The translations under genes were made by a program, and so were the position numbers. A DNA stretch of 64,000 nucleotides from an uncultured delta proteobacterium. GTDB lineage: Bacteria > Desulfobacterota > Binatia > UBA9968. The stretch is taken from the NCBI GenBank assembly GCA_963816145.1, contig CAWFJP010000002.1, forward strand, positions 128,001 through 192,000, read 5' to 3'. This document shows positions 1-64,000 of the stretch, in pieces; position 1 is the first letter of the stretch, and each line of letters opens with the position of its first letter. The notes beneath the pieces are model-generated. The model saw only the letters and a list, made by a program, of their open reading frames with translations, ran no database searches and was not told the origin of the DNA.

Positions 1-161
1 TAATCGCCGCCGCCATGGCGCCGCTCGCGCTTTGGATCTTCTTTCAGCCCCCTGCGATCGTTTCGATGGGCGCCTTTCTCGCCGCGATGATCGTCTGGCG
101 TCATCGCGGCAATATTCAGCGGTTGTTGGCCGGCACTGAGCCGCGTTTCGGCGCGCGCTAG
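1..161 (+). CDS. plsY: Glycerol-3-phosphate acyltransferase PlsY, C-terminal fragment (partial at window edge)
   Basis: Manual translation from position 3 gives ...AAMIVWRHRGNIQRLLAGTEPRFGAR*, matching the PlsY C-terminal RHxxNIxRLLxGxE motif; TAG at 159-161. Confidence 0.85.
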   Translation, partial: IAAAMAPLALWIFFQPPAIVSMGAFLAAMIVWRHRGNIQRLLAGTEPRFGAR

Positions 162-865
162 TTCTCGATAATCACTTCGACCCGGCGATTCTGTTGGCGC
201 CCGCTCTCGGTGTCGTTGCTCGCTACCGGGGCGCGGGTGCCGAGTCCCTGAGATGAGATGTTTTTGCCATTGACGCCGTTTCTTTCCAAGGCGTCAGCGA
301 CAGTGTTGGCGCGCCGTTCGGATAAGCGCTGGTTATAAGCTTCCGCGGCAGCGCTCTCCCGGCTGGCATGGCCTTCGACGGTAATCCGGCGGTTGGGTGC
401 ATCGCGTTTTATGATACTGGAGATCTGATTGACCCGGTCTCGGCCGTCGCGTGAGAGATCGGCGCTGTCAAATTCGAAGTTGACACTAGGCAAGTTGACC
501 ATGACGCCGCGGCTGGTTTCTTTCGCCTCGATATTTTGCTTGCGCAATTCTTCGATGAGAGCGCGGTTTTTCTCAAGCTCGGCGCGCTGTTGGTCGATGG
601 CTTTCTGCTGTTCTTTCTGGCGATTTTCCTGGCCCTGGAGTTGATCCCCGATTAGGGCGCCGGCGCCTAAGCCCAAAGCACCGCCGACAGCCGCGCCGAT
701 TCCTGGATGGCCGGTTGCAGCGCCAATCAAGCCGCCTGCGGCGGCGCCGCCCAATGCGCCGATGCCGGCGCCTTTTTCACGCGTGGTGATTTCGCCGCCG
801 GCGCAGCCTGATAAGACTGCGGCGATCAATAGTGTACTGACGGATAGTCGATTGGTGTTTCTCAT
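158..865 (-). CDS. OmpA-family lipoprotein with glycine zipper (YiaD-like)
   Basis: Lipobox LSGC, glycine zipper, coiled coil, then OmpA C-terminal domain (FEFDS, VEGH, YNQRLSERRA, NRRVEV). Confidence 0.92.
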   Translation of the reverse strand: MRNTNRLSVSTLLIAAVLSGCAGGEITTREKGAGIGALGGAAAGGLIGAATGHPGIGAAVGGALGLGAGALIGDQLQGQENRQKEQQKAIDQQRAELEKNRALIEELRKQNIEAKETSRGVMVNLPSVNFEFDSADLSRDGRDRVNQISSIIKRDAPNRRITVEGHASRESAAAEAYNQRLSERRANTVADALERNGVNGKNISSQGLGTRAPVASNDTESGRQQNRRVEVIIEN

Positions 866-989
866 AATTCCTCCTCGGCCTTCGCTCCCAGGACCTTAGC
901 CGTCTATGGTTAGACGTACATTAACGATAAATGGAACATCCGCAATTGGTTAATTCCCGGATTGTCCTCGATAGACGCTTTGGCGCTAA

Positions 990-1327
990 TCAGTATTCGC
1001 CCTGACGGCGGCACTTTTCGATTTCTCGCCTTTGCCGTTCGATTTCGGCTTGGTTGCTATCGATCTGGCGCTGCTGATCGGATTGCCTAATCTCCTCGCC
1101 TTGGAGTTGATCGCCGACCAGGACGCCAGCGCCTAAGCCCAAAGCGCCGCCGACAGCCTCGCCCACTCCAGGATGGCCGACAGCCGCGCCAATCAAGCCG
1201 CCTGATGGGCGCCGCCCAATGCGCCGATACCGGCGCCTTTTTCGCGCGTCGTGAGGTTGCCGCCGGCGCGGCCGGAGACTGAACTCAGCGCCAGGACGGC
1301 GACCAACGATGTGCGAGCTAGTTTCAT
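990..1327 (-). pseudogene. Frameshifted glycine-zipper lipoprotein, paralog of the N-terminal half of the neighbouring OmpA protein
   Basis: Two ORFs (MKLART...TTREKGAGIGALGGA / IGAAVGHPGVG...GDQLQG) match 158..865; frameshift near 1205; lipobox Cys replaced by Arg (VSGR). Confidence 0.75.
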
Positions 1328-1483
1328 TGAGACTCCTGGAGAGATAACATTACGAGGCAGCAAGTGCTTGTAAATATTATCAAACACGTGCGAATGCAGC
1401 AAGGAACAAGTATTGATTTGTTGTGATCTTGGTTTAATCGACGGAAGTTGACAGCGAGTTTCACGGCACGAGAGATGATATTA

Positions 1484-1513
1484 TTGACATCGTGGACCTT
1501 ATAAGTCTATAGT
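1484..1513 (+). promoter_or_regulatory. Sigma70-type promoter for the mrp operon
   Basis: TTGACA (1484-1489), 18 nt spacer, TATAGT (1508-1513), just upstream of the GTG at 1537. Confidence 0.6.
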
Positions 1514-1536
1514 TCATTCGCATCGAGAGGAACCGC

Positions 1537-2640
1537 GTGGAAAATATTTCTCATGAAACAATTATCGAGGCGCTGCACAAGGTCCAAGACCCGGAACTGC
1601 ACCGTGACATCGTCAGTCTCGGAATGGTCAAGGATCTGGGCATCGACAACGGCCGGGTACGCTTTACCGTAGAACTCACTACCCCGGCCTGTCCGTTGCG
1701 CGAAACCATTGAGACCGACTGCAGGAAGGCATTGAGCACGATCCCCGGCATCACGGGCCTGGAGATCAACTTCGGGGCACAGGTGCGCGGCAGTAAGGCC
1801 GGCGCGGGGCAAACCGACCTTCTGCCGACGGTCAAAAATGTCGTGCTGGTTGCGGCGGGAAAAGGCGGCGTCGGCAAATCGACGGTGGCGGCGAACCTGG
1901 CGGTGGCTCTCAAAATGCTCGGTGCCAAGGCTGGCTTGCTCGACGCCGATATTTACGGGCCATCGGTGCCGATCATTATGGGCGTTAAGGGCGAGCCGAA
2001 AAAAATCGAAGTCGGAGGTGTGCAAAAGATCGAACCGACCATGGCCCACGGCGTGCCGGTAATGTCCATCGGCTTTTTCCTCGACGCCGATCAGGCGGTG
2101 ATCTGGCGCGGACCGATGCTCGGTAAAGCGCTGCACCAACTAATGGGCGATGTGCACTGGGGCGAGTTGGACTATCTCATCGTCGATATGCCGCCGGGCA
2201 CCGGTGATGTGCAAATTACTTTTTCGCAACAGTTAAAGGTGAGTGGGGCGGTGTTGGTCGCGACGCCACAGTATGTCGCTTTAGCCGACGTGGTGCGGGC
2301 CAAATCGATGTTCGACAAGGTGATGATCCCGATTGTTGGCTTGATCGAAAACATGAGCTACTTTATCTGCGACGGTTGTAACAAAGAGCATGATATTTTT
2401 TCCCGCGGCGGCGCCAAGCAAGCGGCCGAGCGGTTTAAGATTCCCTTCCTCGGTGAAATTCCGATCACGCCGGCACTGCGCCAAGGCGGCGACGAAGGCG
2501 TGCCGATCTTGATTCAGGATGCCAATTCGCCGGTGAGCAAGAGTTTCTTGGATATCGCCCGCAAGCTGGCCGGACAATTGTCGATCGCCGCCGAACGGGG
2601 CAGCAAGGGCCAAGGGCCAACGATCATTACCACGCATTGA
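1537..2640 (+). CDS. mrp: Mrp/NBP35/ApbC Fe-S cluster carrier ATPase
   Basis: N-terminal DUF59 (DPEL..DIV.LG, TTPACP), GKGGVGKST P-loop, WRGPM, DMPPGTGD, CxxC. Confidence 0.95.
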   Translation: MENISHETIIEALHKVQDPELHRDIVSLGMVKDLGIDNGRVRFTVELTTPACPLRETIETDCRKALSTIPGITGLEINFGAQVRGSKAGAGQTDLLPTVKNVVLVAAGKGGVGKSTVAANLAVALKMLGAKAGLLDADIYGPSVPIIMGVKGEPKKIEVGGVQKIEPTMAHGVPVMSIGFFLDADQAVIWRGPMLGKALHQLMGDVHWGELDYLIVDMPPGTGDVQITFSQQLKVSGAVLVATPQYVALADVVRAKSMFDKVMIPIVGLIENMSYFICDGCNKEHDIFSRGGAKQAAERFKIPFLGEIPITPALRQGGDEGVPILIQDANSPVSKSFLDIARKLAGQLSIAAERGSKGQGPTIITTH

Positions 2641-2679
2641 AACGGATAACTGACGGCATTCGCCGCGAGGAGACCGAAC

Positions 2680-2979
2680 ATGATCACCAAAGAACAAGTT
2701 TACGAAGCCTTACAGGAATGTTACGACCCGGAGATTCCCGTCAATATCGTCGACCTTGGGTTGGTTTATGACGTCGTAGTGATCGACGACAAGGTCGCGG
2801 TCAAGATGACGTTAACCGCGCCCGGCTGCGGCATGGGGGGCATGATCGCTGCCGACGCAAAACAGAAAATCATGGCCCTCGACGGCGTTAGCGATGCCAC
2901 CGTGGACTTGGTCTGGGAGCCGGCGTGGAATCCGAGCATGATCGCTGAAGAAGCCAAGCAGCGGCTCGGTATCGTCTAA
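2680..2979 (+). CDS. DUF59 / SufT-like Fe-S cluster assembly protein
   Basis: DPEIPVNIVDLGLVY, MTLTAPGCG and WEPAW motifs. Confidence 0.92.
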   Translation: MITKEQVYEALQECYDPEIPVNIVDLGLVYDVVVIDDKVAVKMTLTAPGCGMGGMIAADAKQKIMALDGVSDATVDLVWEPAWNPSMIAEEAKQRLGIV

Positions 2980-3018
2980 TTTATCAGGCAAGACTCGAGT
3001 TTTCCGCTGACTTTGTTC

Positions 3019-4269
3019 ATGGACGACAAACCGAGAGTTCGCGCCATCGAAGCTTTTCCCGTCCAACAAGATGGGAAAAGCCTCATCTATCTTAAAGATC
3101 CGCTCAACTTCGCCACACCGCTCGGTATTTCACCGGTTGGTTATTTTCTTCTGGCCCATTTCGACGGCCGCCATGATTACGGCGATCTTAGAGAAATTTT
3201 CGCGCAACGGTTTCGCGCGCCGTTGGCGCGGGGCGAGTTCGATCAATTCGTCGAGATGCTCGATCAACACTATTATTTGAAAAGCGAGCGGTTTGAGAAA
3301 TACCAGCAAGCCGTGATCGCTGAGTTTCGCAGCCGGCCTAGCCGCGCGCCGGCCCATGTCGGCGGCGGTTACAAGAACGATCCGGCCGACTTGACGGCAC
3401 AGCTCGATAGCTATTTTAGCACGGACAAAGGTCCTGGGTTGCCGTCGACTGCGAATACTGCCGCGACGCCGAAAGCGATCGTCGCACCGCACATTGATTT
3501 TCACCGCGGCGGCCCGGCTTACGCGTGGGCGTATAAACCGCTGGCGGAAAGCGCCGGCGCCGATCTCTACGTTATCCTTGGCACGTCGCACTGCGGCGGA
3601 CAGACGCCGTACATTCTCACCCGTAAAAGTTTTGAAACCCCTCTGGGTTTGGTCGAAACCGATGGTGAATTCGTCGAGAAATTGCAATCACATTGCGCCG
3701 AGGACTGTTTCGCCGACGAGTATCTCCATCGCGGCGAGCATTCCATCGAGTTTCAGGTGTTGTTTCTAAAATACATCGCGCAAAAACGCGCGGCGCTCAC
3801 CGGCGGACCGGAGAAGCCGTTTAAGATCGTGCCGATCTTGGTTTCGTCATTCCATGCGATGATGGTAAGTCAGACACTGCCGGAGCAAACCGCCGCGGTG
3901 GGTAATTTCTTGAGAACGCTGCGTCAGTTGGCGCAACAAGATGCGCGGCAAATCTGCTTCGTCGCCGGGGTCGATCTTGCCCATGTCGGCAAACAGTTCG
4001 GCGACGAAGAGCCGGTCAATGACGATTTTCTGAAATGGGTCGAAGCGGAAGATCGCCAACTGGTCGAACGCTTGGCGCGGCTCGATGCGCCGGGATTTTT
4101 CAATGAGATCGCCAAAGACGAGGACAAGCGCAAGATCTGCGGCTTCTCGCCGCTCTATTCACTGATTCATTTGCTCGACGGCGCGCGCGGCAATCATCTC
4201 CACTACGGTCAAGCATTCACGCCGGAGACCGGTTCGGCGGTGACGTTTACGAGTTTGATCTTCGAGTGA
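3019..4269 (+). CDS. MEMO1-family protein (AmmeMemoRadiSam protein B) with about 110-aa N-terminal extension
   Basis: APHID, GTSH, EHSIEFQ, DLAHVG and ICG motifs of the MEMO family; start placed at ATG 3019. Confidence 0.88.
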   Translation: MDDKPRVRAIEAFPVQQDGKSLIYLKDPLNFATPLGISPVGYFLLAHFDGRHDYGDLREIFAQRFRAPLARGEFDQFVEMLDQHYYLKSERFEKYQQAVIAEFRSRPSRAPAHVGGGYKNDPADLTAQLDSYFSTDKGPGLPSTANTAATPKAIVAPHIDFHRGGPAYAWAYKPLAESAGADLYVILGTSHCGGQTPYILTRKSFETPLGLVETDGEFVEKLQSHCAEDCFADEYLHRGEHSIEFQVLFLKYIAQKRAALTGGPEKPFKIVPILVSSFHAMMVSQTLPEQTAAVGNFLRTLRQLAQQDARQICFVAGVDLAHVGKQFGDEEPVNDDFLKWVEAEDRQLVERLARLDAPGFFNEIAKDEDKRKICGFSPLYSLIHLLDGARGNHLHYGQAFTPETGSAVTFTSLIFE

Positions 4270-4510
4270 GATAACGAGATAGAGTCTTGAGATAGAGACA
4301 GAGATTTCCGATCACTGGCTTTTGTCTATCGCGAGTTTCTATGAGTCTTTTTTTTGCAGCCGCGCAAATGAAAGAGCGAGGTGTCGAGGCCTCTCAGGAA
4401 TTGCCCTTACGGCTGATTCGACACGGATCTGCAAACCGATGGGCATTGCGGAGATGTACCGATTTGACTGAGTTTCGGAATCTCAAATCTCTGTCTCTCG
4501 TCTCTATCTC
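4268..4510. repeat. Inverted micro-repeat arms (GAGAYA-type units) between convergent genes
   Basis: gagatagagacagagatttccg (about 4289-4310) pairs with cggaatctcaaatctctgtctctcgtctctatctc (4476-4510). Confidence 0.7.
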
Positions 4511-4511
4511 C

Positions 4512-5270
4512 TCAATGCATATTCATGCCGCCGTCAACGACGATGGACTGGCCGGTCATGAAGTCGCTGTCGTCGGAGGCGAGGAAGATCACCGTGCCGA
4601 CCAGATCCTGCGGGTATTGATCCCGTTGAAGGGCGCGGCGTTTCCTGCGGTCGGCGAGTTGTTCTGGACTCGTCACGCCTTCTTGGTTTGGGCTTGAGAT
4701 CGTCAGGCCGGGCATAATGGAGTTGACGCAGATATTGTCGCCGCCGACTTCGCGCGCGAGGGCGCGAGTGAAGCTCAAGACGCCGCCTTTGGAAGATACA
4801 TAATGCAGGAAAAACGGCGTGCCGGTCTGGGTCGTGCCCGACGAGATGTTGATAATCTTGCCTTTTTGCTGCTGCTTCATCGCCGGGTACACCGCTTTGA
4901 CGCAGAGAAACAGTCCTTTGACATTGACCGCCATGACGCGGTCCCATTCGTCGGTGTCGATTTCCATAAAGGCTTTTTTCTTGAGTGCAGAGTATAGACC
5001 GGCGTTGTTCACTAGGATGTCGATGCGGCCATAAGCTTTAAGCGCTGCCGCTGCCATCGCTTGGGTTTTCTCCGCCGAGGTCACGTCGACCGCCACAGCG
5101 ATCGCTTCGCCGCCGGCCGCTTTGATATCAGCAGCCACTTTTTGCGCTTCGGCCTCTTGAATATCGGCGACCACGACCTTCGCACCTTCTTTAGCGAGGC
5201 CGTGGGCGTAAGCTTTGCCGATACCGACCCCGCCGCCGGTGACGATGGCTACCTTATTTTGTAATCGCAT
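4512..5270 (-). CDS. Short-chain dehydrogenase/reductase
   Basis: TGGGVGIG, NNAG, YVSSK; ATG at 5270 preceded by AAGGAGG. Confidence 0.93.
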   Translation of the reverse strand: MRLQNKVAIVTGGGVGIGKAYAHGLAKEGAKVVVADIQEAEAQKVAADIKAAGGEAIAVAVDVTSAEKTQAMAAAALKAYGRIDILVNNAGLYSALKKKAFMEIDTDEWDRVMAVNVKGLFLCVKAVYPAMKQQQKGKIINISSGTTQTGTPFFLHYVSSKGGVLSFTRALAREVGGDNICVNSIMPGLTISSPNQEGVTSPEQLADRRKRRALQRDQYPQDLVGTVIFLASDDSDFMTGQSIVVDGGMNMH

Positions 5271-5300
5271 GGTGGCCTCCTTAAAATTCATTAAGAAATG

Positions 5301-5370
5301 TTTCACGCAAAGGCGCAAAGTTCGGAATCTAATCTTCTAACCTTAGCGTCTTCGCGCCTTTGCGAGAGAT
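5301..5370. repeat. Palindromic element with 9-nt units (CGCAAAGG-type)
   Basis: tttcacgcaaaggcgcaaag ... cttagcgtcttcgcgcctttgcgagag; related arms at about 46317-46348 and 58626-58735. Confidence 0.7.
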
Positions 5371-5383
5371 ACTCTTCTATTCT

Positions 5384-6424
5384 TCAAATCTTCAGCCGGT
5401 AAAAATCTACTGGATTGTCGTGCAATATCGCTTTTTTGTTTTCTTCGCTGATGTCGTCGCGTTCGAGAAATTCCGGGATATCGCGTTTGAACATGTCGGG
5501 CAGCCGCTCGTGCGGGTAGTCGGACGGCCACATGAGGCATTTTGGATTGAACTGCTGGATGACGAAAGGCAGGGCTTTTTCTTCGACTTCGCAGCTCGTC
5601 CAGATCTGGCCGTTGCGGATCAGCTCGCTCGGTTTTTGCTTCAACAGCGGCGCTTGGACGCGGTAGGGTTTTTCCATTTCCTCGTCCATGCGGTCCATCA
5701 TGTAGGGCAGCCAGCCGCAGCCGGCTTCGAGGAACGCTACACGCAATTTGGGAAAACGCACGAAGACGCCCTCGAAAACCATGTTGGTAAATTGGATCAG
5801 AATCGCAAACGGATGTTCGAGGGTATGCACTTGCAGAAACTTGTTAAAAAAATCGAAGCCCATGCCGCGGCTGGGCGCGCCGTGGATGGTCAGCGGCATA
5901 TCTAAGCGTTCCGCCGCTTCATAAATTGGATCGAAGTCGCTGTGGCCGTAGCCTTTATGCAGCGAGGTCACCGCCGGCAGTAAACCGGCGACATGGCCCA
6001 GTGATTTGGCGCGCTCCAGTTCCTTTGCTGCCTCGAGAGGTTCATGCACGGGTAGCAGCGCCACGCCTTTGAGACGGGGACTTACGTTGATGAAGCGATC
6101 GGCGAGCCAGGAGTTGTAGGCGCGCGCGAGCACACAGGACCACTCAGGGTTCTGCACCAAGCCCAAACCTAATCCGCCGGTCGGATAAAGCACGGTGGTG
6201 TGGACGCCCAACTCGTCGAGAAACTGCAACCAGCGCGTTGCCGGGGTTTCCGGATCTTTGCCGGGAACACCCGTACCGCGATTCCAGCCGTCTAGCGATG
6301 GAAAATAAGCGTAGGTTTCAAAGCGCGGCGCGCTGCTGTAGCGGCCGCCGAGATAGTCGTGCAGCTCTCGGTCTTTCTCCAAGACATGACCGTCAGCGTC
6401 GATGATCGGATAAGCGAGGTTCAT
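5384..6424 (-). CDS. Amidohydrolase_2 family (metal-dependent decarboxylase/hydratase-like)
   Basis: IIDADGH, AYNSWL, LEAGCGW, SDYPH. Confidence 0.9.
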   Translation of the reverse strand: MNLAYPIIDADGHVLEKDRELHDYLGGRYSSAPRFETYAYFPSLDGWNRGTGVPGKDPETPATRWLQFLDELGVHTTVLYPTGGLGLGLVQNPEWSCVLARAYNSWLADRFINVSPRLKGVALLPVHEPLEAAKELERAKSLGHVAGLLPAVTSLHKGYGHSDFDPIYEAAERLDMPLTIHGAPSRGMGFDFFNKFLQVHTLEHPFAILIQFTNMVFEGVFVRFPKLRVAFLEAGCGWLPYMMDRMDEEMEKPYRVQAPLLKQKPSELIRNGQIWTSCEVEEKALPFVIQQFNPKCLMWPSDYPHERLPDMFKRDIPEFLERDDISEENKKAILHDNPVDFYRLKI

Positions 6425-6478
6425 AAAATCTCCGTTGCAAAAGTTCCAGTCGTTCCAAAGGTTCCAATCGTAGCTGCA

Positions 6479-7237
6479 TTACAGAAAGGATATACCACCG
6501 TCGACGTTGACGGTTTGCCCAGTCATAAAATCGCTCAGCGGCGAGGCTAGGAACAGCATGGCTCCGACGACGTCTTGCGGGACTTGGACGCGCTTGAGCG
6601 CGCGCAGGCCGGCGGAAGATTCGCGCAGGCGAACGGTTTCTTGGCTAGGATTCTCTTCCGAGAGCGTATTGCCAGGGGCCAAGCAGTTGACGTTGATGTT
6701 ATCGCCGCCGACTTCGCGCGCCAAGGTGCGCGTGAAACCGATGGTGGCGGTTTTTGACGTGACATAATGAATACGCCCCGGACTGCCGGCAAACACCGTG
6801 CCCGAGGCGATATTGATGATCTTGCCGGAATGCTGCACGCGCATGGCCGGCAGCACGGCGCGGCAGCAGAAAAATAAGCCGCGCAGATTCACCGCCATGA
6901 GCTTATCCCATTCCGCCGGATCGATGGTTTCAATCCTGCCGCGGTTCATCGGCACGACGGAAAATACCGCAGCGTTGTTGATGAGAACATCGATGCGGCC
7001 GAAACGATCGAGAACCTGCGCGGCCATTTTCTTGGTCGCGTCTTCATTCGACACATCGACTTGGACGGGAAGCGCTTGGGCGCCGATTTCGTTGGCCGCC
7101 GCTTGGGCGCCTGAGTTGTCGATGTCGGCGATGACGACGCGCGCGCCGGCATCGCCGAAGCCTTTACAGTAGGCTTTGCCGATGCCATGGGCGCCGCCGG
7201 TGACGATAACGACTTTGTCTTTCAGTCCTGCGATCAT
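6479..7237 (-). CDS. Short-chain dehydrogenase/reductase
   Basis: TGGAHGIG, NNAA, YVTSK; start placed at MIAGLKDK (7237). Confidence 0.92.
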   Translation of the reverse strand: MIAGLKDKVVIVTGGAHGIGKAYCKGFGDAGARVVIADIDNSGAQAAANEIGAQALPVQVDVSNEDATKKMAAQVLDRFGRIDVLINNAAVFSVVPMNRGRIETIDPAEWDKLMAVNLRGLFFCCRAVLPAMRVQHSGKIINIASGTVFAGSPGRIHYVTSKTATIGFTRTLAREVGGDNINVNCLAPGNTLSEENPSQETVRLRESSAGLRALKRVQVPQDVVGAMLFLASPLSDFMTGQTVNVDGGISFL

Positions 7238-7248
7238 GGAAACAAGTA

Positions 7249-7324
7249 CATGGAGTGTTGGAGTCATCGAGCGATGGGTCGGGAGGCCCAATACGTCAAC
7301 ACTCCGGTACTCCATCACTCCATG
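7249..7324. repeat. Inverted micro-repeat hairpin (TGGAGT/ACTCCA, about 8-nt units)
   Basis: catggagtgttggagtcatcgagcgatggg ... cccaatacgtcaacactccggtactccatcactccatg. Confidence 0.75.
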
Positions 7325-7328
7325 GATT

Positions 7329-8423
7329 TTATCCCAGCGCCGGATTGATCAAGGCTTTGGTCGGGAAGGTGCCGGGCACTTCGCCGCCAATCGAGCGGAT
7401 GCAATGCTCGATCTCTTTCAAGGGGAAGATATGGCTGACCATCTGTTCTACCGGGAACTTGGTTTCCTCGATAATCCGCAGCGCGGCTTCGGTGGCGTCG
7501 TTGTCGGCGGTGAAGCAACCTTGCAGTTTGATCTCGTTCCAGACCAGCTTGTCCATCAACATCGGCGTTACGGTGGTGTCGCCGGTCAAGCCGCCGAGCA
7601 CCATGGTCGATTGACGGTGCAGGCAGTCCACCGATTTCAAGATCGCATTTGGATTGCCCGACACGTCGACAACGACATCGCAGAGCTCGCCGTTGGTTTC
7701 CTTGCGGACCACTTCGACGACATCTTCTTCCTCGACGTTGATGACCCGCGTCGCACCGAATTTCTTGGCCAGATCGAGACGCGGCTTGTCGCGGCCGATG
7801 CCGCTGACGAAGATTTTCGCCGCACCGGCATGTTTGGAGGCGAAGGTGCAGGAAAGTCCTTGTTGGCCGGGTCCCTGGATGAGCACATAATCACCCATCT
7901 TCACGCCGCCGCGGCGGATCGCCCACTGAAAGCCGTTGGCCATCACCGAGCCGACCAGCGCCGCCGCTTCAGCGGAAAGGGATTCACCCACTTTGGTGCA
8001 CAGAACGTCGGGTGCCAAGTATAGGTAGTCGGCGAAGCCGCCGAACAGATGAGGCGGTTGGTCGCACTTGGTGCGACCGCCGTAGTTAGTGCGCTGGCGG
8101 CAAAAGCGTTGATTGTTGCGCCGGCAGTCGGCGCAGCGGCCGCAGCCGAGCGCGCCTTTGAGAATGACCCGGTCGCCTTCCTTGACATGGTGAATCGCCG
8201 CGGCGTTCTTGCCGAGCTTTTCGATCCGGCCGAGAATTTCATGGCCGAGGATGATCGGGTAGTCGACCTTGAGTTTGCCGTGCAGATATTTGACATCGGT
8301 GCCGCAGACACCGCCCATTTCAACTTTGATCAATCCGCCATCGGCGGGAATGTCCGGAATCGGATACTCGCGCAGTTCGAGTTTATCGGGACCGAGCAGT
8401 GTAGCGCCTCTTGAGCTTGCCAT
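7329..8423 (-). CDS. Zinc-dependent alcohol dehydrogenase (MDR family)
   Basis: GVCGTD, GHE, structural CGRCADC...C, GPGQQG nucleotide-binding loop. Confidence 0.92.
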   Translation of the reverse strand: MASSRGATLLGPDKLELREYPIPDIPADGGLIKVEMGGVCGTDVKYLHGKLKVDYPIILGHEILGRIEKLGKNAAAIHHVKEGDRVILKGALGCGRCADCRRNNQRFCRQRTNYGGRTKCDQPPHLFGGFADYLYLAPDVLCTKVGESLSAEAAALVGSVMANGFQWAIRRGGVKMGDYVLIQGPGQQGLSCTFASKHAGAAKIFVSGIGRDKPRLDLAKKFGATRVINVEEEDVVEVVRKETNGELCDVVVDVSGNPNAILKSVDCLHRQSTMVLGGLTGDTTVTPMLMDKLVWNEIKLQGCFTADNDATEAALRIIEETKFPVEQMVSHIFPLKEIEHCIRSIGGEVPGTFPTKALINPALG

Positions 8424-8454
8424 GGTTCATCCTCCTTAAGATATGCCGCAAAGA

Positions 8455-9438
8455 CTATTTTACGTTGTATTCGCGCCCCAGCTTGTCGATGAAACCGCTA
8501 TCCTCTATCTCCTTGACGAGCGACATGTCGGCAAAATGTTCGGGATTCTCCTTCAGGACTTTGGGATCCTTCTTGCCCACTTCTTGGATCGGCAATTCAA
8601 AATATTCTTTTGACGGGTAGGGCTTGGTGGGAAAGTCGTATTCACGAAAATTTTCTTCGAGCACTTCACGATCCTGCAGTTTCATGTATTTTGCCAGCAC
8701 CTTGAGGCTGAATTCTTTGTTCGACTTGTAGAGGTGCACGCCTTCGATCATGGCTTTGGTGAAGTTGACCATATCCGCGCGCGACTTGGCGAGGTACGGC
8801 CGGCGAGCGACGAACATCAGACTGGAATACGGAATGTTGAGCTTGGATGCGTCGATCAACAAGGTCAAGCCTAGTTTGCGCGCTTGCAGGGTCATGGGCG
8901 GCGTCAACATGGCTGCGTCCGCGTTGTTGGTCTCCACCGCGACGATGCGGTTTGACTGATTGCCGACCTGCAACAGCGCGATGTCGACGTCCGGCCGCAG
9001 CCCTTCACGTTGAATCAAATATCTTGCCGCAAAATCGGCGTTGCTGCCGAACCGGCTAATGGCGACGCGCTTTACCTCCTTAAGGCTCTTGATGCCTTTT
9101 CTGACGTAGATCCGATTGTCCATGGTATTGCCGAGCCGCCCGAACATGACCAAATCTAGACCCGGCGTCGAAATGACCACCTGCGGCGAGAACATGCCTA
9201 CCTGAGCATCGCCGGAACTCAACGCGGCCGCCGCCGATGCGGCGCCCTGGATAAAAATCAACTGGACGTTGTTGCCATACTTTTCGAAAAGTTTGGCTTC
9301 CTTAGTTACCCATAGGGGGGCGAATTGACCGACTTCGCTAGTCCATACGACGTTGATGTTGGCAGCGGAGGTCGCTGTTGTATGCACGAGAGCGATGACA
9401 AAGACACTCAATTTGACGATTAATCGCATTATAGCCAT
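8455..9438 (-). CDS. ABC-type substrate-binding protein, NMT1/SsuA/TauA-like
   Basis: Signal peptide after MAIMRLIVK (GAGGAG SD upstream), LFEKYG, RFGS, and C-terminal D.S.V.EIEDSGFID motif; the ORF-track start is too far upstream. Confidence 0.85.
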   Translation of the reverse strand: MAIMRLIVKLSVFVIALVHTTATSAANINVVWTSEVGQFAPLWVTKEAKLFEKYGNNVQLIFIQGAASAAAALSSGDAQVGMFSPQVVISTPGLDLVMFGRLGNTMDNRIYVRKGIKSLKEVKRVAISRFGSNADFAARYLIQREGLRPDVDIALLQVGNQSNRIVAVETNNADAAMLTPPMTLQARKLGLTLLIDASKLNIPYSSLMFVARRPYLAKSRADMVNFTKAMIEGVHLYKSNKEFSLKVLAKYMKLQDREVLEENFREYDFPTKPYPSKEYFELPIQEVGKKDPKVLKENPEHFADMSLVKEIEDSGFIDKLGREYNVK

Positions 9439-9524
9439 TGTGATCTCCTCTGAATTGAACTTGACCGGTTTGACCTTTCCCGTATACTTCCGAAGCGCAC
9501 TTATAATCAAGATGGTGGGGACAA

Positions 9525-10505
9525 ATGATTCGAGCAATTGCCTTCGTGTTGGCTTTGATCGGTGCAAGTGGATTGGCGTCCGCGCAATCCCTGACTCGAG
9601 TGATGTCCGGTTACGCCGCGACCTCCGGACCGCATGCGGTACTCTGGATCGCGCGCGATGCCGGTTTGTTCGAGAAAAATGGCTTGCGCACCGATGTTGC
9701 CTACATTCGTAGCGGCTCGACCATGGCGCAAACCCTGGTCTCCGGAGATATCCAAATGTCGCAGATGGGTGGGCCGGCGACGCTGGCAGCAGGCGTTGCC
9801 GGCATGGATGTGACATTTGTCGCGGTTGCCCTGAACACGACGCCGATCGTGATCATGGGAACGGTCTCAAAAATCGCAGAGTTGAAGGGCAAGGCAGTCG
9901 GAATCACGCGTTACGGCTCTAACACCGATATTTCTGCGCGCTACGCAATTCGCAAAGCTGGTCTTCAGCCGGAGAAAGATGTGGCACTGGTTCAGCTCGA
10001 AGATTACGCGGGTATTATGGGCGGCATCGCCTCGGGCCGCATTGCCGCGGGTGCCCTCGCCGATCCTTTTACCGATGCGGCGAAGAAACTTGGCTATAAG
10101 GAGATCGCCGACGTTGCAGCTATGGGCCTGGAATTCCCCTTTGTTGGGATCGCCGCTAAAAAATCATACATCAAAGACAATCTCGATACGGTGCAGCGTT
10201 TTGTGCGCGCTTACACCGAGGCGATAGCGATCTACAAGAACAATCGTGAGCTGGCGATGAAAATCACCGGCAAGTACACTGGCATTAAAGATCAGGCTAT
10301 CCTCGGATCGACTGTCGATTTTTATGCGCCGAAGTTACAGCGAGTGCCACTCGCCACCGTTGGCGGGCTGCGTTTCGTTCTCGACCAGGTCGCGGTGCGC
10401 GATCCGCGCGCCAAGAATTACACACCGGAGACTTTCATGGATATGCGCTTCGTCAAGCAGTTGGAAGATAGCGGTTTCATCAAGTCGCTCTATCCGAAGG
10501 GCTGA
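9525..10505 (+). CDS. ABC-type substrate-binding protein, NMT1/SsuA/TauA-like
   Basis: Signal peptide, GLFEKNGL, ELKGKAVGITRYGS, LEDSGFIK. Confidence 0.88.
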   Translation: MIRAIAFVLALIGASGLASAQSLTRVMSGYAATSGPHAVLWIARDAGLFEKNGLRTDVAYIRSGSTMAQTLVSGDIQMSQMGGPATLAAGVAGMDVTFVAVALNTTPIVIMGTVSKIAELKGKAVGITRYGSNTDISARYAIRKAGLQPEKDVALVQLEDYAGIMGGIASGRIAAGALADPFTDAAKKLGYKEIADVAAMGLEFPFVGIAAKKSYIKDNLDTVQRFVRAYTEAIAIYKNNRELAMKITGKYTGIKDQAILGSTVDFYAPKLQRVPLATVGGLRFVLDQVAVRDPRAKNYTPETFMDMRFVKQLEDSGFIKSLYPKG

Positions 10506-10529
10506 TTGCACTGCATCCAGTTATCTGTC

Positions 10530-11717
10530 CTACGAAAGCGCGACCTTATCCCGTGCCAGAAATAGGCTCGCGATAAATAGCGTACATAGAGCGACGGCCA
10601 TGATCGTTGGAATCAAGTAGTTGACGGAGGGTAGAATCGCCAGGACCACCAAGCCGATGCCCATCGCCGGCGGCACTTGAGATTTGACCAGGCTAAGCAA
10701 TAGCGCGCAGGGAACGATGAGTAGCGTGAGGTCGTGAGTGAATAGATGCGGGAGCCCAATCAGCAGGCCAAGGCAGTTCGCGATCCAACGGGTCGCGTGA
10801 TCATCGCGATGCTTAACCCCGCGCCAATTGACCCAAAGCAAAATTCCGACCACAATCGCGCTTAGGACCCACCAAGCCGCGGTATGCCAAGCTTGTGGTA
10901 ACCCGTAGATGACCAACACGCGTAAATTGTGCATGCCACGCCATTGATTCCACCAATCGCTATCCGCGGTTACCATCCGCCGTGCCAGCTCAAAATACTG
11001 CGCTGAAGCGGCGAAACCGATCCAGAGAAACAGGCCGATTATGAATAGCGTGCCGACGGCCGCGCCGACGAAAAATTCGCGCCAGCGCTGCCGCACCAGC
11101 ATGATCAAATGGGGGATTGCGAGATATTGTGGCTTGATACAGAGTAATCCCGCCCAAACTCCTGCAACTGGACGCTCTGCTTGCCTCTGAGCGAGCACAT
11201 GGTGCGTTAGAAAAAACAGGACAATGGCCGATGTTTGACCGTAGAAGACGACGCCGTGGACGGCATAACTACAGAGTGTGAATAACAGCAGCCAATGAGA
11301 TTGATCGGTGGATAGATTCAAACCGCGAATCAACAATCGCAAGCTCTGCCCGATCAGCAGCAGATTCACCAGCGTCATGATCAAGAATGCGGTGGAGAAA
11401 TTGAACAGCGCCAGGGGTGCGAGAAACGCCGCGGTAATCGGCGGATAAACGAAAGGTAATACCTTTTCCACCGGCGCGATGCGGTTTTGATAGGCTTGTT
11501 GGCGATCGAGATCGTAGAGCGATTGGCGATCGTCCCAGATCAGTTGCGCAGCCGCGTAGAAGGTGACGAAGTCGGCAACGCAGTTGTCGGTGCTGCACTT
11601 GGGAACATGATGGGTATAGATGTTCCACCAGTTAATGCTCATCAGGAAGGCTAGACCCACGCCGACGCCAACAAGGGTCGCCTTGATGCGGTTGACTTGA
11701 CTTGTGCTCGCCATCAT
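10530..11717 (-). CDS. GT87 / DUF2029-like membrane glycosyltransferase
   Basis: DFVTFY, FVYPP, GQ, IKPQ and HD motifs within a polytopic membrane protein. Confidence 0.8.
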   Translation of the reverse strand: MMASTSQVNRIKATLVGVGVGLAFLMSINWWNIYTHHVPKCSTDNCVADFVTFYAAAQLIWDDRQSLYDLDRQQAYQNRIAPVEKVLPFVYPPITAAFLAPLALFNFSTAFLIMTLVNLLLIGQSLRLLIRGLNLSTDQSHWLLLFTLCSYAVHGVVFYGQTSAIVLFFLTHHVLAQRQAERPVAGVWAGLLCIKPQYLAIPHLIMLVRQRWREFFVGAAVGTLFIIGLFLWIGFAASAQYFELARRMVTADSDWWNQWRGMHNLRVLVIYGLPQAWHTAAWWVLSAIVVGILLWVNWRGVKHRDDHATRWIANCLGLLIGLPHLFTHDLTLLIVPCALLLSLVKSQVPPAMGIGLVVLAILPSVNYLIPTIMAVALCTLFIASLFLARDKVALS

Positions 11718-11770
11718 TGGGACTCGGACAAATTCTTGGCGATCGATGAGCGTGATTCGCTCGGCTGTTG

Positions 11771-12265
11771 TCAGCCTTGGGCTAACGCCAATCCAAGTAG
11801 CACCGCCACCGGGCCGAGTCCGGCGTTGAGTTTGAGGAGCATGAACCAGCGGCGCCAGTCGCTCAGCAATGGCTCTGGCCAGACCGTTGCGCTGGGGTTA
11901 ATTGCTGCGGTTTGTCGGGCGATGCTCGGTGCGTATTTGAAAACTTGCAGACAATGATGAACCGTCATGGCCAGGAACACGAAGAGTTTGCCGCCAAGCA
12001 GGATCATGTAGGCGTTGCCCGGCGCGGCGGCAATGGGGTCGCGCAGCGCGAGATTGGCGATGCCCGTGACAAACAGCAGGCCGATGCCGATCCATGAAAT
12101 CGTTTCGAGGCCGATGCGGCCGCGGTCCATGGTGCGGATGGCGATGCTCGGGTCCATGTCATGCACCGCCGGCCCCATGACGACTAGAAAAAAAACCATG
12201 GCGCCAATCCACATCGCGAAGGCGACTAGGTGCAAAAATAAGCTCACCGTGTGCCAGGTAGTCAT
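11771..12265 (-). CDS. CopD-like / DUF4149 four-TM membrane protein
   Basis: FLHLVAFAMWIGAM, LFVTG, K..V...M..HH pattern; divergent from the cox operon. Confidence 0.7.
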   Translation of the reverse strand: MTTWHTVSLFLHLVAFAMWIGAMVFFLVVMGPAVHDMDPSIAIRTMDRGRIGLETISWIGIGLLFVTGIANLALRDPIAAAPGNAYMILLGGKLFVFLAMTVHHCLQVFKYAPSIARQTAAINPSATVWPEPLLSDWRRWFMLLKLNAGLGPVAVLLGLALAQG

Positions 12266-12421
12266 GATGAAAGTTTGAACAAACGCAACTTTGTCAGTAC
12301 CATCGGCGCCAAACCATTGCAAATCTCTGGCTATACTTCTTGAAATGGCGCTATCGCTATGTTAGCTAGAACCTAGTTTTTTTCTTACAACTTCCAAATA
12401 TAACAAGGATGGTTGGATAAA

Positions 12422-13087
12422 ATGATGCAGTGGTTGCCGGAGAATGTGTCGACGTTCGGAGCTGAGATCGACTCACTTTTTTATCTGATCTATTACATCA
12501 CCGCGGTGGTTTTCGTTTTGGTTACCGTGTTGATGGTTTTGTTCCTAGTCATGTATCGCGACACCGGCGCCCGGCGCGCCACTTACAGCCATGGCAATAC
12601 CACGCTGGAAATCATTTGGACGATCATTCCCGCGGCGATTTTGATCGTGTTGTCGTTCATGAGCGTCAATACTTGGGCGAAGGTGAAACGGCATGCTCCG
12701 GAAAGCGACTTCGAAATCGCGGTGGCGGCCAAGCAATTTAACTGGGAAGTTTCTTACGCCGGTCCCGATGGCAAGCTTGGCACCGACGATGACGTGAAGT
12801 TCGATAACGATATTCACGTGCCGGTCAATAAGCCGATTCGAGTGCAGCTCTCTTCAAAAGACGTCATTCATAGTTTCTTTCTGCCCAGCTTTCGTCTCAA
12901 GCAGGACGCGGTTCCAGGCCGAACCATTTTGGTTTGGTTCGAAGCGACCAAGACCGGCAAGTATGAGTTGCCCTGCGCGGAGCTTTGCGGTTTCGGTCAT
13001 TCGGGCATGAAAGGTTGGCTCTACGTGCACACACCCGACGAATACAAGAAATGGGCAGACGAAACACTTGCGCCCAAGCCGCAGTAA
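12422..13087 (+). CDS. coxB: Cytochrome c oxidase subunit II
   Basis: LEIIWT, DVIHSF, CuA motif CAELCGFGHSGM; no fused cytochrome c domain; start may be TTG 12413 or ATG 12422. Confidence 0.95.
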   Translation: MMQWLPENVSTFGAEIDSLFYLIYYITAVVFVLVTVLMVLFLVMYRDTGARRATYSHGNTTLEIIWTIIPAAILIVLSFMSVNTWAKVKRHAPESDFEIAVAAKQFNWEVSYAGPDGKLGTDDDVKFDNDIHVPVNKPIRVQLSSKDVIHSFFLPSFRLKQDAVPGRTILVWFEATKTGKYELPCAELCGFGHSGMKGWLYVHTPDEYKKWADETLAPKPQ

Positions 13088-13140
13088 ACAGCCATTCATC
13101 ATTAGAGTTCGTACGACTGCGCTAACGGAGGATATTTAGG

Positions 13141-14901
13141 ATGAGCGATACAGCAGCCGCGCACCCCGCGCAGGCCCATCATCAGGAATTAGGTTTCATT
13201 CGAACCTATATTTTCTCTCTCGACCACAAAATGATTGGCCGACAGTTTCTGTTTCAGGGGCTGTTTATGATTGTTGTCGGCGCCTTGCTGGCGATGCTGG
13301 TGCGCTGGCAGCTGGCCTGGCCGGAAACTCCCGTTCCGGGGCTCGGCTTTATCTCTGAACCTTATATTTATCCGGGTCCGAACGGTGGCGGCATTATTCC
13401 GCCGCAAACCTACAATGCGCTTTTCACCATGCATGCGACGATCATGATCTTCTTCGTGGTCATGCCGATCATGATTGGTACGTTCGGGAATTTTCTAATT
13501 CCGCTGATGATTGGCGCCGGAGATATGGCTTTCCCGAAGCTCAACATGCTTTCCTTTTGGGTCGCCTTCGTGTCCGGTATTGTAATGTTGTCGAGTTTCT
13601 TCGTTCCCGGTGGACCGGCGGCAGGCGGCTGGACTAGTTATGCGACCCTGTCGGCACGAGCGCAGTATACGGGCGTCGATTTAGGGCAGAACTTGTGGAT
13701 CATTGCGTTGCTCATCAACGGTGTTTCCTCGCTGATGGGCGCGATCAACTACATCACGACGATTGTGAATATGCGCGCCCCGGGCATGCACTACTTTCGC
13801 ATGCCGTTGACGGTCTGGTCGCTATTTATCACCGCCGTACTTTTGCTATTGGCGCTGCCAGTTTTGACCGCGGCGTTGGCAATGTTGTTGTTCGATCGGG
13901 TCGCCGGCACCAGCTTTTTTCTTCCTGAAGGCGGCGGCGAACCGCTGCTCTGGCAGCATATGTTCTGGTTCTTTGGTCATCCGGAGGTTTATATTCTGGT
14001 TTTGCCGGCGATGGGAGTGACGTCCGACTTGCTCTCGACTTTTTCGCGCAAGCCGGTGTTTGGCTATCACGCCATGGCCTTTTCTATGATTGCGATCGCA
14101 TTTCTCTCGTGGGTCGTTTGGGGCCATCATATGTTCATCAGTGGCATGAACCCGCTGCTTGGTACGGCCTTCATGATGACGACCATGGTCATCGCGATTC
14201 CGTCCGCGATCAAAGTCTTCAACTGGCTCGGCACGCTGTGGGGCGGTACGATTCGCTTGACGGTGCCGATGCTCTTTGCCTTGGGTTTTGTCTCGAACTT
14301 TCTGATCGGCGGTCTCAGCGGTATCTTCATGGCTTCGACGCCGGTCGATATCTTCATCCACGATACCTATTATATTGTCGCCCATTTTCATTACGTCGTC
14401 GCCGGCATCGTGTTCGCTTTGTTCGCGGCGGTTTATTATTGGTTCCCGAAAATGTTTGGCCGTATGATGAACACCGGGTTGGGCAAGGTTCACTTCGTCT
14501 TGACCTACATATTCTTCAACGGTGCGTTTTTCCCGATGCATTTCTTGGGCGTCGCGGGCCATATGCGGCGCATTTATAACCCGACCCAGTATGAATTTCT
14601 CCAGCCGATGCAGCACTGGAATGTTTTCATTACGGTCAGTGCTTTGCTTTTGGGTGCGTCACAAATTTTCTTTGTCGTCAACTTTTTCTGGAGTTTGTTC
14701 GCCGGCAAGAAGGCCGAACAGAACCCCTGGCAGGCCAACACTTTGGAATGGACGGCACCGACGCCGCCGCCGCATGGTAACTTCTTGACTCAACCGATTG
14801 TTTACCGCGGCGCGTATGAATACAGCTCGCCCGAAGTGAAAGAGGACTGGTTGCCGCAGGATAAGAATCTAGGCGCGAGCGCCGCCACGCGGGCGCATTA
14901 G
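13141..14901 (+). CDS. coxA: Cytochrome c oxidase subunit I (type A1)
   Basis: TMHATIM, D-channel DMAFP, GHPEVY, WGHHM, K-channel AIKVF, HFHY. Confidence 0.97.
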   Translation: MSDTAAAHPAQAHHQELGFIRTYIFSLDHKMIGRQFLFQGLFMIVVGALLAMLVRWQLAWPETPVPGLGFISEPYIYPGPNGGGIIPPQTYNALFTMHATIMIFFVVMPIMIGTFGNFLIPLMIGAGDMAFPKLNMLSFWVAFVSGIVMLSSFFVPGGPAAGGWTSYATLSARAQYTGVDLGQNLWIIALLINGVSSLMGAINYITTIVNMRAPGMHYFRMPLTVWSLFITAVLLLLALPVLTAALAMLLFDRVAGTSFFLPEGGGEPLLWQHMFWFFGHPEVYILVLPAMGVTSDLLSTFSRKPVFGYHAMAFSMIAIAFLSWVVWGHHMFISGMNPLLGTAFMMTTMVIAIPSAIKVFNWLGTLWGGTIRLTVPMLFALGFVSNFLIGGLSGIFMASTPVDIFIHDTYYIVAHFHYVVAGIVFALFAAVYYWFPKMFGRMMNTGLGKVHFVLTYIFFNGAFFPMHFLGVAGHMRRIYNPTQYEFLQPMQHWNVFITVSALLLGASQIFFVVNFFWSLFAGKKAEQNPWQANTLEWTAPTPPPHGNFLTQPIVYRGAYEYSSPEVKEDWLPQDKNLGASAATRAH

Positions 14902-14902
14902 G

Positions 14903-14992
14903 CAAAAGTCGGAAAAATGAAGGCGAAAAGATGAAGTCCGAATCGGAGCGGGTGAACTCATCCTTCACCCCTAGTCCTTCGTCCTTTTCCCT
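14903..14992. repeat. Inverted micro-repeat hairpin (ATGAAG/CTTCA-type units) overlapping the ctaA start
   Basis: aaatgaaggcgaaaagatgaagtc ... ctcatccttcacccctagtccttcgtccttt. Confidence 0.6.
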
Positions 14993-15899
14993 CTGGCCGC
15001 ACCGGCTCGCGCTGTTGCTCGCCTGTGCGACCTTCCCACTGCTGTTTATCGGCGGTCTAGTCACCAGCCTGGGGGCCGGGCTGGCGGTTCCGGACTGGCC
15101 GACGACTTTTGGCTACAACATGTTTTTTTATCCCTGGTCGAAAATGATCGGCGGGATTTTCTATGAACACAGCCATCGCCTGATCGCATCTTTGGTTGGT
15201 TTGATCACCATCGCGCTCGCCTGGACGTTTTGGACTAAGGAGAAGCGCGAATGGCTACGATGGCTTGGTGTCGCAGCGCTCGGACTGGTGGTCGTTCAAG
15301 GCGTGCTCGGCGGCCTGCGCGTGGTTTTGCTGCAACAGACCTTGGCGATCATTCACGCTTGCACGGCGCAGGCGTTTTTCGCTCTCGCGGTAAGCCTCGC
15401 GCTATTTAGCTCCACCGAATGGCGCGCACCGGTGAGGGAAAAGCGGATCGCCGATGGCGGCCGCTTGCGCCGGCTAGCGACCATTACCACCGCTATGATC
15501 TATCTGCAGATCGCTTTCGGCGCGGTGCTGCGCCATACGGGCGAGCGCATTGATGCCCATTTGGTGTTCGCGGCTCTGGTCGCGCTGCATGTGGTTTTGC
15601 TCGTGGTCCGCACCGTGCGCCTGCATGCGGACCATGCGAAACTGCTGCGCCCGGCTTATTTATTAACCGCGCTGTTGGCGCTCCAACTGATTCTTGGCAG
15701 CGCATCGTATTTCAGTAAGTTTAGCGTCGTGCTACGCTGGCCCTACGAAATAATCGTCTTGACGACCACGACGCATTTGATCGTCGGTGCTTTGATGTTA
15801 GTCTCCAGTTTAGTTTTCACCATGAGAGCCTATCGCTTCTCCGCTTCAGTGTCAGACTCGCTTAACGCGAAGGTGCTAACGGAGCAGTTTTCCGTATGA
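14931..15899 (+). CDS. ctaA: Heme A synthase (COX15/CtaA)
   Basis: GLAVPDWP, EHSHR, QGVLGG and conserved His residues; the CPDWPxC cysteines are absent. Confidence 0.9.
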   Translation: MKSESERVNSSFTPSPSSFSLWPHRLALLLACATFPLLFIGGLVTSLGAGLAVPDWPTTFGYNMFFYPWSKMIGGIFYEHSHRLIASLVGLITIALAWTFWTKEKREWLRWLGVAALGLVVVQGVLGGLRVVLLQQTLAIIHACTAQAFFALAVSLALFSSTEWRAPVREKRIADGGRLRRLATITTAMIYLQIAFGAVLRHTGERIDAHLVFAALVALHVVLLVVRTVRLHADHAKLLRPAYLLTALLALQLILGSASYFSKFSVVLRWPYEIIVLTTTTHLIVGALMLVSSLVFTMRAYRFSASVSDSLNAKVLTEQFSV

Positions 15900-16801
15900 A
15901 TTCCCCTACAAATACCGCGGCGCTCACCAATGCCGGCGCGCTGCGGCGCGTGGCTGATTTTATTGAATTGGCCAAGCCCCGAGTGGTGCTGATGGTGTTG
16001 ATCACCACGTTTGTCGGATTCTATCTGGGCTCGGCAGACGTGCCGAACTATCTGCGTTTGCTGCAAACGTTGTTCGGCACAGCGCTGACAGCCGGCGGCA
16101 CGCTCGCGCTCAATCAGTACATCGAGCGCGACACCGATGCGTTGATGGATCGAACCAGGCGCCGACCGCTGCCCGATGGGCGCGTGCAACCGGGCGAAGC
16201 GTTGTGGTTTGGCATCACCATCGCATTGGCGGGCCTTATTTATCTCGCTCTCGCGGTGAATTTTCTCAGCGCCCTGGTCACGGCTTTCATTACGCTCAGC
16301 TATCTGGTTCTTTATACGCCGATGAAGCCCCGTAGCTCGTTATGTATGCTGGTCGGTGCCGTGCCGGGTGCGTTGCCACCCGTGATCGGCTGGGTCGCGG
16401 CGCGCGGCAGCATGGACAACGCGGCGTGGGTGCTCTTTGCCATCATGTTTCTTTGGCAAGTGCCGCACACGCTGGCGATCGCAAGGTTGTATTGCGAAGA
16501 TTACGCCAAAGCCGGAATCCAATTTTTGCCGGTGATCGAACCCGATGGCGAAAGCACCAATCGGCAGATTGTCAGCCACTCGGCGGCGTTGCTTGCCGTC
16601 AGTCTACTGCCCACGCTGCTCGGTTCCGCGGGGCCGTTTTACTTCGTCGTGGCGTTCGTCCTCGGCGTGGTTTTTTTGTCCTACGGCATTCGTCTCGTGC
16701 TTCAATCGACGCGCCAGCGGGCGCGCCAACTGCTTTTTGCGTCGCTAATTTATTTGCCGGTGCTGTTATTGGTGATGGCACTCGACCGCATACCGTTATG
16801 A
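15896..16801 (+). CDS. ctaB: Protoheme IX farnesyltransferase (heme O synthase)
   Basis: LAKPRV, NQYIERDTDALMDRTRRRPLP, YT..K, GALPP, WQVPH. Confidence 0.95.
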   Translation: MNSPTNTAALTNAGALRRVADFIELAKPRVVLMVLITTFVGFYLGSADVPNYLRLLQTLFGTALTAGGTLALNQYIERDTDALMDRTRRRPLPDGRVQPGEALWFGITIALAGLIYLALAVNFLSALVTAFITLSYLVLYTPMKPRSSLCMLVGAVPGALPPVIGWVAARGSMDNAAWVLFAIMFLWQVPHTLAIARLYCEDYAKAGIQFLPVIEPDGESTNRQIVSHSAALLAVSLLPTLLGSAGPFYFVVAFVLGVVFLSYGIRLVLQSTRQRARQLLFASLIYLPVLLLVMALDRIPL

Positions 16802-16926
16802 TTTCTGCACTGACAATGGACAGGCACGATGGCTCGCAGAAACGGAATCTGCGTCTAGGTTTGGCGTTGGGCTTATTGGCCCTGCTTTATGTCGCCGCTG
16901 TGATCGCATTTCTTGTTATCTATTGA
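16798..16926 (+). CDS. Small single-TM protein in the cox operon (42 aa)
   Basis: ATGA overlap with the ctaB stop; ...QKRNLRLGLALGLLALLYVAAVIAFLVIY*. Confidence 0.6.
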   Translation: MISALTMDRHDGSQKRNLRLGLALGLLALLYVAAVIAFLVIY

Positions 16927-16938
16927 ACGGAAACCATT

Positions 16939-17602
16939 GTGGCCAAGGATTCCACCGCAAGAGTTTTGCCCGAGTTTGAGCCGCCGGTAGCGCCGCGCAA
17001 GAATCAGTTTGGCGGTGGTGATCTGCCGCCGCCGGCGCGGTCGAGCGTTCCGGTCGGCGCCAATGCGTGGTTGGCGGTGGTGATGTTCCTTGGCGCCGAG
17101 GCGATGTTCTTTGCCGGTTTGATCGGTGCCTATCTGGTGTTTCGCGTCGGTGCGGCGATCTGGCCACCGCCGTTTCAGCCGCGTCTGCCGGTGATCGTCA
17201 CCGGCATAAACACCGCTGATCCTGCTTTCAAGCGCGCTGACGATGCGCTTGGCGATCCATGCAGTTCGCCGTGCCGATCGTTCGAAATTGGTGCGATTTA
17301 TCGGTGTCACGGCGCTGCTCGGAGTGATTTTTCTCGCGGTGCAAGGATATGAGTGGTTGGAGCTGATTCACTTCGGCTTGACGGTGTCGAGCAGTGTCTA
17401 TGGCGGACTTTTTTATACTCTGATTGGTTTTCATGCTGTACACGTCTTGGGTGCTTTAGTCTGGCTCGGTGTCGTGTTTCACTTAGCGCGCAACGGCCGT
17501 TACTCGAAGGCCAACCATGTGGGCTTGCAAACTTGCGCTATGTATTGGACGTTTGTGGTCGGGTTGTGGCCGATTCTCTACGGTTTGGTTTATCTCTACT
17601 GA
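16939..17602 (+). CDS. coxC: Cytochrome c oxidase subunit III paralog 1 (frameshifted in this sequence)
   Basis: FLGAEAMFF, GINT(L)ILLSS, QGYEW, IGFHAVHV, YWTFV; frameshift at about 17215. Confidence 0.85.
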
Positions 17603-17612
17603 GGCAGTTTGG

Positions 17613-17641
17613 TTGACAGGGGAAACCCCATAGGCTAATTT
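17613..17641 (+). promoter_or_regulatory. Possible internal sigma70 promoter
   Basis: TTGACA (17613-17618), 17 nt, TAATTT (17636-17641), upstream of the ATG at 17658. Confidence 0.45.
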
Positions 17642-17657
17642 TTGACTACGGTGAATT

Positions 17658-17945
17658 ATGAAAATTAAAAATTGTCTTGGTCTGTTCAGCGTTGCCGCCG
17701 TTTTGTTTGCCTCGCAGGTGATCGCGCATGCCTGTTCGGTGTGCTTGACCGGGGCCAACGATCCGACTGCGGACGCGTTCAATGCCAGTGTGTTGTTTTT
17801 GATGGCGACGCCCTATGCGGTCGTCGGCTCCATCGGCGGCGGGCTCTTCTACGCCTACCGGCGCAAGCTCGCTAAACCTGAGCCGGAACCGATCGAACAG
17901 CCAGTCGTGCAATTGCGATTGAATCAGGAGGAAGTGGGCAGATGA
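17658..17945 (+). CDS. Small exported membrane-anchored CxxC protein
   Basis: Signal peptide ending AHA, mature N-terminus CSVC, one TM helix; ATGA-coupled to the next gene. Confidence 0.8.
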   Translation: MKIKNCLGLFSVAAVLFASQVIAHACSVCLTGANDPTADAFNASVLFLMATPYAVVGSIGGGLFYAYRRKLAKPEPEPIEQPVVQLRLNQEEVGR

Positions 17946-18550
17946 GTGAAGCAGTGGCGGTGCATGGAGGAGCGGAGGCTAACGAGACTCCTTTAACCCC
18001 GGAAAACTGGGGCAAACTCGGCATGTGGTTGTTTCTTGCCGGCGATGCCATGTCGTTCGGCTGTTTAATCGTCGGCTACGGTATTCTCCGTCATGCCAGC
18101 ACCAAGTGGCCGATTCCCGCCCAGGTACTGGGCATTAATTTAACCGCGTTCATGACCTTTTTACTGATCGTTAGCAGCGTCTGGATGGTTTTGGCGTTGG
18201 CGGCGATTCAAGAGGGCAACAAGGCCAAGTTCAACAAATTTCTCGGCTTGACGATTTTGGGCGGGGCGATGTTTCTTGGCTGCCAGGCGTACGAATGGAC
18301 CCATTTACTCCAGCACCGGTTGCCTGAATTGAATATCTTTTTCTCGACCGATCTGTTCGCCACGACGTTCTTCATTCTCACCGGATTTCACGGTCTGCAT
18401 GTCACCGGCGGCGTGATCTATAACACATGCGTCTTGGCGGCGGTCAACCGTGGGCGTTATCAAGCCAAGCATGTCGAGATCGCCGGTCTGTACTGGCATT
18501 TTGTCGATCTCGTGTGGATCTTGATTTTCACTTTCGTTTACTTGCTCTAG
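17942..18550 (+). CDS. coxC: Cytochrome c oxidase subunit III paralog 2
   Basis: GMWLFLAGD, QAYEW, LTGFHGLHV, GLYWHFVDLVW. Confidence 0.93.
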   Translation: MSEAVAVHGGAEANETPLTPENWGKLGMWLFLAGDAMSFGCLIVGYGILRHASTKWPIPAQVLGINLTAFMTFLLIVSSVWMVLALAAIQEGNKAKFNKFLGLTILGGAMFLGCQAYEWTHLLQHRLPELNIFFSTDLFATTFFILTGFHGLHVTGGVIYNTCVLAAVNRGRYQAKHVEIAGLYWHFVDLVWILIFTFVYLL

Positions 18551-18572
18551 TTCCCATCTCGAGGAAACCGTT

Positions 18573-18851
18573 ATGACAAGCGAAGCCCATTCGACCTCCA
18601 ACTACATCAAAATATTCTGGATTCTCTTGGCGCTCACCGTCATCGAGGTCGCTATCGTCTATATGGGTTTGCCGAAAATGCTGCTAGCCTCACTGTTGGT
18701 GATCTTTGCAGTCTGGAAAGCTGCCTTGGTGGCGATGCATTTCATGCATTTGAAATTTGAGAAGAAGACCCTCACCATCGTCGCGCTCGCGCCGTTCGTG
18801 CTTTGCATTTTCCTGGTTCTCATGTTGATGCCGGATATTTTCCCCCATTGA
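18573..18851 (+). CDS. coxD: Cytochrome c oxidase subunit IV
   Basis: LLALTVIEV, KAALVAMHFMHLKFE. Confidence 0.9.
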   Translation: MTSEAHSTSNYIKIFWILLALTVIEVAIVYMGLPKMLLASLLVIFAVWKAALVAMHFMHLKFEKKTLTIVALAPFVLCIFLVLMLMPDIFPH

Positions 18852-19264
18852 TTTCCATCGCGCAACTTCCGACTCTGAATGCGGCGCTGAACAGTCTCAG
18901 CGCCGTTTTTCTTTGTGCCGGCTATTTCTTCATTCGCAGCAAGAACCGCGATGCCCACCGGCGCTGTATGGTCGCGGCGCTCGCTTGTTCGACGCTATTT
19001 CTGATTTCCTATCTCGTCTACCATTTCCAAGTCGGTTCGGTGGGCTTCAAAGGTCAAGGCTGGATTAGGCCGGTCTACTTCACTATTCTCATCACCCACA
19101 CCCTGCTTGCGGCGGCTATCGTGCCGCTGGTGCTGGTAACCCTGATCCGCGCGCTACGCGAGCGATTCGACGCTCACCGGCGCATCGCCCGCTGGACTTT
19201 TCCAATCTGGTTGTACGTTTCGATTACCGGCGTGGTGATTTATCTAATGCTGTACGGCATCTGA
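18848..19264 (+). CDS. DUF420 family membrane protein (cox-associated)
   Basis: LPTLNAALN, HRRCM, FLISYL.YH, ILITH, HRRIARWTFPIWLYVS.TG; TTG start overlapping the coxD stop. Confidence 0.9.
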   Translation: MISIAQLPTLNAALNSLSAVFLCAGYFFIRSKNRDAHRRCMVAALACSTLFLISYLVYHFQVGSVGFKGQGWIRPVYFTILITHTLLAAAIVPLVLVTLIRALRERFDAHRRIARWTFPIWLYVSITGVVIYLMLYGI

Positions 19265-19321
19265 GAACCGTAAGCGCCCATAACACGGCTTCGGATCTGT
19301 AGGCGCGATACCTACTGAGCA

Positions 19322-19609
19322 TCAATGGCCGTCGGGTATCAGCGGCAGTTGGCTGGGGGGGAGCGGCTGTGCTGTCGGTGGAACCAAGAGGATTTGCTCG
19401 TCGTTTTCTAGTCGGAATTGCCGCCCAGTTTTTAGGCAGAACGCCTTGTGGCCCTGTAGCGATAGTGCTTGCGGCGGCATCGAACGGCCGACAAAGAACT
19501 CGGCGAGGCTTTGTTTGCGATCCGGCCCCTGAGTCAAGTGAATCTTGGTGTGGATCGTGTGCTCGCGTTTGCAGTCGTCGCAACGGAAGTAGATCTCGTA
19601 GGCCGGCAT
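19322..19609 (-). CDS. Small hypothetical protein, possible Zn-ribbon
   Basis: YFRCDDCKREH and FCLKTG motifs; fills the gap between convergent and divergent neighbours. Confidence 0.6.
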   Translation of the reverse strand: MPAYEIYFRCDDCKREHTIHTKIHLTQGPDRKQSLAEFFVGRSMPPQALSLQGHKAFCLKTGRQFRLENDEQILLVPPTAQPLPPSQLPLIPDGH

Positions 19610-19860
19610 AGATCTCATCTACCACTACGCCGACGGTTTGCCAAGTTTGAAAGCGACTATTTTGGCGCACGATCCGCTTGTTTTCGGTCGCCCTTCGGGC
19701 GACATCTTGTGCGCATTGAGATTGTTGTCTCTTGGTCTGTCTCGGTTGCGTGATTTTGCCTAGGTTGTCCGGTTGCGACCGCGAAGATTGACAGTGCGAA
19801 ATGCTTCAAGCTAGATAGATTATTCGATTCATCAAAGCCGAAAGGTGGCGGACTCAAAAC

Positions 19861-20667
19861 ATGGCGATCAAGTCAATGGGAATCGTCGGATGTGGTGCGA
19901 TTGGCCAGGCGCTGGTGCGCGCGGTGGAAGCGGGCAAGCTCGCGGTGCGCATCGCCGGCGTCACCAGCCGGTCGGAGAGGCGCGCACGGGAATTTCTCGA
20001 GGCGTTTAACAATCCGCCGCCTTATCTGCCGTTGAACGAGCTGATCGACGACTCCGACCTACTTGTCGAAGCGGCGGGCGGCCATGTGGTCGCAGAGCTA
20101 GCGCGCAAGACTTTCGCCGCCGGGAAAGATCTCATGGTCATCAGTGTCGGCGCCTTGCTCGAACATCCCGAGATAATGGCGCAGTCGCGGCGCACCGGAT
20201 GTCATCTCTATGTTCCATCGGGCGCTATCGCTGGGCTTGACGGCATCAAATCCGCTTGTGTCGGCGCGATTACCCATGTAACGCACACGACGCGCAAACC
20301 GCCGTTGGGGCTTGAGGGCGCGCCGTATTTGGTCGAGCGCGGCATTTCGCTTGTCGGCTTGCAGGAAGAGACAGAGGTCTTCTTCGGCTCGGCGCGGCAG
20401 GCCTGCCGCGGCTTTCCCGCCAACGTCAACGTTACCGGCGCCGTAAGCTTGGCGGGCATCGGTCCCGACGAGACTCGCGTGCGTATCCTCGCCGTGCCCG
20501 GCTTGTCGCGAAACTGCCATGACATCGACGTCGAAGGCGAGTTCGGCAAGCTGCATGTGCATATCGAAAACATTCCAAGTGAAAATCCCAAGACCGGCAA
20601 GCTGACCGCCATGTCGATCGTGCGCGCGGTGCAGGATGTCATCGACCCGGTGCGGATTGGCAACTAG
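19861..20667 (+). CDS. nadX: L-aspartate dehydrogenase
   Basis: GIVGCGAIG, VEAAG, SVGAL, PSGAIAGLD, FPANVNV, NPKT. Confidence 0.92.
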   Translation: MAIKSMGIVGCGAIGQALVRAVEAGKLAVRIAGVTSRSERRAREFLEAFNNPPPYLPLNELIDDSDLLVEAAGGHVVAELARKTFAAGKDLMVISVGALLEHPEIMAQSRRTGCHLYVPSGAIAGLDGIKSACVGAITHVTHTTRKPPLGLEGAPYLVERGISLVGLQEETEVFFGSARQACRGFPANVNVTGAVSLAGIGPDETRVRILAVPGLSRNCHDIDVEGEFGKLHVHIENIPSENPKTGKLTAMSIVRAVQDVIDPVRIGN

Positions 20668-20704
20668 CCGATGGTCGTTCACGTCGCCATCCGCAATGAA
20701 GATT

Positions 20705-20823
20705 TCACCACGAAGGTCTCGAAGGACGTGACCGATTCGTCATGCCCAGATGCGTATCGCTTGCTAACGAACGAAGAATCTCGCGAGACTTCGACTGACT
20801 GCTCTTCGTGTCCTTCGTGGTGA
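20705..20823. repeat. Inverted arms with CACGAAG/CTTCGTG 9-nt units
   Basis: tcaccacgaaggtctcgaagg ... cttcgtgtccttcgtggtga. Confidence 0.7.
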
Positions 20824-20839
20824 GTGAGACGGTCAGTTC

Positions 20840-22440
20840 ATGAACAACAGCGATCTCATCGTCCGCACACTTGAACAGGCCGGGGTGCGTTGGGTGTTCG
20901 GTGTTCCGAGCGGGCCGGTATTGCCATTGATCGAAGCGCTGCGCCAGCAGTCCGCGTGGCTTTCGTGCTCACGGCGAGCGAGACTTCGGCGGCGTTTATG
21001 GCTTCGGCGGTCGGTTATTTGACCGGCGTTCCCGGTGTCTGTGTTTCCACGGTGGGACCCGGCGCGACCAATCTAACCACCGGTGTTGGCTGCGCTTGGT
21101 TGGACCGCGCGCCGATCTTGGCGATCACTTGCAACGTCGCAACCCCTTGGCTCAAACGGCGCATTCAGATGCGTATCGATCATCACAAGCTGTTCGAGCC
21201 GCTGACCAAGGCTTCGTTTGCTTGCCGTCATGGAAACGTCGGCGCGATGTTCGCCGAGGCGATTGTCATCGCGACCCATGAACCGCCGGGGCCGGTGCAT
21301 CTCGATCTTCCCGAGGATGTCGCCCAGGCGGCGGCGCAAGAATCTCGGAGCTCGCAAACGGCACCAGCGGCGCTTGCAGATTTGTCGAGGGAAGCCGTCG
21401 CAGCCATTGCCGAGGCTTTGAAAGATGCCAAGCGCCCGTTGTTGATTACCGGATTGTCGTTTACCCGCAGCGCGGCGAGTCAGTCTCTGCGCCAATTCGT
21501 CGAGCGGCAACGGATTCCCTTCGTCACGACTTTGCATGGCAAAGGTTTCTTACCGGAGAGCCATCCAAACTATGCCGGCGCAATCGGCCGGGCGCGGCGC
21601 AGCGATGTGAAAAAATTCACCGACCAAGCCGACCTCATCCTTGCCGTCGGATACGATCCCATCGAGATCAACTACGAAGAGTGGGTGAAGCCGGGGACGC
21701 CGATCGTCCACGTCAGCAGTGAAGCGGCCGAGCAAGGCAGCGGCTTGAATCTGCTTTGGAACAAGGCATGCGACTTGGACGCGGCGATTGGCGCGATGAG
21801 CGCGATCGATGCGGCAAGCAATCGCTGGTCATCGCAGGATTTCCGCGACCATCGCGACGCGCTGGACCAAGCGCTCCGCCCAGCCAGCGCTGGCTTTGCC
21901 CCGTTCCAAGCTTTGGATGTTCTGCGCGGAAAGTTTCCCGCTGACGGTATCCTCGCTTACGATGTCGGCGCCCATACCCATCAGATCGCCTCGCAGTGGC
22001 GCACCGATCAGCCGCGCACTCTGCTTGCCACCAACGGATGGTCGTCGATGGGCTACGGCATGCCGGCGGCGTTTGCGGCGAAAATAGTTTATCCCGATCG
22101 TGCAGTGGCCTGCGTGGTCGGCGACGGCGGATTTCAGATGACTGTTGGAGAGCTGGCATTGGCACGCCGCTTGAACTTGGCCGTGCCGGTGATTGTCCTC
22201 AATGACGGCTGGCTAGGCTTGATGAAGGTCAAACAGGAAAAGCGCAGCTATCCGCTTTCGGGTGTGTATCTCGGCGCGCCGCCGCAATCGCCGGCGCATT
22301 ATTTCGGCGTGCCCTGCCGCGCCGCGAAATCTCCCGGTGAATTCCGCCAAGCTCTCGATTGGGCGTTTGCCCTCGGCGGGCCGAGCGTCATCGAAGCGTT
22401 CGTCGACGCTGAGACCTATTCCGCCACCGTTTTCGATTGA
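20840..22440 (+). CDS. Thiamine-pyrophosphate-dependent enzyme, acetolactate synthase-like (frameshifted near 20950)
   Basis: VFGVPSG in the first frame; ETSAAFMA, GPGATN, PGPVHLDLP, SMGYGMP, GDGGF...N in the second frame. Confidence 0.88.
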
Positions 22441-22449
22441 ACCCACTTC

Positions 22450-23670
22450 ATGTCTGACACCGCTCCCGCGCGCGATAGTTTTCGCTGGGCCATCCTCGCG
22501 CTGGTGAGCGTTTCCCATGTGATCGGCGCATCGGCGCAATATGGCATCAATACCTTGGCGCCGTTTTACCAAGACGAGCTCGGGCTTTCGCGCGCGCAAG
22601 TGGGGCTGTTCTTCTCGGCCTTTTACTTGGCGATGACCGGCGCGTCGTTCGTCGCCGGCTGGCTGGCCGACCGTCTGGGCGTGCGCAATACGACTCTGCA
22701 AGGTCATCTGATCGTCGGCGTCTGTACTGTCGCTGCATCCTTCGCGCCGTCCTTCGCCTGGGCATTCGCCTGGTTTTTTCTCTGTGGCTTGGGCTACGCC
22801 TATCTCAATCCGGCATCGACCAAAGGCGTGATGGCGTGGTTTTACCGCGACGAGCGAGCGACGGCGATGGGTATCAAGCAGACCGGGGTTCCCACCGGTG
22901 GGTTCGTCACCGCGTTAGTCGCGCCGCCGTTGGTTTTGGTCGTCGGCTGGCGCGGCGCCTTCGTCGCATTGGGCGTAATAAACTTTTTCTTCGGCTTTGT
23001 TTTTTCGTTTCTCTGGCGGGAACCCTTCAATGGTGCGGAACCTGGCGTGGTGAAGCAACAGGCACAAACCCCGGTTCACACGCCGCTCAACGTCGGAGGT
23101 TTTTTACCGGCAAGCTTCGGCACGGCGATTTTTCTGATCGGGCAGATGGCGCTGATTACCTACGTGCCGCTATATCTCAAAGAGTCGATGGGATTCTCAC
23201 CCTATTGGGCGAGCCAAGCGCTGGCGATTGCCCAAGGCGGCGCGATGGTTGGCCGGGTGGGTTGGGGTGTGGCCAGCGACCGGATCTTCGGCGGCCGGCG
23301 CAAGATCGTGCTGATCATCATCGGCCTGTTGAGCATCGTGCTGATGACCGGATTGAGCCTCATGACCAGGCAGTCATCGATCCCTTTACTGTTGGCGATC
23401 GTTTTTCTATCCGGACTGTGCATCGTCGGCTATCAAGGGGTTTCCTACGCCCTGATCGGCGAGCTCGCCGGCACAACTCGAACCGGCGTGGCGATGGGGC
23501 TGATGATTACCATCAATGCCGGCGCGGCCACGCTCGGCACGCCGCTGTTCGGCTACATCGTCGATCGCACGGGTTCCTACGCGCTCGCTTGGCAGTGCCT
23601 TGCAGGCGCTATCGCGCTCGGCTGCGTCGGGATGGCGATCTTTCTCAAAGAGACTGTGCGCACCCGTTAG
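22450..23670 (+). CDS. MFS transporter
   Basis: About 12 TM helices, motif A GWLADRLGVR, WF..ERATAMG, second-half SDRIFGGRR. Confidence 0.92.
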   Translation: MSDTAPARDSFRWAILALVSVSHVIGASAQYGINTLAPFYQDELGLSRAQVGLFFSAFYLAMTGASFVAGWLADRLGVRNTTLQGHLIVGVCTVAASFAPSFAWAFAWFFLCGLGYAYLNPASTKGVMAWFYRDERATAMGIKQTGVPTGGFVTALVAPPLVLVVGWRGAFVALGVINFFFGFVFSFLWREPFNGAEPGVVKQQAQTPVHTPLNVGGFLPASFGTAIFLIGQMALITYVPLYLKESMGFSPYWASQALAIAQGGAMVGRVGWGVASDRIFGGRRKIVLIIIGLLSIVLMTGLSLMTRQSSIPLLLAIVFLSGLCIVGYQGVSYALIGELAGTTRTGVAMGLMITINAGAATLGTPLFGYIVDRTGSYALAWQCLAGAIALGCVGMAIFLKETVRTR

Positions 23671-23710
23671 CGTAGCGCATGCTTATCAAGCGAAGCGGCT
23701 TGCCGTGATG

Positions 23711-24532
23711 TTAGTTTGTCAGTCCGAGGCTCGCCGGCAGTGTCGTGAGATCGGCCCGCACATGCTTGATACCGGGGACCCCTTCGATGTGGGTGACCAC
23801 CTGGCGCGCGGTAACCCATTCCGGCACTGTTCCGCAGACGAAAACATCGCCGTCGTTGGCATCGATCTCAACGCGCACTTGAGACAAGTCTTCGGCGAGC
23901 GCCAAGGTGGCGCGTACACGGGACGCCAAGGCAAAATTTTCAAAGGCCCGCTTGGAGGCCGGGGTCATTTGATAGTCCGGCGCGTGGGCGGCATCGACGA
24001 TCAATTGTTTCGCTGTCGTTAAACTCATGTGGCCGAGATTGACGACGAGGTCGTAGCGGCTCGCATCGCGCCAATCGGTGCCGAACATACCTTGCAGCCG
24101 GCGTGTGCGCGCCTTGTCGACCTCCTCGACGTAACGGCGCGCGGCGAGTTCATTGAGCTTGTGGCGTGCGCGCACTTGCTCGACGCGCATTTCCATGGGC
24201 GCGGTGAGCAGGACTTTGAGAACATGTTGAAATTTCGGAACTAGCTCGTGGCCCAGATGGCCGTGGTAGACGACGCCTAGATCGCGGGCGAGCTCGCAGA
24301 AGGCCGCTTGTAAAGCGATGCGATAGGGGTCGAGATTGTGCGTGAAGCTCGCCCACCAGCTCGGTTCCCGCTCGACGATGTCATTGAGTTTGGTTTCGGG
24401 GATGCCGTATTGCAGACTCGCCTGGACAAGCACTTCGCGGTCGACGCAGCCATAGCCCAACGCTTGGGCTACGCTATCGGCCAACTCTTCACCGCTGCCG
24501 GATGCACCCTGGTAGATGGTGATGATTTGCAT
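23711..24532 (-). CDS. Cytidylate-kinase-like family protein with C-terminal BON domain
   Basis: IITI...GSG, VVYHG, LKVLLTAP, YDLVVN; C-terminal V.IDANDGDV.V.G.V...VPGIK.V. Confidence 0.8.
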   Translation of the reverse strand: MQIITIYQGASGSGEELADSVAQALGYGCVDREVLVQASLQYGIPETKLNDIVEREPSWWASFTHNLDPYRIALQAAFCELARDLGVVYHGHLGHELVPKFQHVLKVLLTAPMEMRVEQVRARHKLNELAARRYVEEVDKARTRRLQGMFGTDWRDASRYDLVVNLGHMSLTTAKQLIVDAAHAPDYQMTPASKRAFENFALASRVRATLALAEDLSQVRVEIDANDGDVFVCGTVPEWVTARQVVTHIEGVPGIKHVRADLTTLPASLGLTN

Positions 24533-24621
24533 GGTTTCCTCCTCCGCGGTACCGCTTAGGGTCAATCCCGGGCGACACGGCGAACATCGGACTCGATGCG
24601 TTAACGGTCCCCGACGTTAAC

Positions 24622-25110
24622 TCAGTGGACGAGAACTCGTGGCAGCACCAGGCCTTCGCGAAACGCCTCGGCCGCTTCGTCCTCGAACAACGGTCCGACA
24701 ACTTCTACAGAGTGAGTGCCTCTGGCGAGGACATCGGCGCAATGTTCGAAAAGCTGCTCCGAACGATGACCGATCAGCTGCCTGAGCCGGTCATTGCTGA
24801 GACCGAATACCACGCGGCCCACGCCGCTCCAAAAAATCGCCCCAGCGCACATCGGGCAGGGCTCGGCACTAACATAAAGCGTGCAATAGGCCAGCAGGTG
24901 GCGGGGAAACTGCTGCGATGCTTGGGCGAGCAGCCGGGTTTCGGCGTGGCCGGTGCAGTCGTGGGTGACGTTCTCGATATTTTCCGCTTCGATCAAGATT
25001 CGGCCGCGATTGCTGACCAGGACAGCACCGAACGGACGGTCGCCGTGGTCGCGCGAACGTTCGGCGACCATCAAGGCATAGCGTAAATAACGATGATCCG
25101 CTTCGATCAT
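24622..25110 (-). CDS. Zinc-dependent nucleoside/nucleobase deaminase
   Basis: PFGAVLV, HAE, EPCPMC. Confidence 0.92.
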   Translation of the reverse strand: MIEADHRYLRYALMVAERSRDHGDRPFGAVLVSNRGRILIEAENIENVTHDCTGHAETRLLAQASQQFPRHLLAYCTLYVSAEPCPMCAGAIFWSGVGRVVFGLSNDRLRQLIGHRSEQLFEHCADVLARGTHSVEVVGPLFEDEAAEAFREGLVLPRVLVH

Positions 25111-25186
25111 AATCTTCTCCCCGGCCGATCTGTATGAAACTTCGGTAGTCCGTTATCGGACTGAAATCATTCCGACGTCAAGAATG

Positions 25187-25221
25187 GCGAGGGCGCCCCT
25201 TGGTGAATAGGGCGCCCTCGC
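25187..25221. terminator. Strong GC hairpin (terminator or RNA structure)
   Basis: gcgagggcgccc (25187-25198) / gggcgccctcgc (25210-25221), a perfect 12-bp stem; no clear U-tract. Confidence 0.5.
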
Positions 25222-25443
25222 GGCGCATATGCGCTCTTGACTGCTATGTTCAATTTACCATCGGAGCCGCGATCAGCGGTCTGATAGGTTTCGATCCGAA
25301 TTGCGCTCACGTGAGTAATCTCCGCGTGTCATACTACCTGCGACCTTCCTTAATATGTCGCCAAGGCGACGCTTTGCCTACAGGCAATTTAGTTGAGGTC
25401 CGGTTAGTTAACGCCGCTGCGTGAGGCGGGATATGGTTCCGGG

Positions 25444-25500
25444 TCAAAAACCGCCCGCCGACAGCGGGCAGGAGTGGTTCGGTGGATTTCCGTCTTGCAT
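25444..25500 (-). CDS. Candidate 18-aa small ORF / leader peptide MQDGNPPNHSCPLSAGGF
   Basis: AAAGGAGGT SD at 25508-25516, 7 nt before the ATG; upstream TTGACA-17-TAGAGC. Confidence 0.4.
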   Translation of the reverse strand: MQDGNPPNHSCPLSAGGF

Positions 25501-25590
25501 AGCAAAGACCTCCTTTCACACCTTGGGGCTTAACTGTTTTCCGCGATCCACTCGCCCCTACGCCTGGCAGCGTTCAGTGAATCTGCTTCC

Positions 25591-25651
25591 GCTCTACGTC
25601 TGCGCAATATGAATGTCAAGAGCAAAAAATATTCGTGCAAAAAATATTCGT
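25591..25651 (-). promoter_or_regulatory. Candidate promoter plus tandem 15-bp direct-repeat operator
   Basis: Minus-strand TTGACA at 25614-25619, -10-like TAGAGC at 25591-25596; gcaaaaaatattcgt twice at 25622-25651. Confidence 0.45.
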
Positions 25652-25746
25652 CGTCCAACGATTCGCTTTATCGTTTGTGACGAGCCCACGACCAACCAGG
25701 TTGACTTCACGGCGCGGCGGAGCTTTACTTTTTGTCAGCCAATCTT

Positions 25747-26358
25747 ATGCCTCGCGAAGCGGAGGTGAATCTGCAGCGCAACGGGTTTTTCTGGGGGGTG
25801 GCCTTGCTGTTGTTCGTGACTGCTCCAGTGATGAGCGCGGAGCCAGAGCGGTCGAGGCCGCCGATACCCGAAGAGTTGTCCGAGTCTTGGGAGCGCTTTC
25901 AACGCGCGCTGCACGAGTGGGGCGGGCGCATGTGGGAGCGCTTGGGACCGCGCGGGGCCCGCGAAGATCGCCCAGTGATCAGTCAAATGCTCAACAACAA
26001 AGAGGCGTTGGGGCTTTCCTCGGATCAAGTGCGCCGGCTGGAACAGTTGCGCGATAATTTTCAGCGCCAGACGATCCGTAACGAAGCGGACTTACGCATC
26101 GTGGAGCTCGATATCGCAGCCCTGCTGGATAGCGAGCCAGTGGACATGACCAAGCTCGAAACGAAAATGCGCGAGGAAGAAAAGCTCCGCACCGATCTGC
26201 GGATCGCGCGCATTCGCGCCATTGAGCAAGGTAAGGCGCTGCTCAACGCCGATCAAAAGAAAAAGTTGACCGAGCTGATGCGCCAATCGCTAACGCTGCA
26301 ATATCCCAAGGCAAGTCAAAACCCTTTCGCTACGGAACGAGGACAACCTTCCCGGTAG
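25747..26358 (+). CDS. Spy/CpxP-like periplasmic helical protein (heavy-metal sensor family)
   Basis: Signal-like segment, LGLSSDQ...L and [10 protein letters not shown] (LTxxQ-type) motifs; exact start uncertain. Confidence 0.8.
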
Positions 26359-27298
26359 TCTTTCTGCCCTCCAACAACCGATGCGCCTGGGCGGCGTCGT
26401 GCAGCGCGAGAGTACTTTCGATGCGCAGCTTAAGTTTGCCGTTCGCCTTCCAATTGAACAAATCGTTGGCGCGCTGCGTTAATTCATGTCGATCGAGCAG
26501 GTAGTGCGCCAGGGTTGGGCGGGTGAGAAAGAGCGACCCCTTCGCGGCCAATTTGCCTGGATCGAGCGGCGCCACCGGACCGCTCGACTGGCCGAAGAGC
26601 ACAAGGTAGCCGCGCGGGCGCAGACAATCTAGACTCTTGTCGAACGTGGTCGCGCCCACCGAGTCGTAAACCACATGAACGCCCTTGCCATCGGTGAGTT
26701 TCTTCACCTCAACGAGAAAGTCGCTCTGTGTGTACACAATTACTTCGTCCGCGCCGGCTTGTTGCGCAAGCTGCGCTTTTGCTTCGGTGCCGACCGTGCC
26801 GATGACGCGCGCGCCGCGCATCTTGGCGATTTGAATCAGCAACAGCCCAACGCCGCCTGCTGCGGCGTGAACTAGCGCGATGTCGGGCTTTTTCAATTCG
26901 TAGGTGCTGTGCGTTAGATAGTGTGCTGTCATGCCTTGCAGCATCAGCGCGACTGCCGACTTTGCGTCGATATTCGCCGGCAGAAGCGCTAGCTTCGTCG
27001 CCGGTACGATGGCGTACTCAGCATAGGAGCCAAGAATCATCGCGTAAGCGACACGGTCGCCCACTTTCACTTCAGTGACACCCTCGCCGACAGCATCGAC
27101 GATGCCGGCGCCTTCCATGCCTAACGTGAACGGCGTCTGCAGCGGATAGAATCCAGTGCGCTGATAGATGTCGATGAAGTTGAGACCGATCGCCTCGATC
27201 CTAACCCGTGTTTCGCCGGTCTTGGGTTCGGCGATAGTGACGTCTTCGTAAGATAAAACTTCTGGACCGCCGTATTGGTGAATGCGGATTGCTTTCAT
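26330..27298 (-). CDS. qor: NADPH:quinone oxidoreductase (zeta-crystallin family)
   Basis: [41 protein letters not shown]. Confidence 0.93.
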
Positions 27299-27788
27299 GA
27301 TTGAATCTCCCCTCAGCATCGATTGTTTACGGCCTATCCGGTTGAAAACAGAAATTCAATGAACCTGCCTCGAGCTCGGCCGGCGCGGTGAAGTTTCTCT
27401 GGCAGACGAGACCACGAACGTGACGGTCCGCGCAGACGTGTTTAGGCAAAGTTTTCCATGCAAGTGATCAAAAGCGGCTTGGATATGCTTTCGCTGCAAT
27501 ACCCGCAGCCCAAGCAAACCGATCCGAACTTGATTTTCGATTCATCGCTGTTCAGACGTATCGACCAAAGCGGTTTCAACGATGCGCTTTTAAAGAAGTA
27601 AAATCGCCACGTGCCAGTTTTAGGATTTGCTCCCGTATATTAATTCTGCCCATGGTTCGGAGGTTGAGGTAGACTGGAGAAAGCGCGGCCAGCGGCCTTT
27701 TCCCGGTTTGTGGTTTTCTGCGGGAGGGTGTTAGAAAGTATCTAGCTTGGCGGATTAGCGGGCGCATCAACCTCTCGTCGTCTGGAAC

Positions 27789-28801
27789 TTGTTAATGTTT
27801 ACCAAATTTGGATTCTCGTCTTTGGCCCATTGGTTCGCGCTCCTCGCGCTCACGTTGACCATGCTCGTTCATAGCGGTGTCATGGTTTGGGCCGCGGAAT
27901 CGCTTCGCCTCGGTTTTTCCGGAGCGACCGCAACCCAGTTGGCGGGCTCACTGGCGGTCGAGCATAAACTGTTCGAGCTTTACGGCGCCAATGTTGAGTT
28001 TATCCAATCGGCGGGCACGACCATGATTCGCGCTCTCGATGCCGGCAGTCTGGATGTCACCATCGTCGGCGGCGGGCAGGCGCTGAGCGCTTATCTCAAA
28101 GGCGTTGAGGTGCGCATCATCGGCGGGCTCGTCAATACCGTTCCCTATCAACTATGGGCGAAGCCGGAAATCGTGCAGCTCAAGGATCTCAAAGGCAAGA
28201 TGATCGCCAACACGCCGCCGGGCACGTCGCTCAACTTGGCCGCGGCGGTTTTACTGCAACGCGCGGGGCTTGATCCGTTGCGGGATGTCAAGCTGATCGC
28301 ATTCGGCCGATTGGGGTTGGTTGCCCAGTCACTTTTCACCGGCGTGGTCGATGCCGCGCTGTTGTCGCCGCCGGAAACTATCGAAGCGAAAAAATTGGGA
28401 CTGCGCATGATCATCGATCTCGCCGCCGCTCGGATTCCATGTATGTTCACCTCGGTGGTTACCACCCGAACGGTACTGGAACAATCGCCGCTCGGCGCTG
28501 ACGCGATTTCTCAAAGGGCTCTTACATGGGCTGAAACTTGCGTTGACCAATCCGGATATGGCAAAAAAGACCATCAGTCGAGAGCATGCGGCTCAGCGAT
28601 CCGGAGGCGATCGAAGAGGTTTATCAAAGAGTCGTGGTGCTCTACGAGCGTATGCCGATGGTGCCGAAAGAGGCGTTTGATACCGTGGTCAAGCTGTCAC
28701 CTGAGTCGTCGAATCGAAGTCCGTTCGGCGTTCTGGACCTGAGCCTGCTCGAGCGCATCGATAAGGAAGGTTTTGTGCGGTCACTTTATGCCACAAAGTA
28801 G
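27789..28801 (+). CDS. NMT1/SsuA-like substrate-binding protein (two frameshifts, about 28495 and 28582)
   Basis: DLKGK, GLDP..DV, DAALLSPP; intermediate frame LTRFLKGLLHGLK; final frame DLSLLERIDKEGFV. Confidence 0.78.
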
Positions 28802-28821
28802 AAAAACTTTTGGAGGTAGTC

Positions 28822-29670
28822 ATGGCAGATATCCGAGGCGTTGGCAAAAAAATCACCTATAGCGAGGACAATCCGATCAGCGCGGAGTTGGAGGAGTTTC
28901 GTAAGAGCCGCGATCATGTGAAGCGCCCTCCTAAAGACGACGAGGAGCGCGAACGATTGGCCCGTTGGCTGGGCCATCGCGGCCGCGACGAACTTGAGAT
29001 CACCGTCGGCACCGCTTGCTACGCCATGGCCCATTTCGAGATGGACGCCGAGTGGCGCCATCATCTCGGCGAACATATCGGCACGGAAGCGGGCCACGGC
29101 TGGGGGTATATCCGGCAAGCGAATTCGATTGACCCGCGCCGCGACCACTCTAAGGCCGACCCGGAGTTCGAGCGTCAATACGGCCTGACGCCGCGCACCG
29201 AGCACCACCAAATCATGAAGCGCGATTTTCTCAGTTACATTTTTTCCGGCAACCTTTGGCCCTACGGTCATTGCACGGCGGCGAGCATACAGAGCATTCA
29301 AATCACCACACCCAAGTTGCTCGATTTCGAAGAGCGCGTAGTGCATGCCGAAGAGCGCACCCACCACGACGCAATCTTGCAGAAGATTCACGACCATGTC
29401 TGGGAACAGATCGAGATTTACGGCGAAGCGCCGATTCGCCGGCGCATCGGCGAGATTGAAAAGCAGGCGCTCAACAGCCGGCCGCGCACGGTTTTCGATC
29501 CGCCGCGTCGCGACTTCCTGCGTAAATATTTTAACGTGCCGGTGGATAACGTGCGCTTTTTCCCGGCTTGGCGCGAGTATCTCTATTTGAATGTTCTCGG
29601 TTTCCCGCCTGAGCCGGTTCATATCGATAATTGGCCGGCGGAAGTTCCCCAACCCAAAGCCGTAGCTTAA
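28822..29670 (+). CDS. Ferritin-like (putative di-iron) protein of unknown function
   Basis: Helical protein with DE...EAGH and EERTHH motifs; GGAGG SD. Confidence 0.65.
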   Translation: MADIRGVGKKITYSEDNPISAELEEFRKSRDHVKRPPKDDEERERLARWLGHRGRDELEITVGTACYAMAHFEMDAEWRHHLGEHIGTEAGHGWGYIRQANSIDPRRDHSKADPEFERQYGLTPRTEHHQIMKRDFLSYIFSGNLWPYGHCTAASIQSIQITTPKLLDFEERVVHAEERTHHDAILQKIHDHVWEQIEIYGEAPIRRRIGEIEKQALNSRPRTVFDPPRRDFLRKYFNVPVDNVRFFPAWREYLYLNVLGFPPEPVHIDNWPAEVPQPKAVA

Positions 29671-29731
29671 GCGGATCGCCGTTATTCGCCGATGTTGAGC
29701 AAATAAAAAAGCCATCAGCCAAGGAGGAGTT

Positions 29732-30787
29732 ATGTTTCGAGTCGATGTCGATGCCCATATAGATGAATGTGATGCCACCTGGGAATATCTCGACGACGGC
29801 GCGCGCCGCTTCAAACCGGTACTGGTCGATCCGGGATCGGCGACCGCGCCGGGCGACGCCCGGCCGCACCGCCTGTGGCTGATCGATGGCACGATCCAAC
29901 TCAAGCGCTGGCGCGATGACCAGCGCACCGGCACCGTGCAGGCGACCCGGGAACTTCTGGACGTCGATGCTCGGGTGCGCCATATGGACGAGTTGCGCGT
30001 CGACGTGCAAGTGCTCTACCCGACGCTCTTTCTGCACGCTTTCACCGCTCGACCGGAGATCGATGTCGCGCTTTGCAAATCTTACAATCGCTGGATCGCT
30101 ACCGCTACCGAGAAGAGTCGCGGTCGGTTGCGCTGGGTCGCGGTGCTGCCGATGCTCGACATTCCTCGGGCTGTAGAAGAGCTGCGTTGGGCCAAGGAGC
30201 ACGGCGCCTGCGGCGTGTTCAAGAAAGGCATCGAAGCCGGCGGCCGCGCCGCCAGCGATCCGCATTTTTTCCCGATCTATGACGAGGCGAGCCGCCTCGA
30301 CCTGCCGATCTGCATCCACAATGCCAACGGTTTCATCGAGTCCGCCACCACCGAAGGCACCGGGCTGGGCGGCGGTATGATCGCCATCGCAGCATTTAAC
30401 GCGCTGGCCGAGCATGGCATCCCGGATATGTTTCCGAAACTCCGAGTGGGGTTCATCGAAACCGGCGCGTCCTGGGTGCCCTTTCTCCTTGCCGATCTGA
30501 TGGCAAAGAAACTTCGCCGCACCTTCCTGCCCATCGACCTCAAGGCAGACCTGTTCCGTAAAAACCGTTTCTACGTCGCCTGCCAGACCAATGACGATCT
30601 GCCTTACATTTTAAAGCACGGAATGGAAGATAATCTGATGATCGGTACGGACTATAGCCACGCTGACCAGTCTGCCGAGATTCGAGCCCTGGACGTCATC
30701 GAGGAGCGCGGTGCAAAGGGCGAGATCCCGGCGGCGGTGGCGCGCAAAATTCTGGACGATAATCCGCGGCGGTTCTACGGCCTATAG
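29732..30787 (+). CDS. Amidohydrolase_2 family protein
   Basis: DVDAHIDE, QVLYPT, YNRWI, ICIH, IETGASW, GTDYSH. Confidence 0.9.
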   Translation: MFRVDVDAHIDECDATWEYLDDGARRFKPVLVDPGSATAPGDARPHRLWLIDGTIQLKRWRDDQRTGTVQATRELLDVDARVRHMDELRVDVQVLYPTLFLHAFTARPEIDVALCKSYNRWIATATEKSRGRLRWVAVLPMLDIPRAVEELRWAKEHGACGVFKKGIEAGGRAASDPHFFPIYDEASRLDLPICIHNANGFIESATTEGTGLGGGMIAIAAFNALAEHGIPDMFPKLRVGFIETGASWVPFLLADLMAKKLRRTFLPIDLKADLFRKNRFYVACQTNDDLPYILKHGMEDNLMIGTDYSHADQSAEIRALDVIEERGAKGEIPAAVARKILDDNPRRFYGL

Positions 30788-30841
30788 GCGATCGTGCAGA
30801 CTATCTCGAAAGTCATTGGACCCAATATTTAGGACTCGATC

Positions 30842-31840
30842 ATGACCGCCCTCAGAAAACTCATGGCGATTTTTTTGCTGATTTACCTCGCCGCGCTGGC
30901 GCCTAATCCTGTGGCCGCGGCGGATGACAAGACGATCGATCTCGCCAAAAAAGAAGGCCGGGTGGCCTTCTACACTTCCATGGGCGCCGATGAAAGCAAG
31001 CTGGTCGCCGATACTTTTCAAGCCAAGTATCCGTCGATCCGTGTCGAAATTACCCGTTTGGGCAGCGAGAAACTTTTGCAGCGCATCATCACCGAGAGCC
31101 GCGCCGGCAGTCATTTCTTCGACGCCGTTACCAACAGCGGCATGGAAATCTACTTGCTCGGCAAAATGGGTTTGCTGGCGCGCCATCTGACGCCGGATTT
31201 CTCCTTATTTATGGCGGACTCGAAGGATTCGGCGGGACGCTGGGTAGATATGTATTCGAATCTGCGCTTGATCGCCTACAACACCAGGCTCGTGCCAAAG
31301 GAGAAAATTCCTAAACGTTACGAAGATCTACTCGAGCCGGGATGGAAAGGACAGGTTGGCTTTCCCGAAGGACAGTTCTCCTGGTTCGCCACCATGTTAA
31401 AAACCATGGGCGAAGAACGAGGCCGGAATTTTTTTCAGGGACTGGCGCGGCAGGAGCTTAACTATCGCGGCGCGCAGGTTTTGGTCACGCAAATGATCGC
31501 CGCCGGCGAGTTCAATGCCGGTTTTTCCTACGATACCCAGGTGCTGCGCTTTCGTAATCGCGGCGCGCCCATCGAGGTCGCGCCGATGCCTTTCGTCACC
31601 AAGAATATTCACCCCATCGCGCTCGCCGCCCACGCGCCCCATCCCAATGCGGCTAAGGTTTTTATCGACTATGTCCTGTCCAAGGAAGGGCAAATGTTTA
31701 TCAAAAACCTCGGGCGGGTGATTTCGCGCAGCGATGTTCCCCAGGAGGAATTTGCCCGGATGAAAATCATTTCCGAGGACGTCACCGTCGCCGATCGGCT
31801 AAATTCGGTCATGGACGACTACAAGAAATACTTGCGCTAG
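30842..31840 (+). CDS. Extracellular solute-binding protein (AfuA/FbpA-like)
   Basis: AKKEG.V..YTS, YNT.LV, DLL.P.WKG, APHPNAAKVFID..LS.EGQ. Confidence 0.88.
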   Translation: MTALRKLMAIFLLIYLAALAPNPVAAADDKTIDLAKKEGRVAFYTSMGADESKLVADTFQAKYPSIRVEITRLGSEKLLQRIITESRAGSHFFDAVTNSGMEIYLLGKMGLLARHLTPDFSLFMADSKDSAGRWVDMYSNLRLIAYNTRLVPKEKIPKRYEDLLEPGWKGQVGFPEGQFSWFATMLKTMGEERGRNFFQGLARQELNYRGAQVLVTQMIAAGEFNAGFSYDTQVLRFRNRGAPIEVAPMPFVTKNIHPIALAAHAPHPNAAKVFIDYVLSKEGQMFIKNLGRVISRSDVPQEEFARMKIISEDVTVADRLNSVMDDYKKYLR

Positions 31841-31982
31841 GGTGCTCACCGATTACTTCGACGAACCGGCTTCGCATCAGATCGGCGCCGGCATTTGTCT
31901 TTTCCCCGTCTATCCAATAGCCTATTCATGAACTCGCAGTGGTCAGAGCGATTCTGTGTCCCCGGTTGCGCTTGAGAGTGTC

Positions 31983-32801
31983 ATGAAACCCTTCAGGCAA
32001 AGTAGAATTCGACAATTCACTTTGGGTGCTGCAGCTGTCTTCCAGGCGCTGCTGTTATTTATATCCGCAGCTCATGGCTCTTGCCGTGATCCGGATGTCG
32101 CTCGCAGTTTCGGCTCGCTCGCCTACGCGGCCAATGTCGACGCGACGATTCAGTACTTCGGTCATAATTTCTTCCTCATTACGACCGGCAAGGGTACGCG
32201 CATCGTCGCCGATCCCTTGGGACCTGGATGGTATCCCAATCCGAATGTCGCCGCCGATGTCGTCACCGTCGGCAAGGAAATGTTCAACCACAATGCCGTG
32301 CAGATCGTCCAAGGCAACCCGCTGATCCTGCGCGGATTGAAGAACTACGGCGCCGATTGGAACATGGTCAGCACGAGCGTAAAAGACGCCTTCATCTACA
32401 GCGTGCCGATTCACCAGAACGCCGAGTTCATCCAGGGGATCCACGGTTCGGCATTCGTCTACGACCTCGGCGTCCTGTGCATCGCCCACTTGGGCGATTT
32501 GAGCCAAAAGTTGAACGAGCAGCAGATCAAAGCTTTCGGCAAAGTCGATATTGCCCTCACGCCCATCGGCGGCGGCCGAACCATGGGGCCGGACCTGGCG
32601 AAGGAAGTGCTTGCCCAGCTCAAACCGAAAATCGCCATTCCCATGCATCATCGCGATAGTCCCTACCTGATCAAGCAATTCGCCACCGGCATGAAAACGC
32701 AGCTCGTCAACGGCGACACCTTGGCAGTGAGCAAAGATTCGCTGCCCATGCCGACGGAGATCCGCGTGCTGGTGCCGCGCGGCGCGATGAATTACCGGTG
32801 A
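31983..32801 (+). CDS. Exported MBL-fold protein with degenerate metal motif
   Basis: GHNFFLI, ADP, IAHLGDL, IPMH; the HxHxDH position reads GKEMFNH. Confidence 0.82.
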   Translation: MKPFRQSRIRQFTLGAAAVFQALLLFISAAHGSCRDPDVARSFGSLAYAANVDATIQYFGHNFFLITTGKGTRIVADPLGPGWYPNPNVAADVVTVGKEMFNHNAVQIVQGNPLILRGLKNYGADWNMVSTSVKDAFIYSVPIHQNAEFIQGIHGSAFVYDLGVLCIAHLGDLSQKLNEQQIKAFGKVDIALTPIGGGRTMGPDLAKEVLAQLKPKIAIPMHHRDSPYLIKQFATGMKTQLVNGDTLAVSKDSLPMPTEIRVLVPRGAMNYR

Positions 32802-32986
32802 GGTGGGTTAGCTTTAAGCGAACTTCAGGGAGGGGGACGGGCTAGATTTTGAATCTTGGCGTTTGAGCTTGGGCTGTGATGTCGTTCGAAGTTGGCAATT
32901 TTCCCCGCCCCTCGCGTTTCGGGATGCCGCTAAGCATTTCTACATCTGATGTCCTGTGATTCGCAAACAATTCCGGACTACTACTG

Positions 32987-33787
32987 CTACCGTTGTCCCC
33001 AAGGCATGACGATCGTTTCGATTGGCTGTGGCAGCTCCGGCTTGGAAATTTTCAAGATCGGCGCGCTGAGCATCTTCACCCGTGTCAAACCCTGGGTGTA
33101 TTCCTGGACGGCTTGGTCCCACCAGAAGTGTTTAGGGATGGCGATTTTCGGGTTGACCAGCTTGGTGACTTCGCGCGCTTCGCTTGGCGTGACGGTGAAG
33201 TAGCCGCCGGCGATCGGGACGAGCAGGATATCGATCTTGCCCATCATCTTGAGCTGGTCGGGGGTGAGTACGTGGCCCAGGTCGCCCAAGTGAGCGATGC
33301 AGATGTCGTCGACCTTGAAAACAAAGATGGCGTTCTTGCCGCGCTGCATGCCGCGACTTTTGTCGTGATAGGCCGGGACGACGTAGACCGAGACGTCGCG
33401 GATAGTCGTCGAGATCTTCTGCCAGTTTTCCCCGCCTGGTGTTAGTCCGTGCAAGATCACCGGCGAGCCGGGCGCCATGTGGACGCTGTTGTGCGGACCG
33501 TGCTGATGGCTGGTGGTGACGATATGTTGCGGTAGTGTCGGGCGCGGCAGGTCGAAAGCACCATGGGGGTCGGTAAGGATTCGGGTTCCTTTTGAAGAGG
33601 TGATCTCAAAAGTCGAATGGCCCAACCATTCAATGGTTACTTGGGGTGCGTTGCCCAGTGCCGCGCGAAGAATTCCTCCCCGCTGAACAACTTCAAGCTC
33701 GTGGCAAAATGATTGAACGCGCGCCGGCAGTCCGAGCAGCGCGAAAATGACTATGATCGTGCGCAGGTTTCGATTCATTGTGCGCAT
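32987..33787 (-). CDS. Exported MBL-fold metallo-hydrolase (Lactamase_B_3-like)
   Basis: WLGHS, TDP, SHQHGPH, AYHD, HLGDLGH, IPKH. Confidence 0.88.
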   Translation of the reverse strand: MRTMNRNLRTIIVIFALLGLPARVQSFCHELEVVQRGGILRAALGNAPQVTIEWLGHSTFEITSSKGTRILTDPHGAFDLPRPTLPQHIVTTSHQHGPHNSVHMAPGSPVILHGLTPGGENWQKISTTIRDVSVYVVPAYHDKSRGMQRGKNAIFVFKVDDICIAHLGDLGHVLTPDQLKMMGKIDILLVPIAGGYFTVTPSEAREVTKLVNPKIAIPKHFWWDQAVQEYTQGLTRVKMLSAPILKISKPELPQPIETIVMPWGQR

Positions 33788-33810
33788 TTCATGGCGCGTT
33801 CGACGGTTTA

Positions 33811-33867
33811 TAGGGGCAACCCCCTGTGGTTGCCCGGCCCAGGGTAGGCACAGGGGCCTACCCCTAC
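33811..33867. repeat. REP-like palindromic doublet
   Basis: taggggcaaccccctgtggttgccc ... gggtaggcacaggggcctacccctac, resembling GTAG-type REP pairs, right after the operon's last stop codon. Confidence 0.7.
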
Positions 33868-33868
33868 C

Positions 33869-36130
33869 TCATATCAATCCCCACTTCCTTCTCATCCACC
33901 ATTCGACGCTGAGCAGCACGAGCACGATGGCGAAGGGCCAGAGCGTGCTCCACAGCTGGGTTTGGCGCTGCTCGACCAGCTGCGACGGCGCGATGGTTTC
34001 GAGTTTGGCGGCAATCTTCTCTAGCGATTTGTCGTTCCAGTCGTTGATTGAAAAATATTCGCCTTTGCTGTTCTCGGCGATCTGTTTCAATAGATCGAGA
34101 CGCGGCAGGCCGTCGTCGGTTTCGCCGTAGGCAAACGCGGCGCTGAAGCTGCCGCGGTCTTTGCCCAGAACTTTGCCGCCCAAGCTTGCTTCGGCTTCGA
34201 CGCGGTGAGTGCCTTCTTTGGTCGGAATGAATTCGCCGGTGTATTCGCCTTCCTCGCTGTCGGCGCTGGCGGCGACCACCGTCGGCTCGCCTTCGGGGCC
34301 GAAAACGCGCAGTTGCACGGTTGCCTGGCGCGTCGGCGTGAAGTCGTCTTTCAGCACTTTCAATTTGATCTGGCTTTTTTCTCCCGGTTGCACCGCCGCG
34401 ATGGGGCGCAACTGCACCTGTTCGAAGGACGGCTCCTGAGCGAGCCAGCGCGCCGCTTGACGCACCAACTTCAAATGATTTTGCGGCGATTCTCTATTGC
34501 CGACGGCGATGAAATTCCAGCGCCAGGCGTCGTCGCTCATGAGCGCGAGGGTGCGCCCCTTGCCGAAGCGACCGATGGTCAGGAGCGGCGCGCCGCCGCC
34601 TTCGCCGGTGCTCGTGATCAACGTCTCGCCGCGGGCGGCGCGCACTTGATTCATGCCGGTGAGCGCCGGCATCTTGCTCCAGGCTTCTTCGTTGGTTTTG
34701 GGGTCGGGCAGCAAGCGGGTAATCGGATGGGCCTTGCCGGCGGGAGTGAGCGCGATGTTGATCGCTGCCGCGGTCTGAAAAGTCCCTTTGCCGTCCAATT
34801 CCACCGGCAAGGCTTCTTTCAAGGCGCTTTCACCGTAACCGCCGGCATCGAAGGAGCGCGGGCCGCCGAGCATGGCCAGGCCGCCGCCGTCGCGGACGAA
34901 ATCGCGCACTCGTTCTAAGTACGACGGGTTGAAGTAAGCGCGATGGGAAAAGTCGTCGAAGAAAATCACGTCGAAGTTCTTCAATTCTTCGAGAAAAATA
35001 TCGTCGATGGGAAACGGAATTAAACTCAACTGGCTTTCGGGCACGTCGACGGTGTCGGTGGGCGTGCGCAGAAACACGAAGGAGACCAGCTCGATCAACG
35101 GATCTTGCTTCATCGCCATGCGCAGAAAGCGGTAGTTCCACGCCGGCGAGCCGGACAACGTCAGGATGCGGATCTTGTCGCGCTGGACGTCGACTTTAAA
35201 TTCCTTGCTGTTGTTCTGGGTGATCTGTTCGCCCGCCTGGGCCGGTATGCTCACGGAAAATCCATGGGTACCGAGATCCTTTGGCGTGAAGCTCAGCGTG
35301 ATCTTTTGCTCGAACGGATCGCCATCGATGGCCACCGTGCGCGTGGTGACGATATTCTTGCCGCGGTTGAAGAAGAGCGGCACAGACTTGCCTTTCATGC
35401 CCGAAGCTTGAATCGTCAGATCGATTTTGAACTCACGGCCGCGAAAGGCGAACTCCGGCGCGCCGACTTTGCCGATGCGCACGTCGGTGAATCCCTCGGC
35501 CTCGCCGACGCCGACGGCGAACACCGGCACCGTCAGCGCCGGGCCGCCGTCCAAAGTCTTTTTGTCGCCGTTGGTAATACCGTCGGTGAAAACGATGATG
35601 CCCGCCGCTGCCGTGTTGCTGTCGCGCGCCGTGGCTTGCAGCAATTCTAACAATCTTGTGCCGGGATCTTGCGGTTTCAATCCGGTAAGGCCGCCAATTG
35701 AGATCGGTTCGAGGCTGGTGCCGAGGCGAATCAGTTTGAGATCGTAGTCGCGATTGAGTTTTTGCAAAAGCGTCTCGCCGGCACCGGCGGTGAGTTTCTC
35801 ACGCACCAGATCGAGGCGGCTTTGGGCATTCTTATCGCCCGGCGCGCTCTTCGAACTCGCCGGAAAACCCATACTCTGGGAACTGTCGATCAGCACCGTC
35901 AGGGGCCGGCGCAATTTGGTCACGCGCTTGTCGATCAGCGCCGGGCCGAAGAGAAAAAAGATTAGCACGCCGTAGACCAGGGCGCGCAGCGCGGTGAGAA
36001 AGCTGGTCTGACTGACGGGCAGCCGTTTCTTCAGGCCGAAGAATTGTTGCACCAGCAATGCCAACGTGGCGACACCGATGAGCGCGACCAGCCATCCCGG
36101 CAAGGAACCGATGAGATAGAGATCGTTCAT
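33869..36130 (-). CDS. Membrane protein with vWA, Ig-like and GATase1-like domains
   Basis: Two N-terminal TMs, MIDAS DSSQS...TDG, FVRDGGGL..LGG..SF, GRFGKGR..WRW, C-terminal EWWMRRKWGL. Confidence 0.85.
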   Translation of the reverse strand: MNDLYLIGSLPGWLVALIGVATLALLVQQFFGLKKRLPVSQTSFLTALRALVYGVLIFFLFGPALIDKRVTKLRRPLTVLIDSSQSMGFPASSKSAPGDKNAQSRLDLVREKLTAGAGETLLQKLNRDYDLKLIRLGTSLEPISIGGLTGLKPQDPGTRLLELLQATARDSNTAAAGIIVFTDGITNGDKKTLDGGPALTVPVFAVGVGEAEGFTDVRIGKVGAPEFAFRGREFKIDLTIQASGMKGKSVPLFFNRGKNIVTTRTVAIDGDPFEQKITLSFTPKDLGTHGFSVSIPAQAGEQITQNNSKEFKVDVQRDKIRILTLSGSPAWNYRFLRMAMKQDPLIELVSFVFLRTPTDTVDVPESQLSLIPFPIDDIFLEELKNFDVIFFDDFSHRAYFNPSYLERVRDFVRDGGGLAMLGGPRSFDAGGYGESALKEALPVELDGKGTFQTAAAINIALTPAGKAHPITRLLPDPKTNEEAWSKMPALTGMNQVRAARGETLITSTGEGGGAPLLTIGRFGKGRTLALMSDDAWRWNFIAVGNRESPQNHLKLVRQAARWLAQEPSFEQVQLRPIAAVQPGEKSQIKLKVLKDDFTPTRQATVQLRVFGPEGEPTVVAASADSEEGEYTGEFIPTKEGTHRVEAEASLGGKVLGKDRGSFSAAFAYGETDDGLPRLDLLKQIAENSKGEYFSINDWNDKSLEKIAAKLETIAPSQLVEQRQTQLWSTLWPFAIVLVLLSVEWWMRRKWGLI

Positions 36131-36133
36131 GGT

Positions 36134-36907
36134 TTACCGGGTGAGGCGCTTGCGGATGAACGGCACATGGATGAGATCGTCTTTGTAGTTCTCGGTCATG
36201 GCGTAAAGGATCAAATTAATGCCCAGATGAAAGGCGTCGCGCCGCTGCGGTTCTCCGCCGGGCGTGCAGGCATTGGTCCACTTGCCGACTTGATCGCGCT
36301 CCCAAGCGGCGCACAGGCCGTTCTGACAGTAGACCACCGGTGTCGAGTTGCCGAGGGTGATGCCGTCGAGAGCGGGGCTGACGATGCGCACGCCGCCGAT
36401 GCTGCGCAGCAAATAGTAGCTGCGCAGCGCCGCGTGGCCGGCCGGCAAGCGTTTGAATTCGTTGCCGGGAAACACCCGCAGCATTTCGCGGCGCACCGCT
36501 TTATCGAAGCCGTAACCGGGCTGGCCGAGGGCGTCGTCGATCAACATGAAGCCGCCGTAGGTGAGAAAACGGCGCAGTGTGTCGATCTCTTCCTGGGTGA
36601 AGGGATCGAATTCGTATTTGCCGGTGAGATAAAGAAACGGATAATTGAACAGATCCTGGTCGGTCAAGCTGGCTTCATGGCGCACCGTCGCCGCCTCGAC
36701 ACTGGTGCGCGCCATCAGCTCTTCCATCAGCGGCGTCACCGATAACGGATGCGGGTTCCAATCGCCGCCACGGTATTTCAACTGGGCGAAGACAAACTGC
36801 AGCCGGCGCTTGTCGGCGGGTTGAGCGGCGGCGGCGAAGTTTGGCAGAAGTGCTGTGCCAATGATCCCTCGGAACAGTAATCTGATGAAGTTGCGGCGAT
36901 GCATCAT
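36134..36907 (-). CDS. DUF4159 protein with Tat-like signal
   Basis: HRRNFI leader, YPFLYLTG, LRRFL..GGF..IDD, GINLILYAMT..YK.D..H. Confidence 0.88.
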   Translation of the reverse strand: MMHRRNFIRLLFRGIIGTALLPNFAAAAQPADKRRLQFVFAQLKYRGGDWNPHPLSVTPLMEELMARTSVEAATVRHEASLTDQDLFNYPFLYLTGKYEFDPFTQEEIDTLRRFLTYGGFMLIDDALGQPGYGFDKAVRREMLRVFPGNEFKRLPAGHAALRSYYLLRSIGGVRIVSPALDGITLGNSTPVVYCQNGLCAAWERDQVGKWTNACTPGGEPQRRDAFHLGINLILYAMTENYKDDLIHVPFIRKRLTR

Positions 36908-36914
36908 GATAAAA

Positions 36915-36994
36915 AATGGATCATGGAAAATGGATAATTGATAATTGAAAACGGGATCCGGAAGTGTCCATTATCCATTATCAATTATCCATTG
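36915..36994. repeat. Inverted heptamer-repeat hairpin (AATGGAT/ATCCATT)
   Basis: aatggatcatggaaaatggataattgataattgaa ... tccattatccattatcaattatccattg. Confidence 0.85.
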
Positions 36995-36998
36995 ATTT

Positions 36999-39086
36999 TC
37001 AAAAGCGCTGTCCCAACCACCCTTCTAACAGCAACGTTATTATCAACAATCCGAGCAACGGCAGCGCCAGATCGACGCGTTTGCCGCCTTGCTTGAGCGC
37101 GCTGACGTCGAGCACTTCGGTGCGGATCGGTTTCAATTTCGCGGCGAGTTCGGCGGCGCTGATTTCGTCCAAGCGCGATTCCAAAAACGGCGCGTTGACG
37201 GCGTAGATTTGCGGCGCGCCGCTGTCCTTTTCGCCGCCTGCCGGCAGCGACAGCCGGTAGATACCGGACTGGTCGTTATCTTCGACCGCCGCCGCGGCGC
37301 GGTCCTTTTCGCCGGCAATGGCGACTTCGGTGTTTTGCTTGTCGGGTTTAGTCACACGCAGATTGCGGCCGACGAAGTTGGCCGGAAACCACAGCTCTTT
37401 GACGGCGCCGACGGCGATGCCGGCGTCGAGGTTGCCGCGTTTGCCGCCGGCAAGATATTGGGTCAAGGATTGAATCAACGGCAGGAAGACCGTTTTTACC
37501 GGCAGGTCGCTCCAATCGCGGTCGGCGCTGGTCGTTATCAACATCACTTTGCCGGCACCGACCTTCTGTTCAAGCAGCAGCGGTTCGCCATTGGCAAGCG
37601 AGATGAGCGGCTTGCCGGCAGCGCGTTGATAGCCCCACACGCGCACGGTTTTGATCGATTCCTGCAATATACTGTCGGTGAGACTTTGCAGCGCCGGATG
37701 GGTGAGATCGATTTTATCAATCTTCTCGCCGCCTGCTTCCGGACCGGTTTTCCTGTCGCGCAACTGCGCCGGCAACGCGGCGCCGAGTTTCTGATTGTAA
37801 CTGTCAGCTTGCAATTTATCGCCGGCGAAGATCAGCACGCCGCCGCCTTGGCGGAGAAAGTTTTGCAGCTTGGTGACGAACCCGTCGGGCAGCGCGGCCA
37901 GGTTGGAAAGAATCACCACCTGATAGGTGTCGAGGGTCGCGGCGTTCAGTCCGTCCGGCACAACCACCGTCGGCAGGAACAGCGACGCGTCGCGCTCGCC
38001 GGAAGGATTCAAGGCGCGGGTGAGAAAAAACGTTTCGCTTTGCACCAAGGATGTCTGCGGGTCGCCGTCGACCAGCAGGACTCTCAACTTGTCCTGGGCA
38101 TCGAGGGCGAAGTTTGCCACGGGGTTGCCGGTGAGGCCGTCTTTCTTGAGGGTGATTTGCCCGGCGTGGGCGCCGGCTTGGCCGATGCGGGTTTGGAAGG
38201 TGACCGAGGTTTCGCTCTTGGCGGGAATCGTCGTCAACTTCTGTTCTTTGTTCTGGCCGTCGATGCTGAGCTGCACCAGCAGCTCTTTGATTTCCGTGGC
38301 GCCGAAATTGGCCACCGTCGCTTCGATCTGCAGCGGCAGATTGACGCCGACGCCTTGGCCGCCGAGGCGGATTTCTTTGACGGCGCCGTTGAGCGGCTGT
38401 TGCTTTCTACCGATGCGGATAACTTTCAACGGAATCGACGGATCGGCTTGCTTAAGCGTTGCGACCGAGAATTGATCCCAGCCGGTGAGCGCCATGTCGG
38501 TGATGACGCGAATCTCTTTTTGCCCCGCCGGCTGGTTGAGGAGCTCATAGGCTTTGCTCAGCGCGGTGGGCAGATTAGCCGTGCCGTCGGCGATTTCAAC
38601 GCCGGTGATCTCTTTCAGCAGCACATCCTTTTGGTCTTTCAGGCGAAAGACTTCCTTGGCGCTTATGTTGGTCGGAATCACGGCGGCGCGATCGCCGTCG
38701 TTCAAGCCGCCGATCAAAAGACTGGCCGCTTCCTTGGCTTGTTTGAATCCATTGCCATCGCCAGACCAGGTCATGCTCAGCGAATTGTCCAGTATCAATA
38801 CCATCGACACCGGGCCGCCGCCGGCGAACAGGCCCGCGCCGGTTTGGAAAATCGGATTGGCGAGCAGGAGCGCCAGGCAGATCACCGCCAGAGTGCGCAG
38901 CGCCAAGAGTAGCCAGTGGCGCAGGCGGTAGCTGCGCGAGATGCGTTTTTGCGATAACAGGATGAACCGAACGGCGGGAAAGCGGATGCGTTTCAACCGG
39001 CGCCGATTGAGCAAATGAATCAGGATCGGCAGCGATGCCGCGGCCAGGCCGAAGAGAAACAGCGGGTAGAGAAAGAAAACCGACAT
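36999..39086 (-). CDS. BatA N-terminal domain + vWA + GATase-like membrane protein
   Basis: PILIHLLNRRR...FP..RF, LLLALR, DNSLSM, TD, WSDLP, C-terminal TM with E; start at MSVFF (39086) or 39101. Confidence 0.88.
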   Translation of the reverse strand: MSVFFLYPLFLFGLAAASLPILIHLLNRRRLKRIRFPAVRFILLSQKRISRSYRLRHWLLLALRTLAVICLALLLANPIFQTGAGLFAGGGPVSMVLILDNSLSMTWSGDGNGFKQAKEAASLLIGGLNDGDRAAVIPTNISAKEVFRLKDQKDVLLKEITGVEIADGTANLPTALSKAYELLNQPAGQKEIRVITDMALTGWDQFSVATLKQADPSIPLKVIRIGRKQQPLNGAVKEIRLGGQGVGVNLPLQIEATVANFGATEIKELLVQLSIDGQNKEQKLTTIPAKSETSVTFQTRIGQAGAHAGQITLKKDGLTGNPVANFALDAQDKLRVLLVDGDPQTSLVQSETFFLTRALNPSGERDASLFLPTVVVPDGLNAATLDTYQVVILSNLAALPDGFVTKLQNFLRQGGGVLIFAGDKLQADSYNQKLGAALPAQLRDRKTGPEAGGEKIDKIDLTHPALQSLTDSILQESIKTVRVWGYQRAAGKPLISLANGEPLLLEQKVGAGKVMLITTSADRDWSDLPVKTVFLPLIQSLTQYLAGGKRGNLDAGIAVGAVKELWFPANFVGRNLRVTKPDKQNTEVAIAGEKDRAAAAVEDNDQSGIYRLSLPAGGEKDSGAPQIYAVNAPFLESRLDEISAAELAAKLKPIRTEVLDVSALKQGGKRVDLALPLLGLLIITLLLEGWLGQRF

Positions 39087-39093
39087 GCCGGGC

Positions 39094-39984
39094 CTACCCA
39101 CGCCAGCTCAGATAGCTCGCCAGCGCCTGGTCCAGCGGCGTGGCGGTGGAGATCAGTTGATAGTCGATGGCGCTGTCGTGACATTGCTTGCGCATGTCGG
39201 TGACGAATTCTTGGACGACCTGTTTGTAGGTGGCGCGGATGGTGCGCGGGTCGGCGATCACTTGCAGATTGGCCGCTTCCAAATCTTCGAACAAAATATT
39301 GCCGTCGAAGGGCAAGTCAAGCTCGGCTTGATCGAGCAGGTGAAAGACGATGACATCGTTGCCCTTGAAGCGGAACTGGCGCAGCCCTTTGACGATCTGC
39401 TCGGGCTCGTCGAGCAGATCGGAAATTAACACGATCAAGCCGCGCCGGCGGATTTGCCCGGCCAGCTCTTCGAGGATCTTCGCGACATTGGTCTCGCCCG
39501 CCGGGCCGCGGTTCTCCAGGGCGTGGATGATTTGCAGGAGATAGTCGCGCTTTGAGCGCGGCGGGATGAAGGATTCGACTTTGTTCGAGAACGTGACTAC
39601 GCCGGCGGCGTCCTGCTGTTTCAAAATCAAATACGCCAGCGAAGCGGTGAGCGTGCAGGCGTAATCGAACTTGGTGATGCCGTCCGAGGCGTAATTCATC
39701 GACGCACTGCCGTCGACCAGCAGGTAGGCGCGCAGGTTGGTTTCGTCCTCATACTCCTTGATCATGTAGCGGTCGAATTTGCCGAGCGCCTTCCAGTCGA
39801 TGCGGCGGATCTCATCGCCCGGCGAATACTCTCGGTGCTCTTCGAACTCGACACTGAAGCCCTTGGCGCGACTCTTGTGCACACCGGAAAGCAAACCTTC
39901 GACCACCCAGCGAGCGCGCAGAGCGAGATTGGCGATGCCCGCGAGGACTTTGGGGTCGAAATAGTTCTTGTCGCTGTCGGCCAT
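39094..39984 (-). CDS. DUF58 family vWA-like protein
   Basis: G.H.S...GFSVEF.EHREY.PGD..R.IDWK, DGSASM, ISD. Confidence 0.93.
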   Translation of the reverse strand: MADSDKNYFDPKVLAGIANLALRARWVVEGLLSGVHKSRAKGFSVEFEEHREYSPGDEIRRIDWKALGKFDRYMIKEYEDETNLRAYLLVDGSASMNYASDGITKFDYACTLTASLAYLILKQQDAAGVVTFSNKVESFIPPRSKRDYLLQIIHALENRGPAGETNVAKILEELAGQIRRRGLIVLISDLLDEPEQIVKGLRQFRFKGNDVIVFHLLDQAELDLPFDGNILFEDLEAANLQVIADPRTIRATYKQVVQEFVTDMRKQCHDSAIDYQLISTATPLDQALASYLSWRG

Positions 39985-39998
39985 GGGTCACTCACGTG

Positions 39999-40075
39999 AA
40001 TTACAGATTACAGATTCCATATTCCACATTCAAAGAATTCGGATAATTTGGAATCTTAAATTTGTAATTTGGAAT
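39999..40075. repeat. Inverted heptamer-repeat hairpin (ATTMCAN/TTTGKAA)
   Basis: attacagattacagattccatattccacatt ... aatttggaatcttaaatttgtaatttggaat. Confidence 0.8.
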
Positions 40076-40085
40076 GGGCGGCGCG

Positions 40086-41114
40086 CTAGCGCGCCGCCTT
40101 GCCATCGGTTGAAGCTTTAACGTCGGCCAACAATCGGTTGATGATGTCGAGGGAAGAGATGCCTTCGCCTTGGGCTTTGAAGTTGGGCACGATGCGGTGG
40201 CGCAATACCGACGGCGCGATGGCTTGAATATCTTCAATGGACACGGCGTAGCGACCCTGCAGGATGGTGCGCGCCTTGGCGCCGAGGATTAAGAACTGCG
40301 AAGCGCGCGGCCCGGCGCCCCACTCGACATAGTCCTTGACGAACTGGGCCGTGTCAGCGCTTTGCGGCCGGGAGCGTTGGGCGAGCGCCACCGCATAGGA
40401 CACGACAAAATGTGACACCGGCACTTTGCGCACCAGTTCCTGGTAGCGCAGGATCGCCGGACCATCCATGATTTTCTTCGGCGCCGGCTTGGCGTTGGAT
40501 GTGGTTTGCATGACGATCTGCACTTCGTCATCGAAATCGGGATAGCCGATTTCGATGTTCAGCATGAAGCGGTCGAGCTGGGCCTCGGGCAGGGGATAGG
40601 TGCCTTCCTGTTCGATGGGGTTCTGCGTCGCCAGGACGAAGAACGGCAGATCGAGCGGATAGGTGCGGCCGCTGGCGGTGATTTTGTACTCTTGCATCGA
40701 TTGCAGCAGCGCTGCCTGGGTTTTGGGCGGCGTGCGGTTGATCTCGTCGGCGAGCAGAATGTTGGTGAAAATCGGTCCCTGTAAGAATTGAAACTCCCGG
40801 CGTCCGCCGGCGGCGTCTTCTTGCAGGATATCGGTGCCGGTGATGTCCGACGGCATCAAGTCCGGGGTGAACTGAATGCGGTTGAAGTCCAAATCCAAGA
40901 TCTCGGCGAGGGTACTGATCAAGAGAGTCTTCGCCAGCCCCGGCACGCCGACCAGCAGGCAATGGCCGCGGGCGAACAGCGCGATCAGGACTTCTTCAAT
41001 GACCCGGTCTTGGCCGACGATGACCTTGCCGATCTCGCTGAGCATGGCGTCGCGTTTGTCGGCGAACTCTTCGATCTCGGCGATCTCATGTTGCTGTATC
41101 TCGGTGGCTTCCAT
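40086..41114 (-). CDS. moxR: MoxR-family AAA+ ATPase
   Basis: GVPGLAKT, RIQFTPDLMPSD, LADEINR, ATQNPIEQEGTYPLPEAQLDRF. Confidence 0.96.
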   Translation of the reverse strand: MEATEIQQHEIAEIEEFADKRDAMLSEIGKVIVGQDRVIEEVLIALFARGHCLLVGVPGLAKTLLISTLAEILDLDFNRIQFTPDLMPSDITGTDILQEDAAGGRREFQFLQGPIFTNILLADEINRTPPKTQAALLQSMQEYKITASGRTYPLDLPFFVLATQNPIEQEGTYPLPEAQLDRFMLNIEIGYPDFDDEVQIVMQTTSNAKPAPKKIMDGPAILRYQELVRKVPVSHFVVSYAVALAQRSRPQSADTAQFVKDYVEWGAGPRASQFLILGAKARTILQGRYAVSIEDIQAIAPSVLRHRIVPNFKAQGEGISSLDIINRLLADVKASTDGKAAR

Positions 41115-41140
41115 GATGTGCTCGGGTTCTTCCTTCTGCC

Positions 41141-42724
41141 CTAGTTGGCGCGGGCGAGGCTGTCCAGGGTGGTTTTCGCCTGGCGGGCCTTTTCGGCGTC
41201 GCCGAGAGCGCTGTAGACTTCGGTCAATAGGCGATAGATCAGCGGATGATACGGATTTAACTGGATCGCTTCTTCGAGAACGACCCGGGCGTCTTGGAAA
41301 TTTTTCGTTGCAAGATAGCCGCGCCCCAATTGTACGTAGGTAGTCGAGCTATCCGGCTCGATCTCCAGGGCTTTCTTCAACAGGGCGACGGCGTCATCGG
41401 CGCGGTTTTGCTCGATCAGCACGCGGCCGAGTTTGTTCAAGATCACTGGCGACTGCGGGCTTGCTTGCAGGGCGCGCTGGTACTCGTTCAATGCCGCCAC
41501 CGGGCGGCCCTTGGCGAGCATCTGGTCGGCTAAATGGGTGCGGTTGCGCGCGATCGCGGATTGAATTTCGCGCAGTTCGACCACTTCTTCATCCTCGCTT
41601 TGATCTTTTTTGACGCGCAAGCGGCGCACCCGCGTGCCTTCGATGGGCTTCAAACCTTTGGCTTTGAGAAATGCCTTCCACTTGGTCTCGAAGGCGTCGA
41701 AGCCCATGCCGTAGACTTTTTCCACCGCTTCCGGCGTCGGTTTGTCTTTGAGCGTGGCGAGCAGGTCGCGCACGCCGGCTTTGCCTTTGCTCTGATTGAT
41801 GAAATCGACGGCGGAAGCGGCTTCGGCGTAGGCGAGCTGGACTTGTTCGGGCGTGTCCAAGTGAATCAGCGACGGTTCCATTTTCTTAAAACCGACGAAT
41901 TGGTTTTTTTCCAGCGCTTGCACGAGCAATGTCTGATTGGCCGGAGTCAAGTAATCCTCATGGCCTTCTTTGGCCGGCGCCGGTTTGCGCCAGCGGGTTT
42001 CGTAAAAGCGCGCCATGCCCTCGTGCAGCCAAATCGGCGCTTGGTTGTTCGACAAGGAGACGATGGCGTAGTGCAGATACTCATGGCTCAGCGAATCGAC
42101 CCAGCGATAACCGAAACTCAGCGCCCGCGGTGAGATGATCATCAGTTTGTTGAACTTACAGATGCCGACGGCGCCGGTCTCTTCGATGTCGCGCAGCGAA
42201 AGCGTCGAGATGGCGTTGAAACTGGTCGCGTCTGGCGCCACTTCAACCCGGACCTTCTCCTTGGGAAAGTAGCCCAGTTCAGCGCCGATCGCTTCGTAGG
42301 TTTTTTCCAGGGCATCGAGGGCGTGGGGCACCAGGATGGCGTCGCGTTTCTCGTCGACGAACAGAATGAAGTGAGCGCTCTCGTAACGCTTGAACGATTT
42401 ATGAACGTCGAGGGTCAGCTGGGTGAGCAGCTTCATCGCCTGACGCCGCGGGTCTTTCGAATCGATGGCCAGAGCGCGGTCGAGCACGGTCAGCGCTTCT
42501 TGGTAGCGGCCTTGATAGAACTTGATGCGGCCGTCGAACTCCAAAGCGGCGGCGGATTTGGGATTATCCTTGAGCGCCTTGGCGGCGATGGTTTCGGCTT
42601 CCGGGAAGCGCCAAGCTTCAAGAATGTCTTCGCCGGCCTTGAACTCCCGCTCGGCTTCGGCAGCGGAGAGCGGGCCGGCCCATAGGCAGAGGAAAATGAG
42701 AAGAGGCGCAATTCGGTACTTCAA
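41141..42724 (-). CDS. Exported TPR protein with peptidase MA-like (gluzincin) domain
   Basis: Signal peptide, TPR repeats at both ends, HEYLH...PIWLHEG.A. Confidence 0.85.
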   Translation of the reverse strand: MKYRIAPLLIFLCLWAGPLSAAEAEREFKAGEDILEAWRFPEAETIAAKALKDNPKSAAALEFDGRIKFYQGRYQEALTVLDRALAIDSKDPRRQAMKLLTQLTLDVHKSFKRYESAHFILFVDEKRDAILVPHALDALEKTYEAIGAELGYFPKEKVRVEVAPDATSFNAISTLSLRDIEETGAVGICKFNKLMIISPRALSFGYRWVDSLSHEYLHYAIVSLSNNQAPIWLHEGMARFYETRWRKPAPAKEGHEDYLTPANQTLLVQALEKNQFVGFKKMEPSLIHLDTPEQVQLAYAEAASAVDFINQSKGKAGVRDLLATLKDKPTPEAVEKVYGMGFDAFETKWKAFLKAKGLKPIEGTRVRRLRVKKDQSEDEEVVELREIQSAIARNRTHLADQMLAKGRPVAALNEYQRALQASPQSPVILNKLGRVLIEQNRADDAVALLKKALEIEPDSSTTYVQLGRGYLATKNFQDARVVLEEAIQLNPYHPLIYRLLTEVYSALGDAEKARQAKTTLDSLARAN

Positions 42725-42731
42725 GCGGCGA

Positions 42732-45700
42732 TCACTCGGAAAGATTTTTAAAATAGCGCTCGATCTGCTCTTTCATCTGCCGAGGCACGCCCTGCTTGAG
42801 AGAATCGAGAATTTCTTCGCGGAAGTTGCGCGGTGCTTTGTATTCTTCTTTGCCGGGCAGGCGGAATTTTTCCGTGTCGAGCCCGGTGAAGCCCTGTTCA
42901 AAGTCGAACTCGGGAAATTGCGGCATGCCCGGCAGCGGCGTCAGGCTGCCGAAGGGCATGAAGCGCCCTGGGCCGCCCTGGCGGAACAAACGGGCCATCG
43001 GCATGTTGCCCATTTGCCCGCGCTGGGCCATCTGCTGCATGGACTGCTGCATCTGCTGCTGCGATTGGGCCAATCGTTCGAGCGCTGTGCGCTCCGGCGG
43101 CACCGCGCCGCGGGAGTCGAGCTGGCCCAAGCGGCCCTGAGCACTGCTCATCGCTTGGCCAGCTTCGCCGATTCCCTGCACGATCTTGGGATCGAGCTGG
43201 GGAAAGAGCTGAAACAGCGATTCCAACTTTTCATGCAGCGTCTCGGTCCGTTCTTTCAAGACATCTTGGCGCTGGGCTAGTTCGCGGAGCGCGCGTTTAT
43301 CGGCGTCGCTCAAGGCTTGCGCCGGTTCGTTGAGCAACGTCTCTAACTCCTTTTTAATGTCGCTGATACTTTTGTCAGCCCGCTGGGCTCTCGGCTCCTG
43401 CACCGGCGTGCGCTTCTTCGCCAGCTCCTTGCGGATGTAACCGTCGCCTTCGTTGAAACCGGGAAAATCCTTCTGACTGAGCTTGGCGATCAAGTTGCGC
43501 AAGAGCGCGTTCATGGTGGCGTCGTCCAAATTGGTGAGCAGGTTGGGATCGTCGGGTCCCTCGCGGTCCGGGAACAACTCAGTGAGTTTGCCGAGCTCGG
43601 CGATGGAGCGGGCCAGGAACTGCTCCAACTTCGACTTCAATGCGGCGTCGCGTTCGGTGAGGCCGGCGCTATTAAGGTTTTCGGTGTTGACCAAGATTTC
43701 CTGCTGCTCGCGGGCGATCTCCTGTAGCTCGCTGGTCTGGCGCTGCATTTCGCCCTGCATGCGCCCCATGCTGGAGGCCATTTGCGAGCGCTGCATGTTT
43801 TGCATCGCCGCGACCATCTGCGCCATCTGGTTGAACAGCTCGCGCGCCAGCTGGCGTGCGCCTTCGATATCGCCGGCCTGGAGCTTTTTACGGATCTCGT
43901 CGAGGGCCTTGAACATCTGGTCCATGCCGAGCCCCTGCATCTGCTCGGCGTTCATAAAATCGTCGGGCATCTGCTGGGCCAACTGCGCCATCGCCTGCTG
44001 CAGGTCCATCAGCGATTTGGCCATATCGGCGATCTGCTTCATGATCGCATCGAGATTCTTGTCGCCGCTTTGCAGCTTGTCGAGAGAATCCATCAGCCGC
44101 TCTTGGTTGCGCGCCAAATCCTGCGCCGTCGAAGCGAGTTCCTGGGCCTTCATGCGCTTGCCGATGTCCTCGGATAGCAGCGACATGCGCTCTAGCTCGG
44201 CCGATATCTCGTCGCGTGTTTTAAGCTTATCGTCCGTCGTAGCGGCTTGCTCTTGTTTGCGCAAGAGTTCCTCTTGGGTGAACTCGAGATTGCGCTTGAG
44301 CGCCTGAAGGTCGGAGTAGGTCGCGAAATCGGTCATGCGGTCCTTTTCCGTGCGCCGCATGATCTCTTCGGTGCGCTTAGCGGCGTCGGCGAGGTTCTGC
44401 TCGAAACGCTGTTGGGTTTCTTGAGACAGCGGCGTCGGCTTTTCGCCGGGATTGGGCGTCTCCAAATGATCGGCCAACAGATTCATCATGCGCGCGTTCA
44501 AGTCCTTGACCATCTCGGCGATCTGCTGGTGTTCGCCTTTCAAGTTCTTCAACTTCAAGCGCACCGATTTTGAAGTCCCCAGTTTGGGACCGGAGATGGT
44601 ATCGTTGTCGAACACTTGCAGGAAAAATACCGCGTCGTCTTGGTCGCGCAGGCCGAGCCGGCCCAAATCCCATTTATATTGATCGCGCAGGATCAGCCGC
44701 TTGGCGTCGTCCCTGGCGAGACGAATCTTATCTTCGCGGTCGCCGATCTTGACGATGAGATTGACCTCGGCGATGCCGAAATCGTCGCGCGCGCTATATT
44801 CCAAATTCAAAACCTCGTCGCCGTTGATTTCCAGGTCCTCCGTCGGCCGGAGCAGATCGACGGTGGGGAAGCCATCGGGTTTGACCCGCAGCTCGTAGCT
44901 GATCGGCGAGTTCTTAAAGCCGTGGCTGTCTTCGACCAGTATTCGATACGACTGCGACTGAAACAGCACAAGATTCGCTTGCAACTTACGGCCGTCGATC
45001 TTGAGCGGAATCTTCTTGCCGTCGTCCATGACGATCTCGGCTTTGACGACATCTTTGGTCGTCACCGCATCGAGGCGCACTGACGAGCCCTTGAGTCCTT
45101 CGATGCTGCCCTCCGGCGACGAGATCGAACCTAGGCCGGTGTAGGCCGGGGGATAGAGCATGAGCTGAACGTTGGCGATCTCCGGGGTGTCCACCGCTTC
45201 GGCGGTGAAGGTAGCCGAAGTGAAAGCGCCGGTCACCACCCGGTAGCGCAGGGTCTTGTCGAGGCGGGCGATTTTGCTTGAAAACTTGCCGCCGCCAAGA
45301 TTTTCCATGGCGACCTTTTCCTGGCCGATCAGCTCGCCCTTGGCATTGGTGCCTTGCCAGGTGATCAGTTCGAGAGACTGCGGTAGCGCGCCTGCGGTGG
45401 CGGCTTGGATCGTCACCGGGCTGCCGCGAACCACGCGAAACCCCTTGGGTTCGACATCTATTGTCGTTTGGCTCGGCGGCAGATGCTCCAGCGGATTCGC
45501 CAACATATTCAATGTCCCGCCGACCCACGATGGATTGAGAATGATGCTAGCCAACACCGGGACAATCAAAAACCCCAGCAGCCTGGCGCTAGAGCGAATC
45601 CGGCTGTGGTCGAGTAATTCGTCGATCTTGAGCGCTGCGACCTGCTTGCGGGTCGCGCGCAAGAGCGCGAACACCATGGTTGCCGAAAAGCCGGGAGTGT

Positions 45701-46052
45701 TCTTGGCCTCGGCAACCTGCGGGTAAAGTTGCAGCGAGTTGATTAAGTTGTTGCGCAGCTTGGGCTGCTTCTGTTCGATATAGAGCGCCGCGCGCTCCTG
45801 CGATAAGCGGCCGAGAAAGCGCCACAAAGTCCAGCTGATGGCGGCGAGAAGCACTATGCCAGTCAATATGGAGTAGACGATGGGCGCGTAGGGGAGGAGC
45901 TGGCGCAGTTGATAGATACCGAGACCGGCGCCGAACAACAGCACGGCACAGATCGCCGTGAGGCAGATACCCTCAATTCCTTGGAGCAGCTTGAAGCGTC
46001 GGCTGAAGCGCTTCAGGAACGAAGAAAGCTCTTGATATTCTTCCTGTCCCAT
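42732..46052 (-). CDS. DUF4175-like large membrane-anchored coiled-coil protein
   Basis: Three N-terminal TMs, Ig-like region (YPPAYTG, ARDDFG, DND..SGP), long Q/M-rich coiled coil, C-terminal P..Y....FREEIL...YF..L. Confidence 0.82.
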   Translation of the reverse strand: MGQEEYQELSSFLKRFSRRFKLLQGIEGICLTAICAVLLFGAGLGIYQLRQLLPYAPIVYSILTGIVLLAAISWTLWRFLGRLSQERAALYIEQKQPKLRNNLINSLQLYPQVAEAKNTPGFSATMVFALLRATRKQVAALKIDELLDHSRIRSSARLLGFLIVPVLASIILNPSWVGGTLNMLANPLEHLPPSQTTIDVEPKGFRVVRGSPVTIQAATAGALPQSLELITWQGTNAKGELIGQEKVAMENLGGGKFSSKIARLDKTLRYRVVTGAFTSATFTAEAVDTPEIANVQLMLYPPAYTGLGSISSPEGSIEGLKGSSVRLDAVTTKDVVKAEIVMDDGKKIPLKIDGRKLQANLVLFQSQSYRILVEDSHGFKNSPISYELRVKPDGFPTVDLLRPTEDLEINGDEVLNLEYSARDDFGIAEVNLIVKIGDREDKIRLARDDAKRLILRDQYKWDLGRLGLRDQDDAVFFLQVFDNDTISGPKLGTSKSVRLKLKNLKGEHQQIAEMVKDLNARMMNLLADHLETPNPGEKPTPLSQETQQRFEQNLADAAKRTEEIMRRTEKDRMTDFATYSDLQALKRNLEFTQEELLRKQEQAATTDDKLKTRDEISAELERMSLLSEDIGKRMKAQELASTAQDLARNQERLMDSLDKLQSGDKNLDAIMKQIADMAKSLMDLQQAMAQLAQQMPDDFMNAEQMQGLGMDQMFKALDEIRKKLQAGDIEGARQLARELFNQMAQMVAAMQNMQRSQMASSMGRMQGEMQRQTSELQEIAREQQEILVNTENLNSAGLTERDAALKSKLEQFLARSIAELGKLTELFPDREGPDDPNLLTNLDDATMNALLRNLIAKLSQKDFPGFNEGDGYIRKELAKKRTPVQEPRAQRADKSISDIKKELETLLNEPAQALSDADKRALRELAQRQDVLKERTETLHEKLESLFQLFPQLDPKIVQGIGEAGQAMSSAQGRLGQLDSRGAVPPERTALERLAQSQQQMQQSMQQMAQRGQMGNMPMARLFRQGGPGRFMPFGSLTPLPGMPQFPEFDFEQGFTGLDTEKFRLPGKEEYKAPRNFREEILDSLKQGVPRQMKEQIERYFKNLSE

Positions 46053-46243
46053 GACGGTTGGACCGAGGGCATCTTATCCCCGTTTCGGGGAGGAAGTCCA
46101 TCCCGCGCGGCGGCATTTTTTGCTTGTTAAGCGGTGCGACGGAGGCGTGAAGGCCTGTCGTCAGCGGAAATACTCTAGCGCGGTGCCGGCGCAAGCGAAA
46201 TTCGGAAGTTCTTGCGCAAAGCAGGCAAAAAAACAGGGAATCA

Positions 46244-46280
46244 GTCATTACGACCGAAGGGAGAAATTTTTCTGAGATCC
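46244..46280 (+). repeat. Dispersed 37-bp repeat, copy 1
   Basis: gtcattacgaccgaagggagaaatttttctgagatcc matches 58902-58938 at 35 of 37 positions. Confidence 0.8.
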
Positions 46281-46737
46281 CTCGGGTTGCCACACGAAGA
46301 CCGGCCAAGGCCCGTCACTTTGCGACCTTGGCGTTCTTGGCGCGTGATGTCTCCCAGTCCGGGACGTTTTAGACGCAGAAGAGAAGAGTTAGGGTCGGGT
46401 AATGCGAATTTCAAACCATCGTATAGGTGCCGCCAAATAGGCGTAGGGAGTCGCGACCGATCTGCGCTGGCCCAGTGCTTCGACGGTGCAAGTGAATAGC
46501 GCCAATAGCGAAATCCAAACCAACGGGTAAGTTGGTTTTATCGACGATCCGCCAATTTTATGTGCAGCTCAAGATGGTCACGACTTTTACCCAACTACGG
46601 CCAAGAAGCCGGTGCTTGGGCGATGCTAGCGTGAGCGGGTCGGGGCATTCAGTGAGTGGCAACGGCTATCCGCATATGTTATGGGAATCGGATACTTAAA
46701 TGACTCTGAGAAGATGCAGAAAGGACTAGTAGCGCGC

Positions 46738-48321
46738 ATGGATAATGTAGTGAACGAAGAAGAGCTGAGATTGCATGAAGGACATGATGAGGACTTTGAC
46801 GATGACGAAGCGATGATGGATGAAAACCATCCGATGTGGCGGTCGGAGCGGATCACGCTGAACTCCGTCGGCATCGATATCGGCTCGTCGACTTCACATT
46901 TGATCTTTTCCCGATTGACGCTGCGGCGCCAGGGCGTGGCGTTGTCCTCGCGATTCGTCGTGGTCAACCGCGAGATTATCCATGAGTCGCCGATCTTGCT
47001 TACCCCTTATGTCGACAAGACGACCATCGACACCAACAAGCTGGGCGATTTCATCCATGAAGCCTATCGGGTCTCCGGGTTGACGCCTGAGGACATCGAC
47101 ACCGGTGCGGTCATTGTTACCGGCGAAGCGGTGAAAAAGAAAAATGCCGAAGCGATCGCCGCGCTGTTTTCCGCCGAGGCGGGGAAATTTATTTGCGCCA
47201 CGGCTGGGCATAACTTGGAGTCGATCTTGGCGGCTTACGGATCGGGCGCAGTGCATATGACCTATCATGAGGGCGGGGATTTCACGGTCATGAATGTCGA
47301 CATCGGCGGCGGCACTAGCAAGGTCGCCATCGTTAAAGAGGGCCGGGTGATCGACACCTGCGCCGTCGAAGTAGGCGCCCGGCTGGTGGCCATGGATGAA
47401 AACGGCGTCATTACCCGTCTCGAAGACACGGCGCTCAAGTTCGCCAAGATGGCCGGCATCGACGGCCTCAAGCTGGGCGGTACCATGAGCGAGGAGCAAA
47501 AGGACAAGTTCTCAGAGAAACTGAGCGATTCGCTGTTCGAAGTCTTGGAGCGCGGCAAGTTGTCGCCGGAGGTGGAGAACCTCCTGCTCACGCCCAACAT
47601 CGAATACAGCGATCCGATCCACGCGGTGATGTTCTCAGGCGGTGTCTCCGAGTTCGTTTACGGCTACGAAAAACGCAATTTGGGCGATCTCGGCGCCTAT
47701 CTCGGCAAGAAGGTGCGGTTGAAGGCCAACCAATTGGGTGGCGGCAAGATCCCCCTGCGGCCGGCCGAAGTGCGGATTCGCGCCACGGTCATCGGCGCGT
47801 CGCAGTACACTGTGCAGGTGAGCGGCAACACTATCTATTTGTCACATCCGGAACTACTACCGTTGCGCAACCTACAAGTCGTCACGCCGCAGTTCGAGCA
47901 GAAAGAATCGATCAGCGTGACCGAAGTCAAAGAGGCGGTGGAACGGGCGCTGCAGCGCTTTGACGCCGACGATATTGACCGTTCGGTGGCGTTGGCGATC
48001 CGCTGGGAGTTGGGACCTTCTTATCCTTTGATTCGCACTCTAGCCGAGGGCTTGGTCCAGGCGATGAAGGGCCACATCGACAACGGCCAGCCGTTGGTTT
48101 TGGTCTTCGACGCTGATATCGCCAAGCTGATGGGTAATATCATCGAGCGCGAACTGATTCCGGGCGCGGGGATTATCTCCATCGACGGTATCGATCTGAA
48201 GGATTTCGATTTCGTCGATATCGGTCAAGAGTTGCCCGATGCCAAAGCAGTGCCGGTGGTGATCAAGTCACTGATCTTCCGCAACACCGAGCATGGCCGC
48301 GGCCATCATTCGCAGCATTAA
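46738..48321 (+). CDS. eutA: EutA-family (ethanolamine ammonia-lyase reactivase-like) ASKHA protein
   Basis: SVGIDIGSSTS, GAVIVTGE, ATAG.NLE..LA..GSG, NVDIGGGT, FSGGV, IRATVIGA, PVVIKSL; start uncertain (46681-46738). Confidence 0.88.
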   Translation: MDNVVNEEELRLHEGHDEDFDDDEAMMDENHPMWRSERITLNSVGIDIGSSTSHLIFSRLTLRRQGVALSSRFVVVNREIIHESPILLTPYVDKTTIDTNKLGDFIHEAYRVSGLTPEDIDTGAVIVTGEAVKKKNAEAIAALFSAEAGKFICATAGHNLESILAAYGSGAVHMTYHEGGDFTVMNVDIGGGTSKVAIVKEGRVIDTCAVEVGARLVAMDENGVITRLEDTALKFAKMAGIDGLKLGGTMSEEQKDKFSEKLSDSLFEVLERGKLSPEVENLLLTPNIEYSDPIHAVMFSGGVSEFVYGYEKRNLGDLGAYLGKKVRLKANQLGGGKIPLRPAEVRIRATVIGASQYTVQVSGNTIYLSHPELLPLRNLQVVTPQFEQKESISVTEVKEAVERALQRFDADDIDRSVALAIRWELGPSYPLIRTLAEGLVQAMKGHIDNGQPLVLVFDADIAKLMGNIIERELIPGAGIISIDGIDLKDFDFVDIGQELPDAKAVPVVIKSLIFRNTEHGRGHHSQH

Positions 48322-48328
48322 CCACTCA

Positions 48329-48412
48329 ATCGAGGATAGTGATGATGGAGTATAGAAGATCGCCCGGATTGGTTGGGACTATCAATCCTCCATCGTCGAT
48401 CCGTCATCCTCG
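48329..48412. repeat. Inverted degenerate heptamer hairpin (GAGGATA/ATCCTC)
   Basis: atcgaggatagtgatgatggagtatagaagatcg ... ctatcaatcctccatcgtcgatccgtcatcctcg. Confidence 0.65.
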
Positions 48413-48420
48413 GCCTGTTC

Positions 48421-48464
48421 TGACATTTTGTCACATTGACTTCCGGCGGGATTTCTAATATTTT
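48421..48464 (+). promoter_or_regulatory. Promoter with adjacent palindrome
   Basis: TGACA-ttt-TGTCA (48421-48433), then TTGACT (48436-48441), 17 nt, TATTTT (48459-48464). Confidence 0.45.
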
Positions 48465-48500
48465 TTTTGAAAATCCTTAAAATACGAGTGTTTAACTTTT

Positions 48501-48686
48501 ATGGAAGAACCAAGCGGACTGCACAACTTTCTCGAGATCGTGACCAAACCCGACAACATTCCGATCGTCGCGATGTTGATCCTGGTGGTCTTTTTTACTT
48601 GGCTTGGACTGAAGGAAGCCTTTAAGAACGACAAGCTGATTGACGAAGGTAGAGAAGACGAGATTCCCAACGAAATGTGGAAATAA
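48501..48686 (+). CDS. Small single-TM protein (KPDNIPIV motif)
   Basis: 61 aa, KPDNIPIVAML...FFTWLG...A..ND; the stop directly abuts the next ATG. Confidence 0.75.
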   Translation: MEEPSGLHNFLEIVTKPDNIPIVAMLILVVFFTWLGLKEAFKNDKLIDEGREDEIPNEMWK

Positions 48687-49532
48687 ATGGCGCATAAGTG
48701 GCTGGCGGTGCTAACCGCTGCCCTCGCAATCGCTTCAGCGATTCCTTTCTCCCTCGCCGCCGAATTCACCGCCCCTTTCGCAAACGACAAACGCTGGGAA
48801 CAGGCGCGTAAGGATCTTGCCCAGGGTAAGGCCGCCGAAGCTAAAGCCGCATTCGAGGAGCTGCTCAGGCAATATCCCAATGACGCCGACTTGCACCTAT
48901 TCCTGGGCATGTCGCTGTTACGGCTGCGCGATCCCCAGGCGGCGATCTTGTCGATCAAGCGGGCGATCGGCATTAACGGCGATCATGTCGATGCCCGAAC
49001 CCTGTTGGGCTATGTCGAGTTGGAAATCCGCGGCGATGCCGCGGCGGCAATCAAAGAATACCGCAAGGTCATTGAGCTGCGGCCCAACTCGCCCGAGGCC
49101 CATATCAATCTGGCGGTGGCGCAAAAAAAACAAGGCGAGCTCGACGCCGCGGTCGTCAGTTTGAATAAGGCGCTCGAACTCAAACCCGACAGTGTTGGCG
49201 CGCTGACGACACGGGGTAGTATTTTCGCCGAACTCGGCAAATGGAGCGAAGCCCGGCGTGATTTCGAGCAAGCGCTCAAGATCGATCCAAACGACGACGG
49301 CGCGCTCTACGGCCTGTCGCAGGCGTTGCGCGAGGCCAAGGAGTATGCCGGCGCCCAGAGGGCGTTGAGCGATTTGATTTCCCGGTCGGGAAATTTCGTT
49401 TATTGGCTCGAGTGGGGCCGCATTGTGATGATCCGTTATTGGTGGGTGCTTTTGCTGGTGGCAATCGGTTGGGCGGCCAAGGGCAGGTTAAGGGGCAAGT
49501 TCATGAAAGCGAGGACGGAAGCGAATGGCTGA
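48687..49532 (+). CDS. TPR protein with signal peptide and C-terminal TM anchor
   Basis: Several TPR repeats (A...Y..A.EL.P pattern) and a WWVLLLVAIGW anchor. Confidence 0.88.
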   Translation: MAHKWLAVLTAALAIASAIPFSLAAEFTAPFANDKRWEQARKDLAQGKAAEAKAAFEELLRQYPNDADLHLFLGMSLLRLRDPQAAILSIKRAIGINGDHVDARTLLGYVELEIRGDAAAAIKEYRKVIELRPNSPEAHINLAVAQKKQGELDAAVVSLNKALELKPDSVGALTTRGSIFAELGKWSEARRDFEQALKIDPNDDGALYGLSQALREAKEYAGAQRALSDLISRSGNFVYWLEWGRIVMIRYWWVLLLVAIGWAAKGRLRGKFMKARTEANG

Positions 49533-50070
49533 GGCAAAAAAACGCAAAGGTACGGCCCTATTGGCGGTGATGGACGAGAACTGTTCGAGCTGTGCGGGAT
49601 CGCCGATCTGTGAAGCCCACTGTCCGGTGGACGAATGCATCAATCTACTCTATGAGGAGCTGCCTGGCGGCGGTTTGAAGCCCTATCGGGTTTTTGTCGA
49701 CAACGACAAATGCATCGGTTGCCAGATGTGTTTCAGCGACGATCTCACCAAAGTCCAGCAGCATAAAGAAACCGGCGAGATATTCTATGAATACGCCAAC
49801 AAGTTCTACGACGCCAACCGCAAGCCCGTCGATGCCGATGCCGTGCCTAAACGTATTCAACTGCAGCTGATCGGCACGGAGTCGGAAGACCGTCTGGACA
49901 AGAAAATCTGCCCTTGGGACGCCATCAAGATGTATGAGTTCGATGAGGGTTTGGTGCAGTCGGAGTATTTTTACGATCAGAGCAAACTCAAGCAGGTCAA
50001 CGGTATGTACGTCATCGACGCCGAGGAAAAGGCCCGCTTGGAAGACAAACAGAGCGACCTCTACGATTAA
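49525..50070 (+). CDS. 4Fe-4S dicluster ferredoxin with large insertion
   Basis: CSSCAGSPICEAHCP and CIGCQMC...ICPWDAI. Confidence 0.85.
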   Translation: MAEAKKRKGTALLAVMDENCSSCAGSPICEAHCPVDECINLLYEELPGGGLKPYRVFVDNDKCIGCQMCFSDDLTKVQQHKETGEIFYEYANKFYDANRKPVDADAVPKRIQLQLIGTESEDRLDKKICPWDAIKMYEFDEGLVQSEYFYDQSKLKQVNGMYVIDAEEKARLEDKQSDLYD

Positions 50071-50096
50071 GCCGGCAACCTAGGGAGCCAACACAT

Positions 50097-51470
50097 ATGG
50101 CGGGCAAAATCGAAATCATGGAAACAGTCTTGCGTGACGCGCACCAGTGTTTGGTCGCGACGCGCATGCCGACCGAAGACATGCTGCCGATCGCAGCGGC
50201 GCTCGACGATGTCGGCTACTGGTCGCTGGAGACCTGGGGCGGCGCGACTTTCGATGCGACGCTGCGCTATCTGAAAGAATGCCCCTGGGAGCGCTTGCGC
50301 AAACTGCGCGCGGCCATGCCCAAGACCCGCTTTCAGATGCTTTTGCGCGGGCAAAATGTGGTCGGCTATAAAAACTACCCCGACGATATCGTCCAAGCCT
50401 TCGTGCAACGCGCTGCCGCCAACGGCATCGACGTGTTTCGCATCTTCGACGCCATGAACGATGTGCGCAACATGAAGACCGCCATCGAAGCCGGTCTCAA
50501 GACCGGCAAACTGGTCGAAGGCGGGGTCTGTTACACCATCAGTCCCGTGCACTCGCCAGATTATTTCCTGCATGTGGCGGAAAAGCTCGCCGATATGGGT
50601 GTGCAGATTATCTGCCTCAAAGACATGGGCGGATTGCTGGCACCTTACGCGGCTTATGAGATCATCAAGAAGATCAAGTCGCGCATCGCGCTGCCGCTGC
50701 ATTTGCATTCACACTGCACCGCCGGTTTGGCGCAGATGACTTACATGATGGCCATCGAGGCGGGCGCGGATATTCTCGATACGGCGATTTCGCCGTTCTC
50801 CCAAGGCACGTCCCAGCCGGCCACCGAGCAGATCGTCGCGGCGCTCATGGGCACGCCGCACGACACCGGACTGGATCTCGCCAAGCTCGCCAAGATCGCC
50901 GAGTATTTTTACCGCATCCGGCCGAATTACCGTGAGTTCGAGAGTCCGGTGAACAATCAAATCAAACCCGATGTTCTGATCTCGCAGATCCCCGGCGGCA
51001 TGCTCTCCAACCTGGTCGCGCAACTGCGCCAGCAAAAGGCCGAGGACAAGCTCGAAGCGGTGCTCGCCGAGATGCCCCATGTGCGCAAAGATTTAGGTTA
51101 TCCGCCGTTGGTGACGCCGACCAGTCAAATGGTTGGAGCCCAAGCTGCGCTCAACGTCATGACCGGCAAACGCTACTCCGTGGTCGCCATGGAGACCAGA
51201 AACTATGTCATGGGGCTATACGGCGAAGCGCCGGGCAAGATCGCTGAAGAGATCAAAGAAAAGGTGCTCGGCAAAAAAGAGCCGATAACCTGCCGTCCAG
51301 CGGATTTGCTGAAACCCGGGCTGGAAAAAGCCCGCAGCGAAGCCGGCAGCATGGCCAAGAGCGAAGAGGACGTGCTCACCTACGCGCTGTTTCCGGATAT
51401 CGCGAAGGATTACTTTCTGCACCGAGACAGTGGTGAGGGAATACAGCAGGCAGCTGGCCTAAGCCAATAG
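50097..51470 (+). CDS. Pyruvate/oxaloacetate carboxyltransferase (PycB/OadA/transcarboxylase 5S-like), no biotin domain
   Basis: LRDAHQ, WGGATFD, QMLLRG, LKDM, HSH, PGGM.SNL, PLVTPTSQ; no AMKM motif. Confidence 0.92.
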   Translation: MAGKIEIMETVLRDAHQCLVATRMPTEDMLPIAAALDDVGYWSLETWGGATFDATLRYLKECPWERLRKLRAAMPKTRFQMLLRGQNVVGYKNYPDDIVQAFVQRAAANGIDVFRIFDAMNDVRNMKTAIEAGLKTGKLVEGGVCYTISPVHSPDYFLHVAEKLADMGVQIICLKDMGGLLAPYAAYEIIKKIKSRIALPLHLHSHCTAGLAQMTYMMAIEAGADILDTAISPFSQGTSQPATEQIVAALMGTPHDTGLDLAKLAKIAEYFYRIRPNYREFESPVNNQIKPDVLISQIPGGMLSNLVAQLRQQKAEDKLEAVLAEMPHVRKDLGYPPLVTPTSQMVGAQAALNVMTGKRYSVVAMETRNYVMGLYGEAPGKIAEEIKEKVLGKKEPITCRPADLLKPGLEKARSEAGSMAKSEEDVLTYALFPDIAKDYFLHRDSGEGIQQAAGLSQ

Positions 51471-51528
51471 CAAATGCTTCTTGTCGGGAGTATTGCCATC
51501 CCGTCGCCTGCAATGGGCAGTTACCTGC

Positions 51529-52428
51529 CTAGATTATCTTATTTAGCGGATATTCGATAATTCCCACGGCTCCGGCTTCGATCAACTTCGGTATTAGATC
51601 GCGCACTTTGGTTTCTTCAAGCACGCTTTCGATGGAATACCACTTAACGCCTTTCAAATTGGGCGAAGGGTGGAGCGTCGCTACCGTAGGTGCGGTGATA
51701 CTGGGAATCAACTCAACAACTTTCTCCAGGCTGCCTTCGGGAACGTTGAGTTTGATGCCGACTTTGTTTTCGGCCGAGAGCGCGCCCAGTAAGAGCATTT
51801 TGATCTGCTCGATCTTGGCTCGCTTCCACGGGTCCTGCCAGGCGGTTTTATTAGCGATCAGTTGCGGGCAGGACTCCATGAGTTCATGGATGATGTGCAG
51901 GCCGGCGGCGCGGATGGTGGTGCCGGTCTCGGTAACTTCGACGATCGCATCGACGAGTCCCTCGGCGGCTTTCGCTTCGGTGGCGCCCCAGGAAAATTCC
52001 ACTTCCACGGGAATGTTCCGCTCGGCAAAATAGCGCTTGGTGAAGTTCACCATCTCGGTGGAAATCCGCTTGCCCTTGAGGTCTTCGATTTTCTTGACTG
52101 GCGATTCGCGCGGCACCGCCACGACCCAGCGGGTCGGGCGAAAGCTGGTTTTTGAATAAACCATCTCGCAGACGACTTGGATATCGGAGTTGTTTTCGAT
52201 CGTCCAGTCTTTGCCGGTGATCGCGACATCGAGGGTGCCCATCTCGACGTAGCGCGACATTTCTTGCGGGCGCGCCAGGCTGCAACGGATCTCCGCGTCG
52301 TCGATCGTCGGAAAGTAGCTTCTGCTGGACGATGAAATCTTCCAACCGGATTTTTTGAAGAGCTCGATGGTCATGCCTTCGAGGCTGCCTTTGGGGATGC
52401 CCAACTTGAGTTCTTTCTCGCCAGCCAT
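51529..52428 (-). CDS. hisG: ATP phosphoribosyltransferase (long form)
   Basis: [28 protein letters not shown]-terminal regulatory domain. Confidence 0.96.
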
Positions 52429-52443
52429 ATGAAAGCCTTGTTC

Positions 52444-52827
52444 TTACTTTTTGTAAACTTCCTTGGGATCGAAGACGCGTTCGCCAATGACTTTCCAGTC
52501 GGCGCCCGCGCGTTGGCGGAAAAAACAGCTCTTGTAACCCTCGTGGCAGGCGGCGCCGCCGACCTGATGGACTTGAATCAAGATGGTGTCGGTATCGCAG
52601 TCGATAAAGGCGTCTTTAACTTCTTGAAAGTTGCCGGATTCCTCGCCCTTGAACCATGGGCCTTTGCGCGAACGGCTGTAGTAATGGGCTTTGCCGGTTT
52701 CCTGCGTTTTCTGCCACGCTTCCTCGTTCATGTAGGCGACCATCAGCACTTCGCGGCTTTCATGGTCCTGGACGATCACCGGCACCAAGCCATTGCCCTT
52801 GGCAAAATCGATTTTTACTTCCGACAT
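52444..52827 (-). CDS. hisI: Phosphoribosyl-AMP cyclohydrolase
   Basis: [33 protein letters not shown]. Confidence 0.96.
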
Positions 52828-52899
52828 GGGAATTTTCTCCGAAACTGTTTAGCTAACATAGATGGGGGGGGGCTTCAACCAAAAGACGGAAAGGTGGAA

Positions 52900-52990
52900 A
52901 GGCAATAGGCATTAGGCATTAGGCACTAGAAAGACTCGCTCGACGGTTTCCGGTTCTTGCCATTGCCTATTGCCTAGTGCCTCATGCCTT
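52900..52990. repeat. Inverted heptamer-repeat hairpin (AGGCAWT/TGCCT)
   Basis: aggcaataggcattaggcattaggcactag ... ttgccattgcctattgcctagtgcctcatgcct. Confidence 0.85.
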
Positions 52991-53036
52991 CCCATAGATT
53001 GACTGCCCATCGTGCTGGGTTGTAAGATTGCCAGTA

Positions 53037-53846
53037 ATGTCGGAATTGATCGTAGTTTATGTAACCGTGGGGTCGGGCGAGGAGGCGGACCGCATGGCTC
53101 AAGCTTTGGTCGGCGAGCAGTTGGCTGCTTGCGTCAACCGGGTGCGCTCGATTCAGTCGGTGTACCGCTGGCAGGGCAAGGTCGAGCAGAACGACGAAGA
53201 ACTGTTGATCATCAAGACTCGCCGGCAGCTTTTCCCGGCTTTAGAAAAGCGTGTTAAAGAGCTGCACAGCTATTCGATTCCCGAGATTATTGGATTGCCG
53301 ATCATCGAGGGCAGCGCGGACTACTTAACTTGGCTGCGCGAGCAGGCCTTGGCCAAGCCGCCGCAGGAGGAAAATATCCGCACGGTTAGAGAGGTCTCTG
53401 CCGGCGGAGTGATCTACCGGCGCAGCGGCGAGTTGGCCGAAGTCGCACTCATTCATGTGCGCAACCGTTGGGGTTTGCCCAAGGGGCATGTCGAGGAAGG
53501 CGAGCGGGTGGAGGAAACGGCGCTGCGCGAGGTGCGCGAAGAGACCGGTCTTGAAGGCAAACTGGTGCGTAAGCTGGGCGACATTCGCTACTCCTACCGC
53601 GATAAATCCAAAGAGGGCGAGCCGATCCGGATTTACAAGCGGGTGCATTTCTATCTAATGCGTTATGTGCGCGGCGATGTGCGCGATCACGATCATGAGT
53701 CTGACGATGCCCGCTGGTTCGCCATTGAGCAGGCGATGAAGCAGCTCAAATTCGCCACCGAACGCAAGATGGTGTACCGCGCCATGACCATGCTGACGGC
53801 GCGCCCGGCGGCGCCGCAAATCCCGGCTGCGGAAGGCGGCGCCTAA
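53037..53846 (+). CDS. CutA-NUDIX hydrolase fusion
   Basis: CutA (LAACVN, SVYRWQG, HSYSIPEI) joined in frame to a Nudix box (PKGHVEEGE..EETALREVREETG). Confidence 0.88.
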   Translation: MSELIVVYVTVGSGEEADRMAQALVGEQLAACVNRVRSIQSVYRWQGKVEQNDEELLIIKTRRQLFPALEKRVKELHSYSIPEIIGLPIIEGSADYLTWLREQALAKPPQEENIRTVREVSAGGVIYRRSGELAEVALIHVRNRWGLPKGHVEEGERVEETALREVREETGLEGKLVRKLGDIRYSYRDKSKEGEPIRIYKRVHFYLMRYVRGDVRDHDHESDDARWFAIEQAMKQLKFATERKMVYRAMTMLTARPAAPQIPAAEGGA

Positions 53847-53928
53847 GCCGCAGCAAAAAATCTGTCAAACTTGCGGTTTTCATGTTATGGGCTAGCTAAC
53901 GACGTAGCCTCTTCGAGAATTTCTTACG

Positions 53929-55302
53929 ATGGCTGGTGAATCGACTGGTGTGACGTTTTCCGTGCCTTATGAAATGGCGGTGGTGCGGCCGTTGCGGCAA
54001 ACCACCGAACAGGAGCGGCAAACCGCTCTGGCCGAAGCCCACTACAACACCGAGCTCATTTCGCAGGAGCTCATTTATATCGACTTATCGACCGATAGCG
54101 GCGTGAGCGCGCGCAGCACCGCACAACTGGCGGTATCGGCGGCGGCGAATTCCGTCGAACCCGGCATGGGCCTGGCTTCGGAAGGAAGCGCTGCTCATGC
54201 CCGGCTCGCCGCAGAGGTTCAGCGATATTTCGGCTTCGATTACTTTGTGCCGACGACCCAGGGGCGCTCGGCGGAACGGATCTGGGTCAAGATCAATGTT
54301 AAACCCGGCAGCATCGTCGCCGGCAACATGCTGTTCCCGTCGACGCGCACGCATATCGAGATGAGCGGAGCGCAGATCACCGACGTGATCGGCGACGACG
54401 CTCACGATTTTCTTTCCGACGAGCCGTTCAAAGGGAATATCGATATTGCGAAGCTTGAAAGCCTGATCCAGAAAAAGGGCGCCGGGCAGATCAGCTGCAT
54501 TTATGTCGAACTGAGCGTCAATTCCTGCGGCGGCCATCCGGTGTCGCTGGCGAATCTCAGAGCCGTCCGGGAGATCGCGTCGGCGCACAAGATTCCGCTC
54601 TTTCTCGACGCCTGCCGAATCCTTGAGAACAGCATTCTCATAAAAGAGCGAGAAGCGGAGTTCCGGCAGCGGACGCTCGCAGAGATCGTGCGGGAAACCT
54701 GCGCCCTGGCTGATGGCGGAACCATGAGCGCGCTCAAAGATTTTCTCGTCGGCGCCGGCGGTTTTGTTTTTACCCGCGACCGCGCGAGTTACCAGAAGGC
54801 GGCGATGCAAAGTTTTCTTGACGGCGTCCAGCTTCCCGCCGGCGATATGGAATCGATCGCAGTGGCGCTGCCGGATATTTTTGCCAGCGACGCGCACGCG
54901 AAACAACGGGTAGAACAGGTGAAATATCTTTGGGGCAAACTCGCTGACGCCTTGCCGGTCCTGCGCCCGGCGGGCGGGCACGCCGTGTTCATCGATCTCA
55001 AGATGTTCTTCGCCGGGAACTCGCCGCCAGCCTTCGGCGCCGAAGCCCTGGCCGCTTATGTTTATCTAAAGAGCGGTATTCGCCTCACCAAGGGGCCGCC
55101 TTTGGCGCCAAGCCAAGCGGCCCGCGGCGCTGAGCTCTTGCGCCTCGCCGTGCCGGCGCGGAAATATTTGAACGGCCATATGGATGACGTCGCCAACGCG
55201 CTGGGCGACGCGTACGCGCACCGGCATCAGATCCAAGGACTAAAAAAACTTGACGATCCCGCGCGGTCGAAATACGATCCGGCGCATTTCGTCAATTTAT
55301 GA
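53929..55302 (+). CDS. Divergent tyrosine phenol-lyase / tryptophanase-family PLP enzyme
   Basis: YIDLSTDSG, QGRSAE, FKGNID, GG.PVS, DACR..EN, TMSALKD, GGHAVF, RLAVP.R.Y. Confidence 0.88.
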   Translation: MAGESTGVTFSVPYEMAVVRPLRQTTEQERQTALAEAHYNTELISQELIYIDLSTDSGVSARSTAQLAVSAAANSVEPGMGLASEGSAAHARLAAEVQRYFGFDYFVPTTQGRSAERIWVKINVKPGSIVAGNMLFPSTRTHIEMSGAQITDVIGDDAHDFLSDEPFKGNIDIAKLESLIQKKGAGQISCIYVELSVNSCGGHPVSLANLRAVREIASAHKIPLFLDACRILENSILIKEREAEFRQRTLAEIVRETCALADGGTMSALKDFLVGAGGFVFTRDRASYQKAAMQSFLDGVQLPAGDMESIAVALPDIFASDAHAKQRVEQVKYLWGKLADALPVLRPAGGHAVFIDLKMFFAGNSPPAFGAEALAAYVYLKSGIRLTKGPPLAPSQAARGAELLRLAVPARKYLNGHMDDVANALGDAYAHRHQIQGLKKLDDPARSKYDPAHFVNL

Positions 55303-57080
55303 ATCACCCTGATCTAGCCGCTACCGGCCGTCATGTCGGCCAAATCTTTTTCCAACGGGCCGCCGAGTTGGGCGACCGGACCTTTATCAAGCTGCAAAAA
55401 GGCGAGTGTTTCGAAGAGATCTCGTGGCGCGCGTTTGCCGCCATGGTGAGTCACGCCCTGCTCGGGTTATGCGGGCTCGGCATTTTGCCCGGTGATACGG
55501 TCGCAATCATCGGGGAAAATAGCTTGGCGTGGCTTGCCGCCGACATGGCGACGCTCGCCGGCGGATTTACCAACGTGGTCATCTCGCCCAGTCTTTCCGA
55601 TGTCATGTTCGCCAAGGTGCTCGGTCATGCCGGCTGCCGAGCCGCGTTTGTTCAAGATGCGATTACTGCCGGTCGCCTGCTCAATCTTCAGGGGCAGTTG
55701 CCGGCGTTGCAGCAGTTGATCGTCCTGGACGACAGCGGTGCGTCTGTGCCCAATGCGCTCAACTTCAATCAGCTTGCTGCAATGGGTGCTGCCGCCGGCG
55801 GCGGTCGATCCGCCACGCTTGTCGAAGCGGTGCATGGCGGCGATTTGGCGACGATCATGTATACCTCCGGTTCGACCGGTGAGCCCAAGGGAGTCATGCG
55901 CACCCAAGACAACCTGATCGCCAATATAACCAACGGCGGCCCCCTTACCGTCAGCGGCCCGGAGGAATTGACGGTTAACGTGCTCAGTTTAAATCATCTG
56001 TTCGGCCGCTTCGGCTTTCTCAAAAGCGCCGTGACCGGCCGAACCACGGCGCTCGTCGAGGCGGCGGAGACACGAGTAGACTTACCCGTGATCGAACAGC
56101 TGGCGCCGACGGCGTTGGCCGTAGTGCCGCGGGTGATGGAAGGGATTTGGGCTAGTCTGCTGGCTCAGGACGGCGCGCAACAATTGTGGGACGAGTTGGA
56201 AAATCTTGACGCCAAGATGTCTGCTGGCGCGGTCAGCGATCGCGCGACCAGTCACGTTGAGGAATTGAAAGGCCAACTCAAAGTGATCGTTCGCCGCGCC
56301 CTCGGCGGACGGATCCGGTATATCGCCTATGCCGGCGCGGCCATGCCGCCGCGGATCATGCGATTTTTCGAGTTGATCGGCATCCCGCTGATTGGCTCCT
56401 ACGGCTCCACCGAGTGCGGCGGGGTGACTCTCTGCGGCATCGGCGAGAACCGTCCGGGCAACCTGGGCAAGCCGTTCGCCAATGTGCAAATTAGCATCGC
56501 CGCCGACGGTGAGATCCTTGTGCGTGGTCCCACCGTATCGCCGGGCTATTTCAAAAATCCCGAAGCCACTCGCGAGGCGTTCGACGAAGAAGGCTGGTAT
56601 CACACCGGCGATTTAGGCCGCCTCGAAGCCGATGGATCGCTGCGTATCACCGGCCGGAAGAAAGATGTCTTCAACTGCGCGGATGGCTCGAACATCTATC
56701 CCGGCTTCATCGAACTACAGCTAGAAAACGAGCCCTTTATCAGCCAAGCGGTGTTGCTGGGCGATCGCCGGCCGTTTATCGCGGCGTTGATTTTTCCCGA
56801 CCGCCAAAGGATTACCGAATCGCTCGGTCGTGATATAGCATTTTTGTCGGACGCGGAAATCACCGCGGCATTGTGGCCGCAGATCGAGCGCGTCAATGGC
56901 CGCCTCGAAGCGCACGAACGGATTCGTCAGATCGTCGTTATGCCCAGCGGGTTTTCCGCCGAGGTCAGGAGTATCAACCATTTTCAAAAGATCAAAGTGA
57001 ATCGCGAACAGGTCGCGGCGCGCTTTCGGCAACAGATCGACGCTATTTATGCGACGGCGCCGGCGGGAGGACAACATTGA
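55299..57080 (+). CDS. AMP-dependent long-chain acyl-CoA ligase-like enzyme
   Basis: YTSGSTGEPKG, YGSTE, GWYHTGD, ITGRKKD; ATGA-coupled to the upstream gene. Confidence 0.92.
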   Translation: MNHPDLAATGRHVGQIFFQRAAELGDRTFIKLQKGECFEEISWRAFAAMVSHALLGLCGLGILPGDTVAIIGENSLAWLAADMATLAGGFTNVVISPSLSDVMFAKVLGHAGCRAAFVQDAITAGRLLNLQGQLPALQQLIVLDDSGASVPNALNFNQLAAMGAAAGGGRSATLVEAVHGGDLATIMYTSGSTGEPKGVMRTQDNLIANITNGGPLTVSGPEELTVNVLSLNHLFGRFGFLKSAVTGRTTALVEAAETRVDLPVIEQLAPTALAVVPRVMEGIWASLLAQDGAQQLWDELENLDAKMSAGAVSDRATSHVEELKGQLKVIVRRALGGRIRYIAYAGAAMPPRIMRFFELIGIPLIGSYGSTECGGVTLCGIGENRPGNLGKPFANVQISIAADGEILVRGPTVSPGYFKNPEATREAFDEEGWYHTGDLGRLEADGSLRITGRKKDVFNCADGSNIYPGFIELQLENEPFISQAVLLGDRRPFIAALIFPDRQRITESLGRDIAFLSDAEITAALWPQIERVNGRLEAHERIRQIVVMPSGFSAEVRSINHFQKIKVNREQVAARFRQQIDAIYATAPAGGQH

Positions 57081-57820
57081 GTCAGGTAGCTTTGATTACG
57101 GGCGGGGGCGGCGGCATCGGCGGCGCGGTGGCCCAGCGCATGGCCGCGGCGGGAATTATCGTCGTCATCGCCGATTACGATGGCGGCGCGGCGGAGCGAG
57201 TTAAGGGCGAGGTCGCCGCGGCCGGCGGCACAGCCGATGCTTTGGCGATCGACGTCACGGTGGCGCGCGAAGTCAAAGCGGTGGTCACCGATGTCGCCAA
57301 GCGCTATGGGCGCATCGATATCTTGGCAAACATCGCCGGCGGCAGCCGTTACACGAAACGAGTCGAAGAGTTTACCTGGGCCCAGTGGAAAGAGGTGATC
57401 GACGCCAATTTGAAAGGGACGTTTCTCATGTGCCGCGAAGTGGCGCCGATCATGCAGAAACAGAAGAGCGGACGAATCATCAACACGGCATCGAATTACG
57501 GCGTCACCGGATCGGCATTGCGCACGCCCTACGCCGCAGCCAAGGCCGGCATCATTACTTTCACCAAGTCTCTGGCCTTGGAGCTGGCGCCGGATCTCGT
57601 GCTCGCCAACACCGTCGCGCCGGGACCGACGGACACGCCGCGGGTGATGGAAAAGGAGTCCCCCGAAGCGCGCAAACAGCGCTGGTGGTCGCAGATCCCG
57701 CTCGGGCGCACGGCATTGCCGGAAGATTTGGCCGAGATGTATTATTTTCTCACCACGCCGGAGAGCGCAGCGATCACCGGACAAACCTTTCACGTCAACG
57801 GCGGGGTGGTGATGCCATGA
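57077..57820 (+). CDS. Short-chain dehydrogenase/reductase
   Basis: TTG start (GGAGG SD) overlapping the ligase stop; TGGGGGIG, YAAAK. Confidence 0.92.
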   Translation: MSQVALITGGGGGIGGAVAQRMAAAGIIVVIADYDGGAAERVKGEVAAAGGTADALAIDVTVAREVKAVVTDVAKRYGRIDILANIAGGSRYTKRVEEFTWAQWKEVIDANLKGTFLMCREVAPIMQKQKSGRIINTASNYGVTGSALRTPYAAAKAGIITFTKSLALELAPDLVLANTVAPGPTDTPRVMEKESPEARKQRWWSQIPLGRTALPEDLAEMYYFLTTPESAAITGQTFHVNGGVVMP

Positions 57821-58566
57821 GACTCAAGGATAAAGTTGCGGTAGTGACCGGCGCGGCGCAGGGCATCGGCCGGGCGACGGCGCTGATGATGGGGCGCGAA
57901 GGCGCGAAATTGGTGGTTGCGGATCTCCAGGGCGAGAAAGCGCAGTCGGTGGCCAATGAACTCGCGGCGCTGGGTGCCGAGTCGCTTGGCGTCGCCGTCG
58001 ATGTGGCGAGCGAAACGTCGGTCAAACAAATGGCCAAAGCGACCTTCGAGCGCTTTGGCCGCGTTGACATCCTCGCCAACATTGCGGGAATTTATTTTCC
58101 GAAAAAATCGGTGGTCGACCTGTCGGAAGAGGACTGGGACCGCACCATCAACATCAATCTCGGCAGCAATTTTCTCTGCTGCCGCGAATTCGTCCCAGCC
58201 ATGCGCAAGCAAAAAAGCGGGCGCATTATTAGCGTCGCCTCCGGCATCGGCCACTACGGTATGCGCCAGTTCTCCCATTACGCGGCCTCCAAGGCCGCCA
58301 TTATGGGGTTCGTCAAATCTCTTGCCCGTGAAGTCGGTCCGGATGGCATCACCGTCAACGCCATCTGCCCGGGCTCGGCCAACACCTCCATGCCGCGCCA
58401 GCATCGCTCCGAGGAAGAAGTCTTGGAGCGTCTGCAGGCCACGCCACTGCCGCATGTCCTCGAGCCCGAAGACATCGCCGGTTCCATCACGTTCCTCGCC
58501 AGCGACGCCGCGAAGTTCATCACCGGGCAGTCGTATAACATCAATAGCGGGACCTATATGTTTTGA
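57817..58566 (+). CDS. Short-chain dehydrogenase/reductase
   Basis: ATGA overlap; TGAAQGIG, YAASK. Confidence 0.92.
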   Translation: MRLKDKVAVVTGAAQGIGRATALMMGREGAKLVVADLQGEKAQSVANELAALGAESLGVAVDVASETSVKQMAKATFERFGRVDILANIAGIYFPKKSVVDLSEEDWDRTININLGSNFLCCREFVPAMRKQKSGRIISVASGIGHYGMRQFSHYAASKAAIMGFVKSLAREVGPDGITVNAICPGSANTSMPRQHRSEEEVLERLQATPLPHVLEPEDIAGSITFLASDAAKFITGQSYNINSGTYMF

Positions 58567-58577
58567 GCACGGACACG

Positions 58578-59296
58578 CACCACGAAGGACCAATACCGCG
58601 TCGTTACAACCGAAACTCGGAATATCTCTCGCAAAGACGCGAAGGCCGCAAAGGTCGGAATATAAGGGTGAAAATCATTCGTAAGAATGATTATCTTTCC
58701 GTTTCGAACTTGGCGACTTGGCGCCTTTGCGAGAGGAAATCTTGCTTCCGAGTGGTTCCAGCTTTCAGATCATTTGCGCAGGCCGCGCAAATTGTGAGCT
58801 TGGGTAATACAAGGGCCACAAAGTATGGGCGCGATTCGTCGCGCCCACGGATCGCAGCCCGAGATTGATTAACCGCAAAGCACGAAAAGCGATGGGGAGC
58901 TGTCATTTCGACCGAAGGGAGAAATCTTTCTGAGATCCATCTCTCTTCTTTCGGCATGACGGCTGCGCTGAATTTGTCATTTTGAGCGCAGCGAGAAATC
59001 TCTTCGACTTCCAGCCGCGGGACGGCTACGGCACTGAACCACGAAGTGTTCATGAGCTTACGCTCGTCTACAGAGTATGAAATTGCCGGCACCCCTCCAC
59101 AGGTTCTTTCATTGACCCGTCATGCAGGCGAGGCCGGCAGCCAAGGGAGGGAGGGGATGGATACCCGCTTTCGCGGGTATGATGGAGCTAGGCAATCTAG
59201 TGGTTCCGCAGATCATCTCCGGACGCGTATTCTCGACGGAGAGATTCTGGATTCTCTATCGGTAATAACCTAACCGCCTAACGTAAGGCGGTTAGG
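58578..59296. repeat. Cluster of stacked REP-like palindromic elements
   Basis: cgcaaag/ctttgcg arms (58626-58735), 37-bp repeat copy 2 (58902-58938), gtcattttgagcgcagcgagaaatct, cgtcatgcaggcg...gatacccgctttcgcgggtatga, and cctaaccgcct/aggcggttagg (59269-59296). Confidence 0.72.
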
Positions 59297-59434
59297 CTCA
59301 TGCCTCGGTCAAAAATTTCCAAACTGCGAATCGGTTTTACTGTCCAAGAACGGGAATTGTGCTACCGTCACGGTATCAACTGCCGTTATCTGTCACGACC
59401 GTAAGCGAAACAGCGGACGCAAAGGGGGATCGTT

Positions 59435-59986
59435 ATGGCTGCAAAAACAAACGAATTTGGTTTCGTCGAGTGCGCTGATCTGATCAACGGGCAGAAATAC
59501 GGTGCGGCGTTGAAAATATTTCAGCAAGCGGTGGCGAATTTCCTCGATGCCAAGACGACGCCCAAGCGCAGCGAGATCGCCCGGCAGTTGTTTCAGATCG
59601 GTTCAACCCTGGAGGAAACTTTGAAGCATGCCTTCGGCGATAAATGGGAGTCGCAGATTCCCCAATTCGCCGATGACAACAAGCTGCTCACCTGTTCTTT
59701 CTGCGGCAAGAATCAAAACGAAGTGGGCAAGCTAATCGCCGGCCCGTCGGTGCATATCTGCAACGAGTGTGTGCGCACCTGCGACGAAATCCTCACCAAG
59801 GAAAATATCGAGGAGACGGAAACCAAGTTGAAAGCCGCCGCCGGTGTGGCGGAAGAGCGGCTGTGCGGCATCTGCATGGAAGCGCGCGAGACCGACGAGC
59901 TGATCTTTTTGCCGCACGCGGCGTACATGTGCGCCAGCTGTTTGGAAGATATTCAACTCGTGCGCGACAAGCGCGAAGGGGCGTGA
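59435..59986 (+). CDS. Small protein with ClpX-type C4 zinc finger plus a second C4 site
   Basis: CSFCGK...V.KLIAGP.V.ICNECV..C, then CGIC...MCASC; no AAA domain. Confidence 0.82.
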
Positions 59987-60066
59987 AAGGCCCAATATGA
60001 TTGCACCGGAGATCTGCGATGCAGATTGAAGTCTACGTGTAACTTCCAATTCTATCCCGCCGACAG

Positions 60067-60905
60067 ATGAGCCAAGTCCTCATTCAGCAATATCTCAACC
60101 AGCTCCAGGACCTGAAAAAGGTCTCCGGTACGCATCGCGAGTCGGTGGTCCGCGAGGCTTTCAAGGATCTGCTCAAGGGTTGGGCACGCTCCCGCGACCT
60201 GATCTTCGTTCCCGAATACGAGATCGCCACTCCCGCCAAAGACCGGCGTTACGTTGACGGCGCGCTGGTGAATCAGCTGCGCGTGCCGTTCGGCTATTGG
60301 GAGGCCAAGGAGGAAAAGGACGACCTCGACGCCGAGATCGACTACAAGTTGCGCCGCGGCTATCCGCAGGACAACATTATTTTCGAGGACTCCACCCGAG
60401 CGGTTTTGGTTCAGGAGAAAGAGGAGGTCTACCGTTGCGCCGTCGATGAAGTCAAAGACCTGGAAAAGTTACTCAATCTGTTCTTCGACTACGAGCGCAC
60501 CGAGATCACCGAGTTCCGCAAGGCGGTCGAGCAGTTCAAGAATGACCTGCCGGTGGTGTTGGAAGCGCTGCGTTCGATGATCGAGCGCGCGCACCAGCGC
60601 GAGCCGGAGTTTAGAAAAGCGGCGGAAGAGTTTCTCAAGCACGCCCAGGAAGCGATCAATCCGAGCCTGACCGAAGCGGACGTGCGCGAGATGTTGATCC
60701 AGCACATCCTCACCGAGGACGTTTTCGCCGCCGTCTTCCCCGGCACGCCATTCCACCAGGATAACAACGTCGCCCGCGAGCTGTACAAGCTGGAGGCGAA
60801 TTTCTTCAAAGGCGACACCAAATTCCAGACGCTCAAAGGCATGGCGCCCTACTACGCCGCCATCCGCTCCGCCGCCGCGCAGATCGGCACGCACCACGAG
60901 AAGCA
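60067..60905 (+). pseudogene. Truncated type IIG/ISP-like restriction-modification enzyme (N-terminal nuclease region only)
   Basis: VDG...YWEAK PD-(D/E)xK-like motif, GYPQDNIIFED, EMLIQHILTE; plausible coding stops after HHEK, no methyltransferase motifs follow, and the ORF runs on into a palindrome. Confidence 0.78.
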
Positions 60906-60939
60906 CCATCTTCGCGCGCGCTGCAATGCCAAAGAAATC

Positions 60940-60990
60940 CTGGATTCCGGCCCCGGATCAGGTCCGGGGCAGGCTCTACGCCGGAATGAC
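60940..60990. repeat. REP-like element (TGGATTCC...GGAATGAC type)
   Basis: ctggattccggccccggatcaggtccggggcaggctctacgccggaatgac; related to the element near 59120-59183. Confidence 0.65.
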
Positions 60991-61181
60991 GACAGTGAAG
61001 AGTTGACTTCTAGTCGACGAATTCAGGAGCCCTGCGCTTTAAGCCCAGGGTCGTTCAGTTTGCCGCACCGAGGTTTTAGCACTGCGCAGATTCGCCGGAG
61101 TTCCAACAAAATTTCCGCCGCCCTCTTGAAGATTGCTGTCATGCGGGAAATATTCAAGGCTAATCAATTTTCGGAGGCATC

Positions 61182-62063
61182 ATGGGTAATTCACAACCCG
61201 GTATTCTGGCGCCGTGCCCGAAGCTGGCGCGCTATCTGAGTTTTTCGCTTGAGGCGGGGGCGAAGCCTGGACGGGCGCTCAAGGCGTTGGTCGAACTTGC
61301 CGATGGCGATTCTGTCGTGGTCGGTTTTGGTCAGCCTTTGGTGCGTGTTCTCGGCGGGGAAATCCCCGGGCTCCGGGTATTCCCAACGCAATTCGGTTCG
61401 GGCTTGATTCTGCCGTCATCTTCGGCGGCGTTGTGGTGCTGGCTGCGCGGCGATGATCGCGGCAAGCTGCTCCACTCCGGGCGGAAAATCATCGCCGCGG
61501 TTTCGAGCGCTTATGCGCTCGACTCGGTGATCGACGGTTTTCAGTTTGACAATGGCCGCGATCTTACCGGATTTGTCGATGGCACCGAGAATCCCAAAGG
61601 CAAGAAAGCATCTGTCGCGGCGATCGTGCGCGGCGCAGGGGCTGGGCTCGACGGATCGAGCTTCGTTGCGGTGCAGCAGTGGATTCACGATTTTCAGCGT
61701 TTCGAGGCGATGTCGGCCAAAGACCAGGACAACGCCGTCGGCCGGCGCCGCAGCGATAATAAAGAACTGTCCGGCGCGCCGCGCTCGGCGCATGTCAAAC
61801 GCACCGCGCAGGAAAGCTTTTCTCCAGAGGCTTTTATTTTGCGGCGGTCGATGCCGTGGACCGATGGCGCCGCCGGCGGTTTGAACTTCGTCGCGTTCGG
61901 CAAATCGTTCGATGCTTTCGAAGCCCAGCTCAAGAGGATGGTTGGCGCCGACGACGGCATCACCGATGCGCTGTTCAAGTTCACCCGGCCGCTGACCGGC
62001 AGTTATTTCTGGTGCCCGCCCATGGCCAAGGGACGATTGGATTTGCGCGCCTTGGGTTTCTAG
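61182..62063 (+). CDS. Dye-decolorizing (DyP-type) peroxidase
   Basis: GFVDGTEN (GxxDG), proximal AHVKR, distal ILRRS, DALF.F. Confidence 0.93.
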   Translation: MGNSQPGILAPCPKLARYLSFSLEAGAKPGRALKALVELADGDSVVVGFGQPLVRVLGGEIPGLRVFPTQFGSGLILPSSSAALWCWLRGDDRGKLLHSGRKIIAAVSSAYALDSVIDGFQFDNGRDLTGFVDGTENPKGKKASVAAIVRGAGAGLDGSSFVAVQQWIHDFQRFEAMSAKDQDNAVGRRRSDNKELSGAPRSAHVKRTAQESFSPEAFILRRSMPWTDGAAGGLNFVAFGKSFDAFEAQLKRMVGADDGITDALFKFTRPLTGSYFWCPPMAKGRLDLRALGF

Positions 62064-62119
62064 TGGAGTGGAGGTTTGAAGTTGGTGGATATGTAGCGAC
62101 AATCCTTCCCGCCGAACCG

Positions 62120-63294
62120 TTACGTGGACAAGCCGTAGAGCTTCGCCGCGTTGTCCCGGCCGAGTTTCCGTTTGATCTTCGGCTCGATGCCTGCGCAGTT
62201 GCGGTCAACCGCATCTTTCGAGTAGGGCCAGGTGGTCACGCCATGGGGGTAGTCGCTGGCCCAGAGAAAGTTATCCTCGCCGTAGACCGGCGTCGTGAGC
62301 ACGCCGGCGCGGTCGTCTTGGTAGGTGAAGAAAATATTACTCTTAAAATACTCGCTGGGCGGCCGTTGGTTCATGTTGCGGTCGGCGTCGAATGTGCTGG
62401 CGCGGCCAAACCAGTAGTCGACTTGCTGGACCATGTTGGCAACCCAGCCGACATCGAACTCGGCGCAGACAACTTTTAGCTTCGGATGGCGATCGAAGTT
62501 CCCCGATAAAATCATGTTGCCGATAAATTGCTGGGCCGGAACCTGTTTTCGGGCGAAGCCGATCGGCTCTTTGACCGGATCTTCCTGCCGGGGCCCTTCA
62601 TAGTGGGTGCGTGCAACACCCTGGGTGACGCTGGTATGGACGTTGACAATCATGCCGGTTTCTTCGAACGCCTGCCACATCGGCTCGTATTTAGACTCGT
62701 AATAGCCGCTGTCTTTGATCCGTGTCGGAATCTGTGCGCCGCGAAAACCCAGTTTGGCGTAGTGGTAAATATCCGCCACGGTATGTTCCATGTCCAAGAT
62801 CGGGATCAGCGCGAGACCGAGCAGCCGCGTGGGATTGTAGCTGCAGAATTCGTGCAACCAACTGTTGTAGGAATGGAATATCGCGCGCTGGAACGGTTCG
62901 TCGACGATGCTGTAGAGCTGACGCACGGCGCTGGAAAATAACACTTCGGCTTCGACGCCGTCGGTGTCCTGATCGTTGCAAGCCGCGCCCTGGGCTCCCA
63001 GCCGCCGCGATAATCCTCGTAGCGAAAGGTTTCGTTGAAGCGAATCGTCTCGAAGTGTTTTTCCTGATCGACCTCGCTGATGCCGCGGTTCTTGCCGACG
63101 GCTAGTCCTTTCGAATAGTGCGACAAGCCCACCGGCGGCAGACCTTCGATGATCAGCCAGATGCCCTTGGGCACGCCGGCTGGGTCGCGGACGACTTTCG
63201 GCGCGCGATCGCCGTATTCTTTCTGCACCCGTTCCCATGCGGCCGGCGGTTCGTTGACGTGACTATCGGCGGAGATCAATTTAAAATCTGGCAT
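62120..63294 (-). CDS. Amidohydrolase_2 family protein (frameshifted near 62980)
   Basis: ISADSHVNEP in the first frame; DQDTDGVEAEVLF, YNSWL, WASDYPH in the second. Confidence 0.85.
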
Positions 63295-63311
63295 GCCTCA
63301 CCCCCAAGGGT

Positions 63312-64000
63312 TTATTCAATGCTAATGATGGCGTGTCCCGTTCGCTGCTGCACCAAGGTCCCGAACGGCGCCGAGACGCGCGCAACCCGATCCAAGATGC
63401 TCTTCCCCAGTTCGCCCTCGGCGAGCATGGGCCGGCCGCGCTGGGCGCGCGGTTGGCCGAAGCCCATGTCGACAGGATAAAGTTCGATTTGTTTCAGTTC
63501 TCGCTTGTCGAAACGGCATAGCGCAGCCACCGATTGCCAAAATTCCGCCGACGCTGGGTGGCCTTTGGTGCCGTTACCGGTGCGATGATCGAAGAAGTCC
63601 GCCGGCGTCGCGCGATTATCGAGACCGAAGCGGTCGAAGGGATAAGCGGGCACATGATTCAATGTCTCGTTCTGCATCATGAGGTTGCCCAAGCTGTAGA
63701 AGATCGGTTTGCCGCGGTAGATCTCGATGCCCATCAAGAGATGGGGCCCGTGGCATGCGAAGACATCGGCGCCGGCTTCGATGCAGCGATGGGCGAAGTC
63801 GTGGACGAAATCTGGTTGCTCGGTGACTTCGGTGCGCTTTTTTGCGGTGAGCCAGCTGCGGCCGATCAATTCTTGGCTATGCAAGCTGACGATTACCCAG
63901 TCAGCTTGGCGGCGCGCTTCGCGAATCTGGCGCAAATTCTCTTCGACGTCGTTTTCATCGCAGGCGGTGCGGATGTCGAAAGTTTCGCCGAGCAGGTAGC
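63312..64000 (-). CDS. CapA / PGA_cap metallophosphoesterase family (partial at window edge)
   Basis: ADWVIVSLH, IEAGAD...HGPH...GIEIYRGKPIFYSLGN. Confidence 0.88.
   Translation of the reverse strand, partial: YLLGETFDIRTACDENDVEENLRQIREARRQADWVIVSLHSQELIGRSWLTAKKRTEVTEQPDFVHDFAHRCIEAGADVFACHGPHLLMGIEIYRGKPIFYSLGNLMMQNETLNHVPAYPFDRFGLDNRATPADFFDHRTGNGTKGHPASAEFWQSVAALCRFDKRELKQIELYPVDMGFGQPRAQRGRPMLAEGELGKSILDRVARVSAPFGTLVQQRTGHAIISIE

Follow-up and report, generated by a model that had tools for sequence, protein, structure and literature searches.

The window analysed here, a stretch of 64,000 nucleotides from an uncultured soil bacterium, carries a four-gene run whose first gene encodes a protein (TPLL) that resembles tyrosine phenol-lyase (TPL) without the parts for splitting tyrosine or tryptophan, and whose reaction is probably undescribed. 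We propose, with a probability of roughly one half and from sequence comparison, that TPLL is a working beta-eliminase or beta-replacer for a non-aromatic, probably polar amino acid. It would form a two-gene module with the adenylate-forming ligase encoded directly downstream, to which the two SDR genes at the end of the run would be non-obligatory additions.

Gene organization of the locus

The run occupies positions 53929-58566 of the plus strand (Table 1), and the 4-nt overlaps among all four genes claimed in the preliminary description are present at each of the three junctions: the ligase start overlaps the TPLL stop by 4 nt (ATGA), SDR1 overlaps the ligase at TTGA, and SDR2 overlaps SDR1 at ATGA. 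In all but one of 54 genome loci, a CutA1-NUDIX gene lies upstream of the TPLL gene. It is a conserved neighbor outside the lyase-ligase pair, which we count as context; it also stands directly before SDR1 in genomes without the pair.

Table 1. Genes at the locus, with positions in the window
Gene product	Position	Strand	Length and Pfam matches
CutA1-NUDIX fusion	53028..53846	+	272 aa; CutA1 3.7e-36, NUDIX 9.3e-24
TPL/tryptophanase-fold PLP enzyme, non-canonical subfamily (TPLL)	53929..55302	+	457 aa; Beta_elim_lyase 1e-47
Adenylate-forming ligase, ACSL/CAR-A-domain type	55299..57080	+	593 aa; AMP-binding 3.6e-58, AMP-binding_C_3 4.8e-17
Classical SDR 1	57077..57820	+	247 aa, TTG start; adh_short_C2 1.1e-58
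Classical SDR 2	57817..58566	+	249 aa; adh_short_C2 1.1e-64

Residues retained, replaced and inserted in TPLL

TPLL was aligned to TPL of Citrobacter freundii (1tpl; E 1.2e-88) and to P0141, a protein above the NCBI TPL equivalog cut-off. All PLP and alpha-carboxylate residues are retained relative to TPL, and the positions kept comprise, in TPL numbering, S51 (TDSG), Q98/R100 (QGR), F123, N185, D214, R217, K257 (SALKD), H343, and R404; the earlier claim of retention, made for TDS, QGR, N185, D214/R217, K257, and R404, therefore holds. Other positions have changed, F36 to E42, T124 to P137, K256 to L269, R381 to K388 (LTKG), and F448/F449 to Y449/D450. In addition, the EGMPSYGG loop has lost its four residues PSYG, and the loop following K388 is another 7-8 residues shorter than in TPL. 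The alignment thus also bears out the loss of T124, K256, the EGxxxYGG loop, R381, and F448 that had been claimed. The proposed change of GDEAY71 to GLASE was correct in that Tyr71 is replaced, but this is not a plain substitution: a 7-residue insertion (VEPGMGL) precedes the residue aligned to Tyr71, the family-variable S84, and the new EPGMGLA loop spans residues 77-83. We take the roles of these residues as general acid and specificity set (Tyr71, Lys256, Arg381, Phe36, Phe448) from the TPL literature. The roles of TPL residues, Tyr71 included, are stated in part in PMC3870968.

TPLL scores 163.3 bits against PF01212 Beta_elim_lyase (cut-off 27) and 360.9 bits against NF009709 (PRK13238 subfamily, 'tryptophanase'; cut-off 285). 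Its scores against the equivalog models are 358.8 bits vs a cut-off of 720.7 for TPL (TIGR02618; the control P0141 reaches 733), and 266.7 vs 825.8 (TIGR02617) and 292.4 vs 750 (NF053783) for tryptophanase. The aldolase-type family GntG gives only 22.6 bits, and the Pfam search found no match to PF00155 Aminotran_1_2, the alpha-oxoamine synthase family, at E<=0.001. An AF2 model (pLDDT 77.6, pTM 0.79), whose confidence drops to a moderate level around the new loop (residues 61-90, pLDDT about 52-72), aligned in Foldseek to TPL with a TM of 0.79-0.80 and to tryptophanase (TnaA) with 0.74-0.78. As modelled, TPLL is a true fold-type I PLP enzyme of TPL/TnaA architecture.

Conservation within the family and phylogeny

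In the 121 TPLL family sequences, the PLP and carboxylate residues (K270, D227, R405, R113/Q111, N198, R230) are present without exception. The replaced positions are similarly constant: P137 and R446 occur in 121/121, L269 in 118, Y449 in 117, and K388 in 114 sequences, and the inserted E-P-G-M-G-L-A residues in 116-121. The position equivalent to Tyr71 is occupied by A (63), S (21), V (13), P (13), or T (7). Near the active-site motifs, C200 is invariant and C229 is found in at least 90% of the sequences in alignment A1, in which the substitutions are fixed as well; an equivalent of C229 also occurs in some canonical members (P0192, 'DACR'). The preliminary description had left open whether homologs share the substitutions or whether these represent simple decay. 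Given that the changes are fixed in 121 relatives, TPLL is not decaying, and the conservation pattern marks the substitutions as fixed under purifying selection, neither chance nor decay.

A quick LG+G4 tree was built from 77 rows, comprising 71 of 150 listed representatives (length 425-485 aa) and six family members. It contains a non-canonical clade of 24 rows (SH-aLRT 94), in which Tyr71 and Lys/Arg256 are each found in 0/24, and a canonical clade of 53 rows, in which Tyr71 is found in 40 (another 6 have Phe) and Lys/Arg256 in 51. Within the non-canonical clade, the window protein sits in a subclade of 12 rows (SH-aLRT 99), and the alignment shows that the clade has the inserted loop and both deletions in common. 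The alignment and phylogeny with TPL and TnaA that had been called for thus show that the substitutions define a clade, and on this tree TPLL is a distinct, deep-branching subfamily of the Tyr71-less, Lys256-less TPL-like proteins. The full-length outgroup closest to the family is P0132 (47% identity), an orphan on a single contig, and we found no characterised close relative of TPLL.

The ligase and the SDR genes

What we take to be the core adenylation motifs can be read in the ligase translation. With its AMP-binding and AMP-binding_C_3 domains, the protein is similar to ACSL long-chain acyl-CoA synthetases, FadD11, and the A domains of carboxylic acid reductases (CAR), the last being its nearest solved chains (E about 1e-29). 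Unlike FadD11 and CAR, it lies far under every equivalog cut-off (best NCBIfam match FadD11, NF038343, 199.4 bits vs 950) and has no carrier or reductase domain. For a simple beta-lyase, a ligase of the ACSL type would be an unusual partner.

SDR1 and SDR2 are paralogues (38-40% identical; cross-matches 38-43%). SDR1 has generic, FabG-like NCBIfam matches, and NF009466 (cut-off 222) gives 225.5 for SDR2 and 219.7 for SDR1, with many SDR models scoring alike, so that these matches point to no particular function. Both carry an Asp after strand beta2 (VVIADYD, LVVADLQ), which by a rule of thumb suggests NAD-dependent dehydrogenases and not NADPH reductases.

SDR2 invariably accompanies SDR1 in the genome loci compared, and the two constitute a separable module, probably older than the lyase-ligase pair at this site. 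In three same-genus genomes, CutA-Nudix is followed directly by SDR1-SDR2, with neither the TPLL gene nor the ligase. The pair without SDRs was found in 7 of the 37 loci with room, and four of the five genomes having such an arrangement contain no SDR1 orthologue anywhere (E<=1e-50). In one subgroup, mscL lies between the ligase and SDR1. The earlier proposals of a conserved four-gene order and of a single pathway for all four genes were therefore upheld for the TPLL-ligase linkage, with the ligase next in 51/52 loci with room, but not for the SDRs; all four genes are adjacent in 30/37 loci with room.

Distribution, linkage and transcription

TPLL was found in a single bacterial family, most of whose records carry the label Candidatus Binatia, and in 0/275 genomes from other families of the class. 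The ligase gene directly follows in 51 of 52 genome loci with room and in 72 of 80 metagenome loci, the latter data being partly shared with the genome set. Of the 61 genomes compared from this bacterial family, 34 carry both genes, 26 carry neither, and one (G529) retains a remnant of both, left by a single deletion from TPLL codon 30 through ligase codon 114; in none of the 61 is one gene intact and the other clearly missing. Locus L017 has an intact TPLL gene without the ligase, and the ligase is absent from two metagenome loci (L119, L124) despite at least 5 kb of downstream sequence. The identities of TPLL and ligase to the window proteins co-vary (rho 0.84, n=40), both evolve at an equal rate that is above housekeeping, and the stop-start overlap or near-abutment of their genes is retained across 53-84% protein identity. 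One contig carries a tandem duplicate of the ligase directly behind the TPLL gene.

The housekeeping gene hisG, orf159, and CutA-Nudix are syntenic across the same genome set, and the whole block, hisG included, is vertically inherited within one bacterial family. Conserved order by itself is therefore weak evidence for shared function, and, given that all linkage evidence comes from one vertical lineage, adjacency and co-deletion could reflect position instead of function.

Soil RNA-library contigs with 96-100% identity to the window cover TPLL and ligase and bridge all three junctions; this RNA evidence consists of contigs only, DNA carry-over is possible, and two of the sources, X16 and X17, seem to be a single data set deposited under two entries. 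At this locus, the SDR genes are probably co-transcribed with the pair.

Proposed function and alternatives

The gene anatomy, the conservation, the clade, the distribution, and the modularity are shown by the comparisons above; the type of reaction, the class of substrate, and the part played by the ligase are inferred from them. We propose that TPLL can still bind an L-alpha-amino acid as external aldimine, since it retains the Lys that forms the Schiff base, the Asp facing the pyridine N, the ligands of the phosphate and O3' groups, and the Arg that holds the alpha-carboxylate. Loss of the general-acid Tyr and of the aromatic pocket required for Cbeta-Cgamma cleavage argues against a tyrosine or tryptophan lyase. 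A polar, charged pocket (E42, K388, R446, K448, Y449, D/E450) together with the EPGMGLA loop appears to have replaced the aromatic one, and the substrate probably has a polar or charged distal group. The reaction would then be an alpha,beta-elimination from, or a beta-replacement in, an amino acid that is not aromatic and whose beta-substituent, of the thiol, thioether, hydroxyl, ester, or phosphate kind, can depart with no carbon having to be protonated. The translationally coupled ligase, inherited and lost with TPLL as a unit, would be the functional partner, and the carboxylic acid that it activates would most likely either arise from the PLP reaction or enter it as a second substrate. The pair was probably set into an older CutA-Nudix/SDR/SDR operon, and the SDRs are not obligatory partners.

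An ordinary, if divergent, tyrosine phenol-lyase or tryptophanase is what the public annotation suggests, given that the sources label the relatives 'tyrosine phenol-lyase' or 'tryptophanase', and the NF009709 score and the TM to TPL agree with it; we nevertheless consider this very improbable, as TPLL scores at most half of any equivalog cut-off, falls into the Tyr71-less clade, and has Tyr71, Thr124, Arg381, and Phe448/449 all replaced, fixed otherwise in 121 sequences. Alternatively, all four genes could serve one biosynthetic pathway, in which the ligase provides acyl-CoA or acyl-AMP, TPLL catalyzes a Claisen condensation with an amino acid in the manner of alpha-oxoamine synthases, and the SDRs reduce the resulting ketone, yielding an amino-alcohol or amino-lipid. 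The combination of a PLP enzyme, a long-chain-type ligase, and SDRs resembles the enzyme set used for making sphingoid bases and capnine, the new basic residues K388, R446, and K448 could bind CoA phosphates, and the 4-nt overlaps throughout, the adjacency in 30/37 loci, and the RNA-library contigs spanning all three junctions point in the same direction. Such a pathway is still unlikely: each of the two gene pairs survives without the other, mscL can separate them, TPLL has no Aminotran_1_2 match, and the Asp after beta2 speaks against NADPH reductases. We also know of no TPL-fold enzyme that performs Claisen chemistry.

Other PLP chemistry on the same scaffold, namely retro-aldol cleavage of a beta-hydroxy-alpha-amino acid as in threonine aldolases, racemisation, or (thio)cysteine desulfuration feeding the acyl-adenylate of the ligase to yield a thioacid, seems improbable. 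PF01212 does include threonine aldolases, an adenylating partner suits sulfur capture by the logic of thiocarboxylate formation, a thiocysteine lyase is the closest relative of solved structure outside the canonical group, and C200 and C229 are conserved in the family; however, C229 is not diagnostic, being present in canonical P0192, no conserved sulfur-carrier or rhodanese gene is found in the block, and TPLL is far nearer to TPL (E 1e-88) than to GntG. It is likewise improbable that the TPLL gene and its ligase neighbor have nothing to do with each other in function and are held together solely by vertical inheritance and single deletions. The synteny of hisG, orf159, and CutA-Nudix over the same genomes and the one deletion in G529 that hits both genes would be expected in this case, and confinement to one bacterial family leaves no independent re-association to compare. 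In opposition to this stand the junction retained at 53-84% identity, the lack of any genome among the 61 with one gene intact and the other clearly absent, the equal, faster-than-housekeeping rates, and the ligase duplicate right behind the TPLL gene. A bolder version of the lyase-ligase module, to which we give little credence, would have the TPL scaffold repurposed for activated-acyl chemistry with a dedicated ligase, forming a C-C bond from an amino acid to acyl-CoA or acyl-AMP (chemistry convergent with alpha-oxoamine synthases, yielding an amino-lipid head group) or transferring sulfur from (thio)cysteine onto the acyl-adenylate to give a thioacid. If true, the Tyr71-less clade, with 24 of 77 tree rows, would constitute an extensive part of PLP enzymology that is still unexplored.

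Comparison with known systems

TPL (EC 4.1.99.2; Citrobacter freundii and Erwinia herbicola; 1tpl, 2tpl, 1c7g) has the fold and length of TPLL (TM 0.79-0.80, 37-38% identity) and shares S51, R100, F123, N185, D214, R217, K257, H343, and R404. TPLL differs from it in the replacement of Tyr71, Thr124, Lys256, Arg381, Phe36, and Phe448/449, in the 7-residue insertion and the 4- and 7-8-residue deletions, and in the pairing of its gene with a ligase; TPL genes stand alone or beside a tyrosine transporter or regulator. TnaA (EC 4.1.99.1; 2oqx, 1ax4) likewise has the same fold (TM 0.74-0.78, 30-33% identity) and PLP chemistry residues, but TPLL contains neither an equivalent of its Tyr74 nor the Lys-Lys pair, and TnaA belongs to the other major clade. 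To serine palmitoyltransferase and other alpha-oxoamine synthases acting with a 3-keto reductase (sphingoid base, capnine), the likeness is one of gene-set logic only; these enzymes are of the Aminotran_1_2 type, a PLP family other than that of TPLL, and the SDRs at the window are separable from the pair.

TPL-like domains embedded in PKS are also without Tyr71 and Arg381, according to PMC3870968, and the SH domains of the leinamycin and guangnanmycin PKS are described in PMC8479088 as cysteine/thiocysteine lyases that catalyze C-S cleavage. The solved SH domain 9cen, a thiocysteine lyase by its entry title, matches TPLL with E 1.1e-20, 23% identity, and a TM of 0.65. Given these values and the stand-alone 457-aa ORF, we rejected TPLL as a PKS SH domain itself. 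SH domains are embedded in PKS modules and act on carrier-bound intermediates, whereas TPLL is a stand-alone protein encoded in a block resembling primary metabolism; they still offer the best precedent for what the loss of Tyr71 and Arg381 means in TPLL.

Gene organization

The tyrosine phenol-lyase (TPL)-like gene (hereafter lyase-like gene), the gene of an acyl-adenylating ligase and the short-chain dehydrogenase genes SDR1 and SDR2 follow one another with start/stop overlaps of 4 nt, the junctions reading ATGA, TTGA and ATGA, just as the preliminary description had it. Upstream, separated by an 82-nt spacer, lies a CutA1-NUDIX fusion gene that is kept throughout the lineage and always stands at the head of the SDR1-SDR2 pair; 5' of it are an unassigned 159-aa ORF (orf159) and a divergent hisG. 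Promoter-like (4 vs 2.6) and terminator-like (9 vs 9.4) sites matched shuffle level, and an Rfam scan of positions 50000-62000 gave no match at gathering level. A fluoride-riboswitch-like match inside orf159 (52726-52806, minus strand; 21.7 bits vs a gathering value of 34, E 0.024) was set aside as most likely due to chance. Behind SDR2, positions 58567-59986 hold about 870 nt without a convincing ORF and then a gene, kept downstream in many relatives, for a 183-aa protein that lacks an ATPase domain and in which nothing but a ClpX-type C4 zinc finger can be recognised. Further on (60067-62063), the start of a DyP-type peroxidase gene shares 58 nt with a 390-aa ORF that encodes a Type ISP restriction-enzyme 'coupler' domain.

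Positions of genes, RNA-library contigs and mscL insertions (L038, L058 and L061 are related loci with their own numbering)
Feature	Sequence	Positions	Strand	Content
CutA1-NUDIX fusion gene	window	53028-53846		CutA1 domain and NUDIX hydrolase domain, 272 aa (Pfam)
Lyase-like gene	window	53929-55302	+	Beta_elim_lyase, 1e-47 (Pfam)
Ligase gene	window	55299-57080	+	AMP-binding and AMP-binding_C_3 (Pfam)
SDR1 gene	window	57077-57820	+	classical short-chain dehydrogenase (Pfam)
SDR2 gene	window	57817-58566	+	classical short-chain dehydrogenase (Pfam)
RNA-library contigs on the lyase-like gene	window	54084-54262; 54997-55231		
RNA-library contig on the ligase gene	window	55830-56064		
RNA-library contigs across the three junctions	window	55014-55406; 57031-57217; 57602-57944		
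mscL insertion	L038	10118-10558		
mscL insertion	L058	10330-10770		
mscL insertion	L061	10318-10758		

A conserved but altered active site

The best PDB match of the lyase-like protein is Citrobacter freundii TPL (1tpl; phmmer E 1.2e-88, residues 13-454 on 7-453). Its residues were compared through this alignment and through one to P0141, a metagenomic protein above the NCBI TPL equivalog cut-off (733 vs 720.7). In TPL numbering, S51, Q98/R100, F123, N185, D214, R217, K257, H343 and R404 are retained. Replaced are F36 (by E42 of the window protein), T124 (P137), K256 (L269), R381 (K388) and F448/F449 (Y449/D450). The EGMPSYGG loop lacks four residues, the loop behind K388 is 7-8 residues shorter than in TPL, and a seven-residue insertion, VEPGMGL, precedes the Tyr71 position, which is occupied by S84. 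Apart from this insertion, which is new, the residue list drawn up earlier proved correct. All parts for PLP binding, L-alpha-amino acid binding and alpha-proton removal are thus kept, and those with which TPL and tryptophanase protonate and hold the aromatic leaving group are gone; the roles so assigned are those generally attributed to the TPL residues. Passages of PMC3870968 back these assignments in part, stating the roles of Tyr71 and Arg381.

A word-indexed protein search yielded more than 120 relatives (62-97% identity, nearly all 455-460 aa), and conservation was counted over the window protein and 120 relatives among the matches listed (n=121). The PLP and carboxylate ligands are invariant (121/121). 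P137 and R446 are equally so (121/121 each), L269 occurs in 118, Y449 in 117 and K388 in 114 of the 121, and every residue of the inserted E-P-G-M-G-L-A loop in 116-121, while the Tyr71-aligned position varies (A63, S21, V13, P13, T7). Simple decay, in which homologs would not share the substitutions, is hence contradicted: given that a catalytic residue has been lost and a new loop is strongly constrained, the pattern points to a changed function rather than to a decaying gene. Conserved cysteines, considered as a pointer to persulfide chemistry, were discarded as non-diagnostic.

A Tyr71-less branch of the TPL/tryptophanase family

The protein passes the broad NCBIfam 'tryptophanase' subfamily NF009709 (360.9 vs 285) and misses the equivalogs for TPL (358.8 vs 720.7) and tryptophanase (266.7 vs 825.8 and 292.4 vs 750). 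When 1.84 billion cluster representatives were searched exhaustively, its family came down to one full-length representative (P0125, 59% identity) and fragments, the next full-length proteins being at 47% (P0132), 42% and 41%; the ESM Atlas returned generic 'TPL/tryptophanase' clusters only. A quick maximum-likelihood tree (LG+G4, SH-aLRT support only) was built from 77 rows, namely 71 of the 150 listed representatives (filter 425-485 aa) and six family members. It separates a canonical clade of 53 rows from another of 24 (SH-aLRT 94 each). Tyr71 is present in 40/53 canonical rows, with Phe in six more, vs 0/24 in the other clade, and Lys/Arg256 in 51/53 vs 0/24. The window protein belongs to the latter, where it shares a 12-row subclade (support 99), the loop insertion and both deletions with P0125, P0132 and P0137-P0140. 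The substitutions do define a clade, as had been anticipated, and the 'rewiring' is therefore of older and wider occurrence than this lineage; the Tyr71-less clade is a major branch, a large sister clade within the family.

The outgroup, whose members include P0132, P0137-P0140 and P0150, is elusive in genomic context: P0132 is an orphan on a single contig, a metagenome scan with the outgroup alignment A2 recovered the window family with the same synteny at 80/80 loci (51-85% identity to the window protein), and plasmid tblastn for outgroup relatives returned canonical TPL or tryptophanase only (at most 39% identity). No biochemistry of the Tyr71-less clade was found in the literature covered, which excludes subscription journals, beyond distant PKS SH domains, nor was a paper on this family found among those on TPL-like or tryptophanase-like homologues and Binatia.

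Several other homologues were encountered. Tandem double-domain TPL-like proteins of ~900-930 aa (P0127, P0128, P0130, P0131, P0133, P0134) are 33-37% identical to the window protein over two matched stretches, and L101 (G012:C53, 7565-10297) encodes a tandem double TPL-like domain (910 aa) behind PLP decarboxylase and deacetylase genes. Two small genomes (1.7-1.8 Mb) from the same phylum carry canonical-looking beta-eliminating lyase genes (L098, 7074-8459; L099, 7705-9087) directly 5' of trpE and trpG, followed in L098 by trpD, trpC and trpF as well, which suggests that they serve to make or salvage Trp rather than to degrade it. Among other weaker homologues in the phylum, one is canonical-like and another is part of an open frame of 3516 aa.

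The lyase-like gene and the ligase are kept and lost together

Of 54 related genome loci, 52 extend at least 600 nt past the lyase-like gene, and all of these except L017 (51 of 52) have the ligase behind it; the CutA-Nudix gene precedes the lyase-like gene in 53 of 54. On metagenome contigs, whose data are partly shared with the genome loci, the ligase follows in 72/80; six of the remaining eight end less than ~400 nt past the stop, and the other two (L119, L124) lack it despite sufficient room. Within the 61 genomes of the bacterial family, thresholds placed the lyase-like gene in 33 and the ligase in 32. Of five discordant genomes inspected, four carry both genes, cut by a contig end or in two pieces, giving a final tally of 34 with both genes, one with a remnant and 26 with neither. 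In the remnant (L186, G529:C537, 5819-7350), found in a genome of the same genus, one deletion fuses lyase-like codons 1-30 to ligase codons 114-593, CutA-Nudix lying on the 5' side and SDR1/SDR2 on the 3' side; this is apparently a snapshot of the pair's loss. Behind the lyase-like gene of L115 are tandem ligase genes (3212-5008 and 5109-6905; 598 aa each), 58% identical to each other and each 58% to the window ligase. At L185 (G530:C3, 3285-8881), alignment splits each of three genes (lyase-like, ligase and SDR2) into two overlapping pieces, reflecting either assembly-error frameshifts or three consecutive pseudogenes. A predicted complex of lyase-like residues 12-457 and ligase residues 40-593 scored 0.00, which is no answer and speaks neither way.

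The SDR genes behave differently. Both stand behind the ligase in 30 of the 37 genome loci with at least 2500 nt of room; the seven others have no common next ORF, judged by size and position. An SDR1 orthologue (E<=1e-50) is absent from four of five genomes with the pair and no adjacent SDRs, and the fifth has 45-49% SDR1 paralogues only. Conversely, three genomes of the same genus that lack the pair (G409, G206, G340) carry SDR1-SDR2 directly behind CutA-Nudix (73-93% identity). In one subgroup, mscL (MscL mechanosensitive channel, 146 aa) lies between ligase and SDR1, and L031 and L163 show a gap of the same size, about 830 nt. The kept-and-lost unit is therefore the lyase-like gene with the ligase, set into an older CutA-Nudix/SDR/SDR operon.

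Distribution, descent and expression

The lyase-like gene is single-copy in its genome (7.8 Mb, 31 contigs). Among 301 genomes of the class, matches at E<=1e-100 occur in 17/25 of the window's own family and in 0/275 from 19 other families; in a sample of 201 genomes of the phylum, no other genome contained a homologue above 43% identity. The 54 loci, from species-representative genomes, are labelled Candidatus Binatia (22), delta-proteobacterial (24) or otherwise, the rest being scattered; since every one of the 54 has the same gene surroundings, differences in labelling or binning probably account for the deviant labels. For the lyase-like protein (rho 0.84) and the ligase (rho 0.83), identity to the window tracks that of HisG, with p-values overstated by non-independent kin; this pattern fits vertical descent with losses.

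The stretch is widespread: 15 soil or wetland metagenome runs (14 studies), one of which may be its source, hold 76-87% of its sampled words; RNA runs X21-X23 and DNA run X24 hold next to none. RNA contigs with 0-7 differences from the window came from four soil metatranscriptome runs, of which X16 and X17 are apparently a single data set, and the lyase-like gene is apparently expressed. These contigs report presence, not strand or level, with DNA carry-over uncontrolled, and one spanning two genes is no proof of a single transcript.

Proposed reaction and alternatives

Judging from the residues, the lyase-like protein is very probably no Tyr/Trp lyase. That it is an ordinary TPL or tryptophanase, as public annotation of its relatives has it, is highly improbable, since it would have to work without five residues conserved in the canonical clade. 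Together with the ligase, it likely forms a functional unit. The pair could instead be mere neighbours, a somewhat remote reading that draws on every observation coming from one lineage. A single four-gene amino-lipid pathway has an attractive logic and is unlikely, because SDRs kept without the pair, and the pair without SDRs, contradict it; to that extent the earlier assignment of all four genes to one pathway is unsupported. The SDRs carry an Asp after strand beta2, a mark of NAD-dependent dehydrogenases, and would seem to be such enzymes, so a catabolic role fits better than a reductive biosynthetic one.

Tentatively, and by analogy, we propose that the lyase-like protein catalyses alpha,beta-elimination or beta-replacement with the leaving group departing as a heteroatom. 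Such chemistry would be expected of the scaffold without Tyr71, and it matches side reactions kept by Tyr71 mutants. Passages of PMC3870968 bear on these in part, and the C-S lyase SH domains (PMC3870968, PMC8479088) match the proposed chemistry. In the pocket, Phe/Met/Thr/Arg have given way to Glu, Lys, Arg, Lys, Tyr and Asp/Glu, which argues for a substrate with a polar or charged distal group; our guess, about a class and not an identification, would be a cystathionine/lanthionine-type thioether amino acid or a phospho-/acyl-serine. The ligase, whose adenylation motifs are intact in the translation, would activate a carboxylic acid leaving or entering the PLP reaction. That the enzyme runs some other type of reaction, the passing of sulfur to an acyl-adenylate included, is as doubtful as the four-gene pathway. 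For the whole statement (no Tyr/Trp lyase, the pair as a unit, and the reaction class), we put the probability at roughly 0.5.

The initial observation is thus confirmed and its interpretation partly supported: the protein is a conserved representative of an unstudied branch without Tyr71, and the adenylating enzyme is its dedicated partner in a narrow lineage. Under the current annotation, metabolic reconstructions would assign the formation of phenol or indole to these bacteria, which are abundant in soils and wetlands; the sequence argues against this. The family is worth an enzymologist's time. The analysis corrects a systematic mis-annotation and replaces a misleading picture of four genes by a unit of two that can be tested, and a defined reaction would give a textbook PLP fold a new specificity or reaction type.

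Comparison with characterised enzymes

The AlphaFold2 model of the lyase-like protein (from 21 sequences; mean pLDDT 77.6, pTM 0.79) is closest to TPL structures (TM 0.79-0.80), followed by tryptophanase structures (0.74-0.78) and the guangnanmycin thiocysteine-lyase (SH) domain 9cen (0.65). Its partner, the ligase, has FadD11-type and carboxylic-acid-reductase A domains as its nearest matches, and is far from any characterised one.
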